From positions 102,300-166,299 of the forward strand of contig DATDPP010000079.1 in the NCBI GenBank assembly GCA_035292685.1: a DNA stretch of 64,000 nucleotides, read 5' to 3'. How positions within the stretch are numbered: position 1 is the stretch's first letter; every line of letters begins with the position of its first letter. Shown here in pieces: positions 1 through 64,000 of this stretch. This stretch comes from Acidimicrobiia bacterium (GTDB lineage Bacteria; Actinomycetota; Acidimicrobiia; Spongiisociales; ZC4RG35). The translations under genes and the position numbers were made by a program. The notes beneath the pieces are model-generated. The model did not search any database and was not told the DNA's origin. It worked only from the letters and a program-made list of their open reading frames with translations.

Positions 1-2
1 TC

Positions 3-356
3 CACACCTGGAGGAGCCGGTTCGACATGGAGTTCGAGGTCACCGTCGATCGATCCGATGAAACCTGGCATGGCGATGTCGGTGTCGTCACCGGCTTGCT
101 CCCCCGGGTCTCCTTTGATCCGACCAGGACGGTCGCCATGCTTTGCGGGCCCGAGATCATGATGAAAGTGGTTGCCAACGAGGTGACGAAGCGCGGGGTG
201 GCGCCCGAGAACATCTACGTGAGCGTGGAGCGCAACATGAAATGTGCCATCGGGTTCTGCGGTCACTGTCAGTTCGGTGCAGACTTCATGTGTCGCAACG
301 GCCCGGTGCTCCCCTATTCACGGCTGGGCGACCGTCTGCGGGTGCCGGAGCTATGA
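3..356 (+). CDS. NiFe hydrogenase gamma/diaphorase-type subunit (PyrK-like FAD/NAD(P) oxidoreductase), C-terminal fragment; 5' end lies outside the window
   Basis: The frame is open from the window edge. The C-terminal Cys cluster [18 protein letters not shown] is typical of the 2Fe-2S site in PyrK/sulfhydrogenase-gamma proteins. The stop overlaps the next start (ATGA). Confidence 0.75.
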
Positions 357-1129
357 CCACCTCACGCCAGAAGCTGGCCGTCTGGAAGTTTGCCTCATGC
401 GACGGGTGTCAGTTGACGCTCCTCGACGCCGAGGATCATCTCCTGGACATCGCCGGCGCCATCGACATCGCTTACTTCCCCGAGGCCACCCGCGGCGAGG
501 TCGAAGGGCCGTATGACCTCTCACTGGTGGAAGGCTCCATCACGACTCCTCATGACGCCGAGAGGATCGCCATGGTCAGGGCGACATCGAGGACTGTTGT
601 GACCATCGGGGCGTGCGCCACCGCAGGGGGAATTCAGGCCCTCCGGAACTGGGCGAACGTCGACGAGTTCCTGACCATCGTCTACGCACAACCCCAATAC
701 ATCGAGACGCTCACAACATCGACTCCCATCTCCGACCACATCGATGTCGACTTCGAGCTTCGAGGTTGCCCCATCTCCAAGCATCAGCTGCTGGAGGTGA
801 TCGACGCCTTCCTTCATCGGCGTGCGCCCAACATCCCACGACACAGCGTCTGTGTGGAATGCAAGCTGCGCGGCACCAACTGTGTCATGGTGGCCCAGCA
901 GATACCCTGCATGGGGCCGATCACCCAGGCCGGATGCGGCGCCATCTGCCCCGCATACGACCGTGGCTGCTATGGCTGTTTCGGGCCATCCCAGTCGCCG
1001 AATATCGATTCTCTGGCGTCGTGGTTTGCGCAACTCGGGGTCTCCGACGGCGACCTGGTTCGGGCGCTGCGCACCTTCAACGGCTATGCCCCCGAGTTCC
1101 GAGAGGCGAGCGAGGCCTATGAGCGTTGA
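353..1129 (+). CDS. NiFe hydrogenase small (delta) subunit, NuoB-like, cytosolic type without TAT signal
   Basis: N-terminus [19 protein letters not shown] and further Cys motifs ([33 protein letters not shown]). ATG 353 sits in the same frame as the longer ORF 143..1129 and overlaps the upstream stop. Confidence 0.85.
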
Positions 1130-2411
1130 ACGCGAGATCGCCGTCGACTACCTGGCCCGGGTGGAGGGGGAGGGGGCGATGTATCTCAAGCTGAAGGGGG
1201 ACGAGGTGATCGACCTCAGATTCAAGATCTTCGAGCCGCCGCGGTTCTTCGAAGCGTTCCTGCGCGGTCGCCGGTTCTCCGAGGCGCCCGATATCACCGC
1301 CCGCATATGCGGCATATGCCCCATCGCCTATCAGACCAGCGCCTGCAATGCGATGGAATCCGCCGCCGGTGTCCGGCTGCCGGGCCCGCTTCGTGCCCTG
1401 CGCCGGCTGATCTATTGCGGCGAGTGGATCGAGAGCCATGCCCTCCACGTTTTCTTCCTCCACGCCCCTGACTTCCTGGGATATGAGAGCGCCATCCGGA
1501 TGGCCGCCGACTTTCCGGAGCAGGTGCAGATGGGTCTCCGGCTCAAGAAGATCGGCAATCAGATCATGGCCCTCGTGGGGGGCCGGGAGATCCACCCGAT
1601 CAACATCCGGGTTGGCGGCTTCTTCCGGGTCCCCACCAAGCAGGAGTTGCGGTCCCTGGTGCCAGACCTGGAGTGGGCCCTGGAGGCTGCGCTGGCCACG
1701 ACCAGATGGGTATCTGGATTCCCCTTCCCCGAGTTCGAGCGGGACTACGAGTTCGTGGCCCTTCAGCACCCCGACGAGTACGCCATCCATGAGGGCCGCA
1801 TTGCGTCGAACCGAGGCCTGAACATCAGCGTCGACGAGTGGGGCGAGTACTTCGAGGAGAGTCAAGTCTCCTGGTCCAACGCCCTCCACGCCCGTCGCAA
1901 GAACGGAGGCTCCTATCACCTGGGGCCGATGGCCCGCTATTCGCTGAATTCCGAGCAGCTCACCCCTGTGGCCCGAGGCGCCGCCGGGGAGGCCGGGCTC
2001 GGTTCCAGGTGTGGCAACCCCTTCCGGAGCATCATCATCAGAGCCGTTGAGATCGCATTCGCCTGTGAGGAAGCGCTCCGCTTGATCGACGCCTACACCC
2101 AACCCGAGGCCCCCTACGTCGAGGTCGAGCCGCGGAATGCTGTGGGTCATGGCGCCTCGGAAGCCCCCCGGGGAACTCTGTACCACCGCTACGCGATCGA
2201 CTCCGAAGCGCTCATCACCGAGGCCCACATCGTGCCCCCTACCTCACAGAATCAGCTGAGTATCGAAGACGACCTTCGCGCCTACGTTCCGGGACGCGCC
2301 CATCTGCCGGATGATCAGCTTCAGTGGCAGCTGGAACAGGCGATCCGCTGTTATGACCCCTGTATCTCCTGCGCCACTCACTTCCTCGACCTCACCGTGG
2401 ACCGGGAATGA
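1119..2411 (+). CDS. NiFe hydrogenase large (alpha) subunit, group 3b-like
   Basis: N-terminal [10 protein letters not shown] and C-terminal DPCISCATH nickel-binding motifs. Start ATG 1119 ([19 protein letters not shown]) lies inside ORF 822..2411 and overlaps the small-subunit gene end. Confidence 0.9.
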
Positions 2412-2833
2412 GACGGGTCATGATCGGGGTCGGGAACCCGACGCGTGGTGACGATGCCGCCGGCCTCGAGGTCGCCCGCAGAGTGCGCTCGGTGGAGACT
2501 CACCAGCAATCCAGCGGCTCATACGAGCTGATGGATGTCTGGGAGGGAGCGGACGAGGTGATCATCGTCGACGCAGCAAGGTCTGGTGCCCCTGCCGGGA
2601 CGATCCACCGTTTCGACGCCCATGATGAGCCCCTTCCCGGAGGGATCCTGGCGACCAGCACCCACTCGGTGGGGGTGATGGAGACAATCGAGATGGCCCG
2701 GCACCTGGGACGTCTGCCCGAGCGGGTCGTGGTGTACGGAATCGAGGTCTCGAGCTTGACACCAGGCGCAGGCCTCTCAACCGTGGTCGAAGACGCAGTG
2801 AGTGAGCTGGTGATGGAGATCGATCGTGCATGA
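2408..2833 (+). CDS. hydrogenase maturation endopeptidase (HycI/HoxW family)
   Basis: MIGVGNPTRGDDAAGLEVA N-terminus and about 140 aa length. The start overlaps the large-subunit stop. Confidence 0.85.
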   Translation: MRRVMIGVGNPTRGDDAAGLEVARRVRSVETHQQSSGSYELMDVWEGADEVIIVDAARSGAPAGTIHRFDAHDEPLPGGILATSTHSVGVMETIEMARHLGRLPERVVVYGIEVSSLTPGAGLSTVVEDAVSELVMEIDRA

Positions 2834-3086
2834 GAGGGGCATAGTGCCCGACCTCATGGGGCGGGTCGAGGAAGAGGTCGATGGGGCCCAGGCACCCGTC
2901 ACGAGTCTGAGGTTTCGAGTGGGGGCGTTGTCCGGGATCCACCCCGAATCGCTGAGGGAAGACGCCGTTCGCTACGCCTTGGAGAAGTGGGGTTATTCGC
3001 CAAACGTGGAAGTCGAACAGTCGGTGGATCCCACCGACCCCAATGCACTCGGCGTGCTCCTAGTCTCGATCGGGCTCGAGAGCTGA
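2826..3086 (+). CDS. hypA: HypA-like nickel metallochaperone lacking the zinc-finger domain
   Basis: A GTG start gives an M-H-E N-terminus (the HypA Ni-binding motif). The HypA-like core reads LRFRVGALSGIHPESL. The protein is only 86 aa and has no CxxC...CxxC pair. Confidence 0.6.
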   Translation: MHERGIVPDLMGRVEEEVDGAQAPVTSLRFRVGALSGIHPESLREDAVRYALEKWGYSPNVEVEQSVDPTDPNALGVLLVSIGLES

Positions 3087-3089
3087 AAA

Positions 3090-3320
3090 ATGTGTGTCGC
3101 CATCCCAGGCCGAGTCGTCCGCATCGGAGAGTTGAGCACGACCTCGATCCCGGGCAGGGTGTCGATCATTGGCACGGAACGGGACGTCGACCTGGTCATG
3201 GTCCCCGATGCCATGGTCGGGGATTACGTGCTGGTCCACTCGGGGTACGCCATCAAAGTCATCCCCAAGGAGCGAGCCGTCGAAACCTTGGTGCTGCTCG
3301 GGATCGACGCAGCCGACTGA
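3090..3320 (+). CDS. hypC: hydrogenase assembly chaperone HypC/HupF
   Basis: MCVAIPGRVV N-terminus with the essential Cys2; 76 aa. Confidence 0.85.
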   Translation: MCVAIPGRVVRIGELSTTSIPGRVSIIGTERDVDLVMVPDAMVGDYVLVHSGYAIKVIPKERAVETLVLLGIDAAD

Positions 3321-3807
3321 ACAGCGCGGGGCGAGCCCACACGTAACAACCCGCGTTGACCTCCCAGCGCGCCAACTCTCCGAGCAGGAACGCAGGCCCG
3401 CCAGCTCCTCCAGGGTGGAGGCGTGACCGATCCCACCCGGTGCTCGTCGTCATTTCCGCAGGCGGAAACCCCCGGCGACGCCTTGCCTGCAGGTCGCGGT
3501 TGGCGATCGGTCGACACGGTCCGTCGCTCGCCACCCAATCAGTCGGGGAGTGCGTCCACCGGCGTGGAGGGCTTGTCTCGCAGTCGTCGGATCAACGGCC
3601 GTTCGGCGCGGCCCGGCTACCCAGCACGGGATGAGAGGCTGGGTGGCCGCCGAGGCGACCGGCGTTGCCACGGGGTGCAGCCGATGCCATGTCCCATTGG
3701 AAAGAAAACCGGCCAGAAGTCCCAATCTTGCCGACGAACGGCCCTAGGGGGAAAGAGCCTTGTACTGCAAGGTTGCGGATGGCAGCACGGATAGGAGGAA
3801 TGTCACG

Positions 3808-6405
3808 GTGGTCCCCGTATCGCGAAGGGCGTTTCTCAAGGGAACGGCAGTGGTCGGCGGTACCCTTGCCGCCTCCCGATTCCTGTTTGAGACCCTTGAC
3901 GCCGTAGCTGGGGCCGATGCCCTGGCCCTGGCGCCGTTCGAGGACCGGGTGTTCACCACGTGCTGGATCGGCAAACAGGACTGCGGAATGACCGCCCGTC
4001 GCATCGATGGGAGGGTGGTCAAGTTCGAAGGGATGGCGGGTCATCCCCGGAATGACGGGACGCTCTGTCCCAAGGGACAGGCGCAAATCATCTCCATCTA
4101 TGACCCGAATCGGGTCAAGACCCCGTTGATCCGGACCAACGCCAAAGGTGTGAGTGGAGAGTGGCGACAGGCATCCTGGGACGAGGCGCTTCAAGTGGTG
4201 GCCGATGAGGTGAATCGGGTTCGGGCCGAGGATCCGTCGCTGGTGTTGTGGCAGAAGGGGAGGTCCAAGTCGGAAGCCATATACGACAACGCGTTCACCA
4301 AGGCAATCGGCTCGTCAAAACTGGGGCACGGCGCGTATTGCTCGGACACCGGGTATCGAGCCCTCGAGTACACGCTCGGCCTCCATGGGGTGCTCAACCC
4401 TGAGCTGGTCCACAACCGCTATCTGCTGGCCTGGGGATGGAACCTCACCAATGCCGGCGGTAACAAGTACTGCTGGATCGTCTGGCCCCGTCAGATGCTC
4501 GAAGCGCGCGAAAAGGGCCTCAAGATCGTTCACATCGATCCCCGTCTGCGGGCGGCGGGCCCATTTGCTGACCAGTGGGTCCCACTGAGACCGTCCACCG
4601 ACCTCGCCTTGGCTCTGTCCCTGTGTCATGAGCTGATCGCGCAGGGATACCTGGACCGTCCCTATCTGACCAAATACACCAACGCCCCCTATCTCGTGGG
4701 CAAGGACGGTCTCATACTCAAACAGACGGTGGGCGAGGGCGACGATGCCGAAGAGGTCGCCCTGGTATGGGACCTGGCGACCGGCACCGGCAGGCTCGCC
4801 ACCGAAGCAACCGAGCCGGCCCTCGAAGGCGAGTACACCGTCAACGGTCAAACCTACAAGACGGCCTTCGAGCTGTTCAAGACCCATGTCGAGGACTACA
4901 CCCCGGAGTGGGCCGCGGACATCTGCGGTATCGAAGCCACTGTGATCAGCCAGATCGCATCGGAGTTCGGCGAGAACGCCCAGATCGGGGCCACGACCGT
5001 CATCGACGGAATCGAGGTGCCCTACCGGCCGGTGGGGATCATGGCCTACCACATGGCACAACAAGAACTGGGGTTTCAGGCCCTTCGGGCAATGACGATG
5101 GTCACGATGTTGGTCGGCGCGGTGGGGGCGGTCGGGGGGCAGTTGGCCGACACCACTTGGAAGATCCACAAGAACTATGCCGCCTTCGAGGAGCTGACGG
5201 TCAACGACCCGCCGTACGACTTCACACTGAAGGGATCAAGGTACTTCCCGATAAACACGGGGTTCCCGGGGATGGTCGCCAAGGTGATGCAGGACCCGGC
5301 GAGATACGGGGTCGAGAAACTTCCCAAGGTTGCGATCCTCCACCACGTCAACCCGGTTCTCGCCTTCACCTCCCAGCCGGACTTCCTCGAGTCCTACAAG
5401 AAGTTCGAGCACGTGACCGTGATCAGCCCGTGGATGTCGGAGACTGCGGATCTGTTCGCCGACGTGGTCCTGCCCGCGTCGACCATCGAGAAGTTCGAAG
5501 GCCCGCTCTCGGCAAGCGACGGTTACATCGATGCCCAGGTGCTCCGCTTGCCGCCCATGGACCCCCTCTTCGAGTCGCGAGGCGAGGTCGACATATATCT
5601 CGATCTGGCGGAACATATCGGAGTCCTCAACGGCGCAGATGGCTACATCGATCAGATCAACGTCGCGCTCGGGCTGGTCGACACACCGTTCGCTCTTCCC
5701 GACGGGCCCAGACCCGAGGTGCGAGACATCTTCGATCGGTGGGCGAAGTCCCAAGGGCTGAGCGGGATCGACCACTTCGAGCAAAACGGCATTTGGGTCA
5801 AGGGACTGATCCCACCCACCTCGACCTACGGCTACGTGACCGACCCGCCTTTCGGCGGGGCAGTGCACCGGCTCTATGGGGAGAGCCTGCTCAAGGCGCA
5901 GCGGCTCATGCAGGAAAAGGGCGCTGAGGAGATCTATTACCAGGATTATCTGCCCTTCCCAACCTGGCGAAGCCCAACCATGGACAGCTCGCCGCCGGAG
6001 TACGAGTTCTATCTGATCAGCTACAAGCTGGTCGAGCACAAACAGTCGAGAACCACTCTGATCCCCCTGCTCACCGAGTTGAGCGGGAAGCAGCGGATCG
6101 AGATCAACACCGCAACCGCCCGCCGGCTGGGCATATCCGATGGCGACGAGGTGGTGGTCGACTCCCACAATGCCATCACCGGCGAGACGCGGTCGCTCAC
6201 CACGGTGGCTGCCCTGACCGAAGGGATCCGCCCAGACGTGGTGGGAATGCCGCATCACTTCGGCTCCTGGTCCCACCCGGCCAGCCGTGATCTTGGCCCA
6301 ACGCCCAACGAGGTGTTCTTCACCGGTGAGGGGTACATGGGTCAAACCGCCGACGCCTCCTTCCAGGTCAAGGTCAAGATCTCGAAAGCCGGAGGTGACT
6401 CGTGA
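3808..6405 (+). CDS. TAT-exported molybdopterin (bis-MGD) oxidoreductase catalytic subunit, Psr/Phs/Ttr-like; substrate unknown
   Basis: GTG 3808 sits 9 nt after AGGAGG (3793-3798) and gives MVPVSRRAFLKGTAVVGG, a twin-arginine signal. MopB-type core with GRVVKFEGMAGHPRNDGTLCPKG and a candidate Mo-ligand Cys in GHGAYCSDTG. The longer ORF starts at TTG 3760. Confidence 0.85.
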   Translation: MVPVSRRAFLKGTAVVGGTLAASRFLFETLDAVAGADALALAPFEDRVFTTCWIGKQDCGMTARRIDGRVVKFEGMAGHPRNDGTLCPKGQAQIISIYDPNRVKTPLIRTNAKGVSGEWRQASWDEALQVVADEVNRVRAEDPSLVLWQKGRSKSEAIYDNAFTKAIGSSKLGHGAYCSDTGYRALEYTLGLHGVLNPELVHNRYLLAWGWNLTNAGGNKYCWIVWPRQMLEAREKGLKIVHIDPRLRAAGPFADQWVPLRPSTDLALALSLCHELIAQGYLDRPYLTKYTNAPYLVGKDGLILKQTVGEGDDAEEVALVWDLATGTGRLATEATEPALEGEYTVNGQTYKTAFELFKTHVEDYTPEWAADICGIEATVISQIASEFGENAQIGATTVIDGIEVPYRPVGIMAYHMAQQELGFQALRAMTMVTMLVGAVGAVGGQLADTTWKIHKNYAAFEELTVNDPPYDFTLKGSRYFPINTGFPGMVAKVMQDPARYGVEKLPKVAILHHVNPVLAFTSQPDFLESYKKFEHVTVISPWMSETADLFADVVLPASTIEKFEGPLSASDGYIDAQVLRLPPMDPLFESRGEVDIYLDLAEHIGVLNGADGYIDQINVALGLVDTPFALPDGPRPEVRDIFDRWAKSQGLSGIDHFEQNGIWVKGLIPPTSTYGYVTDPPFGGAVHRLYGESLLKAQRLMQEKGAEEIYYQDYLPFPTWRSPTMDSSPPEYEFYLISYKLVEHKQSRTTLIPLLTELSGKQRIEINTATARRLGISDGDEVVVDSHNAITGETRSLTTVAALTEGIRPDVVGMPHHFGSWSHPASRDLGPTPNEVFFTGEGYMGQTADASFQVKVKISKAGGDS

Positions 6406-7148
6406 CCCGGTATGTGATGGCGGTAGACCTGAACCGCTGCCAGGGGTGCCGGGCGTGTGTCGAAGCCTGCAAAATCGAGAACAACACGCCCAGTGCAGTC
6501 TTCTGGATGCATGTCTTCCGGCTCGAAGAGGGCGAGTACCCGGACACCAAGATGTCCTTTCTCCCCCGGCCCTGCCAGCACTGCAACAACGCACCCTGTG
6601 TCAAGGTGTGCCCGGTGGGGGCGCGCTACAAACGCGAGGACGGGCTAGTGCTCACCGACTTCGATCGGTGCATCGGTTGTCGCTACTGCGAGGTGGCCTG
6701 TCCGTACGGGGTCAACTTCTTCAACTGGCGGAATCCCGACGAGGCCTGGGACGAGTACCAGGTGCCGTTCGACGACCCCGACCTGATGCCGGTGACCGGT
6801 GGCGTCATCCCCTCCTACAAGAACCCCGACCATGATCGTCTCCACGGCCCCGAGCAACGTCTCACCTCGGGAAGTGCCCACTTCAAAGGGGTCATGGAGA
6901 AATGCACGTTCTGCGTGCACCGGGTTGAGCAGGGTCTGCTCCCGGCCTGCGTCGACACCTGCCCTGTCGGTGCGCTCAAGTTCGGCGACATCGAAGACGA
7001 GGGCAGCCCGATCTCGACATTCTTGCGCAACAAGGAGAGCTTCCAACTTCTCGAAGAGCTGGGCACCGACCCAAGCGTCGTCTATGTAGGCGGCACACCT
7101 CCCACCAGCCACGCCCGCGAGATCGAACGACCCCTGACCGGAGTATGA
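6402..7148 (+). CDS. 4Fe-4S ferredoxin-type electron-transfer subunit (PsrB/DmsB/HybA-like)
   Basis: Four Cys clusters: CQGCRACVEACK, CQHCNNAPCVKVCP, CIGCRYCEVACP, CTFCVHR...CVDTCP. The start overlaps the catalytic-subunit stop. Confidence 0.9.
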   Translation: MTRYVMAVDLNRCQGCRACVEACKIENNTPSAVFWMHVFRLEEGEYPDTKMSFLPRPCQHCNNAPCVKVCPVGARYKREDGLVLTDFDRCIGCRYCEVACPYGVNFFNWRNPDEAWDEYQVPFDDPDLMPVTGGVIPSYKNPDHDRLHGPEQRLTSGSAHFKGVMEKCTFCVHRVEQGLLPACVDTCPVGALKFGDIEDEGSPISTFLRNKESFQLLEELGTDPSVVYVGGTPPTSHAREIERPLTGV

Positions 7149-7149
7149 C

Positions 7150-8439
7150 ATGGCAACCACGCAAGACATGGTGAGTGACCGGCTCCCCCAGGGAGTTGGT
7201 CGCTGGAGCAGGGGATGGTTGCTGTTCATGGCGCTCGCCGCCATTGGGGTCGCCATCGGTGTGATCGGATGGGCAATCGAGCATGACCAGGGCATGGCCG
7301 CAACCGGGATGCGCGATCTGGGAACGATGGGCGGCGCCACTTGGGGCGTCTACATCTCCATGGTCGTCTACTTCGTCGGCGTCAGCTTCGCCGGCATAAC
7401 CGTGGCCGCACTGATTCGCCTCTTCAACCTGGAGCATTTGAAAGGGGTCGCCAGGATGGCCGAGCTTCTGACCGTGGTGGCGCTGCTTCTCGGCGCTCTT
7501 GCCATCGTGGTCGACCTCGGACAACCTCTCAGGGGGCTGGTCAACCTGTTTCGTTATGCCAGGCCCCAGTCCCCGTTCTTCGGCACCTTCAGCCTGGTGG
7601 TGTCCGGCTACCTGTTCTCCAGCCTCGTCTACCTCTATCTGACTTCACGACCCGATGCCGCCCGGCTCGCGGAGAGCCCCTCGCGTCTACAGCCCCTCTA
7701 CCGACTGTGGGCGGCGGGATACGAACCCACGGTCGATCAGCGGGCCCGTGACCGCAAAGCCACCTTCTGGCTAGCCTTGGCCATACTGCCGCTGCTCATC
7801 GTTGCCCACTCCTCACTCGGGTTCGTCTTCGGTCTCCAAGTTGGTCGTCCTGGGTGGTTTGGAACCCTGCAGGCTCCGGCGTTCGTGGTACTGGCCGGAG
7901 TCTCGGGCATCGGCCATCTCATCGTGCTCGCCGCGTTGGTGCGCCGCGTGCTCCGCCAGGAGCACCGAATCGGGATCGAGGCGTTCACCTGGCTCGGTCG
8001 ATTCCTCATGCTGCTGCTCTTCGTGTATCTGTACTTCGTGGTGGTGGAGATCTTCACCAGCATCTATCAGCCCACCACGACCGAGCAACGCATCAGCGAT
8101 GCACTGCTCACCGGGAGGTATGCGTGGATCTTCTGGGGGTCGGTCGCCGCCCTGGTGCTGCCAGCCTTCGGGCTGGCTTGGATGGCCGTCACCAGGAAAT
8201 GGCGAATCGGTTGGATGGTGATTATGGGTCTGATCGTCAATCTGGGGGCAATAGGAAAGCGCTACCTCGTCGTTGTCCCGTCCGAGACCCATGGACAGCT
8301 TCTGCCCTACCCGATCGGGACTTACGCCCCCAGCCTGGTCGAGTACGCAGTGCTCATTGGCCTGTTCTCACTGGGCGCCTTGCTCATCGGGGGGTTCATG
8401 AAGCTGTTCCCGATCGTCGAAATGGAGGAGACGCCGTGA
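7150..8439 (+). CDS. NrfD/PsrC-family polytopic membrane quinol-interacting subunit
   Basis: 429 aa of hydrophobic helices. Position and order after the Mo and FeS subunits are typical of CISM complexes. Confidence 0.85.
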   Translation: MATTQDMVSDRLPQGVGRWSRGWLLFMALAAIGVAIGVIGWAIEHDQGMAATGMRDLGTMGGATWGVYISMVVYFVGVSFAGITVAALIRLFNLEHLKGVARMAELLTVVALLLGALAIVVDLGQPLRGLVNLFRYARPQSPFFGTFSLVVSGYLFSSLVYLYLTSRPDAARLAESPSRLQPLYRLWAAGYEPTVDQRARDRKATFWLALAILPLLIVAHSSLGFVFGLQVGRPGWFGTLQAPAFVVLAGVSGIGHLIVLAALVRRVLRQEHRIGIEAFTWLGRFLMLLLFVYLYFVVVEIFTSIYQPTTTEQRISDALLTGRYAWIFWGSVAALVLPAFGLAWMAVTRKWRIGWMVIMGLIVNLGAIGKRYLVVVPSETHGQLLPYPIGTYAPSLVEYAVLIGLFSLGALLIGGFMKLFPIVEMEETP

Positions 8440-8651
8440 CCAGACGTTCGATCATCACGGCCGCCATGATCATCCTCGGTGCGGGTCTCATGGTGTTCGC
8501 GTACTTCGCCGGCGCCGCCCCCTGGTGCAACAACGCGGTCGAGTGCAGCAACCCCCGTCTGGAATGGTCACCGGCCATCTTCGTGGCCGGCGTGGTGATC
8601 GCCTTTTCCTCTGCCCTCTACTACTCGGTCGCCAAGGACCGGAGGAAGTGA
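8436..8651 (+). CDS. small two-helix membrane protein; possible extra subunit of the Mo-enzyme complex
   Basis: GTG 8436 overlaps the nrfD-like stop (GTGA). The 71-aa product has two hydrophobic stretches and CNNAVEC. It is translationally coupled on both sides. Confidence 0.5.
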   Translation: MTRRSIITAAMIILGAGLMVFAYFAGAAPWCNNAVECSNPRLEWSPAIFVAGVVIAFSSALYYSVAKDRRK

Positions 8652-9304
8652 GCGCAAGCGACCTGGCCCGCCTCCGGCAGGGCGCCTACAGGCTGATAGG
8701 CGCGGGTTTTGCCCCGCCCCAACCCGACCGATCGGAGTTGATCGTTGGGTCCATTCCGGTTCTGGCCGATCTCGGTCTCTTCGACTACTCCTTCTCTCTG
8801 TACCTCGTCGACTACGCCCGGGCTCTGGCTGCGGATGACCCGGGAGAGCTAGCCCCCGCCTACATGGCGCTGTTCGAGGTAGGTGCAGGCGGCGCAGCGT
8901 GCTCGCCCGCCGAGTCGGCTTGGCTGGCCGGCCCTAACTCCAGTGAGGTCGCGGTGATTCTCTCCGATCTCCGACGTAGCTATCTCCGCTACGGCCTGCG
9001 CCCTTCTGATTCTCGATCCGAGAGCATCGATCATGCGACGGTCGAGTTCGACGTGATGGCGTCGCTTTGTGGCATCGAGGCAGAACAGCGAGCAGCCGGG
9101 CGACCGGTCACTCGGACAGTTGGCCACCAGATCGAGTTTCTCGACAACCACCTGGGTAGATGGCTGCCCCTCCTGACCAAAGCAGTCGTGCGTCACAATG
9201 GCCATCCGACCTACACCGCGCTGGCTTTGGCCGCACATGCCTTGGTGATTCATGATCAGGAGCTTCTGGCTTTGATCGACGAGCAGGAACCGAGCTCACC
9301 ATGA
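8648..9304 (+). CDS. TorD/DmsD-family redox enzyme maturation chaperone
   Basis: GTG 8648 overlaps the upstream stop. DHATVEFDVMASL and HLGRWLP motifs resemble the TorD family. The gene sits in the Mo-enzyme operon. Confidence 0.7.
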   Translation: MSASDLARLRQGAYRLIGAGFAPPQPDRSELIVGSIPVLADLGLFDYSFSLYLVDYARALAADDPGELAPAYMALFEVGAGGAACSPAESAWLAGPNSSEVAVILSDLRRSYLRYGLRPSDSRSESIDHATVEFDVMASLCGIEAEQRAAGRPVTRTVGHQIEFLDNHLGRWLPLLTKAVVRHNGHPTYTALALAAHALVIHDQELLALIDEQEPSSP

Positions 9305-10722
9305 CCCAGATCCTGCTCTGCTCGGATCACCAGACCCCGGCCGTCGGGCAACATGTCCGCGTCGTCGGCGGCCTCTGTTACGACCCATATGCTCTGGCTT
9401 CGCTCCCTGATGGAACACAGCACTTGGTGATCGGGCTCCATCGAGACGACGCCGACAAGTCCATGTTCCAATCATCGATGCGGCGGATCGGACTCGACCC
9501 CCTCGGTGTTGGGGTAGTAGACCTAAACGGCATCACGGACCAGCGAGCGCTGACCGCGACTCTCGCCGGTGCCGTTGCCCGAACCGAAGCCTTCCCCGGG
9601 GCGACGCCAGAACAGGCGAAACTAGCGCCAGGCGGTCGCGTCTCGCGTCGGGGGTTGCTCTCGGCTGCGGCGCCCATATCCATCGGCGCCCCTTCAATCG
9701 ACACCGAAACCTGCGTGGCCGACCAGGGATGCCGGGCGTGTGTCACCGCGTGTCCGGTCGACGCCCTGACATGGAATGGCGGCTCGGTTTCCTACGACAA
9801 GACGATATGTGTCGCCTGTGGTATCTGCGTCACCACCTGCCCGGTGGGTGCGGTGGTCAACCCGACAGTGACCTTTCAGGCCATCGAGGCTCAGATCGCT
9901 GCCCTGATCGGGGCCTACGGCGAACCTGTCGGGATTCGCTACCAGTGTCGCGGCGCCCCCCAGGCCCGCCATCAAGAAGGCTGGCTCAACGTCGAGGTGC
10001 CGTGCACCGGAATGCTCACAGCGGGATGGCTGTTAGCGCCGCCGGCCATGGGTGCCGCCGCCACCGATGCGATCCCATGCGGGGAGTCAGGCTGTCCATT
10101 GGGCAATGACGATCGGATTGCGTCGACGGTAGCTGATGCTAGGGCGATCCTCGAGGCGCTTGGTTGGGACAAGGATCGCGTCGGCCGCGACTCCGTCGCC
10201 TCGTTCGCACCCCAACCGCCGCCGTCCGCAACCGGCGGTCGGATCTTCGGGCCGGGGATGGAGCACCGGGTGATAAGCCGCCTGGCGTCGATGGTTCAGA
10301 CCGACTCCGCGGCGGCTTCCCTGGAGTCAACGCCGCTGGGAACAGTGGCCATCGACCCGGCCACGTGCACCGCATGCCGGATGTGCGCCCAGATCTGCCC
10401 CACGGATGCCCTGCACAGCAGCGTCACCGACGACATTGTCATCGACTTCGACCCCCGGCTCTGTGTGGCATGCGGTCAATGCTTGAACATGTGCCCCGAG
10501 ATCGACCGTGGTGCCATCACCATGTCGATGAGGTTCGACCTCGCCGCCTGGGCGAGGGGACGAATGGAAGTGAGGCGCGATCCTGTCCCACGATGCGAGA
10601 GCTGTGGGAAACCGATCGCACCATCAGCGATGCTGGAGCGGATTACATCGATGCTCGGACCGGAATACTCGGCGACGGCGGCCCTTCTCAACACACGGTG
10701 TCTCGACTGCCGTGGCCGCTGA
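9301..10722 (+). CDS. multi-domain Fe-S protein: two 2x[4Fe-4S] ferredoxin modules, a central MvhD/FlpD-like Cys region and a C-terminal Cys4 element
   Basis: CRACVTACP / CVACGICVTTCP and CTACRMCAQICP / CVACGQCLNMCP motifs. Central QCRG...VEVPCTGML...PCGESGCPLGND. C-terminal CESCGKP...CLDCRG. The start overlaps the TorD-like stop. Confidence 0.75.
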   Translation: MTQILLCSDHQTPAVGQHVRVVGGLCYDPYALASLPDGTQHLVIGLHRDDADKSMFQSSMRRIGLDPLGVGVVDLNGITDQRALTATLAGAVARTEAFPGATPEQAKLAPGGRVSRRGLLSAAAPISIGAPSIDTETCVADQGCRACVTACPVDALTWNGGSVSYDKTICVACGICVTTCPVGAVVNPTVTFQAIEAQIAALIGAYGEPVGIRYQCRGAPQARHQEGWLNVEVPCTGMLTAGWLLAPPAMGAAATDAIPCGESGCPLGNDDRIASTVADARAILEALGWDKDRVGRDSVASFAPQPPPSATGGRIFGPGMEHRVISRLASMVQTDSAAASLESTPLGTVAIDPATCTACRMCAQICPTDALHSSVTDDIVIDFDPRLCVACGQCLNMCPEIDRGAITMSMRFDLAAWARGRMEVRRDPVPRCESCGKPIAPSAMLERITSMLGPEYSATAALLNTRCLDCRGR

Positions 10723-11161
10723 AGCGTCTCAGCCCGTCGGGACCCTTCGAGCGGGTCGAGACCCAAAGGCCTGGTGTTCAGCGCCTCGAATGCGAGGTCG
10801 GCGGGCGTCTCCGCCAACTGGGCGGCGGTGATCTCCTCGAGGAGGTGCGTGTTCACGAGGGAGCGCGTTCGATTGAGCTCAACAGCGACAGGCCCACCCG
10901 GGACCAGAGAGGCCTCAAGTTCCGGTCTGACAGCTTCGGGTAGGGGGCCCTCTCGTCGATCGACGCGTGAGACTAGAGAGCGAGCGATGAGGTGGCTATC
11001 GGACCACCTGTTGCCCGTTGATTCACCCGTGGGTCTCGGGCTCTGGCTGTTCGTGATGGGATGGCTCCAGGGCTGCGACACAGCGTCCCGCTCACCACAC
11101 TGCCCGGAGTCGGCGGTGCATGGGTGATGATGTCGGCGGCAGGCGCAACTACCTTGCATGG

Positions 11162-13771
11162 ATGAGCCCGCCCGCGTCAACTGAACCGACGGAGATCGTG
11201 TTCCTCGCACAGCTGACCGAGCAACTGCAGACCACCCTCGAGACCGGGCTCAGTTCCGAGCAGGCAGCTATCCGTCTTGCTGCCGGGCGAAACGAGCTGC
11301 CGATTGCTCCCGGTCCGTCCCTGGCCGACCGGATCTGGAGAAACGCGAAGGAACCGATGTCGCTGCTTCTGCTCGCGGCAGCCGCCGTCAGCGTCCTGGC
11401 CTCGGGCGAAGTCCGGGATGCCCTTGCCATCATGGCCATCGTCGTCCTCAACATCGCCGTGGCCGTCGCCCAGGAGGAGAGAGCTTCCACCGCCCTCGAA
11501 GCCCTCCGCTCCGAGGCAGCGCCAACGGCCTCGGTCCTGAGATCAGACCACGCCGCAACGGTCCCCGCCGTGGAAGTCGTGCCCGGAGATGTTGTCCTTC
11601 TCGCGGCCGGCGACCGTGTCCCGGCCGATATGTGGCTCTTCACCGCCTGGTCGATGGAGGCCAATGAATCCCTGCTCACCGGCGAGTCGCTGCCGGTGGT
11701 GAAGGTCTCTGCCGAAGAAGGGGAAATGTCGCTCCCGGTTGCCGACCGCTCCTGGATAGCACACGCCGGCACTTTGATAACCGCCGGGTCCGGCAGGGGC
11801 GTGGTTATGGCCACCGGGCCCGAGACTGCACTAGGAAGGCTCGCCAGCCAGCTGACCACGGAATCGCCGAGCACCCCGCTGCAGAAGCAGCTGGCAAGGC
11901 TCTCGGCTCGGTTGGGCCAGGCAGCATTGGCCATCGCCGCCGTCGTTTTCGGCCTGACCGCGGCCCGCCTTGGCGCCTCATCAACCGCGTTCGAACAGGC
12001 GTTTCTGACAGCGGTGGCCCTGGCGGTGGCCGCTGTCCCCGAGGGGCTGCCCGCTGTTGTGACCCTGAGTCTGGCGCTCGGAGTGGGCCGGATGGCCCGT
12101 GAGGGCGCGATTGTGCGCAACCTGCCCGCTGTCGAGACCCTCGGTTCGACGAATGTCCTCCTCACCGACAAGACCGGGACCCTGACGCAGAACAGGATGC
12201 GCCTGGCGCAGCTGATGGCGGTCGACGGGCAATCGTTCGAACCCTCCCAACTATCGGGGCGGGTGAAAGAGGCGGTCCTCGACGTTGTGGCGTTGTGCAA
12301 TGACGCCACTCTGGACCCGCCGCGAGGTGACCCGGTGGAGATCGCCCTGCTGGAGGCATTCGAGCCGGCCGAGATCGAGCCGCTGCGGGCGCGTCGGCCT
12401 CGCGTCGGCAACATCCCTTTCGATCCGCAGCGAAAGATGATGAGCACCCTGCACCAGGGGGAAGAAGGGCTCGACCTCCTTACCAAGGGAGCACCCGAGC
12501 CTGTCTTGGCCGCGAGCGGGCTGGCCTTGGCCCAGGATGGGTCCGAGCGCGCCATTACTCCGGACCAACGGCGATTCGTGCTCTCGGCGGTGGACCGGCT
12601 GGCAGCAACCGGGGCGCGGGTGCTCGGGTTGGCCTACCGGCGGCTCGACGCGCCACCACCCGACCTTCGAGTCACCGAGCAGGGCCTCGTGTTCCTGGGT
12701 CTGGCCGTCCTCCACGACCCGCTGCGGCCGGAAGCGTCGGATACGGTCCAGAAACTGACCGAGGCCGGCGTGAGGCTCGTGATGGTCACCGGGGATCACG
12801 CCGGAACAGCCTCGGCCGTGGCTCGTGAGGCAGGTTTGAGTCACGAGGACCAGGAGGTGCGAACCGGCACCCAGTTGAGGACGGAAGGAACCCCGACTGA
12901 TCTCGACACCGTGAGTGTCTACGCCCGGGTCGAGCCCGAGCAGAAGCTGCAGCTGGTGGAGGCCTTTCAATCGGCAGGCCAGGTGGTTGCCGTTACCGGC
13001 GATGGTGTGAATGACGCCCCGGCCCTCCGCCACGCTGACATCGGTGTGGCCATGGGTCTGGGTGGGAGTCAGGTGGCCAGGGAGGCGGCTGACCTGATCA
13101 TCACCGATGACGACCTCCGCCTCGTCGTCAAGGCCGTGTACGCGGGACGGGCGATATACGACAACATCCGCAAGGTGGTTGACTACCTGGTGGCCGGCAA
13201 TCTCTCCGAGGTGACGGTCGTCCTCGTGGGGCTGGGCTTCTTCTCGGGAATCGGCATTCCTCTGCTGCCCCTCCAGCTGCTATGGATCAACCTGCTGACC
13301 GACGGCATGCCCGCCCTCGCTCTGGCGTTCGATCGGCCCAGAGGAGAGGCCCTGAGTGGGTCCTTGAGGGGATCACAACTGCTCTCCGGGCGCCGCTTGG
13401 CAATGCTCGCCCTCAGAGGGCTGGTGTTGGCCAGCGGGCCGATCGCCGCGCTGGCGGTGGTTCGCTCTCAGGGCGCAAGCTGGGAGGTGGGCCGCACCGT
13501 GCTTCTGACCAGCCTCGTCTTCGCCCACCTTCTCTATGTCAACGTCGTGAGACTGCCTCTGAGCGTCAATCTCTCGAATCACCGACTGACTGCGGCGGTG
13601 GGCCTCGGCCTGTTGCTGCAGGTGGCCCTGGTTATCGGCCCACTCGGGGATGTGTTCGGCGTCGTCCCGCTCAGCCAGGGCCAATGGCTGGTTGCACTCG
13701 TAACCGGCCTGGTGCCCGTGATCCTGTTGGCAGGGCTGGAGACACTGCGTTTGCGCAGGACAGCAGGCTGA
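11162..13771 (+). CDS. cation-transporting P-type ATPase (type II, Ca2+/Mg2+-like)
   Basis: DKTGTLTQN phosphorylation motif, [20 protein letters not shown], and about 10 TM segments. An alternative upstream ATG lies at 11120. Confidence 0.9.
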
Positions 13772-13854
13772 CGCCGGCGAGATCGGCACCAGGCCACGCC
13801 AGGATGTGACCTTGGGCACTGGCGCCCATTTATCGCATCGCCGACAATTCACCT

Positions 13855-14784
13855 ATGAGCCACAGAAGGATTGTTCGGCCTCGTCTCGCCCTGCTCGCGG
13901 CGATGGCGCTCCTTGTCGCCGCTTGCGGAAATGGCGACGGCAGCGGGTCCACCACCACCACCACCACCACCGAGAGCCCGACGACGACGGTGCCAGCAAC
14001 CACCATCACGACCACATCATTGGCGACGACCACCACCTCCGCCACGTTCGGCCAGGTCATATACCTCTTGCTCGATGAGGTCGGCGGGACCACGACAGGG
14101 CCCTTCCTGGTCCCCGTATATCGCGAGGGCCCCTTGAACGGAGATGAGGCCAGCTCTGCGGTCGAGTTGCTCTTGCAAGGCCCGACCGGGGACGAGACCG
14201 CCGGCATCCCCGCGATGCATACCGCTATCCCGCCAGGCACCACGCTCCTCGGGTTGAGCGTCGACGATGGGGTCGCCACCGTCGATCTGAGCGGAGAGTT
14301 CGATGACGGCGGGGGCAGCGCGGGCATGTTCGCCCGGCTCGCCCAGGTCGTCTACACCGTCACTCGAGTCGCGGGGGTGGATGAGGTTGCCTTCAACCTG
14401 GAAGGCCAGCCGGTGGATGTGTTCTCCTCGGAAGGGATCGAACTCGATCGACCGCAGACCCGAAGCGACTACTACGACTGGTTGCCGGCCGTCTTCGTGG
14501 ACTCTCCGGCATGGGCCGAGCCTGTGACGAGCCCGATCGAGGTGAAGGGCTTGAGCAACGTCTTCGAGGCCGTTTCCCAGATCATGCTCACCGACGATGA
14601 CGGGCTTCCTCTCTTTGAAGACACGGTCATGGCCAGCTGTGGCACCGGGTGTTGGGGGGATTGGAGCGTGTCCGTCCCCTACGAGGTGGATCGGGACCAG
14701 GTCGGCGCTTTGATCGTCTGGGAGATCTCAGCGAAGGACGGGAGCCGCATCAACATCCGCGAGTACCCGGTCCTGCTCCGCTGA
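13855..14784 (+). CDS. lipoprotein with a GerMN domain and a C-terminal Gmad2-like Ig domain
   Basis: Lipobox LLVAAC-G, a Thr-rich linker, LLQGPTGDE...GLSVDDGVATVDLSGEF (GerMN pattern), then a beta-rich C-terminus. Confidence 0.75.
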   Translation: MSHRRIVRPRLALLAAMALLVAACGNGDGSGSTTTTTTTESPTTTVPATTITTTSLATTTTSATFGQVIYLLLDEVGGTTTGPFLVPVYREGPLNGDEASSAVELLLQGPTGDETAGIPAMHTAIPPGTTLLGLSVDDGVATVDLSGEFDDGGGSAGMFARLAQVVYTVTRVAGVDEVAFNLEGQPVDVFSSEGIELDRPQTRSDYYDWLPAVFVDSPAWAEPVTSPIEVKGLSNVFEAVSQIMLTDDDGLPLFEDTVMASCGTGCWGDWSVSVPYEVDRDQVGALIVWEISAKDGSRINIREYPVLLR

Positions 14785-14789
14785 TCCCC

Positions 14790-14806
14790 AGAGACCCAGG
14801 GTCTCT
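14790..14806. terminator. hairpin between convergent genes (AGAGACC-cag-GGTCTCT)
   Basis: Perfect 7-bp inverted repeat between the lipoprotein stop (14784) and the USP stop (14822). Confidence 0.4.
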
Positions 14807-14821
14807 CAAACGGAGCGTCGG

Positions 14822-15241
14822 TCACGTCACAGGTTGCTTGACGATCAGAACATCACAGGTGGCAAGATGGATCGCCCGGTGACTGGTGCTCCCCAGGATC
14901 AGGGCCCCCAACTCGCCGCGCCCCCGGGTGCCCACCACCAGCAACGACGCTCCCACATCGTTGGCGTAGGACACGAGAGTGTCTGGTGGATAGCCTTCGA
15001 GGTCGACCCGTCGTATGTCGACGCCCGCCGCCGCGAGCCTTTCCTCGAGCGGCTCCCAAACCGAGCTGCGATGGCCTTCGGCGATCGCAACGTAATCGAT
15101 TGGCACTTCGACATAGGTGTAGGGCACATGAAAAACGTTGACCACATGGAGCCCGGCCCCCCTCCACTCTGCCTCCTGGATCGCCTTCCCGAGGACTTCC
15201 CCGGCCAGCGGCGACTCGTCCACGCCGACCACAACCACCAC
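14822..15241 (-). CDS. universal stress protein (UspA family)
   Basis: VVVGVDESP...LLVVGTRGRGELGALILGSTSHRAIHLATCDVLIV matches the USP ATP-binding pattern. Confidence 0.9.
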   Translation of the reverse strand: MVVVVGVDESPLAGEVLGKAIQEAEWRGAGLHVVNVFHVPYTYVEVPIDYVAIAEGHRSSVWEPLEERLAAAGVDIRRVDLEGYPPDTLVSYANDVGASLLVVGTRGRGELGALILGSTSHRAIHLATCDVLIVKQPVT

Positions 15242-15402
15242 AAAGGACCTCCTTCTGGGTCGTTACCAAGATTGCCAAAGCCATGTCAACGCGTATACGG
15301 CCAGAAGTCCTACTCCCGGGGCCGTTCTGCCTTGTTCGTTGTCGAAGGTCCACCGGCCGACGTTGGGCTCCAGTTCTTCCAACGCAGCCTTGCCGGCACA
15401 GA

Positions 15403-15418
15403 TTGGGACATTCGACCC
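15403..15418. promoter_or_regulatory. candidate operator: imperfect palindrome TTGGGAC-ATTC-GACCC in the divergent usp/hsp20 intergenic region
   Basis: A GGGAC-N4-G.CCC core resembles the DosR/DevR-type box (TTSGGGACTWWAGTCCCSAA). I count 12 of 20 matches by eye. No cognate regulator is in the window. Confidence 0.25.
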
Positions 15419-15521
15419 TGGTCAATGGGTCTTCGAAGTCGGATCATCGTTCTAGAAACCCATGCTGGCTCGGGCCGCCTGCAGCAACAAAGGGTCAGGC
15501 TCGAGAAAGGAGGTGAACCAC

Positions 15522-15956
15522 ATGGAGCTCAAGGTGTGGACACCGTTCTTCGATCTCGACAAGGAGTGGCGGTTGTTTGATTTCCCCCGATTCATCGAGG
15601 GGCATGAGTTCGCATTTCGACCCTCGATCGATGTCGCCAGGCGGAACGGAGACATGCTTGTCATCGCCGAACTTCCGGGCATCGACCCGGAGAAGGACGT
15701 CGAAATCTCAATTGAAGGGGACTACCTCTTCATAAAGGGTGAGAAGTCGATGGAGATGGACATCTCCGAAGACAACCGGTACGTCCACGAGAGAACATAC
15801 GGGAAGTTCCTGCGTCGCATCCCGCTCCCGGCTGGAGTTGACCCCGATAACGTGACTGCCGACTATGACAATGGCGTCCTTACCGTCAAGGTGACCCTTC
15901 CAAGGGAGGGAACGACCCAGGTGCACAACATCCCCGTTGAGGTAAAGACATCCTGA
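15522..15956 (+). CDS. Hsp20/alpha-crystallin family small heat-shock protein
   Basis: ATG 15522 follows GAAAGGAGG. The alpha-crystallin core reads DMLVIAELPGIDPEKDVEISIEGDYLFIKGEK...GVLTVKV. Confidence 0.9.
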   Translation: MELKVWTPFFDLDKEWRLFDFPRFIEGHEFAFRPSIDVARRNGDMLVIAELPGIDPEKDVEISIEGDYLFIKGEKSMEMDISEDNRYVHERTYGKFLRRIPLPAGVDPDNVTADYDNGVLTVKVTLPREGTTQVHNIPVEVKTS

Positions 15957-15973
15957 TCGACGGTTGGGATGAA

Positions 15974-16003
15974 GTGAGGCGAACCTGAAAAGGTTCGCCT
16001 CAC
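15974..16003. terminator. bidirectional stem-loop terminator (GTGAGGCGAACC-tgaaaa-GGTTCGCCTCAC)
   Basis: Perfect 12-bp stem between convergent hsp20 and the DUF1918 gene. Confidence 0.6.
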
Positions 16004-16064
16004 CCTCGTCTTGGCCTCCCCCTCTTGACCGCTTATCGCGCCGGCGAGGCTTCTTCGAGAAGGG

Positions 16065-16277
16065 TCAGGAGGTCTTCTTCGTCCTCTTCCTCGGTGCAAC
16101 GCGCACCATGGCATCGCTCCCGGGAAAGACGAGGGTTTCCCGCTCCTCGTCGGACCACCGAACCAGGAACGGTGGCTCTCCACCTTCCCCGTGCACCTCG
16201 ATGATCTCGCCCTCTTTCTCGATATCGCCAACGTGGTGACCTTGAATAACAAGATGGTCGCCGGGCTTGGCATGCAT
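16065..16277 (-). CDS. DUF1918 domain protein
   Basis: MHAKPGDHLVIQGHHVG...GEIIEVHGEGGEPPFLVRWSD...VFPGSDA pattern. An internal ATG at 16277 was preferred to the Arg-rich extension of ORF 16065..16373. Confidence 0.7.
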   Translation of the reverse strand: MHAKPGDHLVIQGHHVGDIEKEGEIIEVHGEGGEPPFLVRWSDEERETLVFPGSDAMVRVAPRKRTKKTS

Positions 16278-16506
16278 CAGGACTCCCTTCGAGTTCAATG
16301 CCAGCATCCGACTTCGCATCGTGTGCTCATAGAGGCAAAAGGCCCGTCGGCGGCGGAACCCACCCGGTCGCACTCGATACTGACTTCCGGCCCTGGCGCC
16401 GACGCCTCACATCTCGTATCTGTGGTGCCACAAAGGCAATCGGGTCCGATAACGGTTTTGACGCCGGGTACCGACCCGCAAACGTCGCAGCGCCCAGGAG
16501 GCCGAG

Positions 16507-18960
16507 ATGAGTCCAGCCACCATTATCCGGTACATACGTTGGTTTGAGGAATTGGGGGTGGGAGATGTGGCCGAGGTCGGAGGCAAGAATGCTTCCCTTG
16601 GCGAGTTGTATTGCGCCCTGACGCCGCTCGGGGTGAATGTCCCCAACGGCTTCGCGGTCACCGCCCAGGCATACCGTGACACCCTCTCCGCCTCGGGGGC
16701 CTGGCCGAAGCTGGAAGAGATCATCGGCGGGGTCGACAAGTCAAACGTCGATGACCTTGCCCGGAGAGCGCGAAAAGCCCGTGAGCTGATCTACGAGTCT
16801 TCGCTGCCCGACTCGATCCGCGAGCAGATCGTCGACGCCTATCAGCGCCTGGTCGAGGAGTATGGCCCGGACCTGAGCGTTGCGGTGCGGTCGTCCGCCA
16901 CGGCGGAAGACCTTCCGACAGCAAGCTTTGCCGGGCAACACGAGACCTATCTCAACATCCATGGGGCGGAGCGTGTGGTCGAGGCTTGCCGCCGGTGCTT
17001 TGCCTCGTTGTTCACCGATCGTGCCATCTCGTATCGGATCGACCAGGGTTTCGACCACTTCTCGATAGGCCTGTCGGTGGGTGTCATGAAGATGGTCCGC
17101 TCCGACCTGGCCAGCAGCGGCGTGCTGTTCACAGTCGACACCGAGTCAGGGTTCGAGGACGTGGTCTTCATCACCGGCGCCTACGGGCTGGGTGAGAACG
17201 TGGTCCAAGGGGTGGTGGACCCCGATGAGTTCTACGTGCACAAGCCCACCTTCGAGCTCGGCTACCGAAGTGTGCTCAAGCGCAGCCTCGGGAACAAGCA
17301 GATCAAGATGGTCTATTCCCAGGGTCGGGGCGGCCAAACCACATCCAACATTCCCACCCCGGACATCGACCGGGAGACGTTCTGCCTGACGGATGACGAG
17401 GTCCTGACACTGGCCGGATTCGGGATCGAGGTCGAGCGTCACTACAGCGCTCAGGCTGGCCGGTCGATGCCGATGGACATCGAGTGGGCCAAAGACGGGA
17501 TCGATGACCTCCTCTACCTGGTGCAGGCCAGGCCGGAGACGGTTGTCTCGCAAAAGAAGAAGACGAGTCTCATCGAGCATCGGGTCCAGCAAGGCGGAAA
17601 GATCCTGGCCGAAGGCCGTGCGGTGGGCACGTCAGCTGCAGCCGGGGCGGTCCGTGTGGTGAAGGCTACGACCGGGCTGGCCGCCTTCCGCCCCGGCGAG
17701 GTTCTCGTTGCGGATACCACCACTCCCGATTGGGAGCCGGTGATGAAGACCGCAGCAGCCATCGTCACCAATCGTGGCGGACGGACCTGTCATGCCGCGA
17801 TCGTCGCCCGGGAGCTAGGCATTCCCGCGGTAGTTGGCGCGGCCGATGCCACCGAACGGCTCGGCACAGGGCAGGAGGTCACCGTCTCCTGCGCCGACGG
17901 GGAGGTAGGCCGGGTCTACGCCGGGCTCCTCCCGATCGAAATCGTGGAGGTCGACCTCACCGAGGTGGCCAGGACCAAGACCGAGATCATGGTCAATATC
18001 GGGAACCCGGACCTGGCCTTCCAGATTGCGCGGCTCCCGGTTGACGGTGTTGGCCTGGCCCGCATGGAGTTCATCATCTCCGAGTCGATCAGGGCCCATC
18101 CGATGGCACTGCTCGACCCGGATGGCGTGGAGGACCCGGCCGAGCGCCAGAGCATCCTCGATTTGATCAGCGGCTACGAGAACGGGTCCGAGTACTTCGT
18201 CGAGCGGCTCTCGGAAGGAGTGGCCACGATCGCAGCGGCTTTCTACCCGAGACCGGTCATCGTCCGTATGTCCGACTTCAAGACCAACGAGTACGCGAGC
18301 TTGCTCGGAGGCCGCGGCTTCGAGCCTGTCGAGGCCAATCCGATGATCGGGTTCCGCGGAGCCTCCCGCTATGCCCATCCCGCCTACGCCGCCGGGTTCG
18401 CCCTGGAGTGCGATGCGATGAAGCGGGCACGTGACGTCATTGGGATGACCAACATCAAGCTGATGATCCCCTTCTGCCGGAGGGTGGAGGAAGGACAGCG
18501 GGTCCTCGAGGTCATGGCGTCGCATGGGCTTCGGCGCGGTGAGAACGGCCTGGAGGTCTACGTGATGTGTGAGATCCCGAACAACGTCGTACAGGTAGAC
18601 GCCTTTGCCCGGATCTTCGACGGCTTCTCGATCGGTTCCAACGACCTCACCCAATTGGTGCTCGGCGTGGACCGGGACTCGGAGCTGGTGGCGTTCGATT
18701 TCGATGAGCGCGACGACGGGGTCATGGAGACGATTCGGCTGGCGGTGGACGGGGCGCATCGCCACGGCCGGCATATCGGGATCTGCGGCCAGGCGCCCTC
18801 CGATTTCCCGGACGTGGCCCGTCGCCTGGTGGAGATGGGGATCGATTCGATCAGCCTCAACCCGGACACAGTCGTGTCCACCATCGCGATCGTGAGCGAG
18901 GCGGAGGCAGGGGCAGCAGCCGGGCTGAAAGCAGTGCCTGAGGTCACTGTCCGCGGGTAG
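16507..18960 (+). CDS. ppsA: phosphoenolpyruvate synthase (pyruvate, water dikinase)
   Basis: 817 aa. N-terminus IRWFEELGVGDVAEVGGKNASLGE, phosphohistidine region GGRTCHAAIVARELGIPAVVG, and a C-terminal PEP-utilising TIM domain. Confidence 0.92.
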   Translation: MSPATIIRYIRWFEELGVGDVAEVGGKNASLGELYCALTPLGVNVPNGFAVTAQAYRDTLSASGAWPKLEEIIGGVDKSNVDDLARRARKARELIYESSLPDSIREQIVDAYQRLVEEYGPDLSVAVRSSATAEDLPTASFAGQHETYLNIHGAERVVEACRRCFASLFTDRAISYRIDQGFDHFSIGLSVGVMKMVRSDLASSGVLFTVDTESGFEDVVFITGAYGLGENVVQGVVDPDEFYVHKPTFELGYRSVLKRSLGNKQIKMVYSQGRGGQTTSNIPTPDIDRETFCLTDDEVLTLAGFGIEVERHYSAQAGRSMPMDIEWAKDGIDDLLYLVQARPETVVSQKKKTSLIEHRVQQGGKILAEGRAVGTSAAAGAVRVVKATTGLAAFRPGEVLVADTTTPDWEPVMKTAAAIVTNRGGRTCHAAIVARELGIPAVVGAADATERLGTGQEVTVSCADGEVGRVYAGLLPIEIVEVDLTEVARTKTEIMVNIGNPDLAFQIARLPVDGVGLARMEFIISESIRAHPMALLDPDGVEDPAERQSILDLISGYENGSEYFVERLSEGVATIAAAFYPRPVIVRMSDFKTNEYASLLGGRGFEPVEANPMIGFRGASRYAHPAYAAGFALECDAMKRARDVIGMTNIKLMIPFCRRVEEGQRVLEVMASHGLRRGENGLEVYVMCEIPNNVVQVDAFARIFDGFSIGSNDLTQLVLGVDRDSELVAFDFDERDDGVMETIRLAVDGAHRHGRHIGICGQAPSDFPDVARRLVEMGIDSISLNPDTVVSTIAIVSEAEAGAAAGLKAVPEVTVRG

Positions 18961-19002
18961 CGGGTCTTGCCAGGCGGCCGGATCATCCGGCGGTTCCGAG
19001 GT

Positions 19003-20208
19003 TCAGGTCGGCGGCAAGAGCAAGGTCACCCCAAACAGGCCGACGTCGTCTCCACCTCGATCCCAACCCCCTCTGATCGTGGCGCGGCAGCTGGCGAAAC
19101 CGGTCTGTTCGATGCTGTCGGCAATCCGATCATCGAAGCGCAGCTCGCCTTCACCGAGAAACCCGACCTGGAAGTCATCGATCCACACCTCCACGCCCTC
19201 ACCCTCTATGGGAACCAGATCCGCCACAGTCTCGACCTCCACACCACCAAACCGGCGTCGCCCTCCGGTCAATCGAAGAAGCTCGTCCTGGTGGAAGGAC
19301 TCTCCGACGACCGCCACCGCCTCTTCTCCTTCGAGAGTGACCATCTGCCGGTGACCCACGTGACCCCGCATCCGGCTGCGGGCAGTACTTGGGCTTGGGA
19401 TGCCGAGATGGCGCAGAAGACGCCTGCTGCCTCCCCCCATCCGGCAGGCGAAGCAATACCAGCGACAACCGACGGCGTCGATGTGCAGAGACGGATGATG
19501 ATCGTCGTGGAACGGACACAGGTAATAGGAGTCACCTGGAGCCACATCGACTCCGGCCCGCAGCCACAGGTCGCGGAATTCCTCCTGTTCGAGTGCGGTG
19601 CGGGCCAGCCGCTCGGCCTGCGCGTGCTGCCCGCCACCCGGGCCCACGGCGATTCGGCTCACCCACTCAGGCAGGGGAGCCGGTTCCTGCACGGGCTCGA
19701 GCCAGCGGTACGTCTCTCCGGAGTAGTGCCGGCTGGGTGGGGCGACGATCAACCCTCTCTCCGCCTTGAGCTCCAACCCGGCCCCCAACTCGACTGAAGG
19801 AATGTCCTCCTGTTCGATGGTGAACCAGATATGCCGTCCACCGCCACCGGTGCGACTCTCCAGGGTCAGGGGCAGCGGACCCGAGATGGCCTCCAGCTCG
19901 TCGAGGGTGGCGTCTCCTTCGTGGCGCGGGTCCACGTCGATGACCGCCACCCCGGAGACAGCCCCGGTCGCAACACCGACGTTGGCATCCGGCCAGCGCT
20001 CCCACCATTGCCCGACCTGGTCGGCTCCCGGCGCCGTGGTCATCGCCTCTTCCCATTTGACCCGAGGATGCTTCCCCGGTGACGGGCAATCAACTCGCCG
20101 ACAGCTGCATCCGTTTCGACGCATGGAGTGCATCGGGATCACCGACCAGCCACGCCGGAAATAGGATATTGCGGATTCGGCGTTGGGCGGTCGTGGTTGG
20201 GTGGTCAT
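19003..20208 (-). CDS. bifunctional primase-polymerase (AEP/Prim-Pol) fused to a CHC2 zinc finger and a HIRAN-like C-terminal domain
   Basis: Prim-Pol motifs VAVIDVDPRHEG, GGGGRHIWF and IVAPPSRH. CHC2 finger CPFHDDHHPSLHIDAVGCRWYCFACRMGG. The C-terminal VAVVGESFHQDELLRL...VGFL pattern is HIRAN-like. Confidence 0.8.
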   Translation of the reverse strand: MTTQPRPPNAESAISYFRRGWSVIPMHSMRRNGCSCRRVDCPSPGKHPRVKWEEAMTTAPGADQVGQWWERWPDANVGVATGAVSGVAVIDVDPRHEGDATLDELEAISGPLPLTLESRTGGGGRHIWFTIEQEDIPSVELGAGLELKAERGLIVAPPSRHYSGETYRWLEPVQEPAPLPEWVSRIAVGPGGGQHAQAERLARTALEQEEFRDLWLRAGVDVAPGDSYYLCPFHDDHHPSLHIDAVGCRWYCFACRMGGGSRRLLRHLGIPSPSTARSRMRGHVGHRQMVTLEGEEAVAVVGESFHQDELLRLTGGRRRFGGVEVETVADLVPIEGEGVEVWIDDFQVGFLGEGELRFDDRIADSIEQTGFASCRATIRGGWDRGGDDVGLFGVTLLLPPT

Positions 20209-20226
20209 GCGCCCGCCCCTCGGCCC

Positions 20227-21369
20227 TCACCAAGTTGGAAAGCGAAGCGTGGCGGCGACCAGATCATGGGCGAGGCTGGTTGGGGCGAAGACGTGCTCAA
20301 CCGATCCGCCGGCGTCGACCACCGACCGGGAAATCGTCTCGAGTAGCTCGGGAACGCCTACCGCCTCACCTCCACATCCGGTACAAACCGTGACAGCCAG
20401 GGAAAGCGCCCCACAGTTGTTGCACAGTGATCCTCCGAGTGACGCCCCGTCATGCACGAGAAGGCGGGACACCGCATGCCGGTTCACTGCCCTCAACACC
20501 CACTCGATGCCGACGACGGCCAGGTCTCCTTCGGCGGCAGCCGCATATGTCTGCTCGACCTCACCAGCCTCCTCCCTACGTTCGAAGGCCTCTTCGAGCT
20601 CAGCTACCTTCGCGGCGAGAATGGCCGGCGTGAGCGTGTTCATGTCGATCACGAACGTCTCCGTCATCGCCCGCACCGTCTTGTCGAGGAATGGAAGCAG
20701 TGCCCGTGTGATCTCGTCCTGGCCTCCCACGAGGACCAGGTCGAGACCGGTATCCCGGCGCAGACGGTTGAGGTGCTCGGCGACCTCCCGGAACAGGTGG
20801 TTGCGGGCCTCTTCGGCATGCTGTCGATGCCGTCGCTCCTCCAACCCGTGCCAGCCGGCCAGATCGGACTTCCTCAATTCCTCGCCCTCGATGAGCTCTC
20901 TATCGACGCCCTCGCCCATGTAGAAGGTGGCGATTTCGGCGTCCCGGCCGTCCAGAACCACTGCGGCCACCTTTCGGTACTCGTCGAGCAAGGCCTGGAG
21001 CGGACGCAGATACGGCTGTGGCCCGGCAACGGCGCAGTCCCACACCCTTCTGGGCATGGTCATGTGTTCCTCGAGCCGGAGCCGGTCACAGACAAACACT
21101 GCCACCCCGTGGCCCAGTTCCTTCACGAACTCGGGTGTCATCTCGAGCACCCGGTTGACGCCGTTGCGAAGCGACATCGACGACTCGTGATCCAGGTCAC
21201 CCGAGGCGGCAAGCTTCTCGATCGGGTCGAGCAGATCACGGAGGCGGGCGCCGATCGAACGCCTCTCGATTCGGTCCGGCGCCAGGTTGAGATACACGGA
21301 CAGAATCGGAAGCGATGGGCTCTCGACGAGCCGCAACCGATCCATCGCCTCCTGCAACTGATAGGCCAC
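20227..21369 (-). CDS. bacterial archaeo-eukaryotic release factor-like protein (eRF1/Pelota fold, baeRF1 family) with a zinc-ribbon insert
   Basis: KSDLAGWHGLEERRHRQHAEEARNHLFREVAE aligns by eye to the eRF1 GGQ region ([28 protein letters not shown]). LVLVGGQDE central-domain pattern. C-terminal CNNCG...CTGCGG ribbon. Confidence 0.7.
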   Translation of the reverse strand: MAYQLQEAMDRLRLVESPSLPILSVYLNLAPDRIERRSIGARLRDLLDPIEKLAASGDLDHESSMSLRNGVNRVLEMTPEFVKELGHGVAVFVCDRLRLEEHMTMPRRVWDCAVAGPQPYLRPLQALLDEYRKVAAVVLDGRDAEIATFYMGEGVDRELIEGEELRKSDLAGWHGLEERRHRQHAEEARNHLFREVAEHLNRLRRDTGLDLVLVGGQDEITRALLPFLDKTVRAMTETFVIDMNTLTPAILAAKVAELEEAFERREEAGEVEQTYAAAAEGDLAVVGIEWVLRAVNRHAVSRLLVHDGASLGGSLCNNCGALSLAVTVCTGCGGEAVGVPELLETISRSVVDAGGSVEHVFAPTSLAHDLVAATLRFPTW

Positions 21370-21551
21370 TTCCTACCTTCCTTCGTGGCGAACGGAAGAG
21401 GCTCCACCATGAACGTAAGGCGATCCGGGGGCCTCGGGAAGGGCCGTTGGTCACTACTTGAATGACTCGGGTTGGCTGATCCGACTCTCCGACGATGGGT
21501 AGCCTGCCCGCGCTAGGGAGGGCGTCCGGACAGGAATCAGAGGAGCCCCAG

Positions 21552-22304
21552 ATGAGTGAATTCGCGGGACTGCGGGCCGCGGTCACCGGCGGTGCGAGCG
21601 GGATCGGGGCCGCCACGACGCGCCTGCTGGCAGAGCGCGGCGCCAGGGTGGCGGTGCTGGACATCCAGGCACCGGCGGAATTGGTGCCCCAATCGATATC
21701 GATCACGTGCGACGTCACGAGCACTGCTGGAGTTGCCGCGGCCATGCACATCATCGAGACAGACTTTGGGGGGCTTGACGTCCTGGTCAACAACGCCGGC
21801 ATGGGGGCCCGGGGCGACGTCACCGCTCAGGATGCCGACACCTGGCACCACCTCCTCGACGTCAATGTGGTTGGCATGGCGCGAGTGACCTCGGCTGCGC
21901 TTCCGATGCTCCGCCGGTCGGCGCACGCCGCCATCGTCAACACCTGCTCCGCGGTCGCCGTGCTCGGAGTCCCCGACCGAGCGCTCTATGCAGCCAGTAA
22001 GGGTGCCGTCCTCTCCCTCACGCTGGCCATGGCCGCCGATCACATCGGCGAGGGGATCCGGGTCAACGCGGTGGCCCCCGGCACCACCGATACCCCCTGG
22101 GTCCAGAGATTCCTCGCCGCCGCCGACGACCCGGTTGCCGTCATAGAGGAGCTTCGCCGCCGTCAGCCGTTGGGCCGGCTGGTGACGGCCGACGAGGTCG
22201 CCCACGCCATCGCCTATCTCGCCAGCCCTCTTTCCGGCTCAACTACCGGCTCCATCCTGGGTGTGGACGGCGGGATGGTGACGTTGCGCATCCCCTCGCC
22301 TTGA
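21552..22304 (+). CDS. SDR-family oxidoreductase
   Basis: AAVTGGASGIGAAT Rossmann motif, NNAG, YAASKGAV catalytic motif. ATG 21552 follows AGAGGAG. Confidence 0.85.
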   Translation: MSEFAGLRAAVTGGASGIGAATTRLLAERGARVAVLDIQAPAELVPQSISITCDVTSTAGVAAAMHIIETDFGGLDVLVNNAGMGARGDVTAQDADTWHHLLDVNVVGMARVTSAALPMLRRSAHAAIVNTCSAVAVLGVPDRALYAASKGAVLSLTLAMAADHIGEGIRVNAVAPGTTDTPWVQRFLAAADDPVAVIEELRRRQPLGRLVTADEVAHAIAYLASPLSGSTTGSILGVDGGMVTLRIPSP

Positions 22305-22328
22305 GCGGGCCGATCTAGGGTCCCATCC

Positions 22329-22976
22329 ATGACTATGACTCCCCAGCGTTGGGACTTCCTTGAGAGCTATTCGCGCGAAGTTTTTGGCGACGAGGACGAC
22401 CACCTCGCAGGGCTGATGAACGAGGCAGTGGCGGCCGGCATCCCCGACATCGCGGTGAGCGCCGATGTCGGGCGACTTCTCAAGATCCTGACCTCGATGA
22501 CCCGGGGCCTACTTGCCGTCGAAGTCGGGACTCTGGCCGGTTACTCAGGGATCTGGATCACACGAGGCCTGAGACCAGACGGCCGACTGATCACCATCGA
22601 ACCCGAGCCCAGGCACGCCGCCTTCGCCCGGGAGCAATTCGAGCGGGCCGGGATCGCCGACCGGGTTGAGATACGTCCCGGGAACGGGATCGAGGTACTC
22701 ACGGCTCTCGCAACCGAGTTGGAACCGGGCACTGTCGACATGCTTCTTCTCGACGCGTTGAAGCACGAGTACCCCGACTACTTCCGGATCGCCCGGCCGT
22801 TGATCGCGGCTGGGGGCCTGGTTCTCGCCGACAACGTGTACGGCACCAGTTCCGGCTGGATAGACCAGGGTCACGGGACCGATGTCTTCAACCGGCTGAT
22901 CAGCGCCGACCCTGGCTTCGAAGCGGTGGCGGTGCCTCTGCGCCAGGGTGTCTTGATCGCCCGTCGTCTCAGCTGA
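22329..22976 (+). CDS. class I SAM-dependent O-methyltransferase (caffeoyl-CoA OMT-like)
   Basis: AVEVGTLAGYSGIWI and DMLLLDALKHEYPDYF resemble the Methyltransf_3 family. Confidence 0.8.
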   Translation: MTMTPQRWDFLESYSREVFGDEDDHLAGLMNEAVAAGIPDIAVSADVGRLLKILTSMTRGLLAVEVGTLAGYSGIWITRGLRPDGRLITIEPEPRHAAFAREQFERAGIADRVEIRPGNGIEVLTALATELEPGTVDMLLLDALKHEYPDYFRIARPLIAAGGLVLADNVYGTSSGWIDQGHGTDVFNRLISADPGFEAVAVPLRQGVLIARRLS

Positions 22977-24264
22977 GCAGCCGTATGGCCTGACCCCGAT
23001 CCGGTTTGCCGAGATCCGTCGTCGGGAGCACCTTGACCCGCAGCCAGCGTTTGGGGATCAGGCTCCCTCCCAGACGTTTCCTGAGCCGGGACTCGACAAC
23101 CGCCGGCTCGAGGTCACCCACGTAGAGGCAGGCCACTTCCATCCCCCATTCCTCACTGGGGACACCAACCACCAATACGGCCTCGACACCGGCGATGGCC
23201 ATCAGGGATGTCTCGATCAATTCGGGATCGATGTTCTCGCCGCCGCTCACGATCACATTGTCGGCACGGCCCAGGACCCGCAGAGCACCACCAGAGTCCA
23301 GTTCCCCAAGATCACCGGTGACAAACCAGCTGCCTGGTTCTCGGTCCGGCTCCCCGAGGTACCCACTCGAAACCATCGGCCCCCGGACCGCGATTCTCTT
23401 GTCCGGCTCGATGCGCAACTCGACGCCAGGCAGGGGGTGGACCTTTCGCTCCACTGCCGAGCCGGGCCTGAGCGTGGCAATCTGACCACAAGTCTCGCTC
23501 ATCCCGTAACTGGGGAGCACTGGCAGACCCGCCTCGGATGCACGTTCCAACAACCTGTCAGGTATCGGGCCACCACCGACGAGAACTGCCCGCACGCCTC
23601 GATATGGGCCGGGGTTGATATCGAGAATCCGCTGAAGCATGGTCGGCACCACCGAGGCGAAGGTCACTCCGCTCCGCAAGGCGGCGGCAAACTCGACGGG
23701 GTCGAATCTGGAGAGCATGCGCACGGTTCCACCGGCAAAGACGGAGCGGAGGACGATGGCGATTCCCCCAACCCGGTGCAGCGCCATGGCCAACAGCCAC
23801 ACATCCTTGCGATCGTTGCCAAGATGCTGCTGCGAGGCTTTGACCGCCGCCTCCCAATTCTCTCGTGTCAGCCGCACGCCCTTGGTAGTGCCGGTCGTTC
23901 CCGAGGTGAAGACCACCACTGCCGCCCCATCTTGCTCGATGCCAACGGGCACCTCCACATCCGGGCCGGCCAGGACCGCGGTACCCCTTGACATCACCGC
24001 AAGGATGTCAACGACCGAGGCGGCTGCGAAACCGGGACGGAGCAATTCGACCCCAGCCACCGGCCGGTTGTGAACGGAATCGAGGATCTCGCCATACGTG
24101 CGCGATCCGGAAGGAGTCTCCAGAAAGACCCGATCCGGGTCATGACGGGTCAGCCAATCGATCACGGGACGATTGTGCCTCTTATCCTGCCAGTCTGTGG
24201 TTTCCGAGATCTTCGACCAAGCCGCCTGGAACCCGGTCCCTGGCTTCGACATGACCGATATCAC
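22969..24264 (-). CDS. menE: o-succinylbenzoate-CoA ligase / AMP-dependent synthetase
   Basis: FTSGTTGTTKGV AMP-binding motif, GYLGEP, TGDLGELD. Adjacent to menB and menA. The start is uncertain: the ORF start at 24264 and an ATG at 24252 overlap menB, and GTG 24165 is an alternative. Confidence 0.75.
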   Translation of the reverse strand: MISVMSKPGTGFQAAWSKISETTDWQDKRHNRPVIDWLTRHDPDRVFLETPSGSRTYGEILDSVHNRPVAGVELLRPGFAAASVVDILAVMSRGTAVLAGPDVEVPVGIEQDGAAVVVFTSGTTGTTKGVRLTRENWEAAVKASQQHLGNDRKDVWLLAMALHRVGGIAIVLRSVFAGGTVRMLSRFDPVEFAAALRSGVTFASVVPTMLQRILDINPGPYRGVRAVLVGGGPIPDRLLERASEAGLPVLPSYGMSETCGQIATLRPGSAVERKVHPLPGVELRIEPDKRIAVRGPMVSSGYLGEPDREPGSWFVTGDLGELDSGGALRVLGRADNVIVSGGENIDPELIETSLMAIAGVEAVLVVGVPSEEWGMEVACLYVGDLEPAVVESRLRKRLGGSLIPKRWLRVKVLPTTDLGKPDRGQAIRLLS

Positions 24265-25096
24265 CTATCACCGTGCCAAGAGCGCCGGGGTGGTCCGGAT
24301 CGCTTTCAACCGCCCGGAAGTCCGCAACGCCTTCCGCCCGCACACGGTCGACGAGCTATTCGCCACCCTCGACCATGCACGTCAAAGCACCGATGTCGGG
24401 TGTGTCCTGCTCACCGGGAACGGGCCGTCGCCGAAGGACGGGGGCTGGGCCTTCTCCTCGGGCGGGGACCAGCGCATCAGGGGGGCGGATGGATACAAAT
24501 ATGCCGAAGGGGAGGAAGAAGAGACGGTCGATCCGGCCCGGGTGGGAAGACTTCACATCCTCGAGGTGCAAAGGCTGATCAGGTTCATGCCCAAGGTGGT
24601 GATCGCCGTGGTCCCGGGTTGGGCGGTCGGTGGGGGGCACAGCCTTCACGTGGTCTGTGACCTGACCATTGCCTCGGAGGAGCACGCCGTCTTCAAGCAG
24701 ACGGATGCCGACGTCGCTTCCTTCGATGCCGGGTATGGATCGGCGTATCTGGCCCGTCAGGTGGGCCAGAAGCGAGCCCGGGAGATCTTCTTCCTGGGCC
24801 GGAGCTATTCAGCCCGGGAGGCCTATGAGATGGGGATGGTGAACGCGGTGGTCCCCCACGCCGACCTTGAGAAGGTGGCTTTGGATTGGGGAGTCGAGAT
24901 CACCCGTAAGAGCCCCACCTCCCAGCGGATGCTCAAGTTCGCCTTCAACCTGATCGACGACGGACTGGTGGGCCAGCAGATCTTCGCCGGCGAGGCCACC
25001 AGGCTGGGATACATGACCGACGAGGCCCGAGAAGGTCGGGATGCCTTCCTCGACAAGCGCGACCCGGACTTTGGCCAATACCCCTGGCACTTCTGA
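24173..25096 (+). CDS. menB: 1,4-dihydroxy-2-naphthoyl-CoA synthase
   Basis: DITYHRAKSAGVVRIAFNRPEVRNAFRPHTVDEL...GNGPSPKDGGWAFSSGGDQR is near-canonical MenB. The conserved N-terminal extension FDQAAWNPVPGFD argues for a start upstream of ATG 24251 (TTG 24173 or GTG 24197). Confidence 0.92.
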   Translation: MCLLSCQSVVSEIFDQAAWNPVPGFDMTDITYHRAKSAGVVRIAFNRPEVRNAFRPHTVDELFATLDHARQSTDVGCVLLTGNGPSPKDGGWAFSSGGDQRIRGADGYKYAEGEEEETVDPARVGRLHILEVQRLIRFMPKVVIAVVPGWAVGGGHSLHVVCDLTIASEEHAVFKQTDADVASFDAGYGSAYLARQVGQKRAREIFFLGRSYSAREAYEMGMVNAVVPHADLEKVALDWGVEITRKSPTSQRMLKFAFNLIDDGLVGQQIFAGEATRLGYMTDEAREGRDAFLDKRDPDFGQYPWHF

Positions 25097-25100
25097 CGCT

Positions 25101-25979
25101 TTGACCCGGTTCGAGGCGTGGAAGACGGCGGCCCGGGTCCATACCCTCCCCGCTGCCGTGGTGCCGGTCCTGGTGGGGGCAGGTCTGGCCCTGGGCCAGG
25201 AGGTGTTTCGCCTGGACGCCTTCACCCTGGCCCTGGTGGGTGCGGTGGCCATACAGGTGGCGGCCAACTTCGCCAACGATGTCTCGGACGCCAAACGGGG
25301 CGTCGATAGCACCGACCGACTCGGCCCTCCCCGCATGGTGGCTCTCGGTGTGCTCACGCCCAGAGAGATGTGGACCGGAGTGGTGGTCGCGATCCTGATT
25401 GCAGCTGTTGCCGGCATCGGTCTGGCGTATATCGCCGGGCCGTTGATCCTGATCGTCGGTGTCGTCTCGATCATCGCCATGCTGGGTTATGTCGGCGGGC
25501 CGTCCCCGTACGGATACCGCGGGCTCGGCGAGATATTCGTGTTCGTCTTCTTCGGGCTGGTGGCCACCGTGTGCAGCCGGTATGTGCACGACATGACCGC
25601 CCCGGCCGCGGCCTGGCTGCTGGCGATCCCGGTGGGGATGCTGGTCACGGCGATCCTCGTCGCCAACAACTACCGGGACCTCGACACCGACCGCGAGACC
25701 GGCAAACGAACGCTGGCGGTCATCCTGGGACGGGAGAAGACCAGGTGGCTCTATGCGACGCTGATCTATGGCGCCTTTGTGCTGATCGTGGTCTTCGCCG
25801 TCGCCGGATGGACCCCTCTCCCCACTCTCTTCGCAGCGATGCTCGCTCCCTACGCCGTCGGCCCGGTGCGGACACTGTGGCAGCACAGTGACGGCCCCTC
25901 CCTGATCCGAGCCCTGGTCATGAACAGCAGACTGCACCTCTGGACCGGAATCGTCCTGGCCGCCGGAGCTGCGCTATGA
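25101..25979 (+). CDS. menA: 1,4-dihydroxy-2-naphthoate polyprenyltransferase
   Basis: UbiA-family polytopic protein (NFANDVSDAKRG, NNYRDLDTDRETGKRTLAV). TTG 25101 lies 5 nt after the menB stop, in frame with ORF 25041..25979. Confidence 0.85.
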   Translation: MTRFEAWKTAARVHTLPAAVVPVLVGAGLALGQEVFRLDAFTLALVGAVAIQVAANFANDVSDAKRGVDSTDRLGPPRMVALGVLTPREMWTGVVVAILIAAVAGIGLAYIAGPLILIVGVVSIIAMLGYVGGPSPYGYRGLGEIFVFVFFGLVATVCSRYVHDMTAPAAAWLLAIPVGMLVTAILVANNYRDLDTDRETGKRTLAVILGREKTRWLYATLIYGAFVLIVVFAVAGWTPLPTLFAAMLAPYAVGPVRTLWQHSDGPSLIRALVMNSRLHLWTGIVLAAGAAL

Positions 25980-26033
25980 CCACGCGGTTGGTTTTGGAGG
26001 AACCGGTGAGAACCGGGGTAACGTCGAGCCACC

Positions 26034-26453
26034 ATGAGAAAAACACTTGTCTTAGCCGCCGTCCTGGGTCTGATTCTTGCCGCCTGTGCCGATGGTGACG
26101 AAGCCTCATCCGACCCGACCGGAACTGCCTGGGTGTTGGAGTCCGGGACTCTGGACGGCGCTGCGGTTCCCATCGTTGACGGCAGCCCGATCACGCTGAC
26201 CTTCGAAGAAGATGCGATCGCGGGCACGGCCGCCTGCAACTCGTACTTTGGCAGCTACACCATCTCCGGAAGCGAGATCAGCTTCTCCGGCATTGGCTCG
26301 ACCATGATGGCGTGCTCCCCAGACGAGGTGATGGAGTCTGAGTCGAAATACCTTCAGGCCCTCGCCCTGGTCGATGCATTCACCGCGACTGAAGACTCCT
26401 TGACCCTGACCGGCAACGGTGTCGAGCTCGTCTTCGCAGTTGACGGCGCCTGA
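26034..26453 (+). CDS. META-domain (HslJ-like) lipoprotein
   Basis: Lipobox LILAAC; WVLES...ITLTFEEDAIAGTAACNSYFGSYTISGSEISF...TMMAC pattern. Confidence 0.8.
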   Translation: MRKTLVLAAVLGLILAACADGDEASSDPTGTAWVLESGTLDGAAVPIVDGSPITLTFEEDAIAGTAACNSYFGSYTISGSEISFSGIGSTMMACSPDEVMESESKYLQALALVDAFTATEDSLTLTGNGVELVFAVDGA

Positions 26454-26517
26454 GCCCGATCCGAACGAGACTGGCGGCCTCGAGTGCAGAGGGCTGATCG
26501 CGGGTGGTCAAGACGAA

Positions 26518-26546
26518 GGAGCCCCCCGGAGATTCCGGGGGGCTCC
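26518..26546. terminator. strong bidirectional stem-loop (GGAGCCCCCCGGA-gat-TCCGGGGGGCTCC)
   Basis: Perfect 13-nt inverted repeat between the convergent META and RRM genes. Confidence 0.7.
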
Positions 26547-26593
26547 CTTGGTGTACTGAGGGTTCGACGGCGTCTGCCGCCACCCACAATGGG

Positions 26594-26854
26594 TTATCGG
26601 GACCGCTCTTTGGCCAGGTTCACGGTGAGCTGACGCCCTCCCATGTCCTTACCGTTCAACGAGGAGATCGCGTTCTGCGCTTCCTCGGCGGAATCCATTT
26701 CGACGAACCCGAAGCCGCGGGACCGGCCGGTGTCGCGGTCATTGATGACCTGCGCCTTGGTCACACGACCGTGGGGCGCGAACAGCGACTCCAATTCCGC
26801 GGAGTCGGTGGAGAACGAGAGGTTCCCCACATAGAGGTTGGTGGACATTGACAT
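26594..26854 (-). CDS. RRM-type RNA-binding protein
   Basis: RNP2 LYVGNL and RNP1 RGFGFVEM motifs; 86 aa. Confidence 0.9.
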   Translation of the reverse strand: MSMSTNLYVGNLSFSTDSAELESLFAPHGRVTKAQVINDRDTGRSRGFGFVEMDSAEEAQNAISSLNGKDMGGRQLTVNLAKERSR

Positions 26855-27352
26855 GCTCCTTCCGAAGCTCGAACCGTCGAAGTACTTGACGCCCCACAGC
26901 TCGCCTGACCAAGAATCACCTTCGATTGGAACGGAGGGTCTGAGTAGGCACCTGTGGCGACTTCACCCGACGGTACGAAGGAGCGAAGAACGGCGCAGCA
27001 CGCATCCAGGCGTGCGCTGTGGCCTCAATGGTAACCGTTTTGCCCCGCTAATCCGAGCCCGCCAGCGGTATTGGAGGCACCGACACGCCGGAGCGGTTCC
27101 CGCGTAACCACCCCGCGGCGTTAAGGTGTTCAATGGGTATCGCACCACCAAGGCTCGTAGGGCCGGCCCTCGACCGACCAGGTTTGGACCGGATAGGTAA
27201 TCCGGTCCCGCGCTCTCTCGGAGTCTTCGCTCGGATGAATCCCGGTGAGTCAGCCTTACCCGCGACCAGAGGATCGACATGACACCATCTCCCAATTCTC
27301 AGGCCCCCTCGCCGATTCGGCAGCCGAACGTCGCCAAGACGGCGGTGTCCTG

Positions 27353-27616
27353 ATGGCACAACGAGGACGTGAGGCCATGAGCAAGCGGGCCCGGGAAAGG
27401 ACCCGCCAGGAGAAGCAGGATGCCAAGCGCCAGCGGCGCGAAGATCGGGTCGAGGAGTCGGCGCTCGCCGAAGCGCCCGACGAGACAGCCCTGATGGAGG
27501 AGTTTGCGGGCCTCAGCGAGCAGTACGCCGCCAACCTCGTCAGCGAGACCCACTACTCCGAGGAGAGACACCGGATCTTCGTCGCACTGGGGATCGAGAC
27601 CGATCAGGACCAGTGA
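27353..27616 (+). CDS. small highly charged hypothetical protein
   Basis: A Lys/Arg/Glu-rich N-terminal half followed by an acidic C-terminal half. I recognise no family. Start ATG 27353 or 27377. Confidence 0.45.
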   Translation: MAQRGREAMSKRARERTRQEKQDAKRQRREDRVEESALAEAPDETALMEEFAGLSEQYAANLVSETHYSEERHRIFVALGIETDQDQ

Positions 27617-27623
27617 GCGACGA

Positions 27624-28583
27624 TCACCCCTGGCGGGTCACACATCTGAAGCCGAGATGCGAGGTGGAGGTGTCGATCGGCTCGGGGAAACGCGCAGCAG
27701 GTCGATATCGGCGGCAATAGTTTGGCGCACAGAGGTGGGATCCCCCCTTGATCACCTTGCGGGGGATGCGGATCTCAGGTTGTGAGGGATCGATGCTGGC
27801 CTCCTCCGCCCCACCACGAGGGTTGACAGGGGCACAACAGGCGTGGGCCACGGCCTCGGGGTGCCGGGTTGAGTACCAGGAAGTCGTCCATTCCCACACG
27901 TTGCCGATCATGTCGAACAACCCGTATCCGTTTGGCGGGAACGACCCCACCGGCGCCGTCCTCAGGTAGCCGTCGACCAGATCGTTCTGCCAGGGGAACT
28001 CTCCCTGCCAGACGTTGGCCATTGGCCGGCCTGCCGGCATGAGCTCGTCTCCCCAGGCGTACTCGGCACCCTCGAGGCCACCTCTGGCAGCTCGCTCCCA
28101 TTCGGCCTCCGTGGGCAGGTCCTTGCCCGCCCACGTGGCGTAGGCCATGGCGTCGCCGAAGTTGACGTGGACCACCGGGTGACCTTCCATCCCGGTCAGG
28201 GCGCTGTCCGGCCCTGTGGGGTTTCGCCAATCCGCCCCTTGGACAAAAGACCACCAGTTCCCGATATCGCTCATATCGACAGGCCCCGCAGGCGGAATGA
28301 AGACCAGCGACCCGGCGTAGAGCATGTGGGGCAGTGCCCCCGGGTACTCGGCAGGGTCGGGTGGGATCTCAGCTGTGGTCACGTACCCGGTGTCGGCCAC
28401 GAATTCGGCGAACTCGACGTTGGTCACTTGATGGCGGTCGAGGCTGAAACCGTCCACGGTCACCGCATGGGAGGGACGCTCCTCCGGATAGTGAGCGTTG
28501 GAGCCCATAGTGAAGGTCCCTTCGGGGATGGCAACCGTCTCCTTGGTGATGTTCTTCGGCATGTGACCTCGGGATCCGACCAC
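27624..28583 (-). CDS. formylglycine-generating enzyme family protein (SUMF1/FGE-sulfatase domain)
   Basis: FTMGSNAHYPEERPSHAVTVDGFSLDRHQVTNVEFAEFV and GNVWEWT motifs. Alternative ATG start at 28562. Confidence 0.85.
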   Translation of the reverse strand: MVGSRGHMPKNITKETVAIPEGTFTMGSNAHYPEERPSHAVTVDGFSLDRHQVTNVEFAEFVADTGYVTTAEIPPDPAEYPGALPHMLYAGSLVFIPPAGPVDMSDIGNWWSFVQGADWRNPTGPDSALTGMEGHPVVHVNFGDAMAYATWAGKDLPTEAEWERAARGGLEGAEYAWGDELMPAGRPMANVWQGEFPWQNDLVDGYLRTAPVGSFPPNGYGLFDMIGNVWEWTTSWYSTRHPEAVAHACCAPVNPRGGAEEASIDPSQPEIRIPRKVIKGGSHLCAPNYCRRYRPAARFPEPIDTSTSHLGFRCVTRQG

Positions 28584-28740
28584 GAATCTGAACCCACGGC
28601 AACCCTAGCTACCACCCCGATTGAAGGGTTCACCCTGAAGGGGTGACAAAAGACTCGTGATTGTTTCACCGAGGACCCTTTTGTCGAACCGTCGGGAATC
28701 GTTAACTTCGGGTTACTCAGCCACAAGGAGCCAACCCGCT

Positions 28741-31362
28741 TTGCCCCATCTCTTCGACTTCTCGGCCACTGATGGTTCCGACGCGGACCTGCTGGGAGGC
28801 AAAGGCGCCGGGTTGGCGCGAATGACCTCGCTCGGCCTTCCGGTGCCTCCAGGCTTCACTATCACCACCGAGGTCTGTCGGCTGACGATGAGGGACGGCC
28901 GCGTTCCCGAGAACCTGTGGGAAGAGGTCGACTCGGCAATCGCTCGTCTCGAGACCAGGACCGGGCGCACCTTCGGCGGGGGCCCGGTTCCGATCCTGCT
29001 CTCGGTGAGATCGGGCGCCAGGGCCTCGATGCCCGGAATGATGGACACCATCCTCAACCTGGGGCTCAACGACGAAGTGGTCAAGAACTTGATCGAGTGG
29101 TCAGGAGATCCACATTTCGCCTGGGACGCCTATCGCCGATTCGTGCAGATGTACGGCGACGTGGTCCTCGGTGTGGAACCGAGCCTGTTTCAGGAAGTTC
29201 TCGTCGAGCTCCGGAACGCGGCTGGAGTCGATGACGACACAGAGCTCGACACCGACGAACTCGAGACGGCTACTCGGAGCTTCCAGGAGATCGTCGAGGA
29301 GCTTCGACCCGGCGGGCTCCCCAGCGACCCCTATGAGCAGTTGCGGGGTGCGATCACCGCGGTCTTCAGCTCATGGAACACCAAGCGTGCCGTCGACTAC
29401 CGGAGGATCTACTCGATCCCCGACGACCTGGGCACGGCCGCCAATGTGCAGATGATGGTCTTTGGTGACCTCGGTGACGACTCGGGGACCGGTGTCTGCT
29501 TCACCCGGGATCCCGGAACCGGAGCTCACCTCATATACGGCGACTATCTCCCCCGGGCCCAAGGTGAGGATGTCGTGGCCGGCACCCGCAACCCTTTGAC
29601 GCTCGATCAGCTCGGAAAGCTCCACCCGGAATGTCACCACCAGTTGCTCGAGATCATGAGCGGTCTGGAAGCCCATTACCGCGACATGTGTGACATCGAG
29701 TTCACCATCGAGCGCAAGGTCCTGTACATCCTCCAGACCCGGGCCGGGAAACGAACCGCGGCCGCCGCAGTCAAGATGGCCGTGGCCATGGTGGACGAGG
29801 GTCTCATCGACCGCGCCACGGCGGTGAGGCGGGTCGCCCCCGCCTCCCTCGAGCAACTGCACCGCCCCCGGATCGCCGACCACGTGAAGCTCTCCGGCGC
29901 CGCCGTCATCGGTATCGCCGCCTCCCCGGGGGCCGCCATCGGCAAAGTTGTGTTCTCGTCCGACGCTGCCGTGGCCCAGGCAAGGGAAGGCGAAGCAGTG
30001 ATCCTCGTCCGCCCTGAGACGACACCCAACGACATTCACGGCATGGCGGCCGCGGTCGGGATCCTGACCAGTCAGGGCGGGAAGACCTCGCACGCCGCGG
30101 TGGTGGCCAGGGGCATGGGCAAGCCGGCAGTGACCGGGGCTGCGGACCTGAGCGTGGACGCCGGGGCCGGTTTGGCCCGAACGGTCGCCGATGAGATCCG
30201 GGTCGGTGACCTGGTGACGATCGACGGTTCCACCGGGGCGGTGTTCATCGGCAGCGTCGATGTCGTCGCCCCAGAGTCCCTACCCGAATTGCGCCGGCTG
30301 CTGGAGTGGGCCGATGAGATCAGGGCCCTGGGGGTGTGGGCCAACGCTGACAACGCCGAGGATGCGGCCATTGCCAGAAGCCTCGGCGCAGAAGGAATCG
30401 GCCTGGCGCGGACCGAGCACATGTTTCTCGGCGAGAGACTCCAAGTGGTGCAGCGAATCATCCTCTCCGAGGTCGAAGAGGAGCGCTCCTTCGCGCTGAT
30501 GGAATTGGAGCGTGTCCAGATCGGTGATTTCGAAGGCCTGCTCGAGGCGATGGATGGCCTGCCGGTGGTGATCAGGCTCCTCGACCCTCCGCTTCACGAA
30601 TTCCTGCCCTCTCGTTTCGAGTTGGAGCACGAGATGCGGCTCGACGCCAAGGAGGGCCTTCCCATCGACGACCTGCAGTCGATGTCCGAGCAGGTTGCCA
30701 GGTGGGAGGAGGACAACCCGATGCTCGGTTTGCGCGGCGTTCGGCTCGGCCTGATGGTCGACCACCTCTACCGGATGCAAGCTCGGGCCGCCTGTCATGC
30801 CCTGGTCAGGAGACTCCAGGCCGGGGGCCATCCCATACTCGAGATCATGATCCCTCTCGTTGCTGACGTGGAGGAGTTGATCCGCATGCGGGAGATGATC
30901 GAAGAGGAGGTCAAAGACGCAGCAGACCAGTCGGGGCTCCGACTGGAGGTTCCGGTGGGGACGATGATCGAGCTGCCTCGTGCCGCCCTGACCGCGGGGG
31001 CCATCGCTAAGGTCGCCGACTTTTTCTCGTTTGGAACCAATGACCTCACCCAGATGACGTACGGGCTGAGTAGGGACGACGCGGAAGCGCTGTTCCTCCG
31101 TGAATACCTGGAGCGGGGAATCCTGCCCTCGAACCCCTTTCAGACCCTCGACCGCGCCGGTGTTGGCCGCTTGGTTCGGGTGGCAGCCAAAGAGGGCAGG
31201 GAGGCAAACCCCGGGCTGACCCTCGGTCTCTGCGGCGAGCACGGAGGGGACCCCAAGTCGATTGCCTTCGTCCACGAGCTAGGACTCGACTACGTCTCGT
31301 GCAGCCCGCCCCGAATCGAGGGGGCACGGCTGGCCGCGGCCCAGGCCGCGCTGGCCGATTAA
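28741..31362 (+). CDS. ppdK: pyruvate, phosphate dikinase
   Basis: LLGGKGAGLARMTSLGLPVPPGFTITTE, phosphohistidine GGKTSHAAVVARGMGKPAV, and a C-terminal PEP-utilising domain. TTG 28741 lies 10 nt after AAGGAG; the longer ORF starts at GTG 28657. Confidence 0.9.
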   Translation: MPHLFDFSATDGSDADLLGGKGAGLARMTSLGLPVPPGFTITTEVCRLTMRDGRVPENLWEEVDSAIARLETRTGRTFGGGPVPILLSVRSGARASMPGMMDTILNLGLNDEVVKNLIEWSGDPHFAWDAYRRFVQMYGDVVLGVEPSLFQEVLVELRNAAGVDDDTELDTDELETATRSFQEIVEELRPGGLPSDPYEQLRGAITAVFSSWNTKRAVDYRRIYSIPDDLGTAANVQMMVFGDLGDDSGTGVCFTRDPGTGAHLIYGDYLPRAQGEDVVAGTRNPLTLDQLGKLHPECHHQLLEIMSGLEAHYRDMCDIEFTIERKVLYILQTRAGKRTAAAAVKMAVAMVDEGLIDRATAVRRVAPASLEQLHRPRIADHVKLSGAAVIGIAASPGAAIGKVVFSSDAAVAQAREGEAVILVRPETTPNDIHGMAAAVGILTSQGGKTSHAAVVARGMGKPAVTGAADLSVDAGAGLARTVADEIRVGDLVTIDGSTGAVFIGSVDVVAPESLPELRRLLEWADEIRALGVWANADNAEDAAIARSLGAEGIGLARTEHMFLGERLQVVQRIILSEVEEERSFALMELERVQIGDFEGLLEAMDGLPVVIRLLDPPLHEFLPSRFELEHEMRLDAKEGLPIDDLQSMSEQVARWEEDNPMLGLRGVRLGLMVDHLYRMQARAACHALVRRLQAGGHPILEIMIPLVADVEELIRMREMIEEEVKDAADQSGLRLEVPVGTMIELPRAALTAGAIAKVADFFSFGTNDLTQMTYGLSRDDAEALFLREYLERGILPSNPFQTLDRAGVGRLVRVAAKEGREANPGLTLGLCGEHGGDPKSIAFVHELGLDYVSCSPPRIEGARLAAAQAALAD

Positions 31363-32084
31363 CGCCCCACAAGCTTCTCGATCGCATCGACCAGGGCACC
31401 TACGCCCTCACCGGTGAGGGCGGTGGTGGTCAACACCTCGGACCCCGACTCTCCGGCGGCGCCCAGCAGGGCGTGTCGCACCTCGTCGACGCCCGGCCGA
31501 TCGGCCTTGTTGACCACGAATAGGTCGGCGATCTCGATCACCCCGGCCTTCTCGGCCTGGATCTGGTCACCCCACCCTGGTCCCACGACCAACACCACCA
31601 CCTCGACCAGGTTCATCACCTCGATCTCGGACTGACCCACACCCACCGTCTCCACGAGCACAAAGTCGAATCCGGCATTGGAAAGGATGTCGATAGTCGA
31701 CCCTGCCGCCGCCGCCAGCCCACCAAGATGCCCGCGGGTGGCCATGGAGCGGATATAGACCCCATCGTCCTCGACATGACCTTGCATTCGGATCCGGTCC
31801 CCGAGCAGTGCCCCGCCGGTGAGCGGGCTGGAAGGATCCACCGCTAGCACCGCAACGGAGAGAGAACGCGACCTCAGTTCGGTGATGATCGCGCTGATCA
31901 GCGTGGACTTTCCGGCCCCGGGGGGACCGGTGACCCCGATGCGCCTCGCTGATTGCCCTTCTCGACTCAGGGTGCCCACAGCCTCGACGACGTCGGGCTC
32001 ACCCGATTCGATCGCCGTCACCAGGCGAGCCAGAGCGGCCCGATCACCGGTACGAACGAGATCGATCAGCTCGCTCGAGCTCAT
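31359..32084 (-). CDS. MeaB/ArgK-like G3E-family GTPase, short form
   Basis: GVTGPPGAGKSTL P-loop, VAVLAVDPSSPLTGGALLGDRIRM, NKADR. At 241 aa it lacks the usual C-terminal extension. Confidence 0.8.
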   Translation of the reverse strand: MSSSELIDLVRTGDRAALARLVTAIESGEPDVVEAVGTLSREGQSARRIGVTGPPGAGKSTLISAIITELRSRSLSVAVLAVDPSSPLTGGALLGDRIRMQGHVEDDGVYIRSMATRGHLGGLAAAAGSTIDILSNAGFDFVLVETVGVGQSEIEVMNLVEVVVLVVGPGWGDQIQAEKAGVIEIADLFVVNKADRPGVDEVRHALLGAAGESGSEVLTTTALTGEGVGALVDAIEKLVGR

Positions 32085-32104
32085 CGGGGAAAGCCTAAGA
32101 CCGG

Positions 32105-32539
32105 TCAGACCGAATCGGGGGAGTCCAGCAGATGCCCGGGAAGGGAGATCCCGCCATGCATGGGTAGAGCGGCGTCTTCGTCGAGCGTGGGGGCGTCGGC
32201 GCTGGCGTTGACTTCCTCGACACCGGGCACCCGATCCATCAGTATCCGTTCAATCCCCGCCTTGAGGGTCATCATCGACAGCGGGCAACCCCCGCAAGCC
32301 CCCACCATCTGGATGTTGACGGTCCCCCCCTCGGTCCCGAGCAGGATCAAATCACCGCCGTCGGCCTGGACGGCCGGGCGGATGTACTCCAGGGTCTCGG
32401 CGAGCTTCTCCTGGTCGATTTCGGGCCGATCGGCTGAATTGGCGGACGCGATCGTCACTGGGGTGGCTGATGTCATCGTTTGGTAGAACCAGTTGTAGAG
32501 GTCGACTGTTCCAAATTCTAAGGGCTTGCCGGCAATCAC
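32105..32539 (-). CDS. NifU/Nfu-type Fe-S cluster scaffold-like protein
   Basis: IRPAVQADGGDLILLG...VNIQMVGACGGCPLSMMTLKAGIE (Nfu C-terminal CxxC). Confidence 0.75.
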   Translation of the reverse strand: MIAGKPLEFGTVDLYNWFYQTMTSATPVTIASANSADRPEIDQEKLAETLEYIRPAVQADGGDLILLGTEGGTVNIQMVGACGGCPLSMMTLKAGIERILMDRVPGVEEVNASADAPTLDEDAALPMHGGISLPGHLLDSPDSV

Positions 32540-32548
32540 CTAATCGGC

Positions 32549-33799
32549 TCATCCCCTGGAGACAAGGGCTCCCAGGGCACCGAGACGACCCGTGAAGTCC
32601 TCATACCCGCGATCGATATGCTCGGCATCGCCGACGGATGTGGTGCCATCGGCACGCAGCCCGGCCAGAACCAGGGCCGCCCCCGCCCGGATATCAGGCG
32701 CCAGGACCGGACATCCGGAAAGCCGATCGACACCGCGAACGATGGCATGCTGCACCTCGATGGTGATATCGGCACCCATCCGGGCCAGTTCGCCCACATA
32801 GCGAAAACGCGAGTCATAGAGGTTTTCGGTGATCACCGAGGTTCCCGAGGCCACTGTGAGCAAGGCCACCATTTGTGGGTGCATATCGGTGTGGAAACCG
32901 GGAAAGGGAAGCGTGGCGAAGTCGACATGTGTTGGTCGCTCGGGGCCGATCACCCTGAGCCATCCGTCGCCGCGTTCGACCTGGGCCCCGGTTTCCTCGA
33001 GTTTCATCAGTTCCATCCGGAGATGGGTAGGTGCGCACCCGGTAACGGTCACGTCCCCCCCGGTGATGGCGGCGGCGACGGCATAGGTCCCGGCCTCGAG
33101 TCGGTCGGGGATCACCCGGTGCTCGACTGCGGAGAGGGCTTCCACCCCGACGACGGTGACCAGCGAGGTCCCGCCGCCGGTGATGTCGGCGCCCATCGCC
33201 ACCAGATGATCGATCAAGTCGAGGATCTCGGGCTCGCGCGCCGCGTTCACGATCACCGTTTCCCCCTCGGCGGTGGCGCCGGCGAACAACAGACTCTCCG
33301 TGGCGCCCACCGATGGGAAGGGCAACTCGACCTCGGTTCCCTTGAACCGGCCGTCCAGTGCTCCGACGAGCTCACCGTGAACCAGTTCGAATTCTGCCCC
33401 CATGGCCTCGAGACCGCCGAGATGCATGTCGATGGGCCTGGCCCCCAGGTCGTCGCCACCGGGAAGCGCCACCCTGGCAACACCGGTCCTGGCGAGAAGG
33501 GGGGCCAAGACGACGATCGACGCCCGCATCTGGCGCACCAACTCGATCGGCGCCTCCGGGTTGAGCTCGTCAGGGACCAATAACCAGAGCTCTTCATTGC
33601 CCTGTTCGACACGACAACCGAGGTGCTCCAGAACCTGGGACATCAGCTCGACATCGAGGATGGTGGGGACGTTGGTCAGATGATGACGCCCGGGGGCGAG
33701 CAGGGCAGAAACCATCTCCTTGAGCACCGCGTTCTTGGCGCCGCGCACCCCGACGGTTCCCTGGAGACGCGCTCCACCCTCGACGACGATCACGGACAT
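32549..33799 (-). CDS. murA: UDP-N-acetylglucosamine 1-carboxyvinyltransferase
   Basis: MSVIVVEGGARLQGTVGVRGAKNAVL N-terminus and full-length EPSP-synthase-fold similarity. Confidence 0.92.
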   Translation of the reverse strand: MSVIVVEGGARLQGTVGVRGAKNAVLKEMVSALLAPGRHHLTNVPTILDVELMSQVLEHLGCRVEQGNEELWLLVPDELNPEAPIELVRQMRASIVVLAPLLARTGVARVALPGGDDLGARPIDMHLGGLEAMGAEFELVHGELVGALDGRFKGTEVELPFPSVGATESLLFAGATAEGETVIVNAAREPEILDLIDHLVAMGADITGGGTSLVTVVGVEALSAVEHRVIPDRLEAGTYAVAAAITGGDVTVTGCAPTHLRMELMKLEETGAQVERGDGWLRVIGPERPTHVDFATLPFPGFHTDMHPQMVALLTVASGTSVITENLYDSRFRYVGELARMGADITIEVQHAIVRGVDRLSGCPVLAPDIRAGAALVLAGLRADGTTSVGDAEHIDRGYEDFTGRLGALGALVSRG

Positions 33800-33881
33800 C
33801 GCGTCGAATGTAACCACCCCGTGCCGCCAACCACACGTTGGTTCCGGTCCGGAAGGGTGGCATGGCTACCCTGCCGCGGCC

Positions 33882-34322
33882 ATGAGAATCGCACTGGGCT
33901 CCGATCATGCCGGATACTCGATGAAGGAGTACCTGGCTTCGTGGCTGGCCGAATCCGGTCATGCCGTATATGACCTGGGCACTCATTCGGCCGAGCCGGT
34001 CGACTATCCCGATTATGCGGCCGCGGTGGGTCAGGCGGTCCTGGACGGGCGGGCCGACCGCGGGATCGTCATCTGCGGTTCAGGGGCCGGGGCCTCGGTG
34101 GCGGCCAGCAAACTGAACGGGATCAGAGCGGCCGTGGCCCACGACATGTACACCGCGCATCAGATGGTGGAGCACGATGACGTCAACGTGATCTGCCTCG
34201 GGTCGAGGGTGATCGGGTTCTCGCTGGCGCAGGACCTGGTGAGCACCTTCCTCAACGCCAAGTTCAGCCGCGAAGATCGTCACATACGGCGGCTGGAGAA
34301 GATTCGGTCTCTGGAGACCTGA
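33882..34322 (+). CDS. rpiB: ribose-5-phosphate isomerase B
   Basis: MRIALGSDHAGY...GIVICGSGAGASVAASK; ATG 33882 lies inside ORF 33720..34322. Confidence 0.9.
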   Translation: MRIALGSDHAGYSMKEYLASWLAESGHAVYDLGTHSAEPVDYPDYAAAVGQAVLDGRADRGIVICGSGAGASVAASKLNGIRAAVAHDMYTAHQMVEHDDVNVICLGSRVIGFSLAQDLVSTFLNAKFSREDRHIRRLEKIRSLET

Positions 34323-34325
34323 GCC

Positions 34326-34982
34326 TCAGCCGACGCTTTCCAGGGCGAGCTGGCTCAACGCATTGAGCCCGTCGACGCCGATCTCACCAGCAATTCTCTG
34401 CACCACCTTGTTGTCCCCATCCAGCACCACATACATGGGAGTGCTCGCCATCCCGTAGGCGGCAGCCGCGGTGCCGATCTCGTCGTCCATGATCACCGGC
34501 AACGTCCACCCCTCGGCTTCGAGCCAATCCTGAGGAGGCCAGTTGGGACGGAGTTGGTCGGTGAAGACAGTCAACGAGTACATGTCGACCCCTTCGGGAA
34601 GCCCACCGTCGTTGATCCATTGCTGGATCACCGGAACTTCGTTCTGGCAGTGGGGGCACCAGTGGGCCAGGAGGACCAGGAGCTTTGGCCTCCCGTCAGC
34701 AGTGATGCTGTATTGGTTTCCCTTCCAGTCGCTGCCGCTGACCGCCGCCGCCGTGAGACCGACCGCGGCATCGTTCAACGGGTCGGCGAAGAGCGGGAGC
34801 GGGTCGCCCTCCATGGTGATCTCGCCAAACCCGATGCTGGCGTCGAGTTCCTGCTCGCCGGCGATCGAGATGGCGAGAAGGATGATCAACCCGAGCCCGA
34901 CCACCCCTCCGAGGATCCACCACAGGGTGCTCAGATTGCTGCCTTTCTTGGCCGGGGGTTTCCTCTGAGTGCGCTGGGTCAT
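34326..34982 (-). CDS. membrane-anchored thioredoxin-fold thiol:disulfide oxidoreductase (TlpA/ResA-like)
   Basis: N-terminal TM helix and the WCPHC active site. Confidence 0.8.
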   Translation of the reverse strand: MTQRTQRKPPAKKGSNLSTLWWILGGVVGLGLIILLAISIAGEQELDASIGFGEITMEGDPLPLFADPLNDAAVGLTAAAVSGSDWKGNQYSITADGRPKLLVLLAHWCPHCQNEVPVIQQWINDGGLPEGVDMYSLTVFTDQLRPNWPPQDWLEAEGWTLPVIMDDEIGTAAAAYGMASTPMYVVLDGDNKVVQRIAGEIGVDGLNALSQLALESVG

Positions 34983-35515
34983 AATTCGTTGTTCCCGGTT
35001 TTCACGTAGAGGGCGAGAAGCACGGAGATCAAGATAAACCCGGCGCCGGCCATAAACGGGATGTCGAGGAAACCGAATACTTCGACATTGCGAGCGGAGC
35101 AGGGGTTGAGCGGGTCACAGGAGCCGCCTTCGAGGCTGGGGTAGAACTGGATCACGTTGTGGTAGATCGAGATTGCGAGCCCGATCAGGGCCAGTGGGAG
35201 GGCGTAGTACTTGACCACCGCTTCCCGCCGGATCGCACCCACCAGGAGGATGATCGCCAGCGGGTACATGGCGATCCGCTGGAACCAGCACAAACGACAG
35301 GGCACGAAGTGGATGACCTCGGAGTAGATCAACGACCCGACGGTGGCCACCAACGCCACCACCCAGGCCAGCCAGATCGCCTTGTCGCCCAGGAGGTATG
35401 CCGCCTCCGGCCCCTTCGCCATCCGATAGATGACAAGACCCAACGCAGCCGCCAGCGCCACCAGGGACAGCATGGCAAGGACGATGTTGTAGAGATTCGT
35501 GGCTTCGATCGACAT
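34979..35515 (-). CDS. DsbB/BdbC-family disulfide bond formation protein
   Basis: Four TM helices and PCRLCWFQRIAMYP. Its stop overlaps the downstream thioredoxin-like gene start. Confidence 0.8.
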   Translation of the reverse strand: MSIEATNLYNIVLAMLSLVALAAALGLVIYRMAKGPEAAYLLGDKAIWLAWVVALVATVGSLIYSEVIHFVPCRLCWFQRIAMYPLAIILLVGAIRREAVVKYYALPLALIGLAISIYHNVIQFYPSLEGGSCDPLNPCSARNVEVFGFLDIPFMAGAGFILISVLLALYVKTGNNEL

Positions 35516-35533
35516 TGGGTTTCTCTTGGTGGG

Positions 35534-35606
35534 CAGTCCCGACCGGATTCGAACCGGCGTTTCCGGCTTGAAAGGCCGGCGTCCTGGGCCTCTGGACGAC
35601 GGGACC
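35534..35606 (-). tRNA. tRNA-Glu (anticodon TTC)
   Basis: Manual cloverleaf: GGTCCCG/TC/GTCC-AGAGGCCCA-GGAC/G/CCGGC-CTTTCAA-GCCGG/AAAC/GCCGG-TTCGAAT-CCGGT/CGGGACT/G. CCA is not encoded. It lies directly downstream of gltX. Confidence 0.9.
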
Positions 35607-35650
35607 TGGAAGGGGAAGGATACCTGGTCACCGACTGGTATCCCCCACCA

Positions 35651-35701
35651 CGTAATTGGGACGCTCAGGTGTCACATGCGGACCTGTAGATCCCAATTAC
35701 G
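35651..35701. repeat. 51-bp palindromic element, copy 1 (CGTAATTGGGA-N29-TCCCAATTACG)
   Basis: 11-bp perfect terminal inverted repeats and an inner CAGGT/ACCTG stem. The right arm contains the gltX stop codon. A second copy lies at 39544..39594. Confidence 0.7.
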
Positions 35702-37124
35702 GGGAAGGAAGCCTCCCAAGGGCCCTCTCCAGACGCTCCAGAGTCTTCTCTTTCCCCAGCGCCGCCATCGACTCGAAGAGCGGTGGGCTCACCGAGGACC
35801 CGGTCACCGCCACCCGCAGCGGCTGAAGACCCTTGGCGGCCCCGATCCCCATCTCCTCGACCATCCCCCTCAACACCGGCTCGATGACCTCGGCCCTCCA
35901 ATCGTCGACGGTTTCGAGCCGCGAGCGGGCCTCGGTGATGATCCCGGCCACGCCCTCCCCGGTCATCACCTTCCCCCACGACGTCTCGTCGTATTCGTCG
36001 AAGTCCGCGAAGAGAAACACCACTTGCTCGCCGGCCTCGGGAAGGAATCGGGTTCGCTCCTGGACCAAGCCGGCGATCGATTCGAAACGGATCCATTCCG
36101 CCGAGTCGAGGGATCGCCCGACCGCGCTTTCGACATGCGGCCTGACCAGCTCCAGAAACCGATCCGGCGACAGCGCCCGGATGTACTCGCCGTTCATCCA
36201 GGCCAGCTTCTCGGGATCGAACACCGCCGGGTTGCTGGAGACCTCGCCGAGGTCGAAGGCGGCCACCGCCTCCGCCCTGGAGAAGATGGTGGTCTCGGCA
36301 TCGAGGGACCACCCGAGCAAGGACAAATAGTTGAAGACTGCGTCTGCCAGATAGCCCTCATCCCGATACACCGAAAGCGAGACAGCGGCGAAGCGCTTCG
36401 AGAGTTTCTTACCGTCGGTGCCGAACAGCAACGGAAGATGGGCATAGGTGGCCTCGGTGGCTCCCATTGCCCGGGCGAGCAGGATGTGCTTGGGTGTCGA
36501 CGGCAGCAAATCCTCGCCTCTAGCCACATGTGTGATCTCGTAGTCGACATCGTCCACGGTCGAGGCGAGGTGATAGGTGGGTGTGCCGTCGCTGCGCAGG
36601 ATCACGAAGTCGTCGATGTCGCGCGGCTCGAAACTCACAGCCCCCCGGACCAGGTCATCAAAAGCCACCGGTGCATCCTGCGGGATGGAAAGGCGGATGG
36701 CTCCGGTCTCGGCAGCTCGGTCCGCTCGCCGGATGTAGTGACCAGGATGCTTCCCCTCGCTCTGGGCGCGGGCCCGAAGCTCTTCGAGTTCCTCGGGCGA
36801 TCGGTTGTCGTAGTAGGCGGCGCCTTCTGTCACCAATTGGCCGGCGACCTCCCGGTACCTCTCGTAGCGGTCGGACTGTCGATAGCTGCCGTGTGGCCCG
36901 CCGACCTCGACTCCTTCGTCCCAGTCCAGACCCAGCCAGCGCAGGGAGTCGAGGATGTCAGCCTCGAACTGCGGTGTCGAGCGCTCCCGATCGGTGTCGT
37001 CGATGCGGACGATGAACACGCCGCCTTTATGTCGTGCGTAGAGCCAGTTGAAGAGGGCAGCCCGGGCCGTGCCGACATGGAGATACCCGGTAGGGGAGGG
37101 AGCTATCCGAACCCGGACCGTCAC
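35697..37124 (-). CDS. gltX: glutamate--tRNA ligase
   Basis: RIAPSPTGYLHVGTARAALFNW (HIGH region), KLSKR (KMSKS region), 475 aa. Confidence 0.93.
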   Translation of the reverse strand: MTVRVRIAPSPTGYLHVGTARAALFNWLYARHKGGVFIVRIDDTDRERSTPQFEADILDSLRWLGLDWDEGVEVGGPHGSYRQSDRYERYREVAGQLVTEGAAYYDNRSPEELEELRARAQSEGKHPGHYIRRADRAAETGAIRLSIPQDAPVAFDDLVRGAVSFEPRDIDDFVILRSDGTPTYHLASTVDDVDYEITHVARGEDLLPSTPKHILLARAMGATEATYAHLPLLFGTDGKKLSKRFAAVSLSVYRDEGYLADAVFNYLSLLGWSLDAETTIFSRAEAVAAFDLGEVSSNPAVFDPEKLAWMNGEYIRALSPDRFLELVRPHVESAVGRSLDSAEWIRFESIAGLVQERTRFLPEAGEQVVFLFADFDEYDETSWGKVMTGEGVAGIITEARSRLETVDDWRAEVIEPVLRGMVEEMGIGAAKGLQPLRVAVTGSSVSPPLFESMAALGKEKTLERLERALGRLPSP

Positions 37125-37882
37125 CGGCGCACCACCCGGTTGCTCAAGATCCCGATGCCGTCGATCTCCACCTCCACGGTGTCTCCGCTTTCGATCTTCC
37201 CCACCCCGGCCGGTGTCCCGGTGAGGATCACGTCACCGGGGAGCAGGGTCATCACCGCGGTGATGAATTCAAAGAGCTCGGCCACCCCGAAGACCATGTC
37301 CGAGGTGAACCCGGCCTGGCGCACATCGCCGTTGACCCGACAGATGACGGCGAGACGCTCCAGCGGATCGAGCTCGGTCTCGATGGCCGGGCCCAGCGGG
37401 CAAAAGGTGTCGAACCCCTTTGCCCGGGTCCATTGCCCGTCACGGTTCTGAAGATCCCGAGCGGTCACGTCGTTTGCCGCCGTATACCCGAGGATGTACT
37501 GCGAGGCATCCTCGGCCCGAACGTTGTGGGCGACCCTGTGGATCACTGCGGCCAATTCGGCCTCGTGGTGTACCTCATTCGAGGTCGCAGGGAGCACCAC
37601 CGACGCGTCCGGCCCGACCACGGCAGTTGCGGGCTTCATGAAGATCAGCGGCTCCTCCGGCACCTCGCCACCCCTCTCCGAGGCGTGATCCACATAGTTG
37701 CGGCCCACACAGACCACCTTGGTTGGAATGACCGGAGCGAGAAGCTGAACTCGATCCCAAGGCACCACCGTCTCGGTCGGCTCCCACGCCACGAACGGCG
37801 TTCCCCGGTAGACCATCACCCCCTCGGAGTCGGCGACGCCGTAGGCAATGTCGTCACCGGCTTTGATCCGAACGATCTTCAT
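37121..37882 (-). CDS. fumarylacetoacetate hydrolase family protein
   Basis: VVCVGRNYVDHA...EPLIFMKP...HHEAELA FAH motifs. The stop overlaps the gltX start. Confidence 0.88.
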   Translation of the reverse strand: MKIVRIKAGDDIAYGVADSEGVMVYRGTPFVAWEPTETVVPWDRVQLLAPVIPTKVVCVGRNYVDHASERGGEVPEEPLIFMKPATAVVGPDASVVLPATSNEVHHEAELAAVIHRVAHNVRAEDASQYILGYTAANDVTARDLQNRDGQWTRAKGFDTFCPLGPAIETELDPLERLAVICRVNGDVRQAGFTSDMVFGVAELFEFITAVMTLLPGDVILTGTPAGVGKIESGDTVEVEIDGIGILSNRVVRR

Positions 37883-38059
37883 GAGGCGGCGGACGCTAGT
37901 GGTCTGTCGCTCAATTGATGCCGCGGTGTCGCCGAGCCACTCGGGGTCGCTGGCAAGGACGCAGGACGAAGGCGCACCTGTAGGTGCGTTGAGGACGAGG
38001 ACGCAGTCCAGCGGCGTCGAGGGCCGGCGAGACCGCGTAGCTATTTGGGCGACGGGCCG

Positions 38060-38587
38060 CTAGCCGAGGGAGCCCGACTCCCCCGGTGGTCGGTCTTTAT
38101 GGGTCAGGGCCCAGCGCACCTGCTCCGGCTTGTTGAGCATCAGGGTCCGGTCCACCTCGGAGACCGCGGTCTCACCGGGCCGGGTTTCGTGGGGCACCGC
38201 CGCCTTCCAGCGCTCCTTCTGGGCAACCAACTCCGGGGTGCCCTCGAATCCGTAGCCACACAGGACCAGGGCAACCTCCAGATCCTCCTTGATCGGGGCC
38301 CGGCCCAGGGCGGCGGCGCGCGCCGTCATCAGCCCTGCAAGCACGCCGCGAAGGTTGGGGTCGTCGTCGGGAAGGTCGGAAATCGACAGCAGGTGGAGTG
38401 CCCACCCCGCATCAGGGCCGGCGGTGCCAAAACGCCCGCCCCGGGGCACCTGTTCGGGCGAGGTGATCACCCCGGGTCTGGACGGTCCCCCAACCCGGGC
38501 GGGTGGTGTCTCGAGCACCTTTCTCGGTCTTTCGGCCTCGGTGATCTCTAGATTCGGCTGCTGACCCATCAGGTGAAGGTGAGCCAT
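38060..38587 (-). CDS. hypothetical protein
   Basis: 175-aa ORF co-directional with ilvE and overlapping its 3' end. I recognise no family. An alternative start lies at 38569. Confidence 0.5.
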   Translation of the reverse strand: MAHLHLMGQQPNLEITEAERPRKVLETPPARVGGPSRPGVITSPEQVPRGGRFGTAGPDAGWALHLLSISDLPDDDPNLRGVLAGLMTARAAALGRAPIKEDLEVALVLCGYGFEGTPELVAQKERWKAAVPHETRPGETAVSEVDRTLMLNKPEQVRWALTHKDRPPGESGSLG

Positions 38588-39483
38588 TCCCGGTAGTCCG
38601 AGAGCTTGCCGGCCACGGCGTCCGAGAACAGATCCTGGGCCTTTCGGGTCACCGGTCCCGGCCCACCGGTGCCCACCACACGCCTGTCGATCTCGCGCAC
38701 CGGGGTCACTTCGGCCGCAGTGCCGGTGAGGAAGATCTCATCGGCCGTGTAGAGACTCCCCCGGGCAAGGTCTAGCTCCCGGACTTCGACACCTTCGGCC
38801 CGGAGCAATCGGATGACAGAGTCCCTGGTGATTCCTTCGAGAATCCCCGACGAGGCCGGCGGTGTTGAGACGACGCCTCCGCTCACCATGAACAGGTTCA
38901 TGCCGCTGCCCTCGGAGAGCGATCCTGAGTCGTTGAGCATGATCGCCTCGTCGAAACCGGCGGAGACCGCCTCCTGCTTGGCCAGGACCGAGTTCAGATA
39001 CTGTCCGCTCCCTTTGGCCGACGGAATGAAACTGCTGTGCGAGATGCGACGCCAGCTGGACACCATGGTGGTGATGCCCTTCTGAACCCCATCCTCACCC
39101 ATGTAACTGCCGAGGTAGAAGGCCGCCATGTAAGTGAGGACCGGGCTCGACGCCGGGTCGATCCCAAATGCGCCAGCCCCGTAGAAAGAGAGCGGGCGGA
39201 TGTAAGCCGATTCGAGCCCGTTGACCCGGAGTAGCTCGAGACACGCCTCGTCCAGCTGATCCACCGTCCAGGGCATCGGGATCCCGTAGGCGCGAGCGGA
39301 GGCGTTGAGGCGGAGCATGTGCTCATGAAGCCGGAATACGGCCGTTCCCTCTGGGGTCTTGTAGGCGCGGATGCCCTCGAAGACACCCGTCCCGTATTGA
39401 AGTCCGTGAGCGAGGAAATGAACGGTGGCATCGTCCCAATCGACGAACTCGCCGTCCACCCATATCTTGGATGACGGTTCCAT
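38569..39483 (-). CDS. ilvE: branched-chain amino acid aminotransferase (fold type IV)
   Basis: IWVDGEFVDWDDATVHFLAHGLQYGTGVFEGIRAY... The ATG at 39483 was chosen inside the 494-aa ORF, whose N-terminal 190 aa are low-complexity. Confidence 0.9.
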   Translation of the reverse strand: MEPSSKIWVDGEFVDWDDATVHFLAHGLQYGTGVFEGIRAYKTPEGTAVFRLHEHMLRLNASARAYGIPMPWTVDQLDEACLELLRVNGLESAYIRPLSFYGAGAFGIDPASSPVLTYMAAFYLGSYMGEDGVQKGITTMVSSWRRISHSSFIPSAKGSGQYLNSVLAKQEAVSAGFDEAIMLNDSGSLSEGSGMNLFMVSGGVVSTPPASSGILEGITRDSVIRLLRAEGVEVRELDLARGSLYTADEIFLTGTAAEVTPVREIDRRVVGTGGPGPVTRKAQDLFSDAVAGKLSDYREWLTFT

Positions 39484-39543
39484 CGCCAAGAGGCTAACTG
39501 CTGGTTCGGGAAGTGAAATCGTCAGTGGGTTGAACCCCCCTTT

Positions 39544-39594
39544 CGTAATTGGGATGCACAGGTCCGCATATGACCCCTGAGGGTCCCAATTACG
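39544..39594. repeat. 51-bp palindromic element, copy 2 (core inverted relative to copy 1)
   Basis: CGTAATTGGGA-TGCACAGGTCCGCATATGACCCCTGAGGG-TCCCAATTACG. Its reverse complement matches copy 1 at 46 of 51 positions. It sits in the divergent ilvE/pgpA intergenic region. Confidence 0.7.
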
Positions 39595-39618
39595 GGTCTC
39601 GGATAGTCTCGGCCCCCA

Positions 39619-40074
39619 ATGCACCGATTGGTCGCTTCGTTCTTCGGCTCCGGACTGCTGTTGCGGCGGATCAGAGGATCGGACGCAGGCTCGGGGACGG
39701 TCGGAGCTCTCGTTGCCCTCCTCTTCTCGTTGTGGGCGGGCTCGAGTCTTGGATGGCAGGCTCAGCTGGTCGGGGTGGTGGTGCTCTCCGTGGCTGCTCT
39801 GTGGTCGACACGACCCCTGGTCGCCGAGGTGGGAGATGCCGGCTGGATCGTGATCGATGAGGCCGCCGGCACCTTCGTCGCCACGATCGGCCTGCTCGGT
39901 TGGCCGGCGGTCGTCGCATTCGGCGTGTTTCGAATCGCCGACATCACCAAGAGCAGACTCACCGGAGTCGTCCAGGCGGAGTCGCTCCCTGAACCTTTCG
40001 GCATCGTCGCCGACGATCTGGTGGCCGGTCTCTACGGTTTGGCCGCGGGTCAACTGGTCAGGATCTTTCTCTAG
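39619..40074 (+). CDS. pgpA: phosphatidylglycerophosphatase A
   Basis: FFGSGLL...GSGTVGALVA...IDEAAG...FRIADITK pattern; 151-aa membrane protein. Confidence 0.8.
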   Translation: MHRLVASFFGSGLLLRRIRGSDAGSGTVGALVALLFSLWAGSSLGWQAQLVGVVVLSVAALWSTRPLVAEVGDAGWIVIDEAAGTFVATIGLLGWPAVVAFGVFRIADITKSRLTGVVQAESLPEPFGIVADDLVAGLYGLAAGQLVRIFL

Positions 40075-40134
40075 GGACCTACTCCCCTTCGGACCGGACC
40101 GGTTGATCGCCTATGTTGTGGGTTGGAGGTAATC

Positions 40135-40575
40135 ATGGAATGGCAGCCCAAGGCGATCGTGGTCGGAGTCGACGGCTCCGAGACCAGCCAAACCGCAGCT
40201 GAGCACGCGGTCGTCATCGCCCGTCAATGGAAGGCAAAGCTCTTCCTGGTGACAGTGGTCAGGACCCCTGAGGGCTGGTGGGGAGTCGGTGGAGCCCCTC
40301 CCTCTCCCGAGGCGCTGTCGGCCGCCATGGCGGAAGGCCAGTCGGAGGTTCTCAACGAGTTGGAAGAGAAGCTCGACCTGGACGGGATCGACTACGAGAT
40401 GGTCGAAGAACTCGGCGAGCCCTCATCGAGATTGCTGGCCGTGACGGAAAGCAAGGGAGCCGACCTGATCGTGATCGGGAGACGGGGCGCCGGCCTCGCC
40501 GAAAGGATGATGTTGGGATCGGTGGCCGACAAACTCTGTCACCAATCTTCGGTCCCGGTGCTCGTCGTTCCCTGA
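40135..40575 (+). CDS. universal stress protein (UspA family)
   Basis: ATG 40135 follows GGAGG. IVVGVDGSETS...DLIVIGRRGAGLAERMMLGSVADKLCHQSSVPVLVV. Confidence 0.88.
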   Translation: MEWQPKAIVVGVDGSETSQTAAEHAVVIARQWKAKLFLVTVVRTPEGWWGVGGAPPSPEALSAAMAEGQSEVLNELEEKLDLDGIDYEMVEELGEPSSRLLAVTESKGADLIVIGRRGAGLAERMMLGSVADKLCHQSSVPVLVVP

Positions 40576-40607
40576 AAGCTCTGGCACGGGCACGACTGAC
40601 AATCTGA

Positions 40608-41219
40608 TTGCTTCCTACGCTCGTTCGCGTGCCAATAGTTGCCGTTCTCCCGGTCAAACCCTTTCAGTTGGGGAAAGAGCGGCTCGCCGAGTCACTGACC
40701 ACCGATGCCAGAGTGGTCCTGGCTCAGGCCTTTGCCGAGCGCACAGCCGACACCTCCGCGGAGGCAGGCATGATTCCGCTGATCGTTGCCGGAGACCCGG
40801 CGGTTGCCGAGTGGGCGCTGATCCGGGGAATCCCAACTGTCGAAGATCCCGGGAGTGACCTCAGCGCCGCTGCCGCCGCCGGTGTGGAATGGGCCCGCGC
40901 TGCCGATTGCGACTGGTTAGTGCTCCATTGCGATCTGCCCTTGCTCCAGGTCGTCGAGTTAACCGAGTTGGCGAGTGCCATCGTTGAATCAGGGGCGGTG
41001 ATCGCACCCTCGGCAGACGGTGGCACCTCGGCGCTTGGGGCCGCAGAGCCGGTCGAATTCGCTTACGGTCTCGGGAGCTTTCACCGCCACCTCGCCCGGC
41101 TCCCGGGCGCCGCCGTGGTGACCCGGACCGGTCTGCTTCACGATGTGGACTCCCCGGCCGACCTCATTTCGGCCCGTCGCCACCCCCGCGGGCACTGGCT
41201 GGAGAGTGTCGTCGGATGA
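40608..41219 (+). CDS. cofC: CofC/FbiD-like guanylyltransferase (F420 biosynthesis; 2-phospho-L-lactate or PEP guanylyltransferase)
   Basis: AVLPVKPFQLGKERL, LVLHCDLPLL, APSADGGTSAL, YGLGSFHRH, DVDSPADL follow the CofC pattern. Start TTG 40608 or GTG 40629. Confidence 0.7.
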   Translation: MLPTLVRVPIVAVLPVKPFQLGKERLAESLTTDARVVLAQAFAERTADTSAEAGMIPLIVAGDPAVAEWALIRGIPTVEDPGSDLSAAAAAGVEWARAADCDWLVLHCDLPLLQVVELTELASAIVESGAVIAPSADGGTSALGAAEPVEFAYGLGSFHRHLARLPGAAVVTRTGLLHDVDSPADLISARRHPRGHWLESVVG

Positions 41220-42421
41220 GTCGTTTCGATCAGCGAGTTCTGGCCGTGGACCCGCTCCGGCGGGCCGAGGTGCTCACCTGGTTGGAGGCAGGGTTGGAGG
41301 CGGCGGACCCGGAGCGTTTGACCCGCGAGGCCCTCAAGGCTTCCGAGCGCGACGGCCCGGCGGTGGTGATCGCTCTCGGTAAGGCGGCTCCGGCGATGGC
41401 GCGTGGCGCGGCAGCCTCGATCGAGGTGATCGGAGGGATCTGTGTCTCCGACCATGCCGAGCCGGTCCCCCCGATGTTGCTCGCCATGACCGGCGACCAC
41501 CCCGTTCCCGCAAGGAGGTCCTTCGAAGCGGGGGCCGCCGCCCTCGAATCGGTGACGCATGCCCCGCCAGGCGCCCGGCTCCTGGCGCTGATATCGGGAG
41601 GCGGCTCGGCGGTCTGCGAGTCGCCGCGACCCGGCGTCAGCCCCGAGTACCTGAACACGGTGACCAGGGCATTGTTGAAGGAGGCTGCCAGCATCGAGGA
41701 GTTGAACCTGGTGAGGGGTCATCTCTCCTCCATCAAATGTGGCGGCCTGGCCCGAGCCGCAGGCAGGGTTATCGACACCCTGGTCATCTCCGATGTGGCC
41801 GGGGCCGACCCCGCGATCGTGGCTTCGGGGCCGACGATCCCCGTTCCCGCCGATCCCAGGGGGGCGCGCGAGGTCATGGCCCGCCATCACATCGAGATCC
41901 CGGCATCGGTCTGGGACGCCATGACCATGGATGTCGGGCCGCTCGAACGACCGGGAGTGACCCTGTTGGCCGATGGGTTGGATGCTGCCAAAGCGGTGGC
42001 CACCGCCCAGACCGGCCCGCATCGGGTGTCGTCGGAATGGCTCGAGGGGGAGGTCGAGCCCTGTCTCCACCGCTTTCTCGCCGCGGCCGGCACCGGAGTC
42101 ACGATCGGGGTCGGCGAGACAGTCGTCGAGGTCACCGGCTCCGGACGCGGAGGGCGCAACACCCACGCCGCGCTGATGGCGGCAGAGCGCCTCACCGGGA
42201 CCGACGATCTCTTCGTCTCCTTCGCCACCGACGGGCTCGACGGTGAGTCCGGCAGCGCGGGTGCCATTGTCGACGGGACCACGATCGAGCGCGGGGGGAA
42301 CCCCCGTCAGGCGCTGGCCGCTTTTGACTCCGGGGGTTATCTCGCCCGAACCGGCGACCTGCTGCTCTGCCCAGCAACCGGGACCAATGTCGCCGATCTC
42401 TGGATTCTCTGGCGACAATGA
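41216..42421 (+). CDS. MOFRL-family glycerate 2-kinase / hydroxypyruvate reductase-like protein
   Basis: ALGKAAPAMARGA (DUF4147 part) and GVGETVVEVTGSGRGGRNTHAAL (MOFRL part). The ATG overlaps the cofC-like stop (ATGA). Confidence 0.8.
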   Translation: MSRFDQRVLAVDPLRRAEVLTWLEAGLEAADPERLTREALKASERDGPAVVIALGKAAPAMARGAAASIEVIGGICVSDHAEPVPPMLLAMTGDHPVPARRSFEAGAAALESVTHAPPGARLLALISGGGSAVCESPRPGVSPEYLNTVTRALLKEAASIEELNLVRGHLSSIKCGGLARAAGRVIDTLVISDVAGADPAIVASGPTIPVPADPRGAREVMARHHIEIPASVWDAMTMDVGPLERPGVTLLADGLDAAKAVATAQTGPHRVSSEWLEGEVEPCLHRFLAAAGTGVTIGVGETVVEVTGSGRGGRNTHAALMAAERLTGTDDLFVSFATDGLDGESGSAGAIVDGTTIERGGNPRQALAAFDSGGYLARTGDLLLCPATGTNVADLWILWRQ

Positions 42422-42475
42422 CCGGCCGGAACGTAGAGTTAGCGGACCGACAGCGAGCAGGAAGCACCAGGAAGC

Positions 42476-43180
42476 GTGGAGAAGACAGTCGTAATCACGG
42501 GCGGCACCGGAGGTCTGGGGACAGCACTCATTCGCCGGCTCATTTTCGAGGACTACCGACTGGTCGTCACCTATCTCCTCCCTGACGAGGCAACCCGTTT
42601 CGAGGAGGAATTCGACATCGACGAGGACCGCCTCCTCCTGCTCCGTGTCGACGCCACCAACGCCGAAGCCGTCAACAGCCTGTTCAAGAGCGTCTCCGAG
42701 CAATGGGGGGCGATCCACGGTCTCTGCGCCCTGGTCGGCGGCTGGGCGGGAGGCCGCGATGTCGAAGAGACCGACGATGTGAGATTCGAGCGGATGCTGG
42801 ACCTCAATCTCCGATCTGCGTTCTACGCAGTGCGTGCAGCCGTCCCCTACCTTAAAGAGGCGGGATGGGGCCGAATCATCCTGATCGGCAGCAAGAGTGC
42901 GGTCGACTATCCGACCGGTCAGGCCGCCTTCAACATCTCCAAGGCGGGTGTGGTCGCGTTGGCCAAGTCGGTGGCACAAGAACTCGACGGCACCGGCGTC
43001 ACGGCCAACGTGCTGATGCCCTCGGTGATCGACACACCCGCCACCCGCCAGTCACTCCCGTATGCCGACTACGTGAACTGGCCGACGCCCGACGAGATCG
43101 CAGCGGTCGCCCACTTCCTGTTGAGCGACGACTCCGGGGTGATGAACGGGGCCTCGATCCCGGTCTACGGTCGGGCCTGA
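42476..43180 (+). CDS. SDR-family oxidoreductase
   Basis: VVITGGTGGLGTAL, YNISKAGV-like FNISKAGV motif. Confidence 0.85.
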   Translation: MEKTVVITGGTGGLGTALIRRLIFEDYRLVVTYLLPDEATRFEEEFDIDEDRLLLLRVDATNAEAVNSLFKSVSEQWGAIHGLCALVGGWAGGRDVEETDDVRFERMLDLNLRSAFYAVRAAVPYLKEAGWGRIILIGSKSAVDYPTGQAAFNISKAGVVALAKSVAQELDGTGVTANVLMPSVIDTPATRQSLPYADYVNWPTPDEIAAVAHFLLSDDSGVMNGASIPVYGRA

Positions 43181-44162
43181 TCCCAAACTCGACCCATTCG
43201 CCGTGGGGATGCGCCTGTCCGATCGGGACCGGGACGCCTGCCCCGGCGACTAAGACCTTGGCCCATTCGTCGGCCCGGTCGAGGATCTCCATCGACACCC
43301 GGTACACCGGCCGCTCGGCCCGGGCCATGTCGCATATCTCCTCGACGCCGTCCCGAGCCTCGAGGGTGAGCTGTCCCAACGTGAAGGCGTTCATCACTAT
43401 TGCCGGCTCCCCCGATGGCAACTGCCCCAGCACCCCGGGCAAGATGTCGAGGGCGTCACCGGCGACCATCTCCAGCCCGAGGCTCGAAACCAGTTCCAGG
43501 GCTTGGAGGAGCCGGGCCCTTCGTTCGTCTTGCTCGGGCCAGATCAAGGCGTCGAGCCACTGTTGGGAGTCGGTGTCGCCGGAGAGGATCGGGTTGAGGT
43601 CGAGGCCGGTTCGACTCAGAACATCAACATCATGCAAAGGGACTTCCGAGCCACGGGTCTCGCCTTCGAGGAGGACGGGCGACTCGGGCCCCCATTCCTG
43701 GTCCCCGAACCGGTAGTGATAGCGATCCAGGCCCAGGTTGAGGCCGGCGCTGGCTCCGATCTCGATCAGATGGAACCGCTCGAACGGAGCTGTCATCACC
43801 GCCGGCAGCAGGGCGATGCATCGCCGGCATTCGTTGGTCTGGGTGTAGCGGGTGTTGCCGAGCCCGACGATCTGCTCCTCGTGCTCGAGCACGAACCGGC
43901 GGAAGATGGGATCGATCTCCGCGGCCGGCAAGGGGTTGTCGACCAGCGATCCATACCAGCCGGCCAATTCCGAATCGGCCCCGCCCATCAGCAGATAGTG
44001 GACACCTCCCAAGAGGAGATTGACATGAGGGAGGTGCTCGATCCGGTTGAGGACTCGCATCAATTCGGAATCGGCGGCGATGACCTCCACGAGATGGGCG
44101 TAAAGCGGGGAGCCATGCGCATGTTTGCCCCAGTCACGAACCCCCTCGGGGGTCACCCACAT
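42999..44162 (-). CDS. DUF2332 family protein
   Basis: SPLYAHLVEVIAADSELMRVL...LLLGGVHYL...IEIGASAGLNL pattern. The last ~60 aa are Arg/Ser/Pro-rich and overlap the convergent SDR gene by 182 nt, so the true C-terminus may be earlier. Confidence 0.65.
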   Translation of the reverse strand: MWVTPEGVRDWGKHAHGSPLYAHLVEVIAADSELMRVLNRIEHLPHVNLLLGGVHYLLMGGADSELAGWYGSLVDNPLPAAEIDPIFRRFVLEHEEQIVGLGNTRYTQTNECRRCIALLPAVMTAPFERFHLIEIGASAGLNLGLDRYHYRFGDQEWGPESPVLLEGETRGSEVPLHDVDVLSRTGLDLNPILSGDTDSQQWLDALIWPEQDERRARLLQALELVSSLGLEMVAGDALDILPGVLGQLPSGEPAIVMNAFTLGQLTLEARDGVEEICDMARAERPVYRVSMEILDRADEWAKVLVAGAGVPVPIGQAHPHGEWVEFGIRPDRRPGSRPRSSPRSRRSTGSGRPLRSRRASASSRSRHTGVTGGWRVCRSPRASARWP

Positions 44163-44818
44163 CAGAACACCCGACGCCGGTAGGCGGTGGCCAGGGCGTC
44201 GGCGTACTCGTTCCATCGATATCCGTTGTGGGCCTTGATCCACTCCAGCCGGACCCCCGGTCTCTGCTCGTAGAGGGCGTGTGCCTCCTTCACCAGCTCC
44301 AGGTTGGCGATCGGCCCCGACGACTTCTTGGTCCATCCCCTGGCCTTCCAACCGTCGGCCCATTTGGTCACGATGTTGACGATGAGCTGGGAGTCGGTGT
44401 ACACCCGGGCTTGGGTGTCGGTGGGAAGCATCCCAAGGCCATGGATGAGGGCGACGAGCTCCATCCGGTTGTTGGTGGTGTGAGGCTCGGATCCGTGAGC
44501 CTGGTCGATGATCTCGTCGTCGACCACATGGACCACTCCCCAACCGCCAGGGCCCGGATTGCCCTCGGAGGCCCCGTCGGTGAAGACCCCGGACAGGGGG
44601 CCGTCGGTATATGAGGCCAGCACCTCGGATGTGGTGAGATCGCTCCCCTTGGTCCGGCTCACCGAGCCCTGCCCGTCATTGGGATTCGAAGGGGTCGAGC
44701 CATCACCACCGGCGTCGTTCTTGCAGTCGAGACATTGGCGTGGCACCCATCCGGGGTATCGGGCAAGGATCTCGGGGCGGACATCGAATTGGCGGCCACA
44801 GGTGTCACAGGTGAACAC
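44162..44818 (-). CDS. rnhA: ribonuclease HI with an N-terminal zinc ribbon
   Basis: FTDGASEGNPGPGGWG, NNRMELVALI, VYTDSQ, NEYADALA catalytic pattern. N-terminal CDTCG...CLDCK. GTG 44818 starts 2 nt after the upstream methyltransferase stop. Confidence 0.85.
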   Translation of the reverse strand: MFTCDTCGRQFDVRPEILARYPGWVPRQCLDCKNDAGGDGSTPSNPNDGQGSVSRTKGSDLTTSEVLASYTDGPLSGVFTDGASEGNPGPGGWGVVHVVDDEIIDQAHGSEPHTTNNRMELVALIHGLGMLPTDTQARVYTDSQLIVNIVTKWADGWKARGWTKKSSGPIANLELVKEAHALYEQRPGVRLEWIKAHNGYRWNEYADALATAYRRRVF

Positions 44819-44820
44819 AC

Positions 44821-45402
44821 CTAATTCCGTGTGAACACCGACACGAACTGCGGCGACTTCCACAGGTTGAACTCGTGGTGAGTCTCGGTGAGCCCGAAGG
44901 GCTCGACGATGCGACGCAGCTTGGCGGGCCACAGTTTGTGACAGTGGACCTGACGGGCCTTGAACGGGGTGCGATAGAGGATGACGGAGGTCGGTATCGC
45001 ATACAGACCCTGAACCGGCTCGGCGGGGTAGATGAAGAGAGCACGTCCTTGCGGTTGGAGGACCCTGGCGATCTCGGCGATCGCCGCGTCGAGTGGGGGA
45101 ATGTGCTCGATGGCGTGCACCGAGATGACGGCCTTGAACTCCTGGTCGTCGAACTCCAGACGCTCGGCCTGCATGCAGAGAACACGTTGGGTGCCTGCAA
45201 CCTCCCGGGCGTTGGGATTGGCGTCGATCCCGACGATGTCCACCCCCTTCCCTGCGAGTCGCTTGGTGAGATGACCGCTGCCGCAGCCCACCTCGAGGAC
45301 CCGCTGCCCCGCGGCCAGCGGGAGTAGGCGGTCGATCGTCTTCAGGTGCTGCGGGTCCCATCGGTTGACCAGGGCGTAGCGGCGGGAGTCGTAGACGGAC
45401 AT
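44821..45402 (-). CDS. class I SAM-dependent methyltransferase
   Basis: VLEVGCGSGHLT motif I and FKAVISVHAIEHI. Confidence 0.85.
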   Translation of the reverse strand: MSVYDSRRYALVNRWDPQHLKTIDRLLPLAAGQRVLEVGCGSGHLTKRLAGKGVDIVGIDANPNAREVAGTQRVLCMQAERLEFDDQEFKAVISVHAIEHIPPLDAAIAEIARVLQPQGRALFIYPAEPVQGLYAIPTSVILYRTPFKARQVHCHKLWPAKLRRIVEPFGLTETHHEFNLWKSPQFVSVFTRN

Positions 45403-45411
45403 GGTGCGAGG

Positions 45412-46644
45412 TTAGGAGAGGGTCTCGAGGTGAGTCGCCACTCCGTAGTCGAGGATCACAGGGCCATCGTCACCGATGGCGATGTGAGTGACCGAGGTGT
45501 TGGTCGGTGTGTACAGCGATTCGGCGTGCGAATCGGTGGTCGCGGTCAACAGCGAGACATAAGAGCGGATGGCACCACCGTGGGCGACCACCAGTGTGGG
45601 CTCGCCGCGGGCCGGTTCCAGGGACTGAACCGCATTCGAGAAACGATGCGCCAGTTCGCCCCAACTCTCCCCGTCCTCCCCCCGTCGTAGGTCGACCCCG
45701 TCCCTGAAGATGGATTCCATCCGATCAGGCCAGTGCTCCATGATCTCGTGGGAGGTGAGCCCCTCCCATTGCCCCATCGCCAGTTCGCTGAGGTCGACAA
45801 CGGTGACCACGCCGTTGTTGGCCAGATAGTCGGCGGTCCCTTGTGCCCTCCCCGACGGTGAGGAATAGACGGTGTCGGCGGTCCCGTACCAATCGCGGAG
45901 GGCCGCAGCCTGGCTGTGGCCGCGCTCGTCGAGACCCCAGTCGCCCTGGCCCTGCCAGCGGCCCTCGATGTTGGCCCGGGTCTGCCCGTGACGGATTAGC
46001 GCCAGGACCGGACGGCCGGCAGCAAGGTGCCTGGCAACGGCCGCTGACCTGGGGCCGAGATGGCCCGTGTCGTTGAAGCTGGCAAGTCGCGCCCGGTCAT
46101 GGGACCACACCAACCTGGTGACCGAGGTGTTCCCGGCGAAGACATGCACCCTTCTCCGCCTCCCGGGCAGATAGCGGTGGAGCACAGCGTTGAGCAGGCC
46201 ACCGTGGGTCACCACCACGGCACGGCCCCGCTCTCCGAGACGCGTCGCCAGCTCTTCGATGGCGAGGAATGCCCTCAGTTCGGCGTCGTCGAGACGCTCG
46301 CCCGTCATTCCCAGGGCGAGATCGCGATCCAACACCGGGTTTCCGGGCAATCGGTCGTCGGCGGCTAAGACCTCCTCACGGGTCATCCCCTCCCAGCGAC
46401 CGATATCGATTTCGATGAAGTCCGCCGAGATCTCGACATCCGGGGAGATGGCGGCTGCCGTGTCAACCGCCCGTTGCAGCGGCGAGCTGACCACCAGGTC
46501 GAACCTCTGGCCGGAGAAGCGCCCGGCCAGTTGGTCGAGACTGGCCATCCCCGCCGGGCTGAGAGGCCCATCGGCCCGCCCGCTCCATAGCCCTTCCCGA
46601 TTGGTCTCGGATTCGGCGTGTCGAATAAGGAGGATTTCCGGCAT
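45412..46644 (-). CDS. tandem histidine phosphatase (phosphoglycerate mutase-like) protein
   Basis: Two RHG-type domains: LLIRHAESETN... and ALIRHGQTRANIEGRWQG... Confidence 0.85.
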   Translation of the reverse strand: MPEILLIRHAESETNREGLWSGRADGPLSPAGMASLDQLAGRFSGQRFDLVVSSPLQRAVDTAAAISPDVEISADFIEIDIGRWEGMTREEVLAADDRLPGNPVLDRDLALGMTGERLDDAELRAFLAIEELATRLGERGRAVVVTHGGLLNAVLHRYLPGRRRRVHVFAGNTSVTRLVWSHDRARLASFNDTGHLGPRSAAVARHLAAGRPVLALIRHGQTRANIEGRWQGQGDWGLDERGHSQAAALRDWYGTADTVYSSPSGRAQGTADYLANNGVVTVVDLSELAMGQWEGLTSHEIMEHWPDRMESIFRDGVDLRRGEDGESWGELAHRFSNAVQSLEPARGEPTLVVAHGGAIRSYVSLLTATTDSHAESLYTPTNTSVTHIAIGDDGPVILDYGVATHLETLS

Positions 46645-46691
46645 GTCCAGGTACTTGGTACTACCACTCGGCGCTTAGAGACAGCCGTGGC

Positions 46692-48746
46692 TCATGAGAC
46701 AAATGCAGACGCAAACAGCAGGGAAACGATGGTCATCACCTTGATCACGATGTTCAAAGACGGTCCCGAGGTGTCCTTGAACGGGTCGCCCACGGTGTCG
46801 CCGATCACTGCCGCCTTGTGGGCGTCGGACCCCTTGCCCCCGTACGCTCCGGTCTCGATGAACTTCTTGGCGTTGTCCCAGGCACCGCCGGCATTGGCCA
46901 TGAAAATGGCGAGGAGGAACCCCGTCACCAACACCCCGGCGAGGAGACCTCCCAATGCCTCAACGTCGATGAACCCAACGATCAGGGGCAGGGCGACGGC
47001 CAGGGTCGCCGGGAGCACCATCTCGCGAAGGGCGCCGGTGGTGGCGATGTCGACGCATTCGGCATATTCGGGCCTGACCCCCGGCTCACCTTCCCGCAAC
47101 CCCTTGATCACCCGGAACTGCCGTCTCACCTCATCGATCATCCGGTTTGCGGCTCGGCCCACCGCACTCATGGTGAGGGCCGCGAACAGGAACGGGAACA
47201 TGGCGCCGATCAGGAGGCCGATCGTGGTCTCGGCCCGGGTGAGGTCGATGGCGGTGAGCCCGACCGCCTCGGCGAAAGCGGTGAACAGGGCGAGGGCGGT
47301 GACCGCGGCTGAAGCGATGGCGAATCCTTTGGCCACCGCGGCCGTGGTATTGCCTAATGAGTCGAGGACATCGGTGGCGTGACGGACCTCGGCAGGGAGT
47401 TGTGCCATCTCGGCAATTCCGCCGGCGTTGTCGGCGATCGGGCCGTAGGCATCCATCGAGATCGTCATGCCCAGGGTGGCGAGGACACCGATGGCGGCGA
47501 TGGCCACCCCGTAGAGGCCTCCACCGCTTCCCAGGGCCCAATCGCCGGCGAAGAAGGCGACACCGATGCCGCCCGCCGCCACGATCACCGAGAACGCAGC
47601 CGACCGCATCCCTTCCGCGAGGCCGACGATGATCACCGTGGCCGCACCGGTCTGTGCGTGCCGGGCGATCTCTTTGACCGTCTTGTGGTTGTCGGAGGTG
47701 AACCACTCCGAGATCTTGCCGACCAGCCATCCCACGACGAGGCCGGCGAAGACGGCTAGCCAGATCCCCAGCGGGTTCTCGGCGACATCTCCGAAAACCC
47801 AATACGAGAGCCCGAGGACTCCGACCGCGGTGGCGATCAACGAGAAGTTGGTACCACGATGGAGGGCTGCTGCGAGGTGACCCTCGTCATTGGATCGCAC
47901 CAGGAACGAGCCGATGATGGCGGCGAACATCCCGAGGGCGGCGACGGCCAAGGGAAACACGATCGCCTCCTCCATGTACGCCGAGCCGCCGAAGACGATG
48001 GCGGCATAGGCGATGGGGGCAACCAGTGCCCCGACATAGGACTCGAAGAGGTCGGCGCCCATCCCGGCAACATCACCGACGTTGTCACCTACGTTGTCGG
48101 CGATCACCGCCGGGTTGCGGGGGTCGTCCTCGGGGATACCTGCCTCCACCTTTCCCACCAGGTCGGCACCCACGTCGGCGGCCTTGGTGAAGATCCCCCC
48201 TCCGACCCGGGCGAAAAGGGCGATGGAGGAGCCCCCGAGGGCGATGGCGGTGATGGTCTCGGACCAGGAATCGAGGTCGAGCACCCGGTCGAAGAAGAAG
48301 AACCCGAGACCCACTCCGAGCAGCCCGAGCCCGGCAACGGTGAACCCGGTGACCGCCCCGCCCCGGAACGCCACAGTCAGCGCCGCCGGGACCCCCCCGG
48401 TCCGAGCTGCTTCGGTGGTGCGGGAGTTGGCGGCGGTGGCGATCCGCATTCCCGCGTATCCGGCGCCTCCCGAGAGCGCCGCCCCGAACACGTAAGCCGT
48501 CGTCCCCCAGGGCCAGCCCCAGTCGAGGAAGACTGCGATCAGGCCCGCCATCACCACGACGAAAACCAGGATCCAGAGGTACTCGCGATGGATGAAAGCC
48601 ATGGCCCCTTCACGAATGGCGTCGGAGATCTCGACCATGCGCGAGTTGCCCCGGGGAGCGGCCATCACCACCCGTGCGTAATAGACAGCCAGGGCCAGGG
48701 CGGCGAAACCCGCGGCAAGCGCGGAGTAGAGGATCAGGTCTGGCAT
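46692..48746 (-). CDS. hppA: membrane-bound proton-translocating pyrophosphatase
   Basis: [55 protein letters not shown] and other H+-PPase signatures. ATG 48746 (MPDLILY) is preferred; the ORF extends to 48818. Confidence 0.92.
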
Positions 48747-48851
48747 CGAAAAGACCTCAGAAGGGAACTGGATCGAGGCGGCGCCGGAGTATACGAAGGG
48801 CTCAGGAGTCGTTCCCAATTCCTGTCACACAGGCGAGATAAGTTCGTCGCA

Positions 48852-49562
48852 ATGGGGTGGTTCTGCACCTTGGACGAGTGCAATCGAGATGGGTATGCGC
48901 GTGGCCTATGCGAAATGCACTACCGGCGGGTTCGGAAGACGCGAGATCCGGGACCACCAGGACCGTTGGCTCGATCAAGATCCATCTGCAAGGCACCGGA
49001 GTGCGACCATGAACTGGACGCCAAAGGCTATTGCCACGGCCACTATCTGCGCCTCCTACGCACCGGTGCAGTGAGCGAAGAGCCACTGCGGGTCAGAGGG
49101 AGACTGTGCTCGGTTGAAGATTGCATCGAGGCCCACAAGGCCAAGGGCATGTGCGCTGCCCACTACAAGCGCTTCCTCAAATACGGCGACCCCCAACCTG
49201 ATCGTCCGATCAGACGGAGCGACGGCAACGGACACATCAGCCATGGGTATCGAAACGTCCCGGTCTCCTCTCCCCTGCGACGTTTGGTTGGAGGCGCCAC
49301 CAAGGTAGGCGAACATCGGCTGGTGATGGCTATTCATCTCGGCCGTCCGCTCCTGCCCGACGAGGTAGTCCATCATCGCAACGGAAATCGTATCGACAAC
49401 CGCATCGAGAACCTCGAGTTGTGGTCGACTGCTCACCCGAAAGGGCAACGGGTAGTAGACCTAATCGCCTTCTCCGTCGAGATGCTCCACCGATACACAC
49501 CCGAGATCGGTTCATCGATAGTGAGGATGTCAGTGCAAGCTGGCAGTCCCGACCAGATTTGA
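48852..49562 (+). CDS. HNH endonuclease (HNH_3-like) with three N-terminal Cys/His-rich repeats
   Basis: [41 protein letters not shown] core. Three repeats of C-x2-C...G(L/Y/M)C..HY.R. ATG 48852 lies inside ORF 47859..49562. The 3' end runs 22 nt into tRNA-Glu. Confidence 0.8.
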
Positions 49563-49616
49563 ACTGGCGTTTCCGGCTTGAGAGGCCGGCGTCCTTGACC
49601 CCTAGACGACGGGACC
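49541..49616 (-). tRNA. tRNA-Glu (anticodon CTC), CCA encoded
   Basis: Manual fold: GGTCCCG/TC/GTCT-AGGGGTCA-AGGAC.../CCGGC-CTCTCAA-GCCGG/.../GCCAG-TTCAAAT-CTGGT/CGGGACT/GCCA. Confidence 0.9.
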
Positions 49617-49645
49617 AGATTCGGCCCACTCACGTTGGACCGTTG

Positions 49646-49717
49646 CTCGGGGGGAAGGACTCGAACCCTCAATAACAGGGCCAGAACCTGTCGTGTTACC
49701 TATTACACCACCCCCGA
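49646..49717 (-). tRNA. tRNA-Gln (anticodon CTG)
   Basis: Manual fold: TCGGGGG/TG/GTGT-AATAGGTA-ACAC/G/ACAGG-TTCTGGC-CCTGT/TATT/GAGGG-TTCGAGT-CCTTC/CCCCCGA/G. The U1-A72 pair is typical of tRNA-Gln. Confidence 0.9.
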
Positions 49718-49761
49718 ACGCGCATACCCGAAGGCAGTGCGGGGTAGTTGAGATTACCCGA

Positions 49762-50126
49762 TCACCAAGTCAGTGCGAAGTGTCCCCGCTCTGACCCAGC
49801 GGCAGGCCGGCATCGACGAAGATGGACCCGTTCCTCGATGCGATGGGTCCCCTTGCGGAGTCCTTTCCGTTCTAGATGCAGCTCCTCGGGCTCGCCCTTC
49901 CGGCCGAAGTCGTAGTGGACGGTGATTGGGCCCGATTCCAACTGTTTGAACTGGTGGGGGCGTCGCGCCGCCTGAGTGAACTTGGTCTCCCGGCTGGTCC
50001 TCGGCGGCTCACAATGGGCCTCCAGCTCGAACCACCCCCGCCACGCCTGGGCCACAGCCACACCCATACCGACCCGCCCCGACTTTGGATATGTTCGATG
50101 GCTCGATCGGTGGCGACGATCTTCAC
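49762..50126 (-). pseudogene. small conserved-looking ORF split across frames (possible frameshifted gene)
   Basis: GTG 50126 opens MKIVATDRAIEHIQSRGGSVWVW. High GC3 then continues in a second frame (WFELEAHCEPP...GPITVHYDFGRKGEPEELHLE). The first frame may resume after a G-run (PIASRNGSIFVDAGLPLGQ). Confidence 0.3.
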
Positions 50127-50130
50127 GATC

Positions 50131-51707
50131 TCAGGTTACGGGCACTTCTTCCTCGGGCGGTATCACCGGCACGAAGGGCTTCCTGGCCTGGGCCGCGAAG
50201 TAATAGATGCCCCCGACCAGCAGCACCACGGCGATGATCAGCTCGATCACCGGGATCTGGTTGAGGAAGTCGATCTTGAAGTCGACCAACTGCTCACCCT
50301 CCACGTAGTAGTCGGTTTGAACCGCACTCGGATTGGAGAGGATCCGCAAAGTGGCATCCTCGGAAAAAGCCGAGTCGCCCGGGGAGGGCCACAGGAAGTT
50401 GACCAACATCAATGCTCCCCACAAGATCGCGATCACGTTGATCGGCTTGGCCCACCCTCCCAGCTTGAAGGGAGCGGGCGTCTTGGGCCAGCCCCGCAGC
50501 CGGGCTCGGAAGATGGCCAGGTTACCGAGCAGGTAACTGAGATAGATCATGGCGGTGGCGGCGACCGCGACCGTGGTGGCCCCGGTGAACTGGAGGAACG
50601 GGATCGCCGAGAGCAGGCCGACGGCCACACAAGACCCAATCGGGGTGTGCCAGCGGGGGCTCACCTTGGCCAGTGGCTTCGACACCGGCAGCTGGTCGTC
50701 GCGGGCCATGCCGAAAGCAAGGCGAACCGTCGAGGTCATGATCGCCATGCAGCAGACGAAGATGGCAGCCGACAAGACGAACAAGTAGATGGCAGTAAAG
50801 GCGCTCTCCACTCCGAATGCGCCTTCGATCACAACGGCTGGAGAAGTAGCCAAGCCTTCGGCGGCTCCCTGCAGATCGGGGATTGCCATCAGGGTGCCCC
50901 AGAGGAATACGGCTCCGATGACGAAGGCACCGAGGAGGGAGCCGAGCACTGCTTTGGGCGCCTCGGCCCGGGGGTTTCTGGTCTCCTCGGCCAGGGTGCC
51001 GGCAGTGTCGAACCCGTAAACCACGAACAGGCTCATGAACATGGCGATCAGGAAGGTGCTGGCATTGACGGTCTGCCCGGCGCTATCGAAGATGACGCCG
51101 AGACCCTGCTCGTTGTGGGTGACGGCCAGGATGACGGCCAACACCACCAGTCCCAGCACCTCGAAGAGCACCCCGGTGTTGTTGACGATCGAAACCAGCC
51201 TGATCCCGTAGATGTTGAGCAATGTGACCAGGACCAGGGTGATGATGGCGATCCATCGTTGGTTGGCGACCGTGGCCTCCATCTCGATCCCGATCGCATT
51301 GAAGAACGGAATGAGGGCGAGGGGCAGTGTGGCGCACACCGCGGCGACGGTGATGATCCCGGCGAACATGTACAACCACCCGGTGATCCAGGAATACCCG
51401 CGCCCGGACACGTACTTGGTCCACTGGTAGACCGAACCGGCCACCGGGTAGTGGCTCGACATCTCGGCGAAGGTAAGGGCGACGAATGGCTGGCCGAGAA
51501 ACAACACCGGCCAGGTCCAGAACATGATCCCCCCGATGGTGAGGGCAAGGAAGCACAGGGTGAAGATGCCAGTCGCCGGCGAGATGTAGGAAAGGCGATC
51601 GCAAACGAGCTGAAGGTGTTCAGATCCCGCTTCAGCTCCTGGCGGTAGCCGAATTTGGCCAGATAGGCGGCGTCGCGCTCGGCGCCCTCGTGGCGGCTGC
51701 CGGCCAT
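50131..51707 (-). pseudogene. APC-family amino acid permease with an apparent 1-nt frameshift near 51591
   Basis: The N-terminus MAGSRHEGAERDAAYLAKFGYRQELKRDLNTFSSFAIAF is in one frame (ORF 51048..51707). The rest, SYISPATGIFTLCFLALTIGG..., is in ORF 50131..51726. The junction GCC TTT CCT ACA would read AIAF-SYIS with one extra T. Confidence 0.7.
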
Positions 51708-51791
51708 TGCTCTGCCGCCTGCTCACACGGGTCGGACCATCGGGGACGCAGCCAACTGATAGCTGCGACGCCGCGAAAACCTCTACTGAAT

Positions 51792-52208
51792 TCAGGGCAA
51801 CAAACGGGGGGTGGCGGTGGCCTCGGCCCTCACGGTCAAGGGCTCGGTCTGATCGACGAACAGCCCGAGCAGCCCGAGTTCGATCGAGTCGACCACCACC
51901 ACGTCGACCGAGAGCCCATCGCTGTGGGTGGCGATCTCGAAGGAAGCAGAATCCAGGTCTTGGCCGGTGACAGAGGCCGCGCCGAGTTCCCTGGCACGGA
52001 TGGGATCGAGGATGACCTCACCGGTCGCCCGGTAGTGCTCCTCGTCGATCCCCGAGGCGGCGGCGATGGCAGCTGAATCCGCTACCGCAGCCAACTCACG
52101 TTGCAGGGCGAGGGCCCTCCAGAAATCGATGGCGAGCCCACCGAACAGGAGCAGGAGCACCGACAATCCCAGCATCCAAATAGTCACCGAGCCGCGATCC
52201 GGTCTCAT
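51792..52208 (-). CDS. TadG/TadE-like pilus assembly (pseudopilin-like) protein
   Basis: ATG 52208 overlaps the upstream stop (ATGA). MRPDRGSVTIWMLGLSVLLLLFGGLAIDF is an N-terminal TM helix typical of TadE/G-like proteins. Confidence 0.6.
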   Translation of the reverse strand: MRPDRGSVTIWMLGLSVLLLLFGGLAIDFWRALALQRELAAVADSAAIAAASGIDEEHYRATGEVILDPIRARELGAASVTGQDLDSASFEIATHSDGLSVDVVVVDSIELGLLGLFVDQTEPLTVRAEATATPRLLP

Positions 52209-52633
52209 CCCAGGCTCCGATAGAGATCCACCGGCTCGGCATGCACCCCGGTGACCCAAACACCTCCCACCGGGCCCCACGGTGTGGTGAGCACCGGAGT
52301 CCAGATACGCACCTCGGCCACGACTTCGGAGCCTCTCTCCAGGGAACAACCCGAGGTCGAGACGTCGGTCGGACCCGGCTCCGAGCCGCACCAGCCCAAA
52401 CGGACCGATTCGGGTGCCAAACCGTGGTTGCCTCCGATCTCGGAGACGACCAGGCTTCCTCTCCTCAAGTCGAGGGTGACGACCGCGGTCCTCGCCGCTT
52501 CGGCGGCGGCCGCTTCCGCCACGACTCTTCTCTCCGACCAGGGGCCGAAAGCGAGCACCGCGAGGGCGACAGGGAGCAACAGAAGCCCGACGCCGAGGGC
52601 GAATTCAACAGCCCCATGGCCTTGCTCACTCAT
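52205..52633 (-). CDS. TadE-family protein
   Basis: MSEQGHGAVEFALGVGLLLLPVALAV N-terminus (GxxxVEF TadE pattern). Confidence 0.65.
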   Translation of the reverse strand: MSEQGHGAVEFALGVGLLLLPVALAVLAFGPWSERRVVAEAAAAEAARTAVVTLDLRRGSLVVSEIGGNHGLAPESVRLGWCGSEPGPTDVSTSGCSLERGSEVVAEVRIWTPVLTTPWGPVGGVWVTGVHAEPVDLYRSLG

Positions 52634-53021
52634 GATTCGGCTCGAGCGTCGCCTGGGCGCTCAGTTCGATCACGAAATCGGGAGTCAATGGGGTCCACGA
52701 ACGAAAGACTGCGTGCCCTCGGGCCACCACCAGATCTCCCACTGTCTCGCACCGGATCTCAGCGGACTCACCCATCTCGCCCCCGAGGATCTGATCAAGC
52801 ACAGCCCCCACTCTCTCCTCACACCCTATGGGCGCACCTGTGATCGCACCGACCCGCGCTCCCTGATCCAGCGCCGAGCGAATGGCTCCCCGACCGTATT
52901 GGACTACGACCAGGTTGGCGAAGACCAGAAACAGGATGAGCGAGAGTGCTCCCGCCAGCAAGAACTGGACCGAGGTGACGCCTCGCTCGCTCAGCCTCCG
53001 ATCAACGAGGAACGGATCCAA
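52626..53021 (-). CDS. TadE-family protein
   Basis: SERGVTSVQFLLAGALSLILFLVF N-terminal pattern. The gene lies in the Tad operon; TTG start. Confidence 0.65.
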   Translation of the reverse strand: MDPFLVDRRLSERGVTSVQFLLAGALSLILFLVFANLVVVQYGRGAIRSALDQGARVGAITGAPIGCEERVGAVLDQILGGEMGESAEIRCETVGDLVVARGHAVFRSWTPLTPDFVIELSAQATLEPNHE

Positions 53022-53170
53022 GTGACTATGTCCACGCCGAGCGCTTGAAGGGCGCCCCAGATCACCACCAGAGCGGCAATCGCCAGCGCGGCATTGCCCA
53101 TCAGCTCGGCGGTGTTCAACCCCCGGTCGTCCTCGCGCATGGTGCGCAGTAGTTGGTCTACATCGGGCAT
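52991..53170 (-). CDS. flp: Flp-family type IVb pilin (actinobacterial DUF4244-like)
   Basis: ATG 53170 lies 6 nt after AAGGAGG. DDRG/LNTAELMGNAALAIAALVVIW has the G/xxxxE processing-site pattern followed by a hydrophobic helix; 59 aa. Confidence 0.6.
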   Translation of the reverse strand: MPDVDQLLRTMREDDRGLNTAELMGNAALAIAALVVIWGALQALGVDIVTWIRSSLIGG

Positions 53171-53183
53171 GGTCAACCTCCTT

Positions 53184-54110
53184 TCATCGCCAGCCCGTGA
53201 TCAAACTTGGCAGCGGTGCAGCGACGAACAGGATCAGGACGGGAGCGAGGATGGCGATCGTGGGCACGAGCATCGCCGCCCGTCTCTTGGTGGCGGAGCG
53301 CTTGATCAACTCGCGTCGGGTCTCCCGTACGTCCTCCGCCAGATCGAGCAGGGCACCGGCGAGGTCGGCTCCCCGCTCCTCGGCCGAGGCGAGAAGGCGG
53401 TAAGTGCGACTGCAGAACGGCTCCGGAGTGAGCTCGGCTATTCGACGGAAGGCATCGCCGGCCCGCCACCCGGCGCGTTGAAGTCGCAGTGCTTCGGCCA
53501 GCTCGTTGATCACCTCACCACGGCCTCGTGCCACAGTGGAGCTGACGGCGTGGACCACTCCGCCGCCTGCCCTCGCCCGCATCGCCAGGAGTTGGTTGAC
53601 GGTGTACACCTCGATCCGCATCAGCTCTCTTCGGGTCTCGATGGCCTTGTCGATGCGGGAACGTTGACGGGTCGCACCGACGAGGAGCCCGAGACCGACC
53701 AGAACCAAGCGTTGGATCAGGGAGGCTCCGATCACCGATCCCGCCAGCAGCCCCAACCCGGTGGCGACCACCATCGACCTGAGTTGAGTCACCCGGTAGG
53801 CCGAGACCATCTCCTCCTCGGGGAGTTGGCGATACCAACCAGCCTGGCGAAGCTTGAGAATCGTCACCTGGTCACCCGATCGCTCGAGCAACCTTCCGGC
53901 GGCCTCCGCCACCTGACGGACGATGGGCCCGAAGACCTGTGTAACCGCGCCGCCCGCCCCCTGGCCGCGGGTCATCGACCGGGTTGGTGTCAGATACGGC
54001 TGGAGTCGAGAGGCGAGGGACCTCGGCGGGGGAATCAACTCGTGCACCAACAGCCCCGCGGCCAGGGCGGACGCGACCGCGGCGAGGAGCACCAAAGGGG
54101 ACACGATCAA
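53184..54110 (-). CDS. tadC: type II secretion system F-family protein TadC
   Basis: GspF-like domain and TM helices. The start (TTG 54110 or GTG 54104) overlaps the tadB stop. The upstream part of ORF 53184..54290 was rejected. Confidence 0.8.
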   Translation of the reverse strand: MIVSPLVLLAAVASALAAGLLVHELIPPPRSLASRLQPYLTPTRSMTRGQGAGGAVTQVFGPIVRQVAEAAGRLLERSGDQVTILKLRQAGWYRQLPEEEMVSAYRVTQLRSMVVATGLGLLAGSVIGASLIQRLVLVGLGLLVGATRQRSRIDKAIETRRELMRIEVYTVNQLLAMRARAGGGVVHAVSSTVARGRGEVINELAEALRLQRAGWRAGDAFRRIAELTPEPFCSRTYRLLASAEERGADLAGALLDLAEDVRETRRELIKRSATKRRAAMLVPTIAILAPVLILFVAAPLPSLITGWR

Positions 54111-54970
54111 AGAGCCCTCCCCGACGTGAAGACCCTGGGCTCTGCCGGCTGATTCCCGAGGCGAGAGGCGATGACGATCCCGAGGAGGCTCATCACGCCA
54201 CCGATGAAGGCCACCGTCAAGCCGGCAGGTGTCGAGTAGAACTCGCGGAACGCCCCGGCCTGGGCGGTCATAGCGATCAGGACGAACCATGGGAGCACGA
54301 AGACCACCCGGGCGTTGATCTTCTGCTCGAGCGCCTCGGTCCGGATCTGCTCCAAGGTCCAGATATCCCGTGTGGTGGCTTCGGCGAGATCGGACAAGAT
54401 GTCGGGCACCACCGCACCTCCCCGTTCATAGGCGAGGATCAGCACCTCGATGACCCGATCCGACGTCGGGTCTGCCAGATCCGACTTGATCATCTCCAGC
54501 GCCGGCACCACTCCCAGGCTCCGCGAGTAGACGGTGAAACCCTGGAATGCGGAGCGCAGAGGTGCGGGACCAAACCCGGCCAGGTTCTCGATCGCAGTGG
54601 GAAGCGATGCGCCCGAACGAACCGACGCGATCAGGTCGCGCAACCCATCCGGCCATGCTTCCTGGACTTCGGCCAACCTGCGGGCCCGCTTTCGCCCGAA
54701 GTAGGCGCGGGGCAGGGTGGCCACCACGATGGCCGGCATCGCCGAGATGAGGGGGAGGGAGGTGACCGCGTATACCAGAAGGTAGGTCAGCGCCCCGGTG
54801 CCAATCGAAGCCAGCCAGAACTGGATCGGAGTGACATCGACACCGGCTTGGGACTGCCACGGCTCTTGGTGGGGAACTGTCGGTTCCCTGTTGCGGAAGC
54901 GTTCGATTATCGCCATGGTCGAGAAGGCGACAGCCAGCGCCGTCGACGCGGCCGCCAAGAGGATCACCAT
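54107..54970 (-). CDS. tadB: type II secretion system F-family protein TadB
   Basis: ATG 54970 overlaps the tadA stop; GspF-like with N- and C-terminal TM helices. Confidence 0.8.
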   Translation of the reverse strand: MVILLAAASTALAVAFSTMAIIERFRNREPTVPHQEPWQSQAGVDVTPIQFWLASIGTGALTYLLVYAVTSLPLISAMPAIVVATLPRAYFGRKRARRLAEVQEAWPDGLRDLIASVRSGASLPTAIENLAGFGPAPLRSAFQGFTVYSRSLGVVPALEMIKSDLADPTSDRVIEVLILAYERGGAVVPDILSDLAEATTRDIWTLEQIRTEALEQKINARVVFVLPWFVLIAMTAQAGAFREFYSTPAGLTVAFIGGVMSLLGIVIASRLGNQPAEPRVFTSGRAL

Positions 54971-56238
54971 CCGGGGTCCGTCCCCTTCATCACTCCCGCC
55001 AACGACTGGCCCTCTGGAAGGGTGTCCTCGAGACGCCGGGTGCTGGCTTCGGGTGGCAGGGCGCCGGTCCAAACCATCGGTCCCCCCATCCGCTCCCTGA
55101 CAAACAGCGGCTGTGATGAGAAGTCTTCGTGGAGCGATGGGACCAGCGCTCGGATCTCCACCGTTTGGCGCCTGATCCTTCCCTCAGACGGCTCGGCATC
55201 ACGATCGAGATGGACCAGGAAGTCGATCGAGGTGGCGAAGATCTTGCGAACCACACGCTCCGGCACGTTCTCGCCTGCCATGAGCGCGGCGTTGACCAGG
55301 GCAGCGAGAGCGTCCGGGGCCGAGTTGGCATGAATCGTGCAGACCATCCCGCAACCGGCGTTGGCTGCCCGTGTCAACTCGAAAGCCTCGGCACCCCGTA
55401 CCTCGCCGACAACGATGAGATCGGGGCGCATCGCCAGAGTCACCTTCACCAGGTCGCGAAGGGCGATTTCGCCGCGACCATCCAAGGATGGCGGCCTGGC
55501 CTCGTAATAAGAGCCGTGGATCAGGGGAACGTGCAGCTCTCGGACCTCTTCACAGGCGCGAACACAATGCTCCAGGGGCACTGCCGCGATCAGAGCGGAG
55601 AGAAACGAGGTCTTGCCGGCACCGGGTGGGCCGCTGACGATCACCGAGGCCGATGCCCGCATCGCCGCAGACAGGAACGAGGCAGCGGCGGGAGTCAGCG
55701 AGCCGAGGCCTACCAGCGAATTCATCGTCTCTCGCCGAAGGGCGTAACGCCGGATTGTGGCCGAGAGACGGTCCGCCACCGGGGGAATCACCGCGGTCAG
55801 CCGAGCGGTCCCGTCCAGGATCCGCGCCTGGGCTATCGGATTCGAGGTGTCGAGACGCCGATCTGTGGTTGCGATCAGGCGCTCGATGACCTGACGATTC
55901 TCATCTTCGCTCGTGGGTGTCTCCAGGCCTCTCAGCCACCCGCCCGCCTCGAGGTAGGTGACCCCATCACCCTCGATGAAGATCTCCTCGATATCGTCGC
56001 GGTCGAGGAGGTCACCGAGGGGGCCATGTGCGGACACGGACCGATAGAGCCTCTGCACCGTTGCCTCGGGATTGGCCAGGGAACGACCTTCCCCAAGATG
56101 TGCCATGCGTTGGTAGTCCTCGACCGTCTCCGAGAGCAGTTGGATTAGGGCGCCTGCTTCCTCTGTTGGGTCGATTCCGGCACCATCGATCCGCTCCAGG
56201 GCGCGGCGACGGATCTCCTGATAGGCATCGGTGGTCAT
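54964..56238 (-). CDS. tadA: CpaF/TadA-family pilus assembly ATPase
   Basis: VIVSGPPGAGKTSFLSAL Walker A, DLIVVGEVRGAEA Walker B, and the TIHANS His box. Confidence 0.92.
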   Translation of the reverse strand: MTTDAYQEIRRRALERIDGAGIDPTEEAGALIQLLSETVEDYQRMAHLGEGRSLANPEATVQRLYRSVSAHGPLGDLLDRDDIEEIFIEGDGVTYLEAGGWLRGLETPTSEDENRQVIERLIATTDRRLDTSNPIAQARILDGTARLTAVIPPVADRLSATIRRYALRRETMNSLVGLGSLTPAAASFLSAAMRASASVIVSGPPGAGKTSFLSALIAAVPLEHCVRACEEVRELHVPLIHGSYYEARPPSLDGRGEIALRDLVKVTLAMRPDLIVVGEVRGAEAFELTRAANAGCGMVCTIHANSAPDALAALVNAALMAGENVPERVVRKIFATSIDFLVHLDRDAEPSEGRIRRQTVEIRALVPSLHEDFSSQPLFVRERMGGPMVWTGALPPEASTRRLEDTLPEGQSLAGVMKGTDPGW

Positions 56239-57332
56239 GCCCGGGTTGCCTCGTCGAGAAGCCCCGCGACCTCCTTCATCGCTCGGTGGAAGCGGCCGCG
56301 GTCGGCGACCACTCCATTCCAGGCGGCGCTCTCGATTCTCGGATCGCTGGGAAGGAACACCAAGGGCATCCCCGGTAGGGATCGACCCAACTCGGACCGA
56401 ATCTCGCTCTGGCGATGCCCGCCGCGAGCCACCTGATTCACGACAACCAGGATGTCCGGATGCCGTTCGGACAGGAGTCTTTGGACAGTGCGGACCAAAC
56501 GGGTCAAGCCCACCGGACTCGCCGTCCCGACCACGACCAGCACGCCGAAGTCGCGGAGTCCTGGTGTGCTTTCCCCGACAGGCGTCCCCAGGTCCGCCAC
56601 GAGAAACTCATATCCCCGTGCACCCAGATCCTCGATCAGACCCCGAAGCTCGTGTCCTGAGACCTCCTGACCTGCGTCCGGATTAGCCAGCCCGGCCACG
56701 ATTGCCAGGTCCCCACTCACGTGGATTGCCTCGTGCAAGCGCCCGGGTGAGTGATGGGCGAGGTCGACCGCGGTGCGCAGGTTCGGATGAAGAGCCAGAT
56801 CGAGCCGCTGTGCGATTCCCGGCCAGGCCTGATTCAAGTCGATGAGAACCGCAGACCGCCGTCTGGCCAGGTGGCTCGAAAGAGTGATCGAGACCTCTGT
56901 AACGCCGGTGCCGGCGCCCGATCCGAGCACGCCAATCCGAAAGGTGGGAGAGATGCGAGGAGAGTCCGGGACCACGACTTGCCGGTGGGCAAGGACTGCC
57001 GCAGCGGTGGCGACGAACTCCTCGGCTGAGGCGTCTGCCTCGATGACGTCCGTGATCCCACATTCCAGAAGACGGCGCTTGGCGTCGGGCCCGTCACCGG
57101 GGCTGTAGACGCCGACGATCTCGCGACCCTCTTCACGCAGGCGTTGGACCAGTCTCGGTGTGAGAAACGAGCAAACATCGTCGATGAGCAGGACGTCGTA
57201 TTCGTCGTAGACCGCCTGTTCGGGCCCCATGACGCGGGCCAGAACCCGACCGCCACCGTGGTCCAACAGAAACCTGTGAACCCGATCCGGCCAGTCACGA
57301 GCCGAGGCGGCGAGGGCAAGCTCCGGTCCCAT
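56235..57332 (-). CDS. TadZ/CpaE/Ssd-like ParA-MinD-family protein with an N-terminal receiver-like domain
   Basis: Deviant P-loop VLGSGAGTGVTEVS. Position immediately upstream of tadA, as for actinobacterial ssd. Confidence 0.7.
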   Translation of the reverse strand: MGPELALAASARDWPDRVHRFLLDHGGGRVLARVMGPEQAVYDEYDVLLIDDVCSFLTPRLVQRLREEGREIVGVYSPGDGPDAKRRLLECGITDVIEADASAEEFVATAAAVLAHRQVVVPDSPRISPTFRIGVLGSGAGTGVTEVSITLSSHLARRRSAVLIDLNQAWPGIAQRLDLALHPNLRTAVDLAHHSPGRLHEAIHVSGDLAIVAGLANPDAGQEVSGHELRGLIEDLGARGYEFLVADLGTPVGESTPGLRDFGVLVVVGTASPVGLTRLVRTVQRLLSERHPDILVVVNQVARGGHRQSEIRSELGRSLPGMPLVFLPSDPRIESAAWNGVVADRGRFHRAMKEVAGLLDEATRA

Positions 57333-57334
57333 TC

Positions 57335-57949
57335 CTAGCCCTCGAACCCCGAGATCGGGGCTGCCCCGGTGGACCGGACGAGCTCGAGCGACCCTGCGTC
57401 GATGGCCTCGGCCAGCGCCAGCGCCTCCTCCTCGTCGACCGCCACCGTCACGTGATAAGCCGCGGCCGAGAGGCCCCCGCCCTCGGCCTCGGCATGGGCG
57501 ATCACCGCCAGATCGGTCGCCACGAAGCGGGCGACACCGTCGACGACGGTGATGACATCTACCCGGTCGCCAACCACCATCACGGCGCCGGCGGCGTGCT
57601 CGACGGCGATGGGAATGCTCATAGCTCGATGACCGTCCTCGACACCGGCGTCGACCAGGGCCGCAACTTCGATCAGGCCACCCGCCGGGATCGATCGAGC
57701 GAAGATCCTCCCCTCCATCGCCGTGAGGTCGTCTTCGACGAGGAGGGTCTCCACCGCATCGAAGTCGGCGGCCAGAGGAACAAGACGTAAGGCGTCGGCG
57801 GTGAGTACCGACCCTTCAGAGATGGGCTGGTCGGCGATCGCCACGAGGATCACTGCCTCCCTGTTTTGGAGCGCCAGGTAGTTCAGCCCAAACGCCAGGA
57901 TCACGGTGACCGAGATCAGGATGTGGGACAGTGACGGTCGACGACGCAC
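57335..57949 (-). CDS. cpaB: CpaB/RcpC-family Flp pilus assembly protein (SAF domain)
   Basis: An N-terminal TM helix after RRRPS, then a SAF-like region (ISEGSVLTADAL). GTG 57949 was chosen; the Arg/Pro-rich upstream part of ORF 57335..58402 was rejected. The start is uncertain. Confidence 0.7.
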   Translation of the reverse strand: MRRRPSLSHILISVTVILAFGLNYLALQNREAVILVAIADQPISEGSVLTADALRLVPLAADFDAVETLLVEDDLTAMEGRIFARSIPAGGLIEVAALVDAGVEDGHRAMSIPIAVEHAAGAVMVVGDRVDVITVVDGVARFVATDLAVIAHAEAEGGGLSAAAYHVTVAVDEEEALALAEAIDAGSLELVRSTGAAPISGFEG

Positions 57950-58044
57950 CGGCTTAGCCGGTGGTGAAGAGGTGCCCGCTTCCCTCGATATGACAGAGGG
58001 ACCCGATGCCACGGGGCGACAACCTATCTTCGGGCTGACACCCG

Positions 58045-58599
58045 ATGTCGAGAGCGCGAAAAGACATGGAAGAACAACCGAATCCCGATCAGGAGCTGGA
58101 ATCGGTGCTTCGCGAAGCGGGTCGAGAATTGACCGAGGAAGCAGCCGAGGACGAGCGATTGACCGAGCTGCTCCGTCGCCGTCGGCTCGCGTTGGCCGAT
58201 CTCGCCTTGGAATGGGTTCACCGCGGGCAACGGGTTCGAGCCGAGGCCGGCACTCAGACCTTCTCCGGCCAGGTTGTGTTCGCCGGGACCGACTACGTGA
58301 CCATCGAACGGATAGAGGATCAGGTGGCGCTCCGATTGGACCGGGCCACCTGGACCCTGGAGCCCGAGCATGGTGAGGGCCATGAGCAAACAGGTGGCGC
58401 AACCAGCCTCAAGGCCCGGCTCTCGGAAATCGCGGCCACCGGTGAGACGGTGCGTCTGATCATCGCTGAAGGGCGGGCTCTGGTGGGCTCGGTGGTCGTG
58501 GTGGCGGCCGATCAGGTCGAGGTTCGGCAGGACCATCTCAATGTGGTGGTGCCGATCGACTTGGTCCTGGCGGTGGTCACCACGCGGGCTCCGCGCTGA
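58045..58599 (+). CDS. hypothetical protein with two similar beta-rich halves
   Basis: FSGQVVFAGTDYVTIERIEDQVAL and LVGSVVVVAADQVEVRQDHLNVVV look like an internal duplication. I recognise no family. It is divergent from the Tad operon. Confidence 0.45.
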   Translation: MSRARKDMEEQPNPDQELESVLREAGRELTEEAAEDERLTELLRRRRLALADLALEWVHRGQRVRAEAGTQTFSGQVVFAGTDYVTIERIEDQVALRLDRATWTLEPEHGEGHEQTGGATSLKARLSEIAATGETVRLIIAEGRALVGSVVVVAADQVEVRQDHLNVVVPIDLVLAVVTTRAPR

Positions 58600-58664
58600 A
58601 ACCGGGGTGTTGACGGTCACCCGACCGACAGTACGACCTGACAGCTCTCGAAGTAAGAGGTTCG

Positions 58665-59606
58665 ATGATGAGGCCCGAATCGGAGGTGCGAGCATCGCTT
58701 CGCCGTCTGGTGGAGAGCCTGCGGGTCCGTGTCGCCTCATCCGCCACCTCTCCGTTCGCTCACGCCCCCTATCCCCTGGCCCACACCCTCGACTATCCGG
58801 ATGATCCCGGCTTGCTCGGCCCCGGCTCCACCTCGTGGCGGGTGATGGGAGACGTGGCGACCTTTGTCGGAGGGATCCGTGCGCTGCTGCTGCAGGCTGC
58901 CCATCCAGAGGTCGTGGCCGGGGTGGGTGATCACTCACGATACCGGGAGGATCCCTTGGGACGTCTGTCGCGAACCTCTGCCTACGTCACGGCCACCACC
59001 TACGGGGCCATGCCCGAAGTCGAGGCCGCGGTCACCCAGGTGCGGCGCATCCACCGGGTGGTGTCCGGGGTCTCGAGCCGGGGCCGGCCCTATAACGCCA
59101 ACGATCCCGGCTACGCAGCTTGGGTCCACAACGTATTGACCGACTCGTTCCTGGTCGCCCATCAGACCTATGGAGAGTTCAAGCTCTCCTCCTCCGAGCA
59201 GGATCTATTCGTCCTCGAACAGACCCGGGTAGGCGCCCTCCTCGGCTCGGACCCGATGCCCGCTTCTGCGGAAGGCTTGTCCGGATGGATCGGGCTCCAC
59301 CCCGACCTCGCGCCGTCGCCAGAGATGGACGAGGCCGTCCAGTTTCTGAGCGATCCGCCCTTGGACCCGGCCCTCAAACTCGGATACAAGATCCTGTTGG
59401 AGGCCGCGGTAGCGACCCTGCCCCGACGACTGCTGTCGATCCTCGGGCTCACCAGGACTCCCGGCGCGGTGAGCGCCGGCCGGGTGGCAGTCAGTGGCCT
59501 TCGTTGGGCCCTCGGTTACTCCCCGTCCTGGCAGTTGGCGCTGATCCGAACCGGGTCGCCGGTTCCCGAAGGCCGGTTCAAGCAGAAGTTGGTCATCGAG
59601 CGCTGA
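58665..59606 (+). CDS. MpaB/DUF2236-family oxygenase-like protein
   Basis: GPGSTSWRVMGDVATFVGGIRALLLQAAHPEV...DPLGRLSRT...VRRIH pattern. Confidence 0.75.
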   Translation: MMRPESEVRASLRRLVESLRVRVASSATSPFAHAPYPLAHTLDYPDDPGLLGPGSTSWRVMGDVATFVGGIRALLLQAAHPEVVAGVGDHSRYREDPLGRLSRTSAYVTATTYGAMPEVEAAVTQVRRIHRVVSGVSSRGRPYNANDPGYAAWVHNVLTDSFLVAHQTYGEFKLSSSEQDLFVLEQTRVGALLGSDPMPASAEGLSGWIGLHPDLAPSPEMDEAVQFLSDPPLDPALKLGYKILLEAAVATLPRRLLSILGLTRTPGAVSAGRVAVSGLRWALGYSPSWQLALIRTGSPVPEGRFKQKLVIER

Positions 59607-59653
59607 CTCGCAGACAATTGATAGGGTCCGAGGAGGCGACACCGAGGAGGCAG

Positions 59654-60007
59654 GTGGCCGACAACGAGATCACGGTCGACGAGTTCGTGAATAACAAGGT
59701 CCTACCCGAGTTCCGGCCGGTGGTGGAGATGCTGCGGAGGGTGATGCGGGAGAACGCCCCCGGCGCTCGTGAGCTCATTGGCTACGGCATCCCGATGTAC
59801 CGGGGCAACAAGGAGCTTGCGGTGATCAGCCCGACCAAGAAGAACATCACCTTTGCCTTCTCCAAGGGCGCAGAGTTCGAGGACGAATACGGCCTGCTGC
59901 AGGGGGTGGGCCACGTCTCCAAGCACATCAAGCTCAAGACCGTGGATGACGTGCCGGAAGAGGCCCTGATCTATTACATCAACCAGGCCCTGAAACTCGA
60001 CGCCTAG
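59654..60007 (+). CDS. DUF1801 (YdhG-like) domain protein
   Basis: GTG 59654 follows GAGGAGG. GYGIPMYRGNKELAVISPTKKNITFAFSKG pattern. Confidence 0.75.
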   Translation: MADNEITVDEFVNNKVLPEFRPVVEMLRRVMRENAPGARELIGYGIPMYRGNKELAVISPTKKNITFAFSKGAEFEDEYGLLQGVGHVSKHIKLKTVDDVPEEALIYYINQALKLDA

Positions 60008-60073
60008 TTGTGCTGAGCAGGCAGGTTGTGCACGATCCGCCGCAGCAGGGTTAACTAGATCTGATCTCGCCGG

Positions 60074-60627
60074 ATGTTGATCACGGGTCAGATGCTGTAC
60101 TCGGTCACAATGTCACTGGACGGCTTCATCTCCGGGCCCGGTGGTGACATGTCTTGGTTGACCGAGTACCTCGAGCCCAACCCGATGGTGGACGAGCTGA
60201 TCGACAAGATCGGCGCTCTTCTCGTCGGCAATCGAACCTTCCGCGGCGACGATCCTTACAAAGGGGTCGCCGCCAAGGAAGGCAAGCCCTTCGGCGGGGG
60301 GTGGAGCGGACCACAGTTCGTGCTTACGCATCATCCCCCGGACACTCCGGTGCCGGGCGTCACCTTTGTCGGTGACCTCGAAAGCGGCGTCGCCGCCGCC
60401 AAGGCCGCCGCGGGTGACAAATACGTCAACGTCCTCGGCGCCAACATCGCCGAGCAGTGCCTCGACGCTGGCGTGCTCGACGAGATCCTGGTCTTCATCG
60501 CTCCCGTTCTGCTCGGCGACGGCGTCCGGCTGTTCAACCGCCCCGGAGGGACCAACGTCAAGCTCGAACGCCTCAGCCTGCCCACGCGCCGCTTGCGACG
60601 AACCTATGGCTTCGCGTCGTCAAATGA
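60074..60627 (+). pseudogene. dihydrofolate reductase-family (RibD C-terminal domain) protein with an apparent 1-nt frameshift near 60581
   Basis: YSVTMSLDGFISGPGGDMSWL...ALLVGNRTF...LVFIAPVLLGDGVRLF. After KLERLSLP the annotated frame turns Arg-rich and overlaps the next gene. A shifted frame reads HAPLATNLWLRVVK-stop (TGA 60625-60627), a family-typical ending. Confidence 0.7.
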
Positions 60628-60674
60628 GCAACTCGTTCCCCCAGGCGCTAACTCGTCAAGAGTGATATCGCGTC

Positions 60675-60980
60675 CTAGAGCCTGGCATCGGCGTCATCGA
60701 GGTCGGCGATCACCGGATGGGAGCGGACGAATTCGAAGATCTCGTCCCTGAAGAATTTGAAGGTGCGGCCACCGGGGAGTTTGTAGGCGGGCAGTCGCCC
60801 TTCCCGGGCGTAGCGCCTCACCATCTGGACATTCATGCCCAGCAGCTCGGCCACCTGGGCCGCATCGAGGATCGGGGGAAGATCCTCGCTCACCACGTCG
60901 TTCTCGCCGTCATTTGCGCTGAGCGTACGGGATTTCGGGATCGGATAGAACACGTTCGATTTTCGAAGCTCGAACCCCAC
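60675..60980 (-). CDS. excisionase-family (MerR-like) helix-turn-helix DNA-binding protein
   Basis: LDAAQVAELLGMNVQMVRRYAREGRLPAYKLPGGRTFKFFRDEI. The start is uncertain (GTG 60980 or an internal GTG). Confidence 0.7.
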   Translation of the reverse strand: MGFELRKSNVFYPIPKSRTLSANDGENDVVSEDLPPILDAAQVAELLGMNVQMVRRYAREGRLPAYKLPGGRTFKFFRDEIFEFVRSHPVIADLDDADARL

Positions 60981-61013
60981 CCGGATCGTGTCTTCTCCCT
61001 AATCTCTCCGCCG

Positions 61014-62864
61014 ATGGGCGCACCCACCGTCGGAGCAATACCCGCCACGACGGCGGCGGAACCCAATCCCAGCCGTCTCGACGCCGTGATGGGCATCCTC
61101 TCGGTGTTGCTGGTCGGCGGGTTCTTCGTCGACCTCTGGGCTCATTCCCACGGGCGAGTCGACGACTCGTTCTTCACACCCTGGCACGGACTGCTGTACG
61201 CGGCGGCCGGCCTCTTCGGCGGCGTGCTGTTGGCCATCGCCCTCAAGGCACGGCGCAATGGCGCCCCACGCGGTGAATCGCTGCCTCCCGGGTACGGCCT
61301 TTCCCTCATCGGAGCCGCCCTGTTCCTCGCGGCAGGCCTGGCCGACCTCGTCTGGCATGAGCTGTTCGGAATCGAGAACGACGTCGAGGCCCTGCTCAGC
61401 CCAACCCATCTGGCCCTGGCGACGAGCGGGATCATGATGGTCTTCGGCCCGGTGCGGTCGGCGTGGGCCAAGGGCCCTCCGGTGTCATTCCCCGGCTGGC
61501 TTCCATGGGTGGCCGGGCTCACCATGGGCCTGGCCATTCTGGGTGCCTTCACCGAGTACGCCCACACCGCGATCGAAGCCTGGCCCGAGGAGGTGGTGAG
61601 TTTCGACGCCGGCCGCTCGGACCTGCTGCTGGTGTCGGTGGACGGCGGAGCGCAGACCCGCCTCCCCATCGAAGGCTCGGATGAGGTGTGGATGCCCGAT
61701 GCCGCACCAGACGGCCGGATCGTGGTCAGTGTGGTGGTTGGTGAGGTGGGCCGACTGCTCGTCATGAATCCCGATGGCTCTGATCAGAGAGTCGTTTTCG
61801 AAGACACCTCCATCTTCCACCATGCCGACTGGTCTCCAGACGCCTCAATGATTGCCTTCACCACTGACGTCGAAGGCAACACCGAAATCTTCGTGGTCCC
61901 GGCCGACGGTGGTGATGCGACCCGGCTCACCGACGACCCGTCCGTCGACTGGGGCCCATCCTGGTCACCGGATGGGACTCAGATCGTCTTCACCTCAGAC
62001 CGGGACGGCGACCCCGACCTGTATCTGATGGCGTCGACGGGTGGTGAGCTGGTCCAGCTCACCAACGCCGCGGGGACCGAGGCCGGCGCCGCTTGGTCCC
62101 CGAACGGAGAGTGGATCGCCTTCGACACCGATGAGGCGGGCAACGCCGACATCGCTCTCGTCCATCCCGACGGCACCGGGTGGATCGCCCTCACTTCCGA
62201 GGACGCATTCGACTCGGCCCCGTCGTGGTCCGCGGACGGATCCCAGATTGCATTCTCCAGCGATCGGGGCGGGGAGTCCGATCTCTACGTGATGCAGGCC
62301 GACGGAGCGGAGGTGCGCAACCTCACACAGCATCCGGGAGGGCACGAGGGCTGGGCAGGCTCCAGCTGGTCAGGCGACGGCCAGACAATCGCCACCAACG
62401 AGTCGGGGCATACCCCGTACTGGATCGATCCTTTCACCCGCCAGGCGATGGGAGTGACCGCCCTCTTGATCCAGGCGGCGCTCATCAGCGGCTCCATCCT
62501 CCTCGTACTCCGCCACGGCGGGTTGCCGTTCGGAGCAATCACCATCATCGTTGGGGTCAGCGGTGGGCTGATGACGGTCATCAGTGAGAACTACTGGTAC
62601 ATCGCGGTCGCCGTGTTGGCCGGGATCGTCGGAGACGTGGTAGCGGTGCTGTCCAAACCTTCCTCGGAAAGACCGAGTTCCATTCGCACGCTGGCCTTTC
62701 TCCTTCCTGCGTTCTGGTACGTGCTCTATCTGTTGGCCCTATCGGTGTTGGGGGAGGGCATCGGATGGTCGGTGCACATGACGGTGGGTGCACCATTCCT
62801 GGCCGGCGCGGTGGGTCTCTTGCTCAGTTTCCTGGCGTTCCCCGGGACCACGAAGTCCGGCTGA
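61014..62864 (+). CDS. polytopic membrane protein with an inserted TolB-like PD40 beta-propeller
   Basis: N-terminal TM block with His-rich motifs (WAHSHG, TPWHG, LVWHELFG, LSPTH). Repeated PD40 units (WSPDG.QIAF.SDRDG..DLY). Four C-terminal TM helices. ATG 61014 lies inside ORF 60717..62864. Confidence 0.8.
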   Translation: MGAPTVGAIPATTAAEPNPSRLDAVMGILSVLLVGGFFVDLWAHSHGRVDDSFFTPWHGLLYAAAGLFGGVLLAIALKARRNGAPRGESLPPGYGLSLIGAALFLAAGLADLVWHELFGIENDVEALLSPTHLALATSGIMMVFGPVRSAWAKGPPVSFPGWLPWVAGLTMGLAILGAFTEYAHTAIEAWPEEVVSFDAGRSDLLLVSVDGGAQTRLPIEGSDEVWMPDAAPDGRIVVSVVVGEVGRLLVMNPDGSDQRVVFEDTSIFHHADWSPDASMIAFTTDVEGNTEIFVVPADGGDATRLTDDPSVDWGPSWSPDGTQIVFTSDRDGDPDLYLMASTGGELVQLTNAAGTEAGAAWSPNGEWIAFDTDEAGNADIALVHPDGTGWIALTSEDAFDSAPSWSADGSQIAFSSDRGGESDLYVMQADGAEVRNLTQHPGGHEGWAGSSWSGDGQTIATNESGHTPYWIDPFTRQAMGVTALLIQAALISGSILLVLRHGGLPFGAITIIVGVSGGLMTVISENYWYIAVAVLAGIVGDVVAVLSKPSSERPSSIRTLAFLLPAFWYVLYLLALSVLGEGIGWSVHMTVGAPFLAGAVGLLLSFLAFPGTTKSG

Positions 62865-62899
62865 ACTCAGCTCCGCATCGGGTAATAGTGTGGAGCCCC

Positions 62900-63361
62900 A
62901 TGGAAGAGTCAGTGAAACCGGACGCAGTCGAACCCGGCCCCGCCAGAGTCGAGCAGGAGCCGCCGATCTCCCAGCCCACCAAGCTGATCCGTATCGCCTC
63001 GATGACCAGGGCAATGCTCGACGAGGTGCGCCAGGCCCCGCTCGACGAGAGCGGTCGGAAACGTCTCGCCGCAGTTCACGAGCGGTCACTCGACGAGCTG
63101 CGTGAGGTGCTGTCCAAGGAGCTCCTCGAGGAGTTCAACGAGATCATGTTGCCCCTCAACGAGGCGGTCACCGAGGCCGAGATTCGGGTGGCCCAGGCGC
63201 AGTTGATCGGCTGGCTCGAAGGTCTCTTTCACGGGATACAGGCTTCGTTGTGGTCCCAACAGATGGCCGCACAAACCCAGTTGGCGGAGATGCAGAAACG
63301 GGCCATGCTCCCTCCGGGGCAGCAACCCCCCGAGGGCGACTCGTCCGGTCTCTACCTGTAG
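62900..63361 (+). CDS. bpa: bacterial proteasome activator Bpa/PafE family protein
   Basis: PTKLIRIASMTRAMLDEVRQAPLDE...IGWLEGLFHGIQASL pattern. The C-terminus ends GLYL, against the GQYL I recall in mycobacterial Bpa. Confidence 0.8.
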   Translation: MEESVKPDAVEPGPARVEQEPPISQPTKLIRIASMTRAMLDEVRQAPLDESGRKRLAAVHERSLDELREVLSKELLEEFNEIMLPLNEAVTEAEIRVAQAQLIGWLEGLFHGIQASLWSQQMAAQTQLAEMQKRAMLPPGQQPPEGDSSGLYL

Positions 63362-63391
63362 ACCCGGCGCTTGGGGTCGCGATGCTGCTCT

Positions 63392-63667
63392 CTAACCTAC
63401 CTTGCGCTCGCGTACGGCCCGCTCCCGCCGCACCCGTCGTCGCTCCCGCTCGCTGAGCCCGCCCCAGATGCCGAACTTCTCACCCATCTCCACCGCATAG
63501 TCGAGACACTCGACCCTCACCTCACAAGAGGTGCATATCGACTTGGCCTTGCGGGTCGATGCTCCACGCTCCGGGAAGAAGAGGTCTGCGTCCGCCCCCC
63601 GGCAGTTGGCGTAGTCCTGCCACGACAGCTCCCCCACCGCCAGAGCTTCGATGAGCTTGCTCTTCAT
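63392..63667 (-). CDS. whiB: WhiB-family transcriptional regulator
   Basis: C-x-C-x2-C-x5-C pattern (ANCRG...CTSCEVRVEC) and GIWGG turn followed by a basic tail. Confidence 0.9.
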   Translation of the reverse strand: MKSKLIEALAVGELSWQDYANCRGADADLFFPERGASTRKAKSICTSCEVRVECLDYAVEMGEKFGIWGGLSERERRRVRRERAVRERKVG

Positions 63668-63796
63668 CAGGACTCCTCACAAGTGTGTAATTACACTTTT
63701 GAGATTACGACGAGCCGCGCGCGCCGTCAAGTGCGCGCGCTGAGAAGCCATTGACCACAATCGGGTGCGATTGGTCCGTGCGGGATAGTTGCCATA

Positions 63797-64000
63797 ATGA
63801 GAACCCGTGGCGACGACCCTCGAAAAGAGAAGACTTCCCTGGCCCCTGGGCTTCTATAGGTCAGCGATCGGCAAGAAATGGGTCATGGCGATCACCGGTC
63901 TCGCCATCATCTTCTTCGTTCTGGCCCACATGATCGGCAACTGGAAGATCTTCCTCGCCGACGTCGACGGCATCCCCGACATCGATATCTACGCCGACGC
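63797..64000 (+). CDS. succinate dehydrogenase/fumarate reductase cytochrome b subunit (b558-type), N-terminal fragment; 3' end lies outside the window
   Basis: GTG 63797 gives FYRSAIGKKWVMAITGLAIIFFVLAHMIGNWKIF, open to the window end. Confidence 0.7.

Follow-up and report, generated by a model that had tools for sequence, protein, structure and literature searches.

The window, a 64,000-nucleotide stretch of DNA from an uncultured actinobacterium of the class Acidimicrobiia, opens with two operons on the + strand, one for a [NiFe] hydrogenase and one for a molybdoenzyme, exactly 487 nt apart (3321-3807). Do they form one respiratory machine or two? An earlier note, which described these genes, their strand and the gap correctly, had proposed a combined module linking H2 or NAD(P)H to sulfur. 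To its gene list we add a maturation protease, beta-subunit and cNMP-binding genes upstream of the window and three extra coupled genes in the molybdoenzyme operon.

The 3′ part of the hydrogenase operon (1-3320, + strand) encodes the gamma, small and large subunits of a group-3b-type [NiFe] enzyme, a protease, a mini-HypA and HypC. The C-terminal 117 residues of the gamma subunit lie in the window (3..356, +) and are FAD/NAD(P)-binding and PyrK/AsrB/HydG-like, with the Pfam domain DHODB_Fe-S_bind and partial NCBIfam matches to AsrB, ShyC and HydG. The full ORF, read from the genome, begins 504 nt 5′ of the window, and the start of the operon, also read from the genome, encodes an AsrA/HydB-like FeS beta subunit (372 aa, Fer4_22) and a cNMP-binding protein. 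The small (delta) subunit (258 aa, 353..1129, +) is NuoB-like, with an Oxidored_q6 domain (81 bits) and HydD (166 bits) and ShyD (161 bits) as its top NCBIfam matches; neither a twin-arginine motif nor a signal peptide was found at its N-terminus. Its orthologues, 65-77% identical, occupy the equivalent operon position in 10 related genomes. The group-3b-like large (alpha) subunit (430 aa, 1119..2411, +) contains RICGICP and DPCISCATH, the latter followed by a cleavable tail of nine residues, FLDLTVDRE. Both Ni-Fe-ligating CxxC pairs (L1 and L2) are present, the motifs do not vary among 10 orthologues, and dN/dS values of 0.09-0.32 indicate purifying selection. The alpha-beta-gamma-delta subunit set is complete, and domains and motifs confirmed the PyrK-like gamma subunit, the NuoB-like small subunit without a TAT signal and the RICGIC and DPCISCATH motifs of the large subunit, all noticed previously.

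Downstream of the large subunit gene lie a maturation endopeptidase of the HycI/HoxW type (141 aa, 2408..2833, +; Pfam HycI, 56 bits; TIGR00072, 106 bits, cut-off 47), a truncated HypA-like protein (86 aa, 2826..3086, +) and a HypC/HupF-type chaperone with the N-terminus MCVAIPG (76 aa, 3090..3320, +; Pfam HupF_HypC, 73 bits; TIGR00074, 64.6 bits, cut-off 48). Since the endopeptidase gene is present, the HypA-like and HypC genes are not the sole maturation genes, as they had been taken to be. The HypA-like protein matched Pfam HypA over residues 1-45 with 24.9 bits, below the cut-off of 28.9, and had no NCBIfam match. It keeps the N-terminal Ni-site region (M-H-E), has zero Cys and so lacks the zinc-finger cysteines; orthologues were found in 3/10 related operons.

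By sequence comparison, the hydrogenase is group-3b-like, with 3b enzymes well ahead of groups 3a, 3c and 3d and also ahead of groups 1/2. With NCBIfam models, the large subunit scored 250 bits for ShyA and 225 bits for HydA versus 136 for FrhA and 129 for VhuA, and in a PDB search it scored 222 with the alpha subunit of Pyrococcus furiosus SHI and 211 with that of Thermococcus kodakarensis, compared to 168 with MvhA, 154 with HoxH and at most 113 with group 1 enzymes, although all its scores fall far short of the archaeal equivalog cut-offs (250 against 700). These best matches and the complete subunit set uphold the 3b-like assignment of the earlier note. P. furiosus sulfhydrogenase I (HydBGDA; PDB 9nez, 9e15) and the T. 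kodakarensis cytosolic hydrogenase (PDB 5yxy) were the top full-length matches, and the window's enzyme shares with them a cytoplasmic location, an AsrA-like beta, a PyrK/AsrB-like gamma and a NuoB-like delta subunit and a 430-aa alpha subunit with both CxxC pairs. Unlike the archaeal enzymes, its operon has an additional cNMP-binding gene. Group 3b is reported to be common in Acidimicrobiia (PMC11697166, PMC12008989), and HydDB-based surveys place 3b hydrogenases in this class (PMC12008989).

The second operon is a translationally coupled six-gene cassette (3808-10722, +), in which the start and stop codons of the Mo, FeS and NrfD genes overlap. The first gene starts with GTG at 3808, preceded by a GGAGG ribosome-binding site, and encodes a Mo/W-bisPGD catalytic subunit (865 aa, 3808..6405, +; Pfam Molybdop_Fe4S4, Molybdopterin and Molydop_binding). 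Its N-terminal signal peptide, MVPVSRRAFLKG, carries the twin-arginine motif SRRAFLKG, predicting export by TAT; a TAT-like motif is present in 76 of 115 close homologues as called. The four-cluster FeS subunit (248 aa, 6402..7148, +; Fer4_11 and related Pfam families) has 16 Cys, arranged in four motifs, and lacks its own signal peptide; its top NCBIfam matches were ArrB (205 bits, cut-off 450) and DsrO (195 bits, cut-off 200). The NrfD-family membrane anchor (429 aa, 7150..8439, +; Pfam NrfD, 106 bits) has about 10 helices, as counted by hydropathy only, and its best NCBIfam matches, both weak, were the 10-helix types DsrP and HybB. These are followed by a cassette-specific 71-aa membrane protein with two hydrophobic helices (8436..8651, +), for which no Pfam match or family assignment was obtained, and by a TorD/NarJ-family redox-enzyme maturation chaperone (218 aa, 8648..9304, +; Pfam Nitrate_red_del, 64.6 bits), whose top NCBIfam match was the DMSO-reductase type II chaperone (62 bits, cut-off 152). 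The last gene encodes a 473-aa polyferredoxin (9301..10722, +) with Fer4 families and a weak FlpD match (20.2 bits, cut-off 22.3). Its 26 mapped Cys include two 2x[4Fe-4S] modules around a four-Cys MvhD/FlpD-like segment and a C-terminal CxxC...CxxC pair; it matched the HdrA2 C-terminal region and had no N-terminal signal peptide. Molybdopterin/Molydop_binding, Fer4_11 and NrfD all exceed their Pfam cut-offs within this one operon, which places it among the complex iron-sulfur molybdoenzymes (CISM). USP and Hsp20 genes lie just 3′ of the cassette.

The TAT, Mo, FeS and NrfD architecture and a Cys Mo ligand as in PsrA had been recognized before and were found again here: GHGAYCSD aligns with the SLCTA segment of PsrA, at the equivalent of Cys173, and is conserved in the clade. 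The placement in Psr/Phs proper did not hold. PhsA was the best NCBIfam match, with 234 bits (cut-off 694), and residues 4-292, the N-terminal third, were the only part to align, whereas true Phs-like relatives score 447-472 with this model. PsrA (2vpw) gave 119 bits and ArrA 110 bits. The FS0 motif reads C-W-I-G-K-Q-D-C...C, in which the second canonical Cys is replaced by Gly and three Cys are left (CWIGKQDC). This type of FS0 was found in all 115 close homologues and in seven nearby cluster representatives; more distant relatives are canonical. Judged from its sequence, the Mo subunit is a Cys-ligated, Psr/Phs/Arr-like protein that stays far short of all curated family cut-offs, and it belongs to an uncharacterised clade whose hallmark is a three-cysteine FS0. 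More tentatively, the cassette might stand for a new family of respiratory enzymes in which the FS0 cluster has three Cys.

Characterised enzymes were compared with the cassette one by one. PsrABC/PhsABC (the Thermus thermophilus PDB 2vpz family; Salmonella PhsA, NF012032) gave its best structural and HMM match and share with it the export of a Cys-ligated Mo-bisPGD subunit by TAT, an FeS subunit with four clusters and an NrfD anchor free of heme. In contrast to these enzymes, the cassette's Mo protein aligns well only over its N-terminal ~290 residues and is about 100 residues longer, and three extra conserved genes follow the anchor. The PsrA/PhsA/SrrA lineage proper was rejected because the PhsA cut-off was not reached, FS0 has three Cys rather than the four of CxxCxxxC...C and the anchor, at about 10 helices, exceeds the 8 of the PsrC type. 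ArrAB(C)/ArxAB(C) (PDB 6cz7) belong to the Cys-ligated clade as well (PMC7331816), and ArrB was the top match of the FeS subunit. ArrA/ArxA were rejected on scores of 134 bits against 1600 for ArrA and 205 against 450 for ArrB; ars genes are near only 2/83 cassette loci. The SoeABC sulfite dehydrogenase, an automatic label on some homologues, was rejected on the SRRAFLKG TAT signal, which would not be expected on a catalytic subunit facing the cytoplasm, the orientation described for SoeAB (PMC8076601). In the kinds of genes, as published descriptions give them, the cassette resembles SreABCDE of Acidianus ambivalens, with a TAT Mo subunit, an FeS subunit, a 9-10-helix NrfD-like anchor, a chaperone-like SreE and SreD (PMC8551704, PMC5317093, PMC8076601). 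A 4Fe-4S domain in SreD is implied by the D. amilsii paper (PMC8551704, PMC5317093), and SreC has been reported from archaea only (PMC8551704, PMC5317093, PMC8076601).

Relatives of the cassette were collected as the best 80 of 414 matches in species genomes. These 80 come from Acidimicrobiia, Nitriliruptoria, Gaiellales, Chloroflexota, Methylomirabilota, Nitrospinota, Thermoplasmata/Methanomassiliicoccales and others. Among 83 loci, colinear genes were found for the FeS subunit in 81, NrfD in 69, the small membrane protein in 50, TorD in 64 and the polyferredoxin, always the last cassette gene where conserved, in 54. A MobA or MobB gene is near the cassette in some relatives, and 17-27 of them have, directly upstream, genes for a PhnD-type binding protein, a HAMP/HisKA_3 kinase and a NarL-type regulator. 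This arrangement resembles aioXSR, arxXSR and arrXSR (PMC5908839), but differs from the Arr/Arx systems in that the regulator is of the NarL/LuxR type. The window's copy, unlike many relatives, has no sensor-regulator genes beside it. The earlier note had named a clade with an unrelated known substrate and independent regulation as the outcome that would count against its reading; many relatives do have regulators of their own, but the clade is not one with an unrelated substrate of known identity. A cultured haloarchaeon, Natronorubrum bangense JCM 10635, carries the identical six-gene order on a megaplasmid (NZ_CP031306.1, 685961-694059), including the 71-aa protein's counterpart in the equivalent place. 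Its Mo subunit is 33% identical over the full length and keeps CWIGKQDC, its polyferredoxin is larger (701 aa versus 473 aa in the window), and arsR, an ArsC-like phosphatase gene and mobA lie upstream; this cassette is likewise uncharacterised.

Whether the operons belong together was decided by their neighbourhoods. A tblastn search with all eight hydrogenase-operon proteins against the 83 cassette loci gave zero matches; hydrogenase-operon genes were found within up to 10 kb of 0/82 related cassette loci, which span several phyla and of which 61 include 3 kb or more of upstream sequence. Upstream of the cassette in its three nearest relatives (87, 83 and 71% identity) lie unrelated genes, namely an MFS transporter, Zip/OsmC/DsrE and PFOR/DHODH/CMD. 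Conversely, the hydrogenase operon or large subunit is present in 36/151 Acidimicrobiia genomes and the cassette lies beside it in the window's genome only; the operon keeps a colinear gene order in the genomes of 10 relatives, all of which lack the cassette. A Mo-subunit homologue was found in 4/151 genomes of the class, with just one of them close (61% identity), and in none of 15 genomes of the same family. Since the two are neighbours in this genome only, they do not form one machine. We consider it very likely that two independent units lie side by side here and that their adjacency is lineage-specific rather than a conserved functional unit. At the level of whole genomes, a 3b-type large subunit is present in 17/36 cassette carriers versus a class background of 35/150 (Fisher p = 0.007), so that there is some ecological or physiological link, probably a low-oxygen lifestyle.

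From the observed gene content, topology signals and conserved or non-conserved neighbourhoods, we propose vertical inheritance of the hydrogenase operon within Acidimicrobiia and lateral acquisition of the six-gene cassette. Like the 3b enzymes that have been characterised, the cytoplasmic hydrogenase would couple NAD(P)H/NAD(P)+ with H2 intracellularly. The Cys-ligated Mo/W-bisPGD subunit would be exported by TAT together with its four-cluster FeS partner, and the pair would dock on the heme-free, ~10-helix NrfD-type quinol/quinone subunit and the 71-aa membrane peptide. A cytoplasmic role ahead of export, or one at the inner side of the membrane, is proposed for the TorD-like chaperone and is probable for the polyferredoxin. 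The cassette most likely exchanges electrons between the menaquinone pool and a compound of sulfur, arsenic or selenium, or some other oxyanion, outside the cell. Electrons from H2 or NAD(P)H would reach it only indirectly, via the ordinary respiratory chain.

Another possible explanation, although an unlikely one, is that the operons are biochemically separate and form a co-regulated low-oxygen (hypoxia or dormancy) island, in which the sensor-less cassette is transcribed by read-through from the hydrogenase operon or induced together with it. Mycobacterial 3b hydrogenase is induced by hypoxia, the window's cassette is without the genes for a PhnD-type binding protein, a kinase and a regulator found in many relatives, and both the downstream USP and Hsp20 genes and the enriched genome-level co-occurrence are consistent with such an island. 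No recognisable element was found in the 487-nt intergenic spacer (3321..3807): no sigma-70-like promoter, no intrinsic terminator and no Rfam match at E ≤ 1. The lack of a terminator or promoter would allow read-through co-transcription. However, the spacer or leader sequence is not conserved 5′ of the closest cassette relatives, and adjacency in a single genome is equally expected from chance insertion. Two independent units remain our preferred reading. That the two enzymes are one dedicated respiratory module from H2 (or NAD(P)H) to sulfur or another chalcogen, as the earlier note had it, is highly improbable: the shared strand, the short gap with no terminator detected, the match of gene kinds to sreABCDE (Mo, FeS, anchor, SreD and chaperone-like SreE; PMC8551704, PMC5317093), the MvhD-like segment of the polyferredoxin (MvhD being a hydrogenase-associated module) and the co-occurrence above expectation speak for it, but adjacency was seen in none of the 82 other cassette loci or the other hydrogenase loci examined, the hydrogenase operon is conserved elsewhere without the cassette, the polyferredoxin accompanies cassettes with no hydrogenase nearby and so is not a hydrogenase adaptor, a cytoplasmic NAD(P)-linked hydrogenase and an exported quinone-linked Mo enzyme have no direct electron path, and the precedent, SreABCDE near a hydrogenase operon in A. 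ambivalens, the one known pairing of a hydrogenase with such an enzyme (PMC8551704, PMC5317093, PMC8076601), has a membrane-bound uptake hydrogenase and not a 3b enzyme.

The hydrogenase lineage holds a bigger surprise than the adjacency, as HypD, HypE and HypF, thought to be essential helpers, are absent from it. The missing hypBDEF genes had been expected elsewhere in the genome, but in the 97%-complete assembly no profile match above cut-off (PF01924, TIGR00143, TIGR02124) was obtained for HypD, HypE or HypF, and tblastn with proteins from the same class was also negative. HypB was not found in this genome either, but it is rare throughout Acidimicrobiia. HypD, HypE and HypF are also missing from 20 related hydrogenase-bearing genomes, with controls positive in 6/6. 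The genome differs in this from archaeal 3b systems, and also in the DUF6390 and EamA-type transporter genes that adjoin its operon. DUF6390 adjoins the operon in 21/21 HypDEF-less genomes and is absent from all 15 HypD-positive hydrogenase genomes, so that DUF6390 and HypD are perfectly mutually exclusive (21 versus 15) in the 36 hydrogenase-bearing Acidimicrobiia genomes (Fisher p = 2e-10). Four Cys are invariant in DUF6390, which combines a new helical domain with an OB-fold domain similar to HypC. We tentatively suggest that this lineage builds an active [NiFe] centre without HypD, HypE and HypF, using HypC, the protease, mini-HypA, DUF6390 and the EamA-type transporter, which might import a precursor.

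The window, 102300-166299 of contig C79, comes from an assembly of 2.47 Mb in 98 contigs that is 97% complete, and its closest protein relatives are all found in Acidimicrobiia MAGs. Genes were mapped through an ORF listing and family scans, which confirmed the genes of the earlier note at their places. The hydrogenase genes, all on the plus strand, are the C-terminus of the gamma subunit (3-356), the small subunit (353-1129), the large subunit (1119-2411), a maturation endopeptidase (2408-2833), an 86-aa HypA-like fragment (mini-HypA, 2826-3086) and HypC (3090-3320). Mini-HypA falls below the Pfam cut-off and has no cysteines and no zinc-finger domain; recognisable orthologues are limited to 3 of the 10 related operons. 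The hypA-like gene and hypC had been described as the only maturation genes present, which is incorrect given the endopeptidase. The operon starts upstream of the window with a 372-aa AsrA/HydB-like FeS protein and a cNMP-binding protein. Beyond an intergenic gap of 487 nt (3321-3807), the plus strand continues with the Mo subunit (3808-6405; GTG start after GGAGG, signal MVPVSRRAFLKG), the FeS subunit (6402-7148), NrfD (7150-8439), a 71-aa two-helix protein (8436-8651), a TorD-like chaperone (8648-9304) and a polyferredoxin of 473 aa (9301-10722). Each of these cassette genes overlaps the next by four bases, except for FeS and NrfD, which are 1 nt apart. The Mo, FeS and NrfD genes were therefore described correctly, but not the length of their operon, which has six genes in all.

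The claim that the hydrogenase is group 3b-like was supported. Against two Pyrococcus sulfhydrogenase alpha models the large subunit scored 250 and 225 bits, compared to 136 for FrhA and 129 for VhuA. Among solved structures, the top matches were P. furiosus SHI (222 bits) and the T. kodakarensis cytosolic enzyme (211), followed by MvhA (168), a 475-aa NiFe large subunit (7t2r, 161), the NAD-reducing HoxH (154) and periplasmic enzymes (113 or less). Group 3b has already been reported as common in Acidimicrobiia in surveys (PMC11697166, PMC12008989). As far as sequence can tell, a group-3b-type enzyme is supported by the first place of the Pyrococcus and Thermococcus 3b alphas, by the presence of beta, gamma and delta subunits and by the missing signal peptide.

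HypD (PF01924), HypF (TIGR00143) and HypE (TIGR02124) were not detectable in the window's genome, and tblastn of that genome with HypD, HypE and HypF proteins from a relative in the same class returned only an acylphosphatase fragment. The proposal that hypBDEF lie elsewhere is thus contradicted for HypD, HypE and HypF, since profiles and tblastn were both negative across a nearly complete genome. To our knowledge, HypC, HypD, HypE and HypF count as universal requirements for making the Fe(CN)2CO part of the [NiFe] cofactor. HypB was rejected as a discriminator because it is missing in 26 of 27 class genomes, HypDEF-positive controls included. HypD occurs in 18 of the 151 class genomes. Of the 36 genomes with a 3b operon, 15 have HypD and 21 have none, and the latter include assemblies of 2, 2, 6, 8 and 9 contigs. 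HypE and HypF were also missing from the 20 HypD-negative relatives, and both were present in all six HypD-positive controls. The two layouts differ as well: in two HypD-positive relatives (G080 and G088) the protease gene is directly followed by hypF, hypC, hypD and hypE, whereas in HypD-negative genomes the operon stops at hypC and is adjoined by a DUF6390 gene and an EamA-type transporter gene. In the HypD-negative lineages the large subunit keeps its Ni-Fe motifs without any change, and its dN/dS relative to the window copy is 0.09-0.32, with dS saturated; the invariant motifs and low dN/dS indicate that the hydrogenase is maintained by selection. A large hydrogenase lineage under selection that lacks HypD, HypE and HypF, and has DUF6390 in their stead in every case, turns a second [NiFe] cofactor route into a testable question.

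In the window's genome, the genes for DUF6390 (251 aa) and the EamA-type transporter (313 aa) lie on the minus strand at 98454-100146 of C79, the contig that holds the window. This is 2.1-3.8 kb before the window and just upstream of the beta subunit gene, divergent to the operon. Among the 151 class genomes, DUF6390 (PF19927) was found in exactly the 21 HypD-negative 3b genomes plus one fragmented assembly. All carriers lack HypD, HypE and HypF, and all have the 3b operon except that fragmented assembly. DUF6390 was found in 0 of the 18 HypD-positive genomes and 0 of 14 control organisms, and the table of DUF6390 versus HypD (21/0/0/15) gave a Fisher p of 1.8e-10. The protein has four invariant cysteines. 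An AlphaFold model from 67 sequences reached a pLDDT of 84 and a pTM of 0.86, compared to a pLDDT of 34 for a single-sequence model, and combines a helical N-domain, which has no relatives in the PDB, with a C-terminal part made of an OB barrel and a helix. Foldseek of the model against the PDB gave no match at E<=0.001. The OB domain matched T. kodakarensis HypC (2z1c) and ribosomal uS17 about equally (E ~0.05-0.08); HypC was among the top matches (E ~0.08, target-normalised TM-score 0.55) and no better than uS17. An hhalign comparison of DUF6390 with HypC gave a weak match (E = 0.0018, 28 columns). A HypC-like character of DUF6390 is thus no more than plausible. No mention of DUF6390 was found in the literature searched.

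The region co-locates a hydrogenase of this HypDEF-less, DUF6390-associated lineage with a member of an unstudied molybdoenzyme family that has an atypical FS0, the FeS cluster site of the Mo subunit. The earlier note took the juxtaposition as a combined H2/NAD(P)H and sulfur module. At the genome level there is an association, as a 3b-type hydrogenase occurs somewhere in the genome of 17 of 36 cassette carriers versus 35 of 150 class genomes (p = 0.007), and this enrichment is best explained by a low-oxygen lifestyle common to both. A species-genome scan matched 414 relatives of the cassette in bacterial and archaeal phyla, and loci were fetched for the best 80 of them. When the eight hydrogenase-operon genes were sought in 82 distinct cassette loci, with a flank of up to 10 kb, none of the 82 carried any of them; at least 3 kb upstream was held in 61 loci and 10 kb upstream in 41. 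On long contigs, the three closest relatives of the cassette (87, 83 and 71% identity) share its six genes and are preceded by unrelated ones. At ten related hydrogenase loci the same operon of eight genes recurs, and the cassette is absent. The large subunit is found in 36 of the 151 species genomes of the class, and a Mo homologue (E<=1e-50) in four, of which only one besides the window's own genome has a close copy (61% identity). In the other three Mo-positive genomes, the hydrogenase and the Mo gene are 790 kb apart or on different contigs. The topologies also differ, since the hydrogenase is cytoplasmic and nicotinamide-linked and the Mo enzyme is exported and quinone-linked via a heme-free anchor, which argues against direct coupling. 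These results speak against the combined module. The juxtaposition is an ordinary one, in which a conserved operon gained a laterally mobile cassette as its neighbour, and annotators should infer no new H2-sulfur respiratory module from the adjacency. Near two related hydrogenase operons, the P-type ATPase encoded downstream of the cassette finds counterparts of only 28-36% identity, and one relative has a GerM-like gene 1 kb after hypC; as a trace of the insertion site, this synteny is suggestive only.

The hydrogenase operon and the cassette may be co-transcribed across the 487-nt gap; a scan of 2800-4000 found no promoter or terminator consensus. A Moco or other riboswitch in the gap was rejected, as no Rfam family matched at E<=1 and the closest cassette relatives showed no conserved counterpart of the gap in the DNA before their cassettes.

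The Mo subunit carries all three Pfam domains of Mo-bisPGD enzymes and reaches no curated NCBIfam cut-off (score/cut-off: PhsA 234/694, ArrA 134/1600, TtrA 46/1750, DmsA-type 150/778). Its closest solved structures are T. thermophilus PsrA (119 bits) and Shewanella ArrA (110), mainly over residues 48-293. Alignment with solved relatives shows that the Mo-ligand cysteine is kept (GHGAYCSD) and that the second FS0 cysteine is a glycine (C-W-I-G-K-Q-D-C). All 115 close homologues carry the CWIGKQDC motif, as do the seven nearest representatives of clusters at 50% identity; in distant relatives of similar length the canonical CxxCxxxC is commonest (54 of 117), and 47 have no recognised motif. The clade could not be named via its relatives, since ten cluster representatives all fell under every NCBIfam cut-off, and members of the Mo-subunit clusters bear generic names only. 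The NrfD anchor (429 aa, ~10 hydrophobic helices) is closer to DsrP and HybB than to the 8-helix PsrC (PMC8076601). From its sequence, the enzyme appears to work like a quinone-linked, exported, Cys-ligated molybdoenzyme of the Psr/Phs/Arr type, a group that acts on sulfur intermediates and arsenic/selenium oxyanions (PMC7331816). Judged by the curated cut-offs, the Mo subunit is outside every named lineage. The classifications in the earlier note thus stand in the sense of "works like", and for Psr/Phs not as membership of a named lineage. In the polyferredoxin, residues 113-125 (9637-9675) form an internal twin-arginine-like stretch, RVSRRGLLSAAAP, ~110 residues in. It looks like a relic signal peptide, which would suggest that a ferredoxin once exported gained an N-terminal domain by fusion.

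Relatives among the best 80 of 414 come from Acidimicrobiia, Nitriliruptoria, Gaiellales, Solirubrobacterales, Chloroflexota, Methylomirabilota, Nitrospinota, Bacillota and several archaeal orders. Across the cassette loci, the colinear genes downstream of the Mo gene were FeS in 81, NrfD in 69, the small protein in 50, TorD in 64 and the polyferredoxin in 54. Directly upstream of the Mo gene, 17-27 of 83 loci (L022, L023, L026, L047, L057 and L081 included) carry a PhnD-family periplasmic binding protein, a HAMP/HisKA_3 kinase and a NarL/LuxR regulator; the window copy is without this set. The layout recalls AioXSR, ArxXSR and ArrXSR (PMC5908839) and shows that the cassette is normally under its own regulation; the ligand of the PhnD-type protein would probably point to the enzyme's substrate. 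A CMD-family gene, MobA or MobB adjoins the cassette in other loci. Automatic pipeline labels for the Mo enzyme vary among SoeA, selenocysteine dehydrogenase and generic oxidoreductase. The cassette stands for a widespread, as yet unstudied family, and a cultured host exists: the haloarchaeon Natronorubrum bangense has the identical six-gene layout on a megaplasmid. An arsenic link was rejected as not general, for arsR and an ArsC-like gene adjoin the Natronorubrum copy, yet are near only 2 of 83 loci. In sediments and groundwater, the cassette's substrate could bear on how sulfur, arsenic or selenium is cycled. Six archaeal MAG contigs (L041, L045, L046, L051, L055 and L092; Thermoplasmata/Methanomassiliicoccales, Methanofastidiosia and Hecatella) hold copies 56-63% identical to the Acidimicrobiia cassette, which implies recent inter-domain transfer or mis-binning.

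A 2.2-kb contig in the same bin (C42, 1-2152) holds an 81% nucleotide-identical variant of 2211-3301, covering the large-subunit end, the protease, mini-HypA and hypC. There, hypC is followed by DsrE-like and TusE/DsrC-like genes, not the Mo cassette, in a stretch 83% identical to 31224-32264 of another contig, C47. C42 either belongs to a sister strain that was binned along with this one and has another junction, or is chimeric. On C79, 7.5-10 kb upstream of the window (~92270-94840, minus strand), an 855-aa SufB-like ORF seems to be split by an intein-like insertion: its flanking segments are typical of SufB and its middle segment ends in VHNS.

What the first reader, a model, noticed from the sequence alone, without database searches (positions are those of the whole stretch)
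19003..21369. Two-gene operon coupling an eRF1/Pelota-like (baeRF1) protein to a PrimPol-zinc finger-HIRAN-like enzyme
Both genes are on the minus strand, separated by 18 nt, so they are probably co-transcribed. One protein has the fold used for translation termination and ribosome rescue. The other is a DNA primase-polymerase. I know of no characterised system that pairs them. No integrase, helicase, relaxase or phage gene is nearby, so this is not simply a plasmid or prophage replication module. The pair could be a stress/dormancy module or an uncharacterised conflict (defence) system linking stalled translation to DNA priming.
Basis: partly seen in the sequence, partly recalled or inferred. 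Interest (0 to 1): 0.72.

Follow-up and report, generated by a model that had tools for sequence, protein, structure and literature searches.

The report
Ribosome hibernation gene with primase-polymerase passenger
An uncultured actinobacterium (class Acidimicrobiia) co-transcribes a Balon-type ribosome "sleep" factor with a DNA primase-polymerase; the pairing is real and inherited in one lineage but often lost, so it looks like shared stress regulation and not a new two-protein machine or a defence system.

Summary
Two minus-strand genes lie 18 nt apart (20227-21369 and 19003-20208), with no terminator or promoter-sized gap between them.

Gene 1 is an aeRF1-fold protein whose closest solved relatives are the Balon ribosome hibernation factors Msmeg1130 and Rv2629 (Foldseek TM 0.72). 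The catalytic GGQ is replaced by an invariant AGW, and there is no NIKS motif.

Gene 2 is a chromosomal Prim-Pol + CHC2 zinc finger + divergent HIRAN enzyme with intact catalytic residues.

The pairing is not chance, but it is facultative:
- All primase-polymerases found next to this factor form one clade within Acidimicrobiia.
- That clade shows two gene orders: factor→PrimPol as here, or YbaK-like–RtcA–PrimPol–factor–HPF.
- PrimPol has been deleted or has decayed in several sister lineages, while the factor and its promoter persist.
- None of 79 other PrimPol loci carries the factor.

A conserved DosR-box-like element (GTGACCAACGGCCC) precedes the factor, HPF and Hsp20 genes.

Best reading: a dormancy or stress transcription unit in which PrimPol is a co-regulated accessory DNA repair or repriming enzyme. 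The defence-system reading is not supported. The tight RtcA–PrimPol coupling in the sister clade is the most interesting lead.

The parts
20227..21369 (-). Balon-type (aeRF1-fold, baeRF family 10) putative ribosome hibernation factor, 380 aa. GGQ position is A171-G172-W173. C4 zinc ribbon at C316, C319, C329, C332.
   Evidence: Pfam. NCBIfam Rv2629/MSMEG_1130 hibernation-factor models are the best hits but fall below cutoff. PDB profile search: 8v9j_z Balon E=4e-11, 8v9k_z 3e-9. AF2 model pLDDT 88. Foldseek best hit 8v9l_z, TM 0.72. Invariant residues.
19003..20208 (-). PrimPol-CHC2 zinc finger-HIRAN-like enzyme, 401 aa, second gene of the unit
   Evidence: Pfam. Alignment A2 invariants D91, D93, H126, K148. 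AF2 pLDDT 86. Foldseek: pRN1 ORF904 prim-pol 1rni E=3e-9, NrS-1, CAPP, and DnaG Zn domain 1d0q.
19663..20172 (-). Prim-Pol (archaeo-eukaryotic primase fold) catalytic domain, residues 13-182, including a CxCx4C..KH knuckle (C34, C36, C41, H47)
   Evidence: PF09250 covers the full profile 1-158. Invariant columns. Structure match.
19414..19524 (-). DnaG-type CHC2 zinc finger, residues 229-265 (C231, H234, C252, C255)
   Evidence: PF01807 above cutoff. 1d0q E=8e-7. Foldseek 1d0q probability 1.0.
19015..19323 (-). Divergent, shortened HIRAN-like C-terminal domain, residues about 296-398, with an invariant RGGWDRG motif
   Evidence: No Pfam hit in the query. PF08797 hits 9 of 31 aligned homologs. 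Family profile against HLTF HIRAN 4xzg E=0.0087. The domain is alignable throughout A2.
20209..20226 (-). 18-nt spacer with Shine-Dalgarno-like GAGGGG; no room for a promoter or terminator
   Evidence: Sequence. Scan. Orthologous spacers are 12 nt (L010) and 13 nt (L009).
21441..21454 (-). Conserved box GTGACCAACGGCCC (family pattern G[G/T]GAC-N4-G[G/A]CCC, followed by TTCC), 72-85 nt upstream of the factor's start codon. Putative activator site resembling the core of the DosR box.
   Evidence: Present at the same position upstream of the factor gene in 14 distinct loci, within otherwise diverged intergenic DNA. DosR consensus TTSGGGACTWWAGTCCCSAA is quoted in PMC2275270. Its function is inferred.
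21412..21417 (-). -10-like hexamer TACGTT, 23 nt downstream of the box. Orthologs have TACGGT, TACGAT, TACCGT or TAAGGT.
   Evidence: Aligned upstream regions. The promoter role is inferred. The sigma-70 consensus scan found nothing.
15405..15418 (+). Same type of box (GGGACATTCGACCC) upstream of the Hsp20 gene (15462..15956 +), in the USP/Hsp20 divergent region
   Evidence: A single site, so weak on its own.

Best explanation
This is a stress or dormancy transcription unit, not a dedicated two-protein machine.

Gene 1 encodes a Balon-type hibernation factor. By homology it would occupy the ribosomal A site without hydrolysing peptidyl-tRNA, because the GGQ glutamine is replaced by tryptophan, as in Rv2629. 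Occupying the A site would silence and protect ribosomes in non-growing cells.

Gene 1 is driven by its own conserved promoter, which carries a DosR-box-like palindrome centred near -42 of the inferred start site. The same box precedes HPF and Hsp20 genes in this lineage.

Gene 2 is a chromosomal primase-polymerase. It carries a DnaG-type template-reading zinc finger and a HIRAN-like module, which by homology binds 3' ends. In the window's lineage it sits 18 nt behind gene 1, so it is expressed from the same promoter.

Its most likely job is priming, gap filling or 3'-end extension on DNA in non-growing or reawakening cells. It would be an accessory genome-maintenance function co-regulated with ribosome hibernation.

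Shown here: gene structure, folds, motif states, conservation and loss pattern, and the promoter footprint. Inferred: ribosome binding, DosR-type regulation, the PrimPol substrate, and the absence of physical interaction between the two proteins.
For: Factor identity:
- Best sequence and structure matches are Balon Msmeg1130 and Rv2629.
- AGW aligns with GGQ of aRF1 and with AGW of Rv2629.
- Balon homologs bind the A site and inhibit translation about 15-fold. They typically neighbour RaiA/HPF, Hsp20 and RtcB (PMC10901736). The HPF association of baeRF-1 proteins is also reported in PMC6514570.

Context:
- USP, Hsp20 and DUF1918 lie within 6 kb of the pair.
- Relatives carry tRNA_edit-RtcA-PrimPol-factor-HPF.

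Promoter footprint.

PrimPol:
- Catalytic D91, D93 and H126 are invariant.
- The fold matches pRN1, NrS-1 and CAPP primase-polymerases.
- HIRAN binds 3'-OH DNA ends, and actinobacterial Prim-Pols act in DNA repair (PMC8136793).

Adjacency is inherited, not random:
- PrimPols adjacent to the factor form one clade, mirrored in the factor tree.
- Two gene orders exist. A simple inversion cannot interconvert them.

Adjacency is dispensable:
- Deletion scar in L014.
- PrimPol pseudogene in L005/L006.
- PrimPol is replaced by other genes in the syntenic loci L110 and L007.
- L113 keeps the factor while RtcA and HPF decay.
Against: - No expression data are available, so the promoter and regulator are inferred.
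- No DosR-like regulator was found in the window.
- The box is not enriched window-wide: 5 matches against 2.8 expected.
- In the sister clade the box lies downstream of PrimPol, so PrimPol there is not under it. Co-regulation is therefore not uniform across lineages.
- A DNA role for PrimPol is assumed from its family. Its tightest partner in clade A is an RNA-end enzyme (RtcA, 2-nt gap).
- Outside this clade the PrimPol family shows no stress context.
Confidence: 0.5

Rival explanations
1. Coupled nucleic-acid end-repair pathway. PrimPol-HIRAN works with RtcA, and alongside the Balon-like factor and HPF, on damaged nucleic-acid 3' ends during translational shutdown. The substrate could be rRNA or tRNA, or DNA breaks bearing 3'-phosphates. 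PrimPol would extend or re-synthesise from ends that RtcA has processed, while hibernation factors hold the ribosome.
For: - In clade A, PrimPol starts 2 nt after the RtcA stop codon (L103, L106).
- It stays with tRNA_edit-RtcA even where the factor is absent (L107).
- The cluster is otherwise made only of RNA or translation genes: a YbaK-like deacylase, RtcA, the factor and HPF.
- Adjacency to the factor survived a change of gene order.
- HIRAN is an end-binding module.
Against: - In the window lineage there is no RtcA, tRNA_edit or HPF anywhere in the 64 kb.
- PrimPol is lost while RtcA, the factor and HPF stay (L014, L111).
- No Prim-Pol is mentioned among Balon or baeRF-1 neighbours in PMC10901736 or PMC6514570.
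- I know of no precedent for an RNA-repair role of a Prim-Pol enzyme.
Confidence: 0.2
2. Neutral neighbourhood. PrimPol is an unrelated gene that landed beside the factor in an ancestor and has been carried along. The slot is simply a variable region, and read-through co-transcription has no functional meaning.
For: - Only 7 of about 25 distinct factor lineages keep an intact adjacent PrimPol.
- None of 79 other PrimPol loci has the factor.
- The slot between the factor and PpsA holds other genes in syntenic relatives: a GH65 glycoside hydrolase, a trehalose-phosphatase-like hydrolase and an M50-CBS peptidase.
- All adjacent cases trace back to a single origin.
Against: - Adjacency persists down to about 58% protein identity.
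- It persists through a gene-order change that needs more than an inversion.
- Spacers are very short on both sides: 2 nt to RtcA, and 12-18 nt to the factor.
- Every clade member with visible flanks sits next to RtcA or the factor.
- Catalytic residues stay invariant.
Confidence: 0.22
3. Uncharacterised conflict or defence system that senses stalled translation and triggers DNA priming or synthesis.
For: - Prim-Pol domains do occur in conflict systems such as CRISPR-associated CAPP (a Foldseek hit).
- The zinc finger resembles a PADLOC DRT-associated model.
- Burroughs and Aravind propose conflict-driven origins for some baeRF-1 proteins.
Against: - No PADLOC hit for the factor, and only a 40-residue Zn-finger hit for PrimPol.
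- Neighbours are housekeeping and stress genes, with no defence-island or mobile-element context.
- Inheritance looks vertical, and GC content is unremarkable.
- No phage or plasmid record carries the full architecture.
- The factor lacks the catalytic glutamine.
Confidence: 0.05

Closest known systems
Balon ribosome hibernation factors (P. urativorans Balon; mycobacterial Rv2629 and Msmeg1130; PMC10901736)
   Same: - Three-domain aeRF1 fold, with best structural matches at TM 0.63-0.72.
- Best PDB sequence hits.
- No GGQ or NIKS. It shares the AGW motif with Rv2629.
- Relatives sit next to HPF, Hsp20 and an Rtc RNA-repair gene.
- A DosR-box-like element recalls the hypoxia induction of Rv2629.
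   Different: - Only 18-19% identical to the solved Balons.
- Scores far below the NCBIfam equivalog cutoffs: 67 against 320, and 42 against 480.
- Retains an intact C4 zinc ribbon in the C-terminal domain.
- The Rtc partner is RtcA, not RtcB.
- A primase-polymerase neighbour is not reported for Balon genes.
baeRF-1 family 10 (Burroughs and Aravind 2019, PMC6514570; Pfam PF18854)
   Same: Passes the Pfam gathering threshold. The HPF association described for baeRF-1 proteins is seen in relatives.
   Different: The paper suggests family 10 keeps a conserved glutamine and may be catalytic. Here the GGQ-aligned position is an invariant tryptophan. The paper's main text does not mention a primase or Prim-Pol association.
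Prim-Pol enzymes of the archaeo-eukaryotic primase superfamily (pRN1 ORF904, phage NrS-1, CAPP; mycobacterial LigD-Pol and Prim-PolC)
   Same: Catalytic fold and acidic/His motifs. Actinobacterial Prim-Pols are known chromosomal DNA-repair enzymes.
   Different: - No helicase, ligase or Ku partner.
- Instead it is fused to a DnaG-type CHC2 finger and a HIRAN-like domain.
- No phage or plasmid record carries this full architecture.
- Most relatives share only the N-terminal domain, inside proteins of 600-900 aa.
HIRAN domain (HLTF; PF08797)
   Same: The C-terminal domain is homologous at family level. The known role is 3'-OH DNA end binding.
   Different: The window's copy is shortened: the usual Pro/Asp-rich loop (PENPxDPNAV) is replaced by IEGEGVEV. 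It is not detected by Pfam on its own.
RtcA/RtcB RNA repair operons and PrfH-RtcB ribosome rescue modules
   Same: In the sister clade a release-factor-like protein lies next to an Rtc enzyme in a stress cluster.
   Different: - The enzyme is RtcA only. No RtcB, RtcR or sigma-54 elements were seen.
- The release-factor-like protein has the aeRF1 fold, not the bacterial PrfH type.
- None of this is present in the window itself.

Membership tests
Balon-type ribosome hibernation factor | aeRF1-like three-domain fold closest to ribosome-bound Balon structures | tested here: met
   AF2 model pLDDT 88, pTM 0.75. Foldseek: 8v9l_z Msmeg1130 E=2.6e-21, TM 0.72; 8rdw_B TM 0.68; 8v9k_z Rv2629 TM 0.63. 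These exceed aRF1 and eRF1 at TM about 0.5.
Balon-type ribosome hibernation factor | Absence of the catalytic GGQ and of the NIKS stop-codon motif | tested here: met
   In the profile alignment to aRF1 4af1, GGQ aligns with A171-G172-W173. G172 and W173 are invariant in 32 homologs. Rv2629 also has AGW. No NIKS appears in the translated sequence.
Balon-type ribosome hibernation factor | Scores above the NCBIfam equivalog cutoffs for the Rv2629 or MSMEG_1130 families | tested here: not met
   67.3 bits against a cutoff of 320, and 42.5 against 480. It is therefore a distinct, distant subfamily, not an equivalog.
Balon-type ribosome hibernation factor | Genomic association with HPF/RaiA, Hsp20 and Rtc repair genes | tested here: met
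   HPF lies immediately downstream in L013, L014, L016, L103, L106 and L111. Hsp20 is adjacent in L023 and L103. The window has Hsp20 and USP within 6 kb but no HPF.
Balon-type ribosome hibernation factor | Binds the ribosomal A site (with EF-Tu) and inhibits translation | not testable with these tools
   Needs ribosome binding assays or cryo-EM, and an in-vitro translation assay.
baeRF-1 family 10 (PF18854) | Pfam gathering score | tested here: met
   72.9 bits against 27.1.
Prim-Pol (PF09250, archaeo-eukaryotic primase superfamily) | Domain model above threshold, plus the catalytic DxD and His motifs | tested here: met
   139.4 bits against 22.8, covering the full profile. D91, D93 and H126 are invariant, and position 146 is always acidic. 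Foldseek 1rni E=3e-9.
Prim-Pol (PF09250, archaeo-eukaryotic primase superfamily) | Primase and/or polymerase activity | not testable with these tools
   Needs biochemistry.
DnaG-type CHC2 zinc finger (PF01807) | Model above threshold, with the four metal ligands present | tested here: met
   29.3 bits against 24.9. C231, H234, C252 and C255 are invariant. 1d0q matches.
HIRAN domain (PF08797) | Recognisable HIRAN domain in this protein | tested here: inconclusive
   No Pfam hit for the query at E<=1. 9 of 31 aligned homologs hit HIRAN, best 4e-8. Family profile against HLTF HIRAN 4xzg E=0.0087. The whole-model Foldseek search returned no HIRAN hit.
Known anti-phage defence systems (PADLOC-DB v2) | Any component model matching either protein over its core | tested here: not met
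   The factor has no hits. PrimPol hits only through residues 228-268 (the Zn finger), to DRT-associated models.
Plasmid or phage replication primase module | Full-length relatives on plasmids or phages, with a helicase or integrase nearby | tested here: not met
   Only the N-terminal domain matches, at <=53% coverage and 30-40% identity. Neighbours are chromosomal housekeeping and stress genes.
DosR/DevR-type dormancy regulon | DosR-like palindromic box at an activator position upstream, and a cognate NarL-type regulator | tested here: inconclusive
   The box G[G/T]GAC-N4-G[G/A]CCC is conserved upstream of the factor, HPF and Hsp20 genes. It matches the core and spacing of TTSGGGACTWWAGTCCCSAA (PMC2275270), but only one half-site is canonical. 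No regulator was found in the window. A Response_reg+GerE gene lies next to a distant homolog in L115.

The most novel reading that the evidence does not exclude
The PrimPol-zinc finger-HIRAN enzyme is a working partner of RtcA and the hibernation machinery. Together they would form an end-healing and extension pathway for damaged nucleic-acid 3' ends in dormant cells, acting on rRNA or tRNA, or on DNA with 3'-phosphate breaks. This would give a physiological role to RtcA and a first RNA- or translation-linked role to a bacterial primase-polymerase.
Probability: 0.15. Interest if true: 0.75.

Novelty: new variant of a known kind. Interest (0 to 1): 0.45.

Why it matters
Balon-type factors were recognised only in 2024, and their partners are still being catalogued. 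This locus extends the family to Acidimicrobiia with a distinct subfamily that has AGW in place of GGQ and keeps its zinc ribbon. It also supplies a candidate regulatory box shared with HPF and Hsp20 genes.

The unexpected element is a catalytically intact primase-polymerase embedded in a cluster made otherwise only of translation and RNA-repair genes. It sits 2 nt behind RtcA in one clade and 12-18 nt behind the hibernation factor in another.

If the link is only regulatory, it says that genome maintenance by a Prim-Pol is part of the dormancy programme in these bacteria. If the link is mechanistic, it offers a handle on the long-unclear biological role of RtcA and on non-replicative functions of Prim-Pol enzymes.

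Tried and rejected
- **Defence system.** The PADLOC scan was negative apart from a Zn-finger hit. Rejected.
- **Plasmid or prophage replication module.** tblastn against phage and plasmid collections matched only the N-terminal domain. Composition is unremarkable. Rejected.
- **Catalytic release factor.** Rejected because the glutamine is replaced by tryptophan.
- **General PrimPol-factor association.** 79 PrimPol loci from metagenomes contain no baeRF1, by tblastn or by HMM, and show no recurrent neighbour. They also lack RtcA, HPF and Hsp20. The link is clade-specific.
- **Canonical DosR box.** GGGACN4GTCCC is not enriched in the window. The relaxed box is also not enriched window-wide. Only its positional conservation across orthologs is convincing.
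- **DosR-like regulator in the window.** This is a weak test.
- **Structured RNA.** Rfam found nothing in the locus or in L103/L106.
- **Sigma-70 promoter and terminator scans.** Uninformative.
- **False lead.** P0092 and P0171 share a contig length of 3279, but the contig has no PrimPol.
- **Literature.** 'baeRF1' as a search term found no paper. The 2016 RNA-repair survey by Burroughs and Aravind was not in the searchable library.
Full report
**1. The observation**

The window has 64-65% GC with no compositional break at the locus.
- 20227..21369, 380 aa, GTG start behind a GAAGGAAGGTAGG ribosome-binding site.
- 19003..20208, 401 aa, ATG start.

They are separated by 18 nt (20209-20226) containing GAGGGG. 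No terminator-like or promoter-like site lies between them.

Public gene calls for identical contigs start the second gene 55 codons later, giving 346 aa. That is wrong. The Prim-Pol Pfam profile begins at residue 13, and nine invariant residues lie upstream of the later start.

Neighbours:
- A Germane/Gmad2 lipoprotein, USP, Hsp20, DUF1918 and PpsA on one side, with PpsA convergent on the pair.
- An SDR (divergent), an O-methyltransferase and MenE/MenB/MenA-like genes on the other.

Source names attached to identical proteins place the window in an uncultured Acidimicrobiia bacterium.

**2. Gene 1 is a Balon-type factor, not an orphan eRF1**

Sequence evidence:
- Pfam assigns baeRF_family10 at 72.9 bits against a cutoff of 27.1.
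- The best NCBIfam hits are the 'Rv2629 family' and 'MSMEG_1130 family' ribosome hibernation factor models, but far below their equivalog cutoffs: 67 against 320, and 42 against 480.
- A profile of 32 homologs finds Balon Msmeg1130 (8v9j_z, E=4e-11, nearly full length) and Balon Rv2629 (3e-9) ahead of Pelota and aRF1.

Structure evidence:
- The AlphaFold model has pLDDT 88 and pTM 0.75.
- It superposes best on ribosome-bound Balon structures at TM 0.72, 0.68 and 0.63. eRF1 and aRF1 give about 0.5.

Motif evidence:
- In the profile alignment to aRF1, GGQ aligns with A171-G172-W173.
- G172 and W173 are invariant in the family, and Rv2629 also has AGW at this position.
- There is no NIKS motif.
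- A C4 zinc ribbon (C316, C319, C329, C332) is invariant.

What is known about Balon homologs: they bind the A site, lack NIKS and GGQ, and inhibit translation. Their genes usually neighbour RaiA/HPF, Hsp20 and RtcB (PMC10901736). The HPF link of baeRF-1 proteins was noted in 2019 (PMC6514570). Neither paper's text mentions a primase.

**3. Gene 2 is a chromosomal PrimPol-zinc finger-HIRAN enzyme**

- The Prim-Pol domain covers residues 13-182 (E=1.8e-40). The CHC2 finger covers residues 229-265 and scores above cutoff.
- D91, D93, H126 and K148 are invariant, position 146 is always acidic, and the four zinc ligands are invariant.
- The model (pLDDT 86) matches pRN1 ORF904 (E=3e-9), NrS-1 and CAPP primase-polymerases, and the DnaG zinc-binding domain.
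- HIRAN is not detected in the query by Pfam. However, the C-terminal domain aligns throughout the family, 9 of 31 members hit PF08797 (best 4e-8), and the family profile reaches HLTF HIRAN at E=0.009. I treat it as a shortened HIRAN-like domain.
- No phage or plasmid record carries the full architecture. Only the N-terminal domain matches, at 30-40% identity.
- In 1.84 billion representative proteins, most strong hits share only residues ~10-190, inside proteins of 600-900 aa.

**4. Is the pairing conserved?**

*Factor-centred view.* I examined about 25 distinct lineages: a scan of one genome per species plus contig look-ups.

- An intact adjacent PrimPol is present in 7 lineages: the window, L009, L010, L013, L016, L103 and L106.
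- In the window's clade (B) the order is factor→PrimPol, with spacers of 18, 12 and 13 nt.
- In the sister clade (A) the order is YbaK-like tRNA_edit → RtcA → PrimPol → factor → HPF.
- In clade A, PrimPol starts 2 nt after the RtcA stop. About 70 nt separate PrimPol from the factor.

*PrimPol-centred view.*
- 79 metagenomic loci at 40-66% identity contain no baeRF1, by tblastn or by HMM.
- They show no recurrent neighbour and no RtcA, HPF or Hsp20.
- In a neighbour-joining tree, all factor-adjacent PrimPols form a single clade. Its two halves mirror clades A and B of the factor tree.
- The juxtaposition is therefore old: about 58% protein identity between the halves. It arose once and survived a change of gene order that a simple inversion cannot produce.

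*Losses.*
- L014/L111 keep about 25 nt of the 5' end and about 110 nt of the 3' end of PrimPol between RtcA and the factor. This is a clean internal deletion.
- L005/L006 carry a frame-broken PrimPol remnant behind the factor.
- L110 and L007 share the window's synteny, with men genes on one side and PpsA on the other. In the PrimPol slot L110 has a GH65 glycoside hydrolase, a trehalose-phosphatase-like hydrolase and an M50-CBS peptidase; L007 has the M50-CBS peptidase.
- L113 has remnants of RtcA and HPF but an intact factor.
- L107 keeps tRNA_edit, a frameshifted RtcA and PrimPol, without the factor.

The factor is the persistent gene. PrimPol, RtcA and HPF are facultative companions.

**5. 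A conserved promoter footprint**

About 72-90 nt upstream of the factor's start codon, 14 distinct loci carry G[G/T]GAC-N4-G[G/A]CCC followed by TTCC. A -10-like TACGTT, TACGGT or TACGAT follows 19-23 nt further on. The surrounding intergenic sequence is otherwise diverged.

In the window the box is GTGACCAACGGCCC at 21441-21454(-). The same box type precedes HPF in clade A (GGGACAAACGGCCC) and Hsp20 in the window (15405-15418).

Its core and spacing resemble the mycobacterial DosR box TTSGGGACTWWAGTCCCSAA (PMC2275270). Its inferred centre near -42 would suit an activator.

This remains a hypothesis, for four reasons:
- The box is not enriched window-wide.
- No regulator was found in the window.
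- Deeper factor clades lack the box.
- The only hint at a regulator is a NarL-type regulator gene beside a distant homolog (L115).

In clade A the box overlaps the PrimPol stop codon. There the factor has its own promoter, and PrimPol belongs to the upstream tRNA_edit-RtcA unit. Only in the window's clade is PrimPol placed under the box.

**6. Mechanism**

Best explanation (confidence 0.5): this is a dormancy or stress transcription unit.
- The Balon-like factor silences and protects ribosomes.
- PrimPol is a co-regulated accessory enzyme for priming, gap filling or end extension on DNA in non-growing or reawakening cells.
- This is consistent with the repair roles of actinobacterial Prim-Pols and with the 3'-end binding of HIRAN (PMC8136793).

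Rivals:
- A real RtcA/PrimPol end-repair pathway tied to hibernating ribosomes (0.2). Support: the 2-nt RtcA-PrimPol coupling and the otherwise purely RNA and translation make-up of the cluster. Against: the window lacks RtcA and HPF, and PrimPol is lost while its partners stay.
- A neutral inherited neighbourhood (0.22).
- A defence system (0.05). There is no PADLOC support, no island or mobile context, and inheritance looks vertical.

**7. Novelty and verdict**

The factor is a new, distant subfamily of a known family. The PrimPol-zinc finger-HIRAN family carries only a generic annotation and, as far as I could find, is uncharacterised.

The association with a hibernation and RNA-repair cluster is not in the papers I could search. 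It is restricted to one Acidimicrobiia lineage and is dispensable.

Verdict: new variant of a known kind, interest 0.45. Its 'stress/dormancy module' reading is supported and sharpened. Its 'conflict system' reading is not supported.

Noticed in passing
L103:5245-5305; also L014 ~4215-4270, L016 ~3005-3060, L013/L106 and L107 upstream of tRNA_edit: A second, different conserved element (CATCACATGACTTTCTCCCCTGGTGTC...CCGGTAATGA) lies just upstream of the YbaK-like tRNA_edit gene that heads the tRNA_edit-RtcA-PrimPol unit in the sister clade. It has no Rfam match, and its spacing does not fit a sigma-70 promoter. Unexplained.
   Followed up: partly
window 19003-20208 (public calls on L001-L004: 9327-10367): Public gene calls truncate the PrimPol N-terminus (346 aa instead of 401). 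This drops invariant residues of the Prim-Pol domain and inflates the apparent gap to the factor from 18 to 183 nt.
   Followed up: yes
L014:5793-5925 and L111:2145-2337: A deletion scar lies between RtcA and the factor's promoter box. It retains the first ~25 nt and last ~110 nt of the PrimPol gene, which directly shows PrimPol loss by internal deletion.
   Followed up: yes
L113:4622-4852 and 6201-6360: A decaying cluster. Only residues 1-77 of RtcA and about 60 C-terminal residues of HPF remain around an intact factor gene, and the promoter box is mutated (GTGACCAATGCCTC).
   Followed up: partly
L107:4128-5129: RtcA matches are split over several reading frames just upstream of an intact PrimPol. 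This is either a pseudogene or assembly frameshifts. No factor gene is present in this locus.
   Followed up: no
L115:6713-7381: A NarL/LuxR-type response regulator (Response_reg + GerE, the same family as DosR) lies 0.55 kb downstream of a 44%-identical factor homolog, on the opposite strand.
   Followed up: no
window 28657-31362 (+) and 16507-18960 (+): Two PEP synthase/PPDK-like paralogs lie about 10 kb apart and flank the region. PpsA is a frequent neighbour of the factor gene across relatives (L007, L010, L015, L020, L022, L107, L110).
   Followed up: partly
window 31923-31936 (+) and 38646-38659 (-): Two identical copies of GGGACCGGTGACCC match the box pattern but lie inside long ORFs (31359..32084 -, 38569..40053 -). 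Probably chance.
   Followed up: partly
window 18977-18991: A short hairpin (GCCGGA-TGA-TCCGGC) sits in the 42-nt convergent gap between PpsA and PrimPol, with no T-run. It could be a bidirectional terminator.
   Followed up: no
window 26594-26854 (-), 35534-35606, 49544-49717: An 86-aa RRM-type RNA-binding protein gene and three tRNA genes lie elsewhere in the window. None is close to the locus, and no integrase was noted next to the tRNAs.
   Followed up: no
protein search: The Prim-Pol domain is 45-55% identical to the N-termini of many 600-900-aa proteins. These look like primase-helicase fusions typical of mobile elements, but they were not annotated. This may mean the chromosomal enzyme arose by domestication, with the C-terminal part replaced by the zinc finger and HIRAN.
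   Followed up: no

What the first reader, a model, noticed from the sequence alone, without database searches (positions are those of the whole stretch)
20227..21369. eRF1-like protein with a diverged GGQ loop (AGW) and a CxxC...CxxC ribbon
The segment RKSDLAGWHGLEERRHRQHAEEARNHLFREVAE lines up with the eukaryotic eRF1 segment [30 protein letters not shown]. However, the catalytic GGQ is replaced by AGW. A zinc ribbon (CNNCG...CTGCGG) is inserted in the C-terminal domain. This argues for a ribosome- or tRNA-binding protein whose chemistry differs from peptidyl-tRNA hydrolysis. An eRF1-like protein (Rv2629) belongs to the M. tuberculosis DosR regulon, but its function is unknown.
Basis: partly seen in the sequence, partly recalled or inferred. 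Interest (0 to 1): 0.6.

Follow-up and report, generated by a model that had tools for sequence, protein, structure and literature searches.

The report
Balon-type eRF1-like ribosome factor
This gene encodes a bacterial relative of the archaeal/eukaryotic release factor eRF1 in which tryptophan replaces the catalytic glutamine; it belongs to the Balon family, shown in 2024 to park in the ribosomal A site and put ribosomes to sleep, so it is a fairly ordinary new member of a known family.

Summary
The ORF at 20227-21369 (minus strand, 380 aa) is real and conserved. Profile alignment to two archaeal aRF1 structures puts A171-G172-W173 exactly on G-G-Q. A CxxC...CxxC ribbon (C316/C319/C329/C332) sits in the C-terminal domain.

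The protein passes Pfam baeRF_family10. Its confident AlphaFold model matches ribosome-bound Balon hibernation factors best (Msmeg1130, Rv2629, Psychrobacter Balon; TM 0.64-0.73), ahead of aRF1/eRF1 and Pelota.

Neither feature is a local oddity. Among 154 diverse representatives, Trp (114) or Phe (19) fills the catalytic-Gln position, and all four cysteine positions are conserved in 122-136. The ribbon occupies the ancestral aeRF1 zinc-ribbon site, where Balon has its EF-Tu-binding beta-hairpin.

The most likely role is a non-catalytic A-site blocker for translation shutdown under stress. This is inferred, not shown.

Local points of interest:
- The genus has lost HPF/RaiA and keeps a second paralog.
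- The gene lies in a PrimPol-baeRF-SDR indel block.
- A conserved 18-bp box, unique in the genome, precedes it.
- It is probably co-transcribed with PrimPol.

Verdict: new member of a known kind, modest interest.

The parts
20227..21369 (-). Gene for a 380-aa three-domain bacterial aeRF1-superfamily protein (Pfam baeRF_family10; Balon-type)
   Evidence: ORF. PF18854 scores 72.9 bits against a cut-off of 27.1. 78 homologs of about 380 aa. AlphaFold pLDDT 86.7, pTM 0.75. Foldseek top hits are Balon structures.
20836..20889 (-). M-domain loop EGEELRKSDLAGWHGLEE. A171-G172-W173 (20851-20859) stands in place of GGQ, followed by the 3-residue insert H-G-L and by E177-E178 where short-loop relatives and aRF1 have S-Q
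   Evidence: The loop has low pLDDT (62-64) and precedes helix 174-207.
20374..20424 (-). Cys4 zinc-ribbon knuckles CNNC...CTGC (C316, C319, C329, C332) inserted in the C-terminal domain at the ancestral aeRF1 ZnR site, which is also the Balon beta-hairpin site
   Evidence: Invariant in 20 orthologs. Present in 122-136 of 154 representatives. Aligns to CSDCG of aRF1 4af1 and to the Cys-less insert of Msmeg1130/Rv2629. Weak bL32 zinc-ribbon matches. pLDDT about 90.
21437..21454 (-). Conserved 18-bp upstream box GTGACCAACGGCCCTTCC (core GKGAC-N4-GRCCC); probable operator or promoter element
   Evidence: Nearly invariant in 11-12 ortholog loci with different upstream neighbours. Unique in the genome at high score: 31.4 against 20.3 for the next hit.
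21412..21417 (-). TACGTT, a TAnnnT-type -10-like hexamer 19 nt downstream of the box
   Evidence: T, A and C are near-invariant and the last T is invariant in the alignment of 11 upstream regions. The strict sigma-70 consensus scan found nothing.
21375..21383 (-). Shine-Dalgarno GAAGGAAGG ahead of the GTG start codon
   Evidence: The equivalent purine tract is conserved in orthologs.
19003..20208 (-). Downstream PrimPol + CHC2 zinc-finger gene, probably co-transcribed (18-nt gap with GAGGGG, no terminator). Linkage recurs but is not obligatory
   Evidence: Pfam PF09250 at 1.8e-40 and PF01807. Junction. Adjacent in 4 of about 17 ortholog loci, in two gene orders. Absent or unlinked elsewhere.

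Best explanation
The gene encodes a Balon-type member of the bacterial aeRF1 (baeRF-1, family 10) clade: a tRNA-shaped, three-domain protein that occupies the ribosomal A site without catalysing peptide release. Shown here: the fold, the homology, the loss of GGQ and NIKS, the conserved basic helix after the loop, the Cys4 ribbon at the EF-Tu-facing insertion site, and the presence of normal RF1/RF2. Inferred from the characterised relatives Rv2629, Msmeg1130 and Psychrobacter Balon: under starvation or stress the protein binds vacant or translating ribosomes independently of mRNA. Its N domain contacts the decoding centre. [quoted passage not shown] There the invariant Gly-Trp cannot position the hydrolytic water as Gln does, and the aromatic side chain probably stacks on an rRNA or tRNA base near A2602/CCA. 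The zinc ribbon takes the place of Balon's beta-hairpin as the contact for EF-Tu(GDP). The outcome would be reversible translation shutdown and ribosome protection. The genus lacks HPF/RaiA, so this protein and its contig-60 paralog may be its main hibernation factors.
For: - PF18854 scores 72.9 bits against a 27.1 cut-off. The best NCBIfam hits are the Rv2629 and MSMEG_1130 ribosome-hibernation-factor models.
- Profile search against the PDB: Msmeg1130 3e-26, Rv2629 1e-21, aRF1 1e-14, Pelota 9e-13.
- AlphaFold pLDDT 86.7. Foldseek TM 0.69-0.73 to 8v9j/8v9l, 0.64-0.66 to 8v9k and 0.65-0.70 to 8rdv/8rdw/8rd8, against about 0.5 for eRF1/aRF1.
- All three published Balon hallmarks are at least partly met: no NIKS (AASG at that site), no GGQ (AGW), and an insertion in the C domain.
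- The loop shares Rv2629's long form: AGW-HGL-EE here, AGW-NGY-GD in Rv2629.
- Basic residues after the loop are conserved (R180 in 107 and H184 in 100 of 154).
- RF1, RF2 and an ArfB-like protein are present, so this is not the primary terminator.
- Context: orthologs lie next to RtcA and a tandem HPF-C-domain protein in 4 loci. USP, Hsp20 and DUF1918 lie 4-6 kb away in the window. These are the kinds of neighbours reported for Balon genes (PMC10901736; bioRxiv 10.1101/2025.11.04.686544).
- HPF is absent from 13 of 14 genus genomes but present in 25 of 26 genera sampled.
Against: - There is no experimental or expression data for this protein or for any Zn-ribbon/GW-type member.
- Scores are far below the NCBIfam equivalog cut-offs (67 against 320 bits; 42 against 480), so it is not an ortholog of a characterised Balon.
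- Balon's HP motif could not be located, and no literal H-P occurs in the N domain.
- Close orthologs occur in only 3 of 14 genus genomes, and the gene sits in an indel block, so it is dispensable.
- The HPF-loss correlation (Fisher p = 0.003) rests on essentially one evolutionary event.
- In this genome the stress genes are separated from it by PEP synthase and PrimPol, and they are conserved in G001, which lacks the gene.
Confidence: 0.7

Rival explanations
1. It is a ribosome rescue or quality-control factor of the Pelota/Dom34 kind. It recognises stalled or damaged ribosomes in the A site and promotes subunit splitting or repair without catalysis, rather than storing idle ribosomes.
For: Pelota structures are significant profile and fold matches (9e-13). 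Orthologs in four loci sit directly after a YbaK-type tRNA-editing gene and the RNA 3'-phosphate cyclase RtcA, which is an RNA-damage/repair context. Burroughs and Aravind proposed rescue roles for baeRF-1 (PMC6514570). A later preprint notes that a rescue role for Balon is not excluded (10.1101/2024.11.25.625233).
Against: The fold is closer to Balon (TM about 0.7) than to Pelota (TM 0.43 or less). TIGR00111 pelota scores 12 bits against a 178 cut-off. No bacterial splitting partner such as ABCE1 is known. The same four loci also carry an HPF-type gene immediately downstream, which points to hibernation.
Confidence: 0.15
2. It is an active but non-canonical peptidyl-tRNA hydrolase, a specialised release factor, that uses another loop residue (for example E178 or a histidine) instead of the GGQ glutamine.
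For: Loop length and sequence are tightly conserved (G172 and W173 invariant; E178 invariant and A171 near-invariant in the 20 orthologs). Burroughs and Aravind associate such conservation with catalytically active families, and they singled out family 10 as possibly active.
Against: The catalytic Gln column is Trp or Phe in 133 of 154 representatives. The only conserved Gln of short-loop members is the +2 Gln that aRF1 also has, and in this clade it is Glu after a 3-residue insert. The first Gly is Ala here. From established knowledge, substitutions in the eRF1 GGQ glycines or glutamine abolish release. Rv2629, which has the same long AGW loop, inhibits translation and is reported to lack a release motif.
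Confidence: 0.05
3. Its function is tied to the co-transcribed PrimPol. The two would form a two-gene module, for example on a mobile element, in a defence system, or linking DNA-damage tolerance to translation arrest.
For: There is an 18-nt gap with an SD-like GAGGGG and no terminator. The two genes are adjacent and co-oriented in 4 of about 17 loci, in two gene orders, and PrimPol divergence tracks baeRF divergence (61/70, 59/58, 82/86 % identity). The PrimPol-baeRF-SDR block is an indel relative to genus-mate G001.
Against: Most orthologs have no PrimPol neighbour, including the closest ones at 74-78% identity. PrimPol orthologs in G018 and G025 lie on other contigs than the baeRF gene, and G017, which has a PrimPol ortholog, has no baeRF match. 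Neither baeRF paralog matches PADLOC or PHROGs. No integrase or other mobility genes were seen. The conserved upstream box stays with baeRF whether or not PrimPol is present.
Confidence: 0.05

Closest known systems
Mycobacterial Balon homologues Msmeg1130 (PDB 8v9j, 8v9l) and Rv2629 (8v9k); NCBIfam NF052288 and NF052289
   Same: Same three-domain fold (TM 0.64-0.73). Full-length profile homology (3e-26, 1e-21). No NIKS and no GGQ. An insertion at the same C-domain site. Rv2629 shares the long A-G-W-x-G-aromatic loop. Both are actinobacterial and occur in multiple paralogs per genome.
   Different: Only 18-20% identity, and far below the equivalog cut-offs. This protein keeps an intact Cys4 zinc ribbon where the mycobacterial proteins have a Cys-less insert. 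Msmeg1130 has AGQ rather than AGW at the loop tip.
Balon of Psychrobacter urativorans (PDB 8rd8, 8rdv, 8rdw; NCBIfam NF052287)
   Same: Fold (TM 0.65-0.70). Loss of the release and decoding motifs. Expected A-site binding.
   Different: Very weak sequence relation (profile E 1.2e-4; 14.6 bits against a 330 cut-off). Balon has a lasso loop, a bL27 trap, an HP motif and a beta-hairpin. None of these could be identified by sequence here. Here there is a Gly-Trp loop and a zinc ribbon.
Archaeal aRF1 (A. pernix 3agk, H. salinarum 4af1) and eukaryotic eRF1
   Same: Domain order. The loop-plus-helix segment is nearly collinear (GGW-SQARYQRH in short-loop relatives against GGQ-SQRRYERI). The zinc-ribbon site in the C domain is the same.
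   Different: Trp replaces the catalytic Gln. The first Gly is Ala. There is a 3-residue insert. NIKS is absent. TIGR03676 scores 21.9 bits against a 234.7 cut-off. The genome has its own RF1 and RF2.
Pfam PF18854 baeRF_family10 (Burroughs and Aravind 2019, PMC6514570)
   Same: Passes the gathering threshold. Same architecture, with a ZnR or 2-strand insert in the Pelota-like domain.
   Different: The paper highlights a conserved loop glutamine in family 10. In this derived long-loop clade that column is Glu, and the true GGQ-Gln column is Trp throughout the sampled family.
Pelota/Dom34 and Vms1/VLRF-1
   Same: Same superfamily. Pelota is likewise non-catalytic.
   Different: Lower fold similarity (TM 0.43 or less for Pelota, 0.23 for Vms1). 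The family models are not met. The N domain is of the eRF1 type.

Membership tests
Balon-type ribosome hibernation factors (Helena-Bueno et al. 2024) | Three-domain aeRF1-like fold similar to ribosome-bound Balon structures | tested here: met
   AlphaFold pLDDT 86.7, pTM 0.75. The Foldseek top ranks are dominated by 8v9j, 8v9l, 8v9k, 8rdv, 8rdw and 8rd8, with TM 0.64-0.73.
Balon-type ribosome hibernation factors (Helena-Bueno et al. 2024) | No NIKS motif in the N domain | tested here: met
   In the profile alignment to A. pernix aRF1, the NIKL segment aligns with 'aasg' (query LAASGDLDHE).
Balon-type ribosome hibernation factors (Helena-Bueno et al. 2024) | [quoted passage not shown] | tested here: inconclusive
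   There is no H-P dipeptide in the N domain. A lower-confidence loop at residues 31-40 exists in the model. The paper gives no residue numbers, and the bridge alignment to Psychrobacter Balon failed.
Balon-type ribosome hibernation factors (Helena-Bueno et al. 2024) | No GGQ in the middle domain | tested here: met
   A-G-W aligns on G-G-Q of two aRF1 structures. W173 is invariant in 32 homologs.
Balon-type ribosome hibernation factors (Helena-Bueno et al. 2024) | Characteristic insertion in the EF-Tu-binding C-terminal domain | tested here: met
   The insert at residues 313-339 aligns with the insert of Msmeg1130/Rv2629. Here it is an intact Cys4 zinc ribbon rather than a beta-hairpin.
Balon-type ribosome hibernation factors (Helena-Bueno et al. 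2024) | Binds the ribosomal A site, associates with EF-Tu(GDP), inhibits translation | not testable with these tools
   This needs biochemistry or cryo-EM.
NCBIfam equivalogs NF052289 (Rv2629), NF052288 (MSMEG_1130), NF052287 (AOC03_06830) | Whole-protein score above the curated equivalog cut-off | tested here: not met
   67.3 against 320, 42.5 against 480 and 14.6 against 330 bits. The protein is a distinct subfamily, not an ortholog of a characterised factor.
Pfam PF18854 baeRF_family10 | Score above the gathering threshold | tested here: met
   72.9 bits against 27.1, and 77.4 bits in the genome search.
Pfam PF18854 baeRF_family10 | Well-conserved glutamine in the catalytic loop (as described in PMC6514570) | tested here: not met
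   Short-loop members read GGW[SA]Q. In this long-loop clade the Q column is E178, and the catalytic-Q column is W.
Class-I release factor aRF1/eRF1 | GGQ catalytic motif, NIKS-type stop-codon recognition, and the TIGR03676 cut-off | tested here: not met
   AGW stands in place of GGQ and AASG in place of NIKS. TIGR03676 scores 21.9 against 234.7 bits. RF1 and RF2 are present in the genome.
Pelota/Dom34 | TIGR00111 cut-off, and Pelota as the closest fold | tested here: not met
   12.3 against 177.65 bits. Pelota structures rank below Balon and eRF1, with TM 0.43 or less.

The most novel reading that the evidence does not exclude
The Gly-Trp/zinc-ribbon branch of baeRF-1 family 10 (at least 1,600 sequence clusters) could be a mechanistically distinct class of A-site factor rather than just another Balon. 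The invariant aromatic residue at the catalytic-Gln position would insert at the peptidyl-transferase centre and stack on A2602 or the P-site CCA end, actively locking peptidyl-tRNA against hydrolysis. The Cys4 ribbon would act as a zinc- or redox-sensitive switch for EF-Tu or ribosome binding. In this HPF-less Acidimicrobiia genus, two such paralogs would be the only hibernation system, driven by a dedicated operator box.
Probability: 0.15. Interest if true: 0.6.

Novelty: new member of a known kind. Interest (0 to 1): 0.3.

Why it matters
On its own, this gene adds an Acidimicrobiia member to a family whose function was established in 2024.

Three details go beyond the published descriptions I could read:
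1. The catalytic glutamine is systematically replaced by an aromatic residue (Trp or Phe) across a very large branch of the family. The Balon paper's main text does not mention this.
2. That branch keeps the ancestral Cys4 zinc ribbon exactly where characterised Balons carry their EF-Tu-binding hairpin.
3. A whole genus appears to have lost HPF/RaiA while keeping one or two of these proteins. That fits the recent proposal that loss of ancestral hibernation factors goes with reliance on alternative ones.

All three can be tested with ordinary biochemistry. They would show whether Balon-type factors share one mechanism.

Tried and rejected
The register was established from profiles instead.
- The search for related loci failed with the broad alignment and found nothing with the single protein. 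It worked with the tight ortholog alignment.
- The upstream box as a regulon marker: a genome-wide PWM scan gave only this locus at high score. The six weak hits (about 2 expected by chance) are intragenic or lack the promoter layout. Rejected.
- The upstream box as a structured or anti-SD leader RNA: RNAalifold gives only a 5-bp CCUUC/GAAGG helix at -1.2 kcal/mol with no covariation, and the single-sequence fold has z = -1.6. Not supported.
- Defence-system or phage origin: no PADLOC or PHROGs match for either baeRF paralog. PrimPol's defence hits come only from its zinc finger.
- Small ORFs downstream of distant orthologs (P0081, P0082) as conserved partners: they are unrelated to each other, and one has an unlinked homolog on contig 18. 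Rejected.
- Bridge alignment to Psychrobacter Balon through P0075, to locate the HP motif: only aRF1 was returned.
- The strict sigma-70 promoter scan found nothing.
- The tree (FastTree) was read only for leaf order. I did not evaluate branch supports, so the claim that the long-loop form is derived and forms one group is provisional.

Full report
**Observation.** The window has an open frame at 20227..21369 on the minus strand. It is 380 aa long, with a GTG start preceded by GAAGGAAGG. The quoted peptide is there: residues 161-178 read EGEELRKSDLAGWHGLEE. The ribbon reads CNNCGALSLAVTVCTGC. A database search found 78 homologs, almost all about 380 aa and from Acidimicrobiia metagenome-assembled genomes, so this is a real, conserved gene.

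**Register of the AGW loop.** A profile of 32 homologs, however, matches A. pernix aRF1 (1.2e-14) and H. salinarum aRF1 (1.3e-14). In both alignments A-G-W falls on G-G-Q, followed by a 3-residue insert. A short-loop relative aligns to aRF1 without any gap: GGWSQARYQRH against GGQSQRRYERI. The AlphaFold model is confident (pLDDT 86.7, pTM 0.75). It places AGW at the end of a flexible loop immediately before a 34-residue helix, as in eRF1.

**What it is.**
- Pfam: baeRF_family10 at 72.9 bits (cut-off 27.1).
- NCBIfam: the best hits are the Rv2629-family and MSMEG_1130-family ribosome hibernation factor models, but far below their equivalog cut-offs (67 against 320 bits; 42 against 480).
- Profile against the PDB: Msmeg1130 3e-26, Rv2629 1e-21, aRF1 1e-14, Pelota 9e-13, eRF1 7e-7, Psychrobacter Balon 1e-4.
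- Foldseek: the ribosome-bound Balon structures give the highest full-length TM-scores (0.64-0.73). aRF1/eRF1 reach about 0.5 and Pelota 0.43 or less.

The Balon paper shows that Rv2629 and Msmeg1130 bind the A site and inhibit translation about 15-fold (PMC10901736). It lists three shared hallmarks: no NIKS plus an extended decoding-centre loop; no GGQ; and an insertion in the EF-Tu-binding C domain. This protein meets the NIKS, GGQ and insertion criteria. The extended loop / HP motif could not be scored. The protein is therefore a member of the broad Balon / baeRF-1 family, but not an ortholog of any characterised member.

**The two flagged features are family traits.** An exhaustive profile search found 10,659 representative clusters at E <= 1e-3 and 1,643 at E <= 1e-30. 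I aligned 154 sequences: the best full-length representatives from that search plus the window protein, its paralog and the distant homologs P0073-P0078.
- The catalytic-Gln column is Trp in 114 and Phe in 19.
- The preceding Gly is kept in 142.
- The four cysteines are present in 122-136.

Three loop types occur:

| Loop type | Motif | Example |
|---|---|---|
| Short | GGW[SA]Q | P0073-P0078 |
| Long | [AG]GW[YH]GL[ED]E | the window protein |
| Phe | GGF[SG]GY.E | the contig-60 paralog |

In a FastTree leaf order the short form lies nearest aRF1, and the long and Phe forms group together (branch supports not evaluated). Burroughs and Aravind noted a conserved glutamine in family 10. By alignment, that is the +2 Gln that aRF1 also has (GGQ-S-Q), and in this clade it is Glu. 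Rv2629 has the same long-form layout (AGW-NGY-GD). Msmeg1130 has AGQ.

The second CxxC aligns with CSDCG of haloarchaeal aRF1 and with the Cys-less insert of the mycobacterial proteins. The ribbon is therefore the ancestral aeRF1 zinc ribbon, retained, and not a new insertion (PMC6514570).

**Genome context.** The assembly is 2.47 Mb and 97% complete.
- It has RF1, RF2 and an ArfB-like protein.
- A second baeRF paralog lies on contig 60. It is 28% identical, has the same architecture with a ribbon and a GGFGGY loop, and is preceded by a DUF2017 gene.
- Neither HPF domain model finds anything, and tblastn with the HPF-C-domain protein P0080 finds nothing either.
- Among 41 related genomes, HPF is present in 25 of 26 genera but absent from 13 of 14 genomes of this genus.
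- The paralog type is present in 12 of those 14. Close orthologs of the window gene occur in only 3.
- HPF-less genomes carry a baeRF gene in 13 of 14 cases, against 12 of 27 for HPF-bearing genomes (Fisher p = 0.003). This is essentially one evolutionary event.

**Neighbourhood.**
- In genus-mate G001 the PEP synthase gene is followed within about 90 nt by the methyltransferase gene. PrimPol-baeRF-SDR (19003-22304) is therefore an indel block at a conserved site.
- USP, Hsp20 and DUF1918 lie 4-6 kb away, and they are also present in G001.
- In four ortholog loci the gene follows YbaK-like and RtcA genes and precedes a 285-aa protein with tandem HPF C-terminal domains. Those are the translation-dormancy and repair neighbours described for Balon genes.

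**PrimPol.**
- The stop codon is 18 nt from the ATG of a PrimPol + CHC2-finger gene, with GAGGGG between them and no terminator.
- PrimPol is adjacent and co-oriented in 4 of about 17 loci, in two gene orders, and its divergence tracks that of baeRF. That suggests an old linkage with later losses.
- The closest orthologs lack it, however, and in G018 and G025 the two genes are unlinked.
- Neither baeRF paralog matches defence or phage families.

I leave this link unexplained. A shared stationary-phase regulon is one possible reading.

**Upstream element.** Eleven to twelve ortholog loci, with different upstream neighbours, share the following layout:
- an 18-bp box, GTGACCAACGGCCCTTCC;
- a variable 19-20 bp spacer;
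- a TACGNT hexamer;
- a variable leader;
- the Shine-Dalgarno sequence.

The box is unique in this genome at high score, and there is no evidence for an RNA structure. It looks like a dedicated operator or promoter element. Its core, GKGAC-N4-GRCCC, has the 5+4+5 architecture of an imperfect palindrome. From memory this resembles a DosR-type box, but I did not test that.

**Mechanism and verdict.** The most likely role (confidence about 0.7) is a non-catalytic A-site blocker of the Balon kind. In this model the Gly-Trp tip cannot activate water and probably stacks on a base near the peptidyl-transferase centre. The zinc ribbon would provide the EF-Tu contact. These steps are inferred from relatives; nothing was shown for this protein. 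The rivals are a Pelota-like rescue factor (0.15), a non-canonical hydrolase (0.05) and a PrimPol-coupled module (0.05).

Earlier notes from this scan on other genomes reach the same family assignment. I used them as leads only.

The finding is a new member of a known kind. Interest is modest, and is raised slightly by the aromatic-for-Gln rule, the retained zinc ribbon, the HPF-less genus and the conserved operator box.

Noticed in passing
window 21412-21454 (minus strand): An 18-bp box (GTGACCAACGGCCCTTCC) plus a TACGTT hexamer 19 nt downstream is conserved upstream of 11-12 orthologs that have different neighbours. The box is unique in this genome. The regulator is unknown. The core GKGAC-N4-GRCCC is an imperfect palindrome.
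   Followed up: partly
window 19003-20208 (minus strand); L013 6156-7394; L016 3631-4920; L019 3645-4934: A PrimPol + CHC2 zinc-finger gene is adjacent and co-oriented with the baeRF gene in two different gene orders, and its divergence tracks that of baeRF. It is absent from the closest orthologs. The functional link is unexplained.
   Followed up: partly
whole genome G000 and genus-mates G001-G013: Canonical HPF/RaiA (PF02482) is missing from 13 of 14 genomes of this genus but present in 25 of 26 genera sampled in the order. Nearly all genus members keep a GGF-type baeRF paralog.
   Followed up: partly
G000 contig C60:27770-28975 (L002 1084-2289): A second baeRF-1 paralog (401 aa as called, 28% identical) has the loop YGGFGGYDEH and the ribbon CNQCG...CPVC. 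Its start is 4 nt after a DUF2017 gene. This is the copy conserved across the genus.
   Followed up: partly
window 19003-22304 compared with L024 (G001:C3:992000-1009000): PrimPol-baeRF-SDR is an indel block of about 3.3 kb. In G001 the PEP synthase gene is followed within about 90 nt by the methyltransferase gene, whose match there is split into three pieces (a possible frameshift).
   Followed up: yes
window 14822-16373: USP (14822-15241, minus), Hsp20 (15462-15956, plus) and DUF1918 (16065-16373, minus) are clustered next to the PEP synthase gene. The set resembles a dormancy regulon and is conserved in G001 regardless of baeRF.
   Followed up: partly
L004 3575-4432; also L016, L017, L019: A 285-aa protein with two HPF C-terminal (PF16321) stretches and a basic N-terminus lies immediately downstream of baeRF orthologs. 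It is a non-canonical HPF isoform of the kind reported next to Balon genes. G004 C26:19856-20241 carries what looks like a degraded baeRF fragment next to such a gene.
   Followed up: partly
G000 C79:98060-98410 (about 4 kb before the window start): A small (149-aa frame) RF-1-domain protein, ArfB-like, is encoded on the same contig just outside the window.
   Followed up: no
G010 C17:1014-3185: The PEP synthase homolog in genus-mate G010 has 5 in-frame stop codons and is probably a pseudogene.
   Followed up: no
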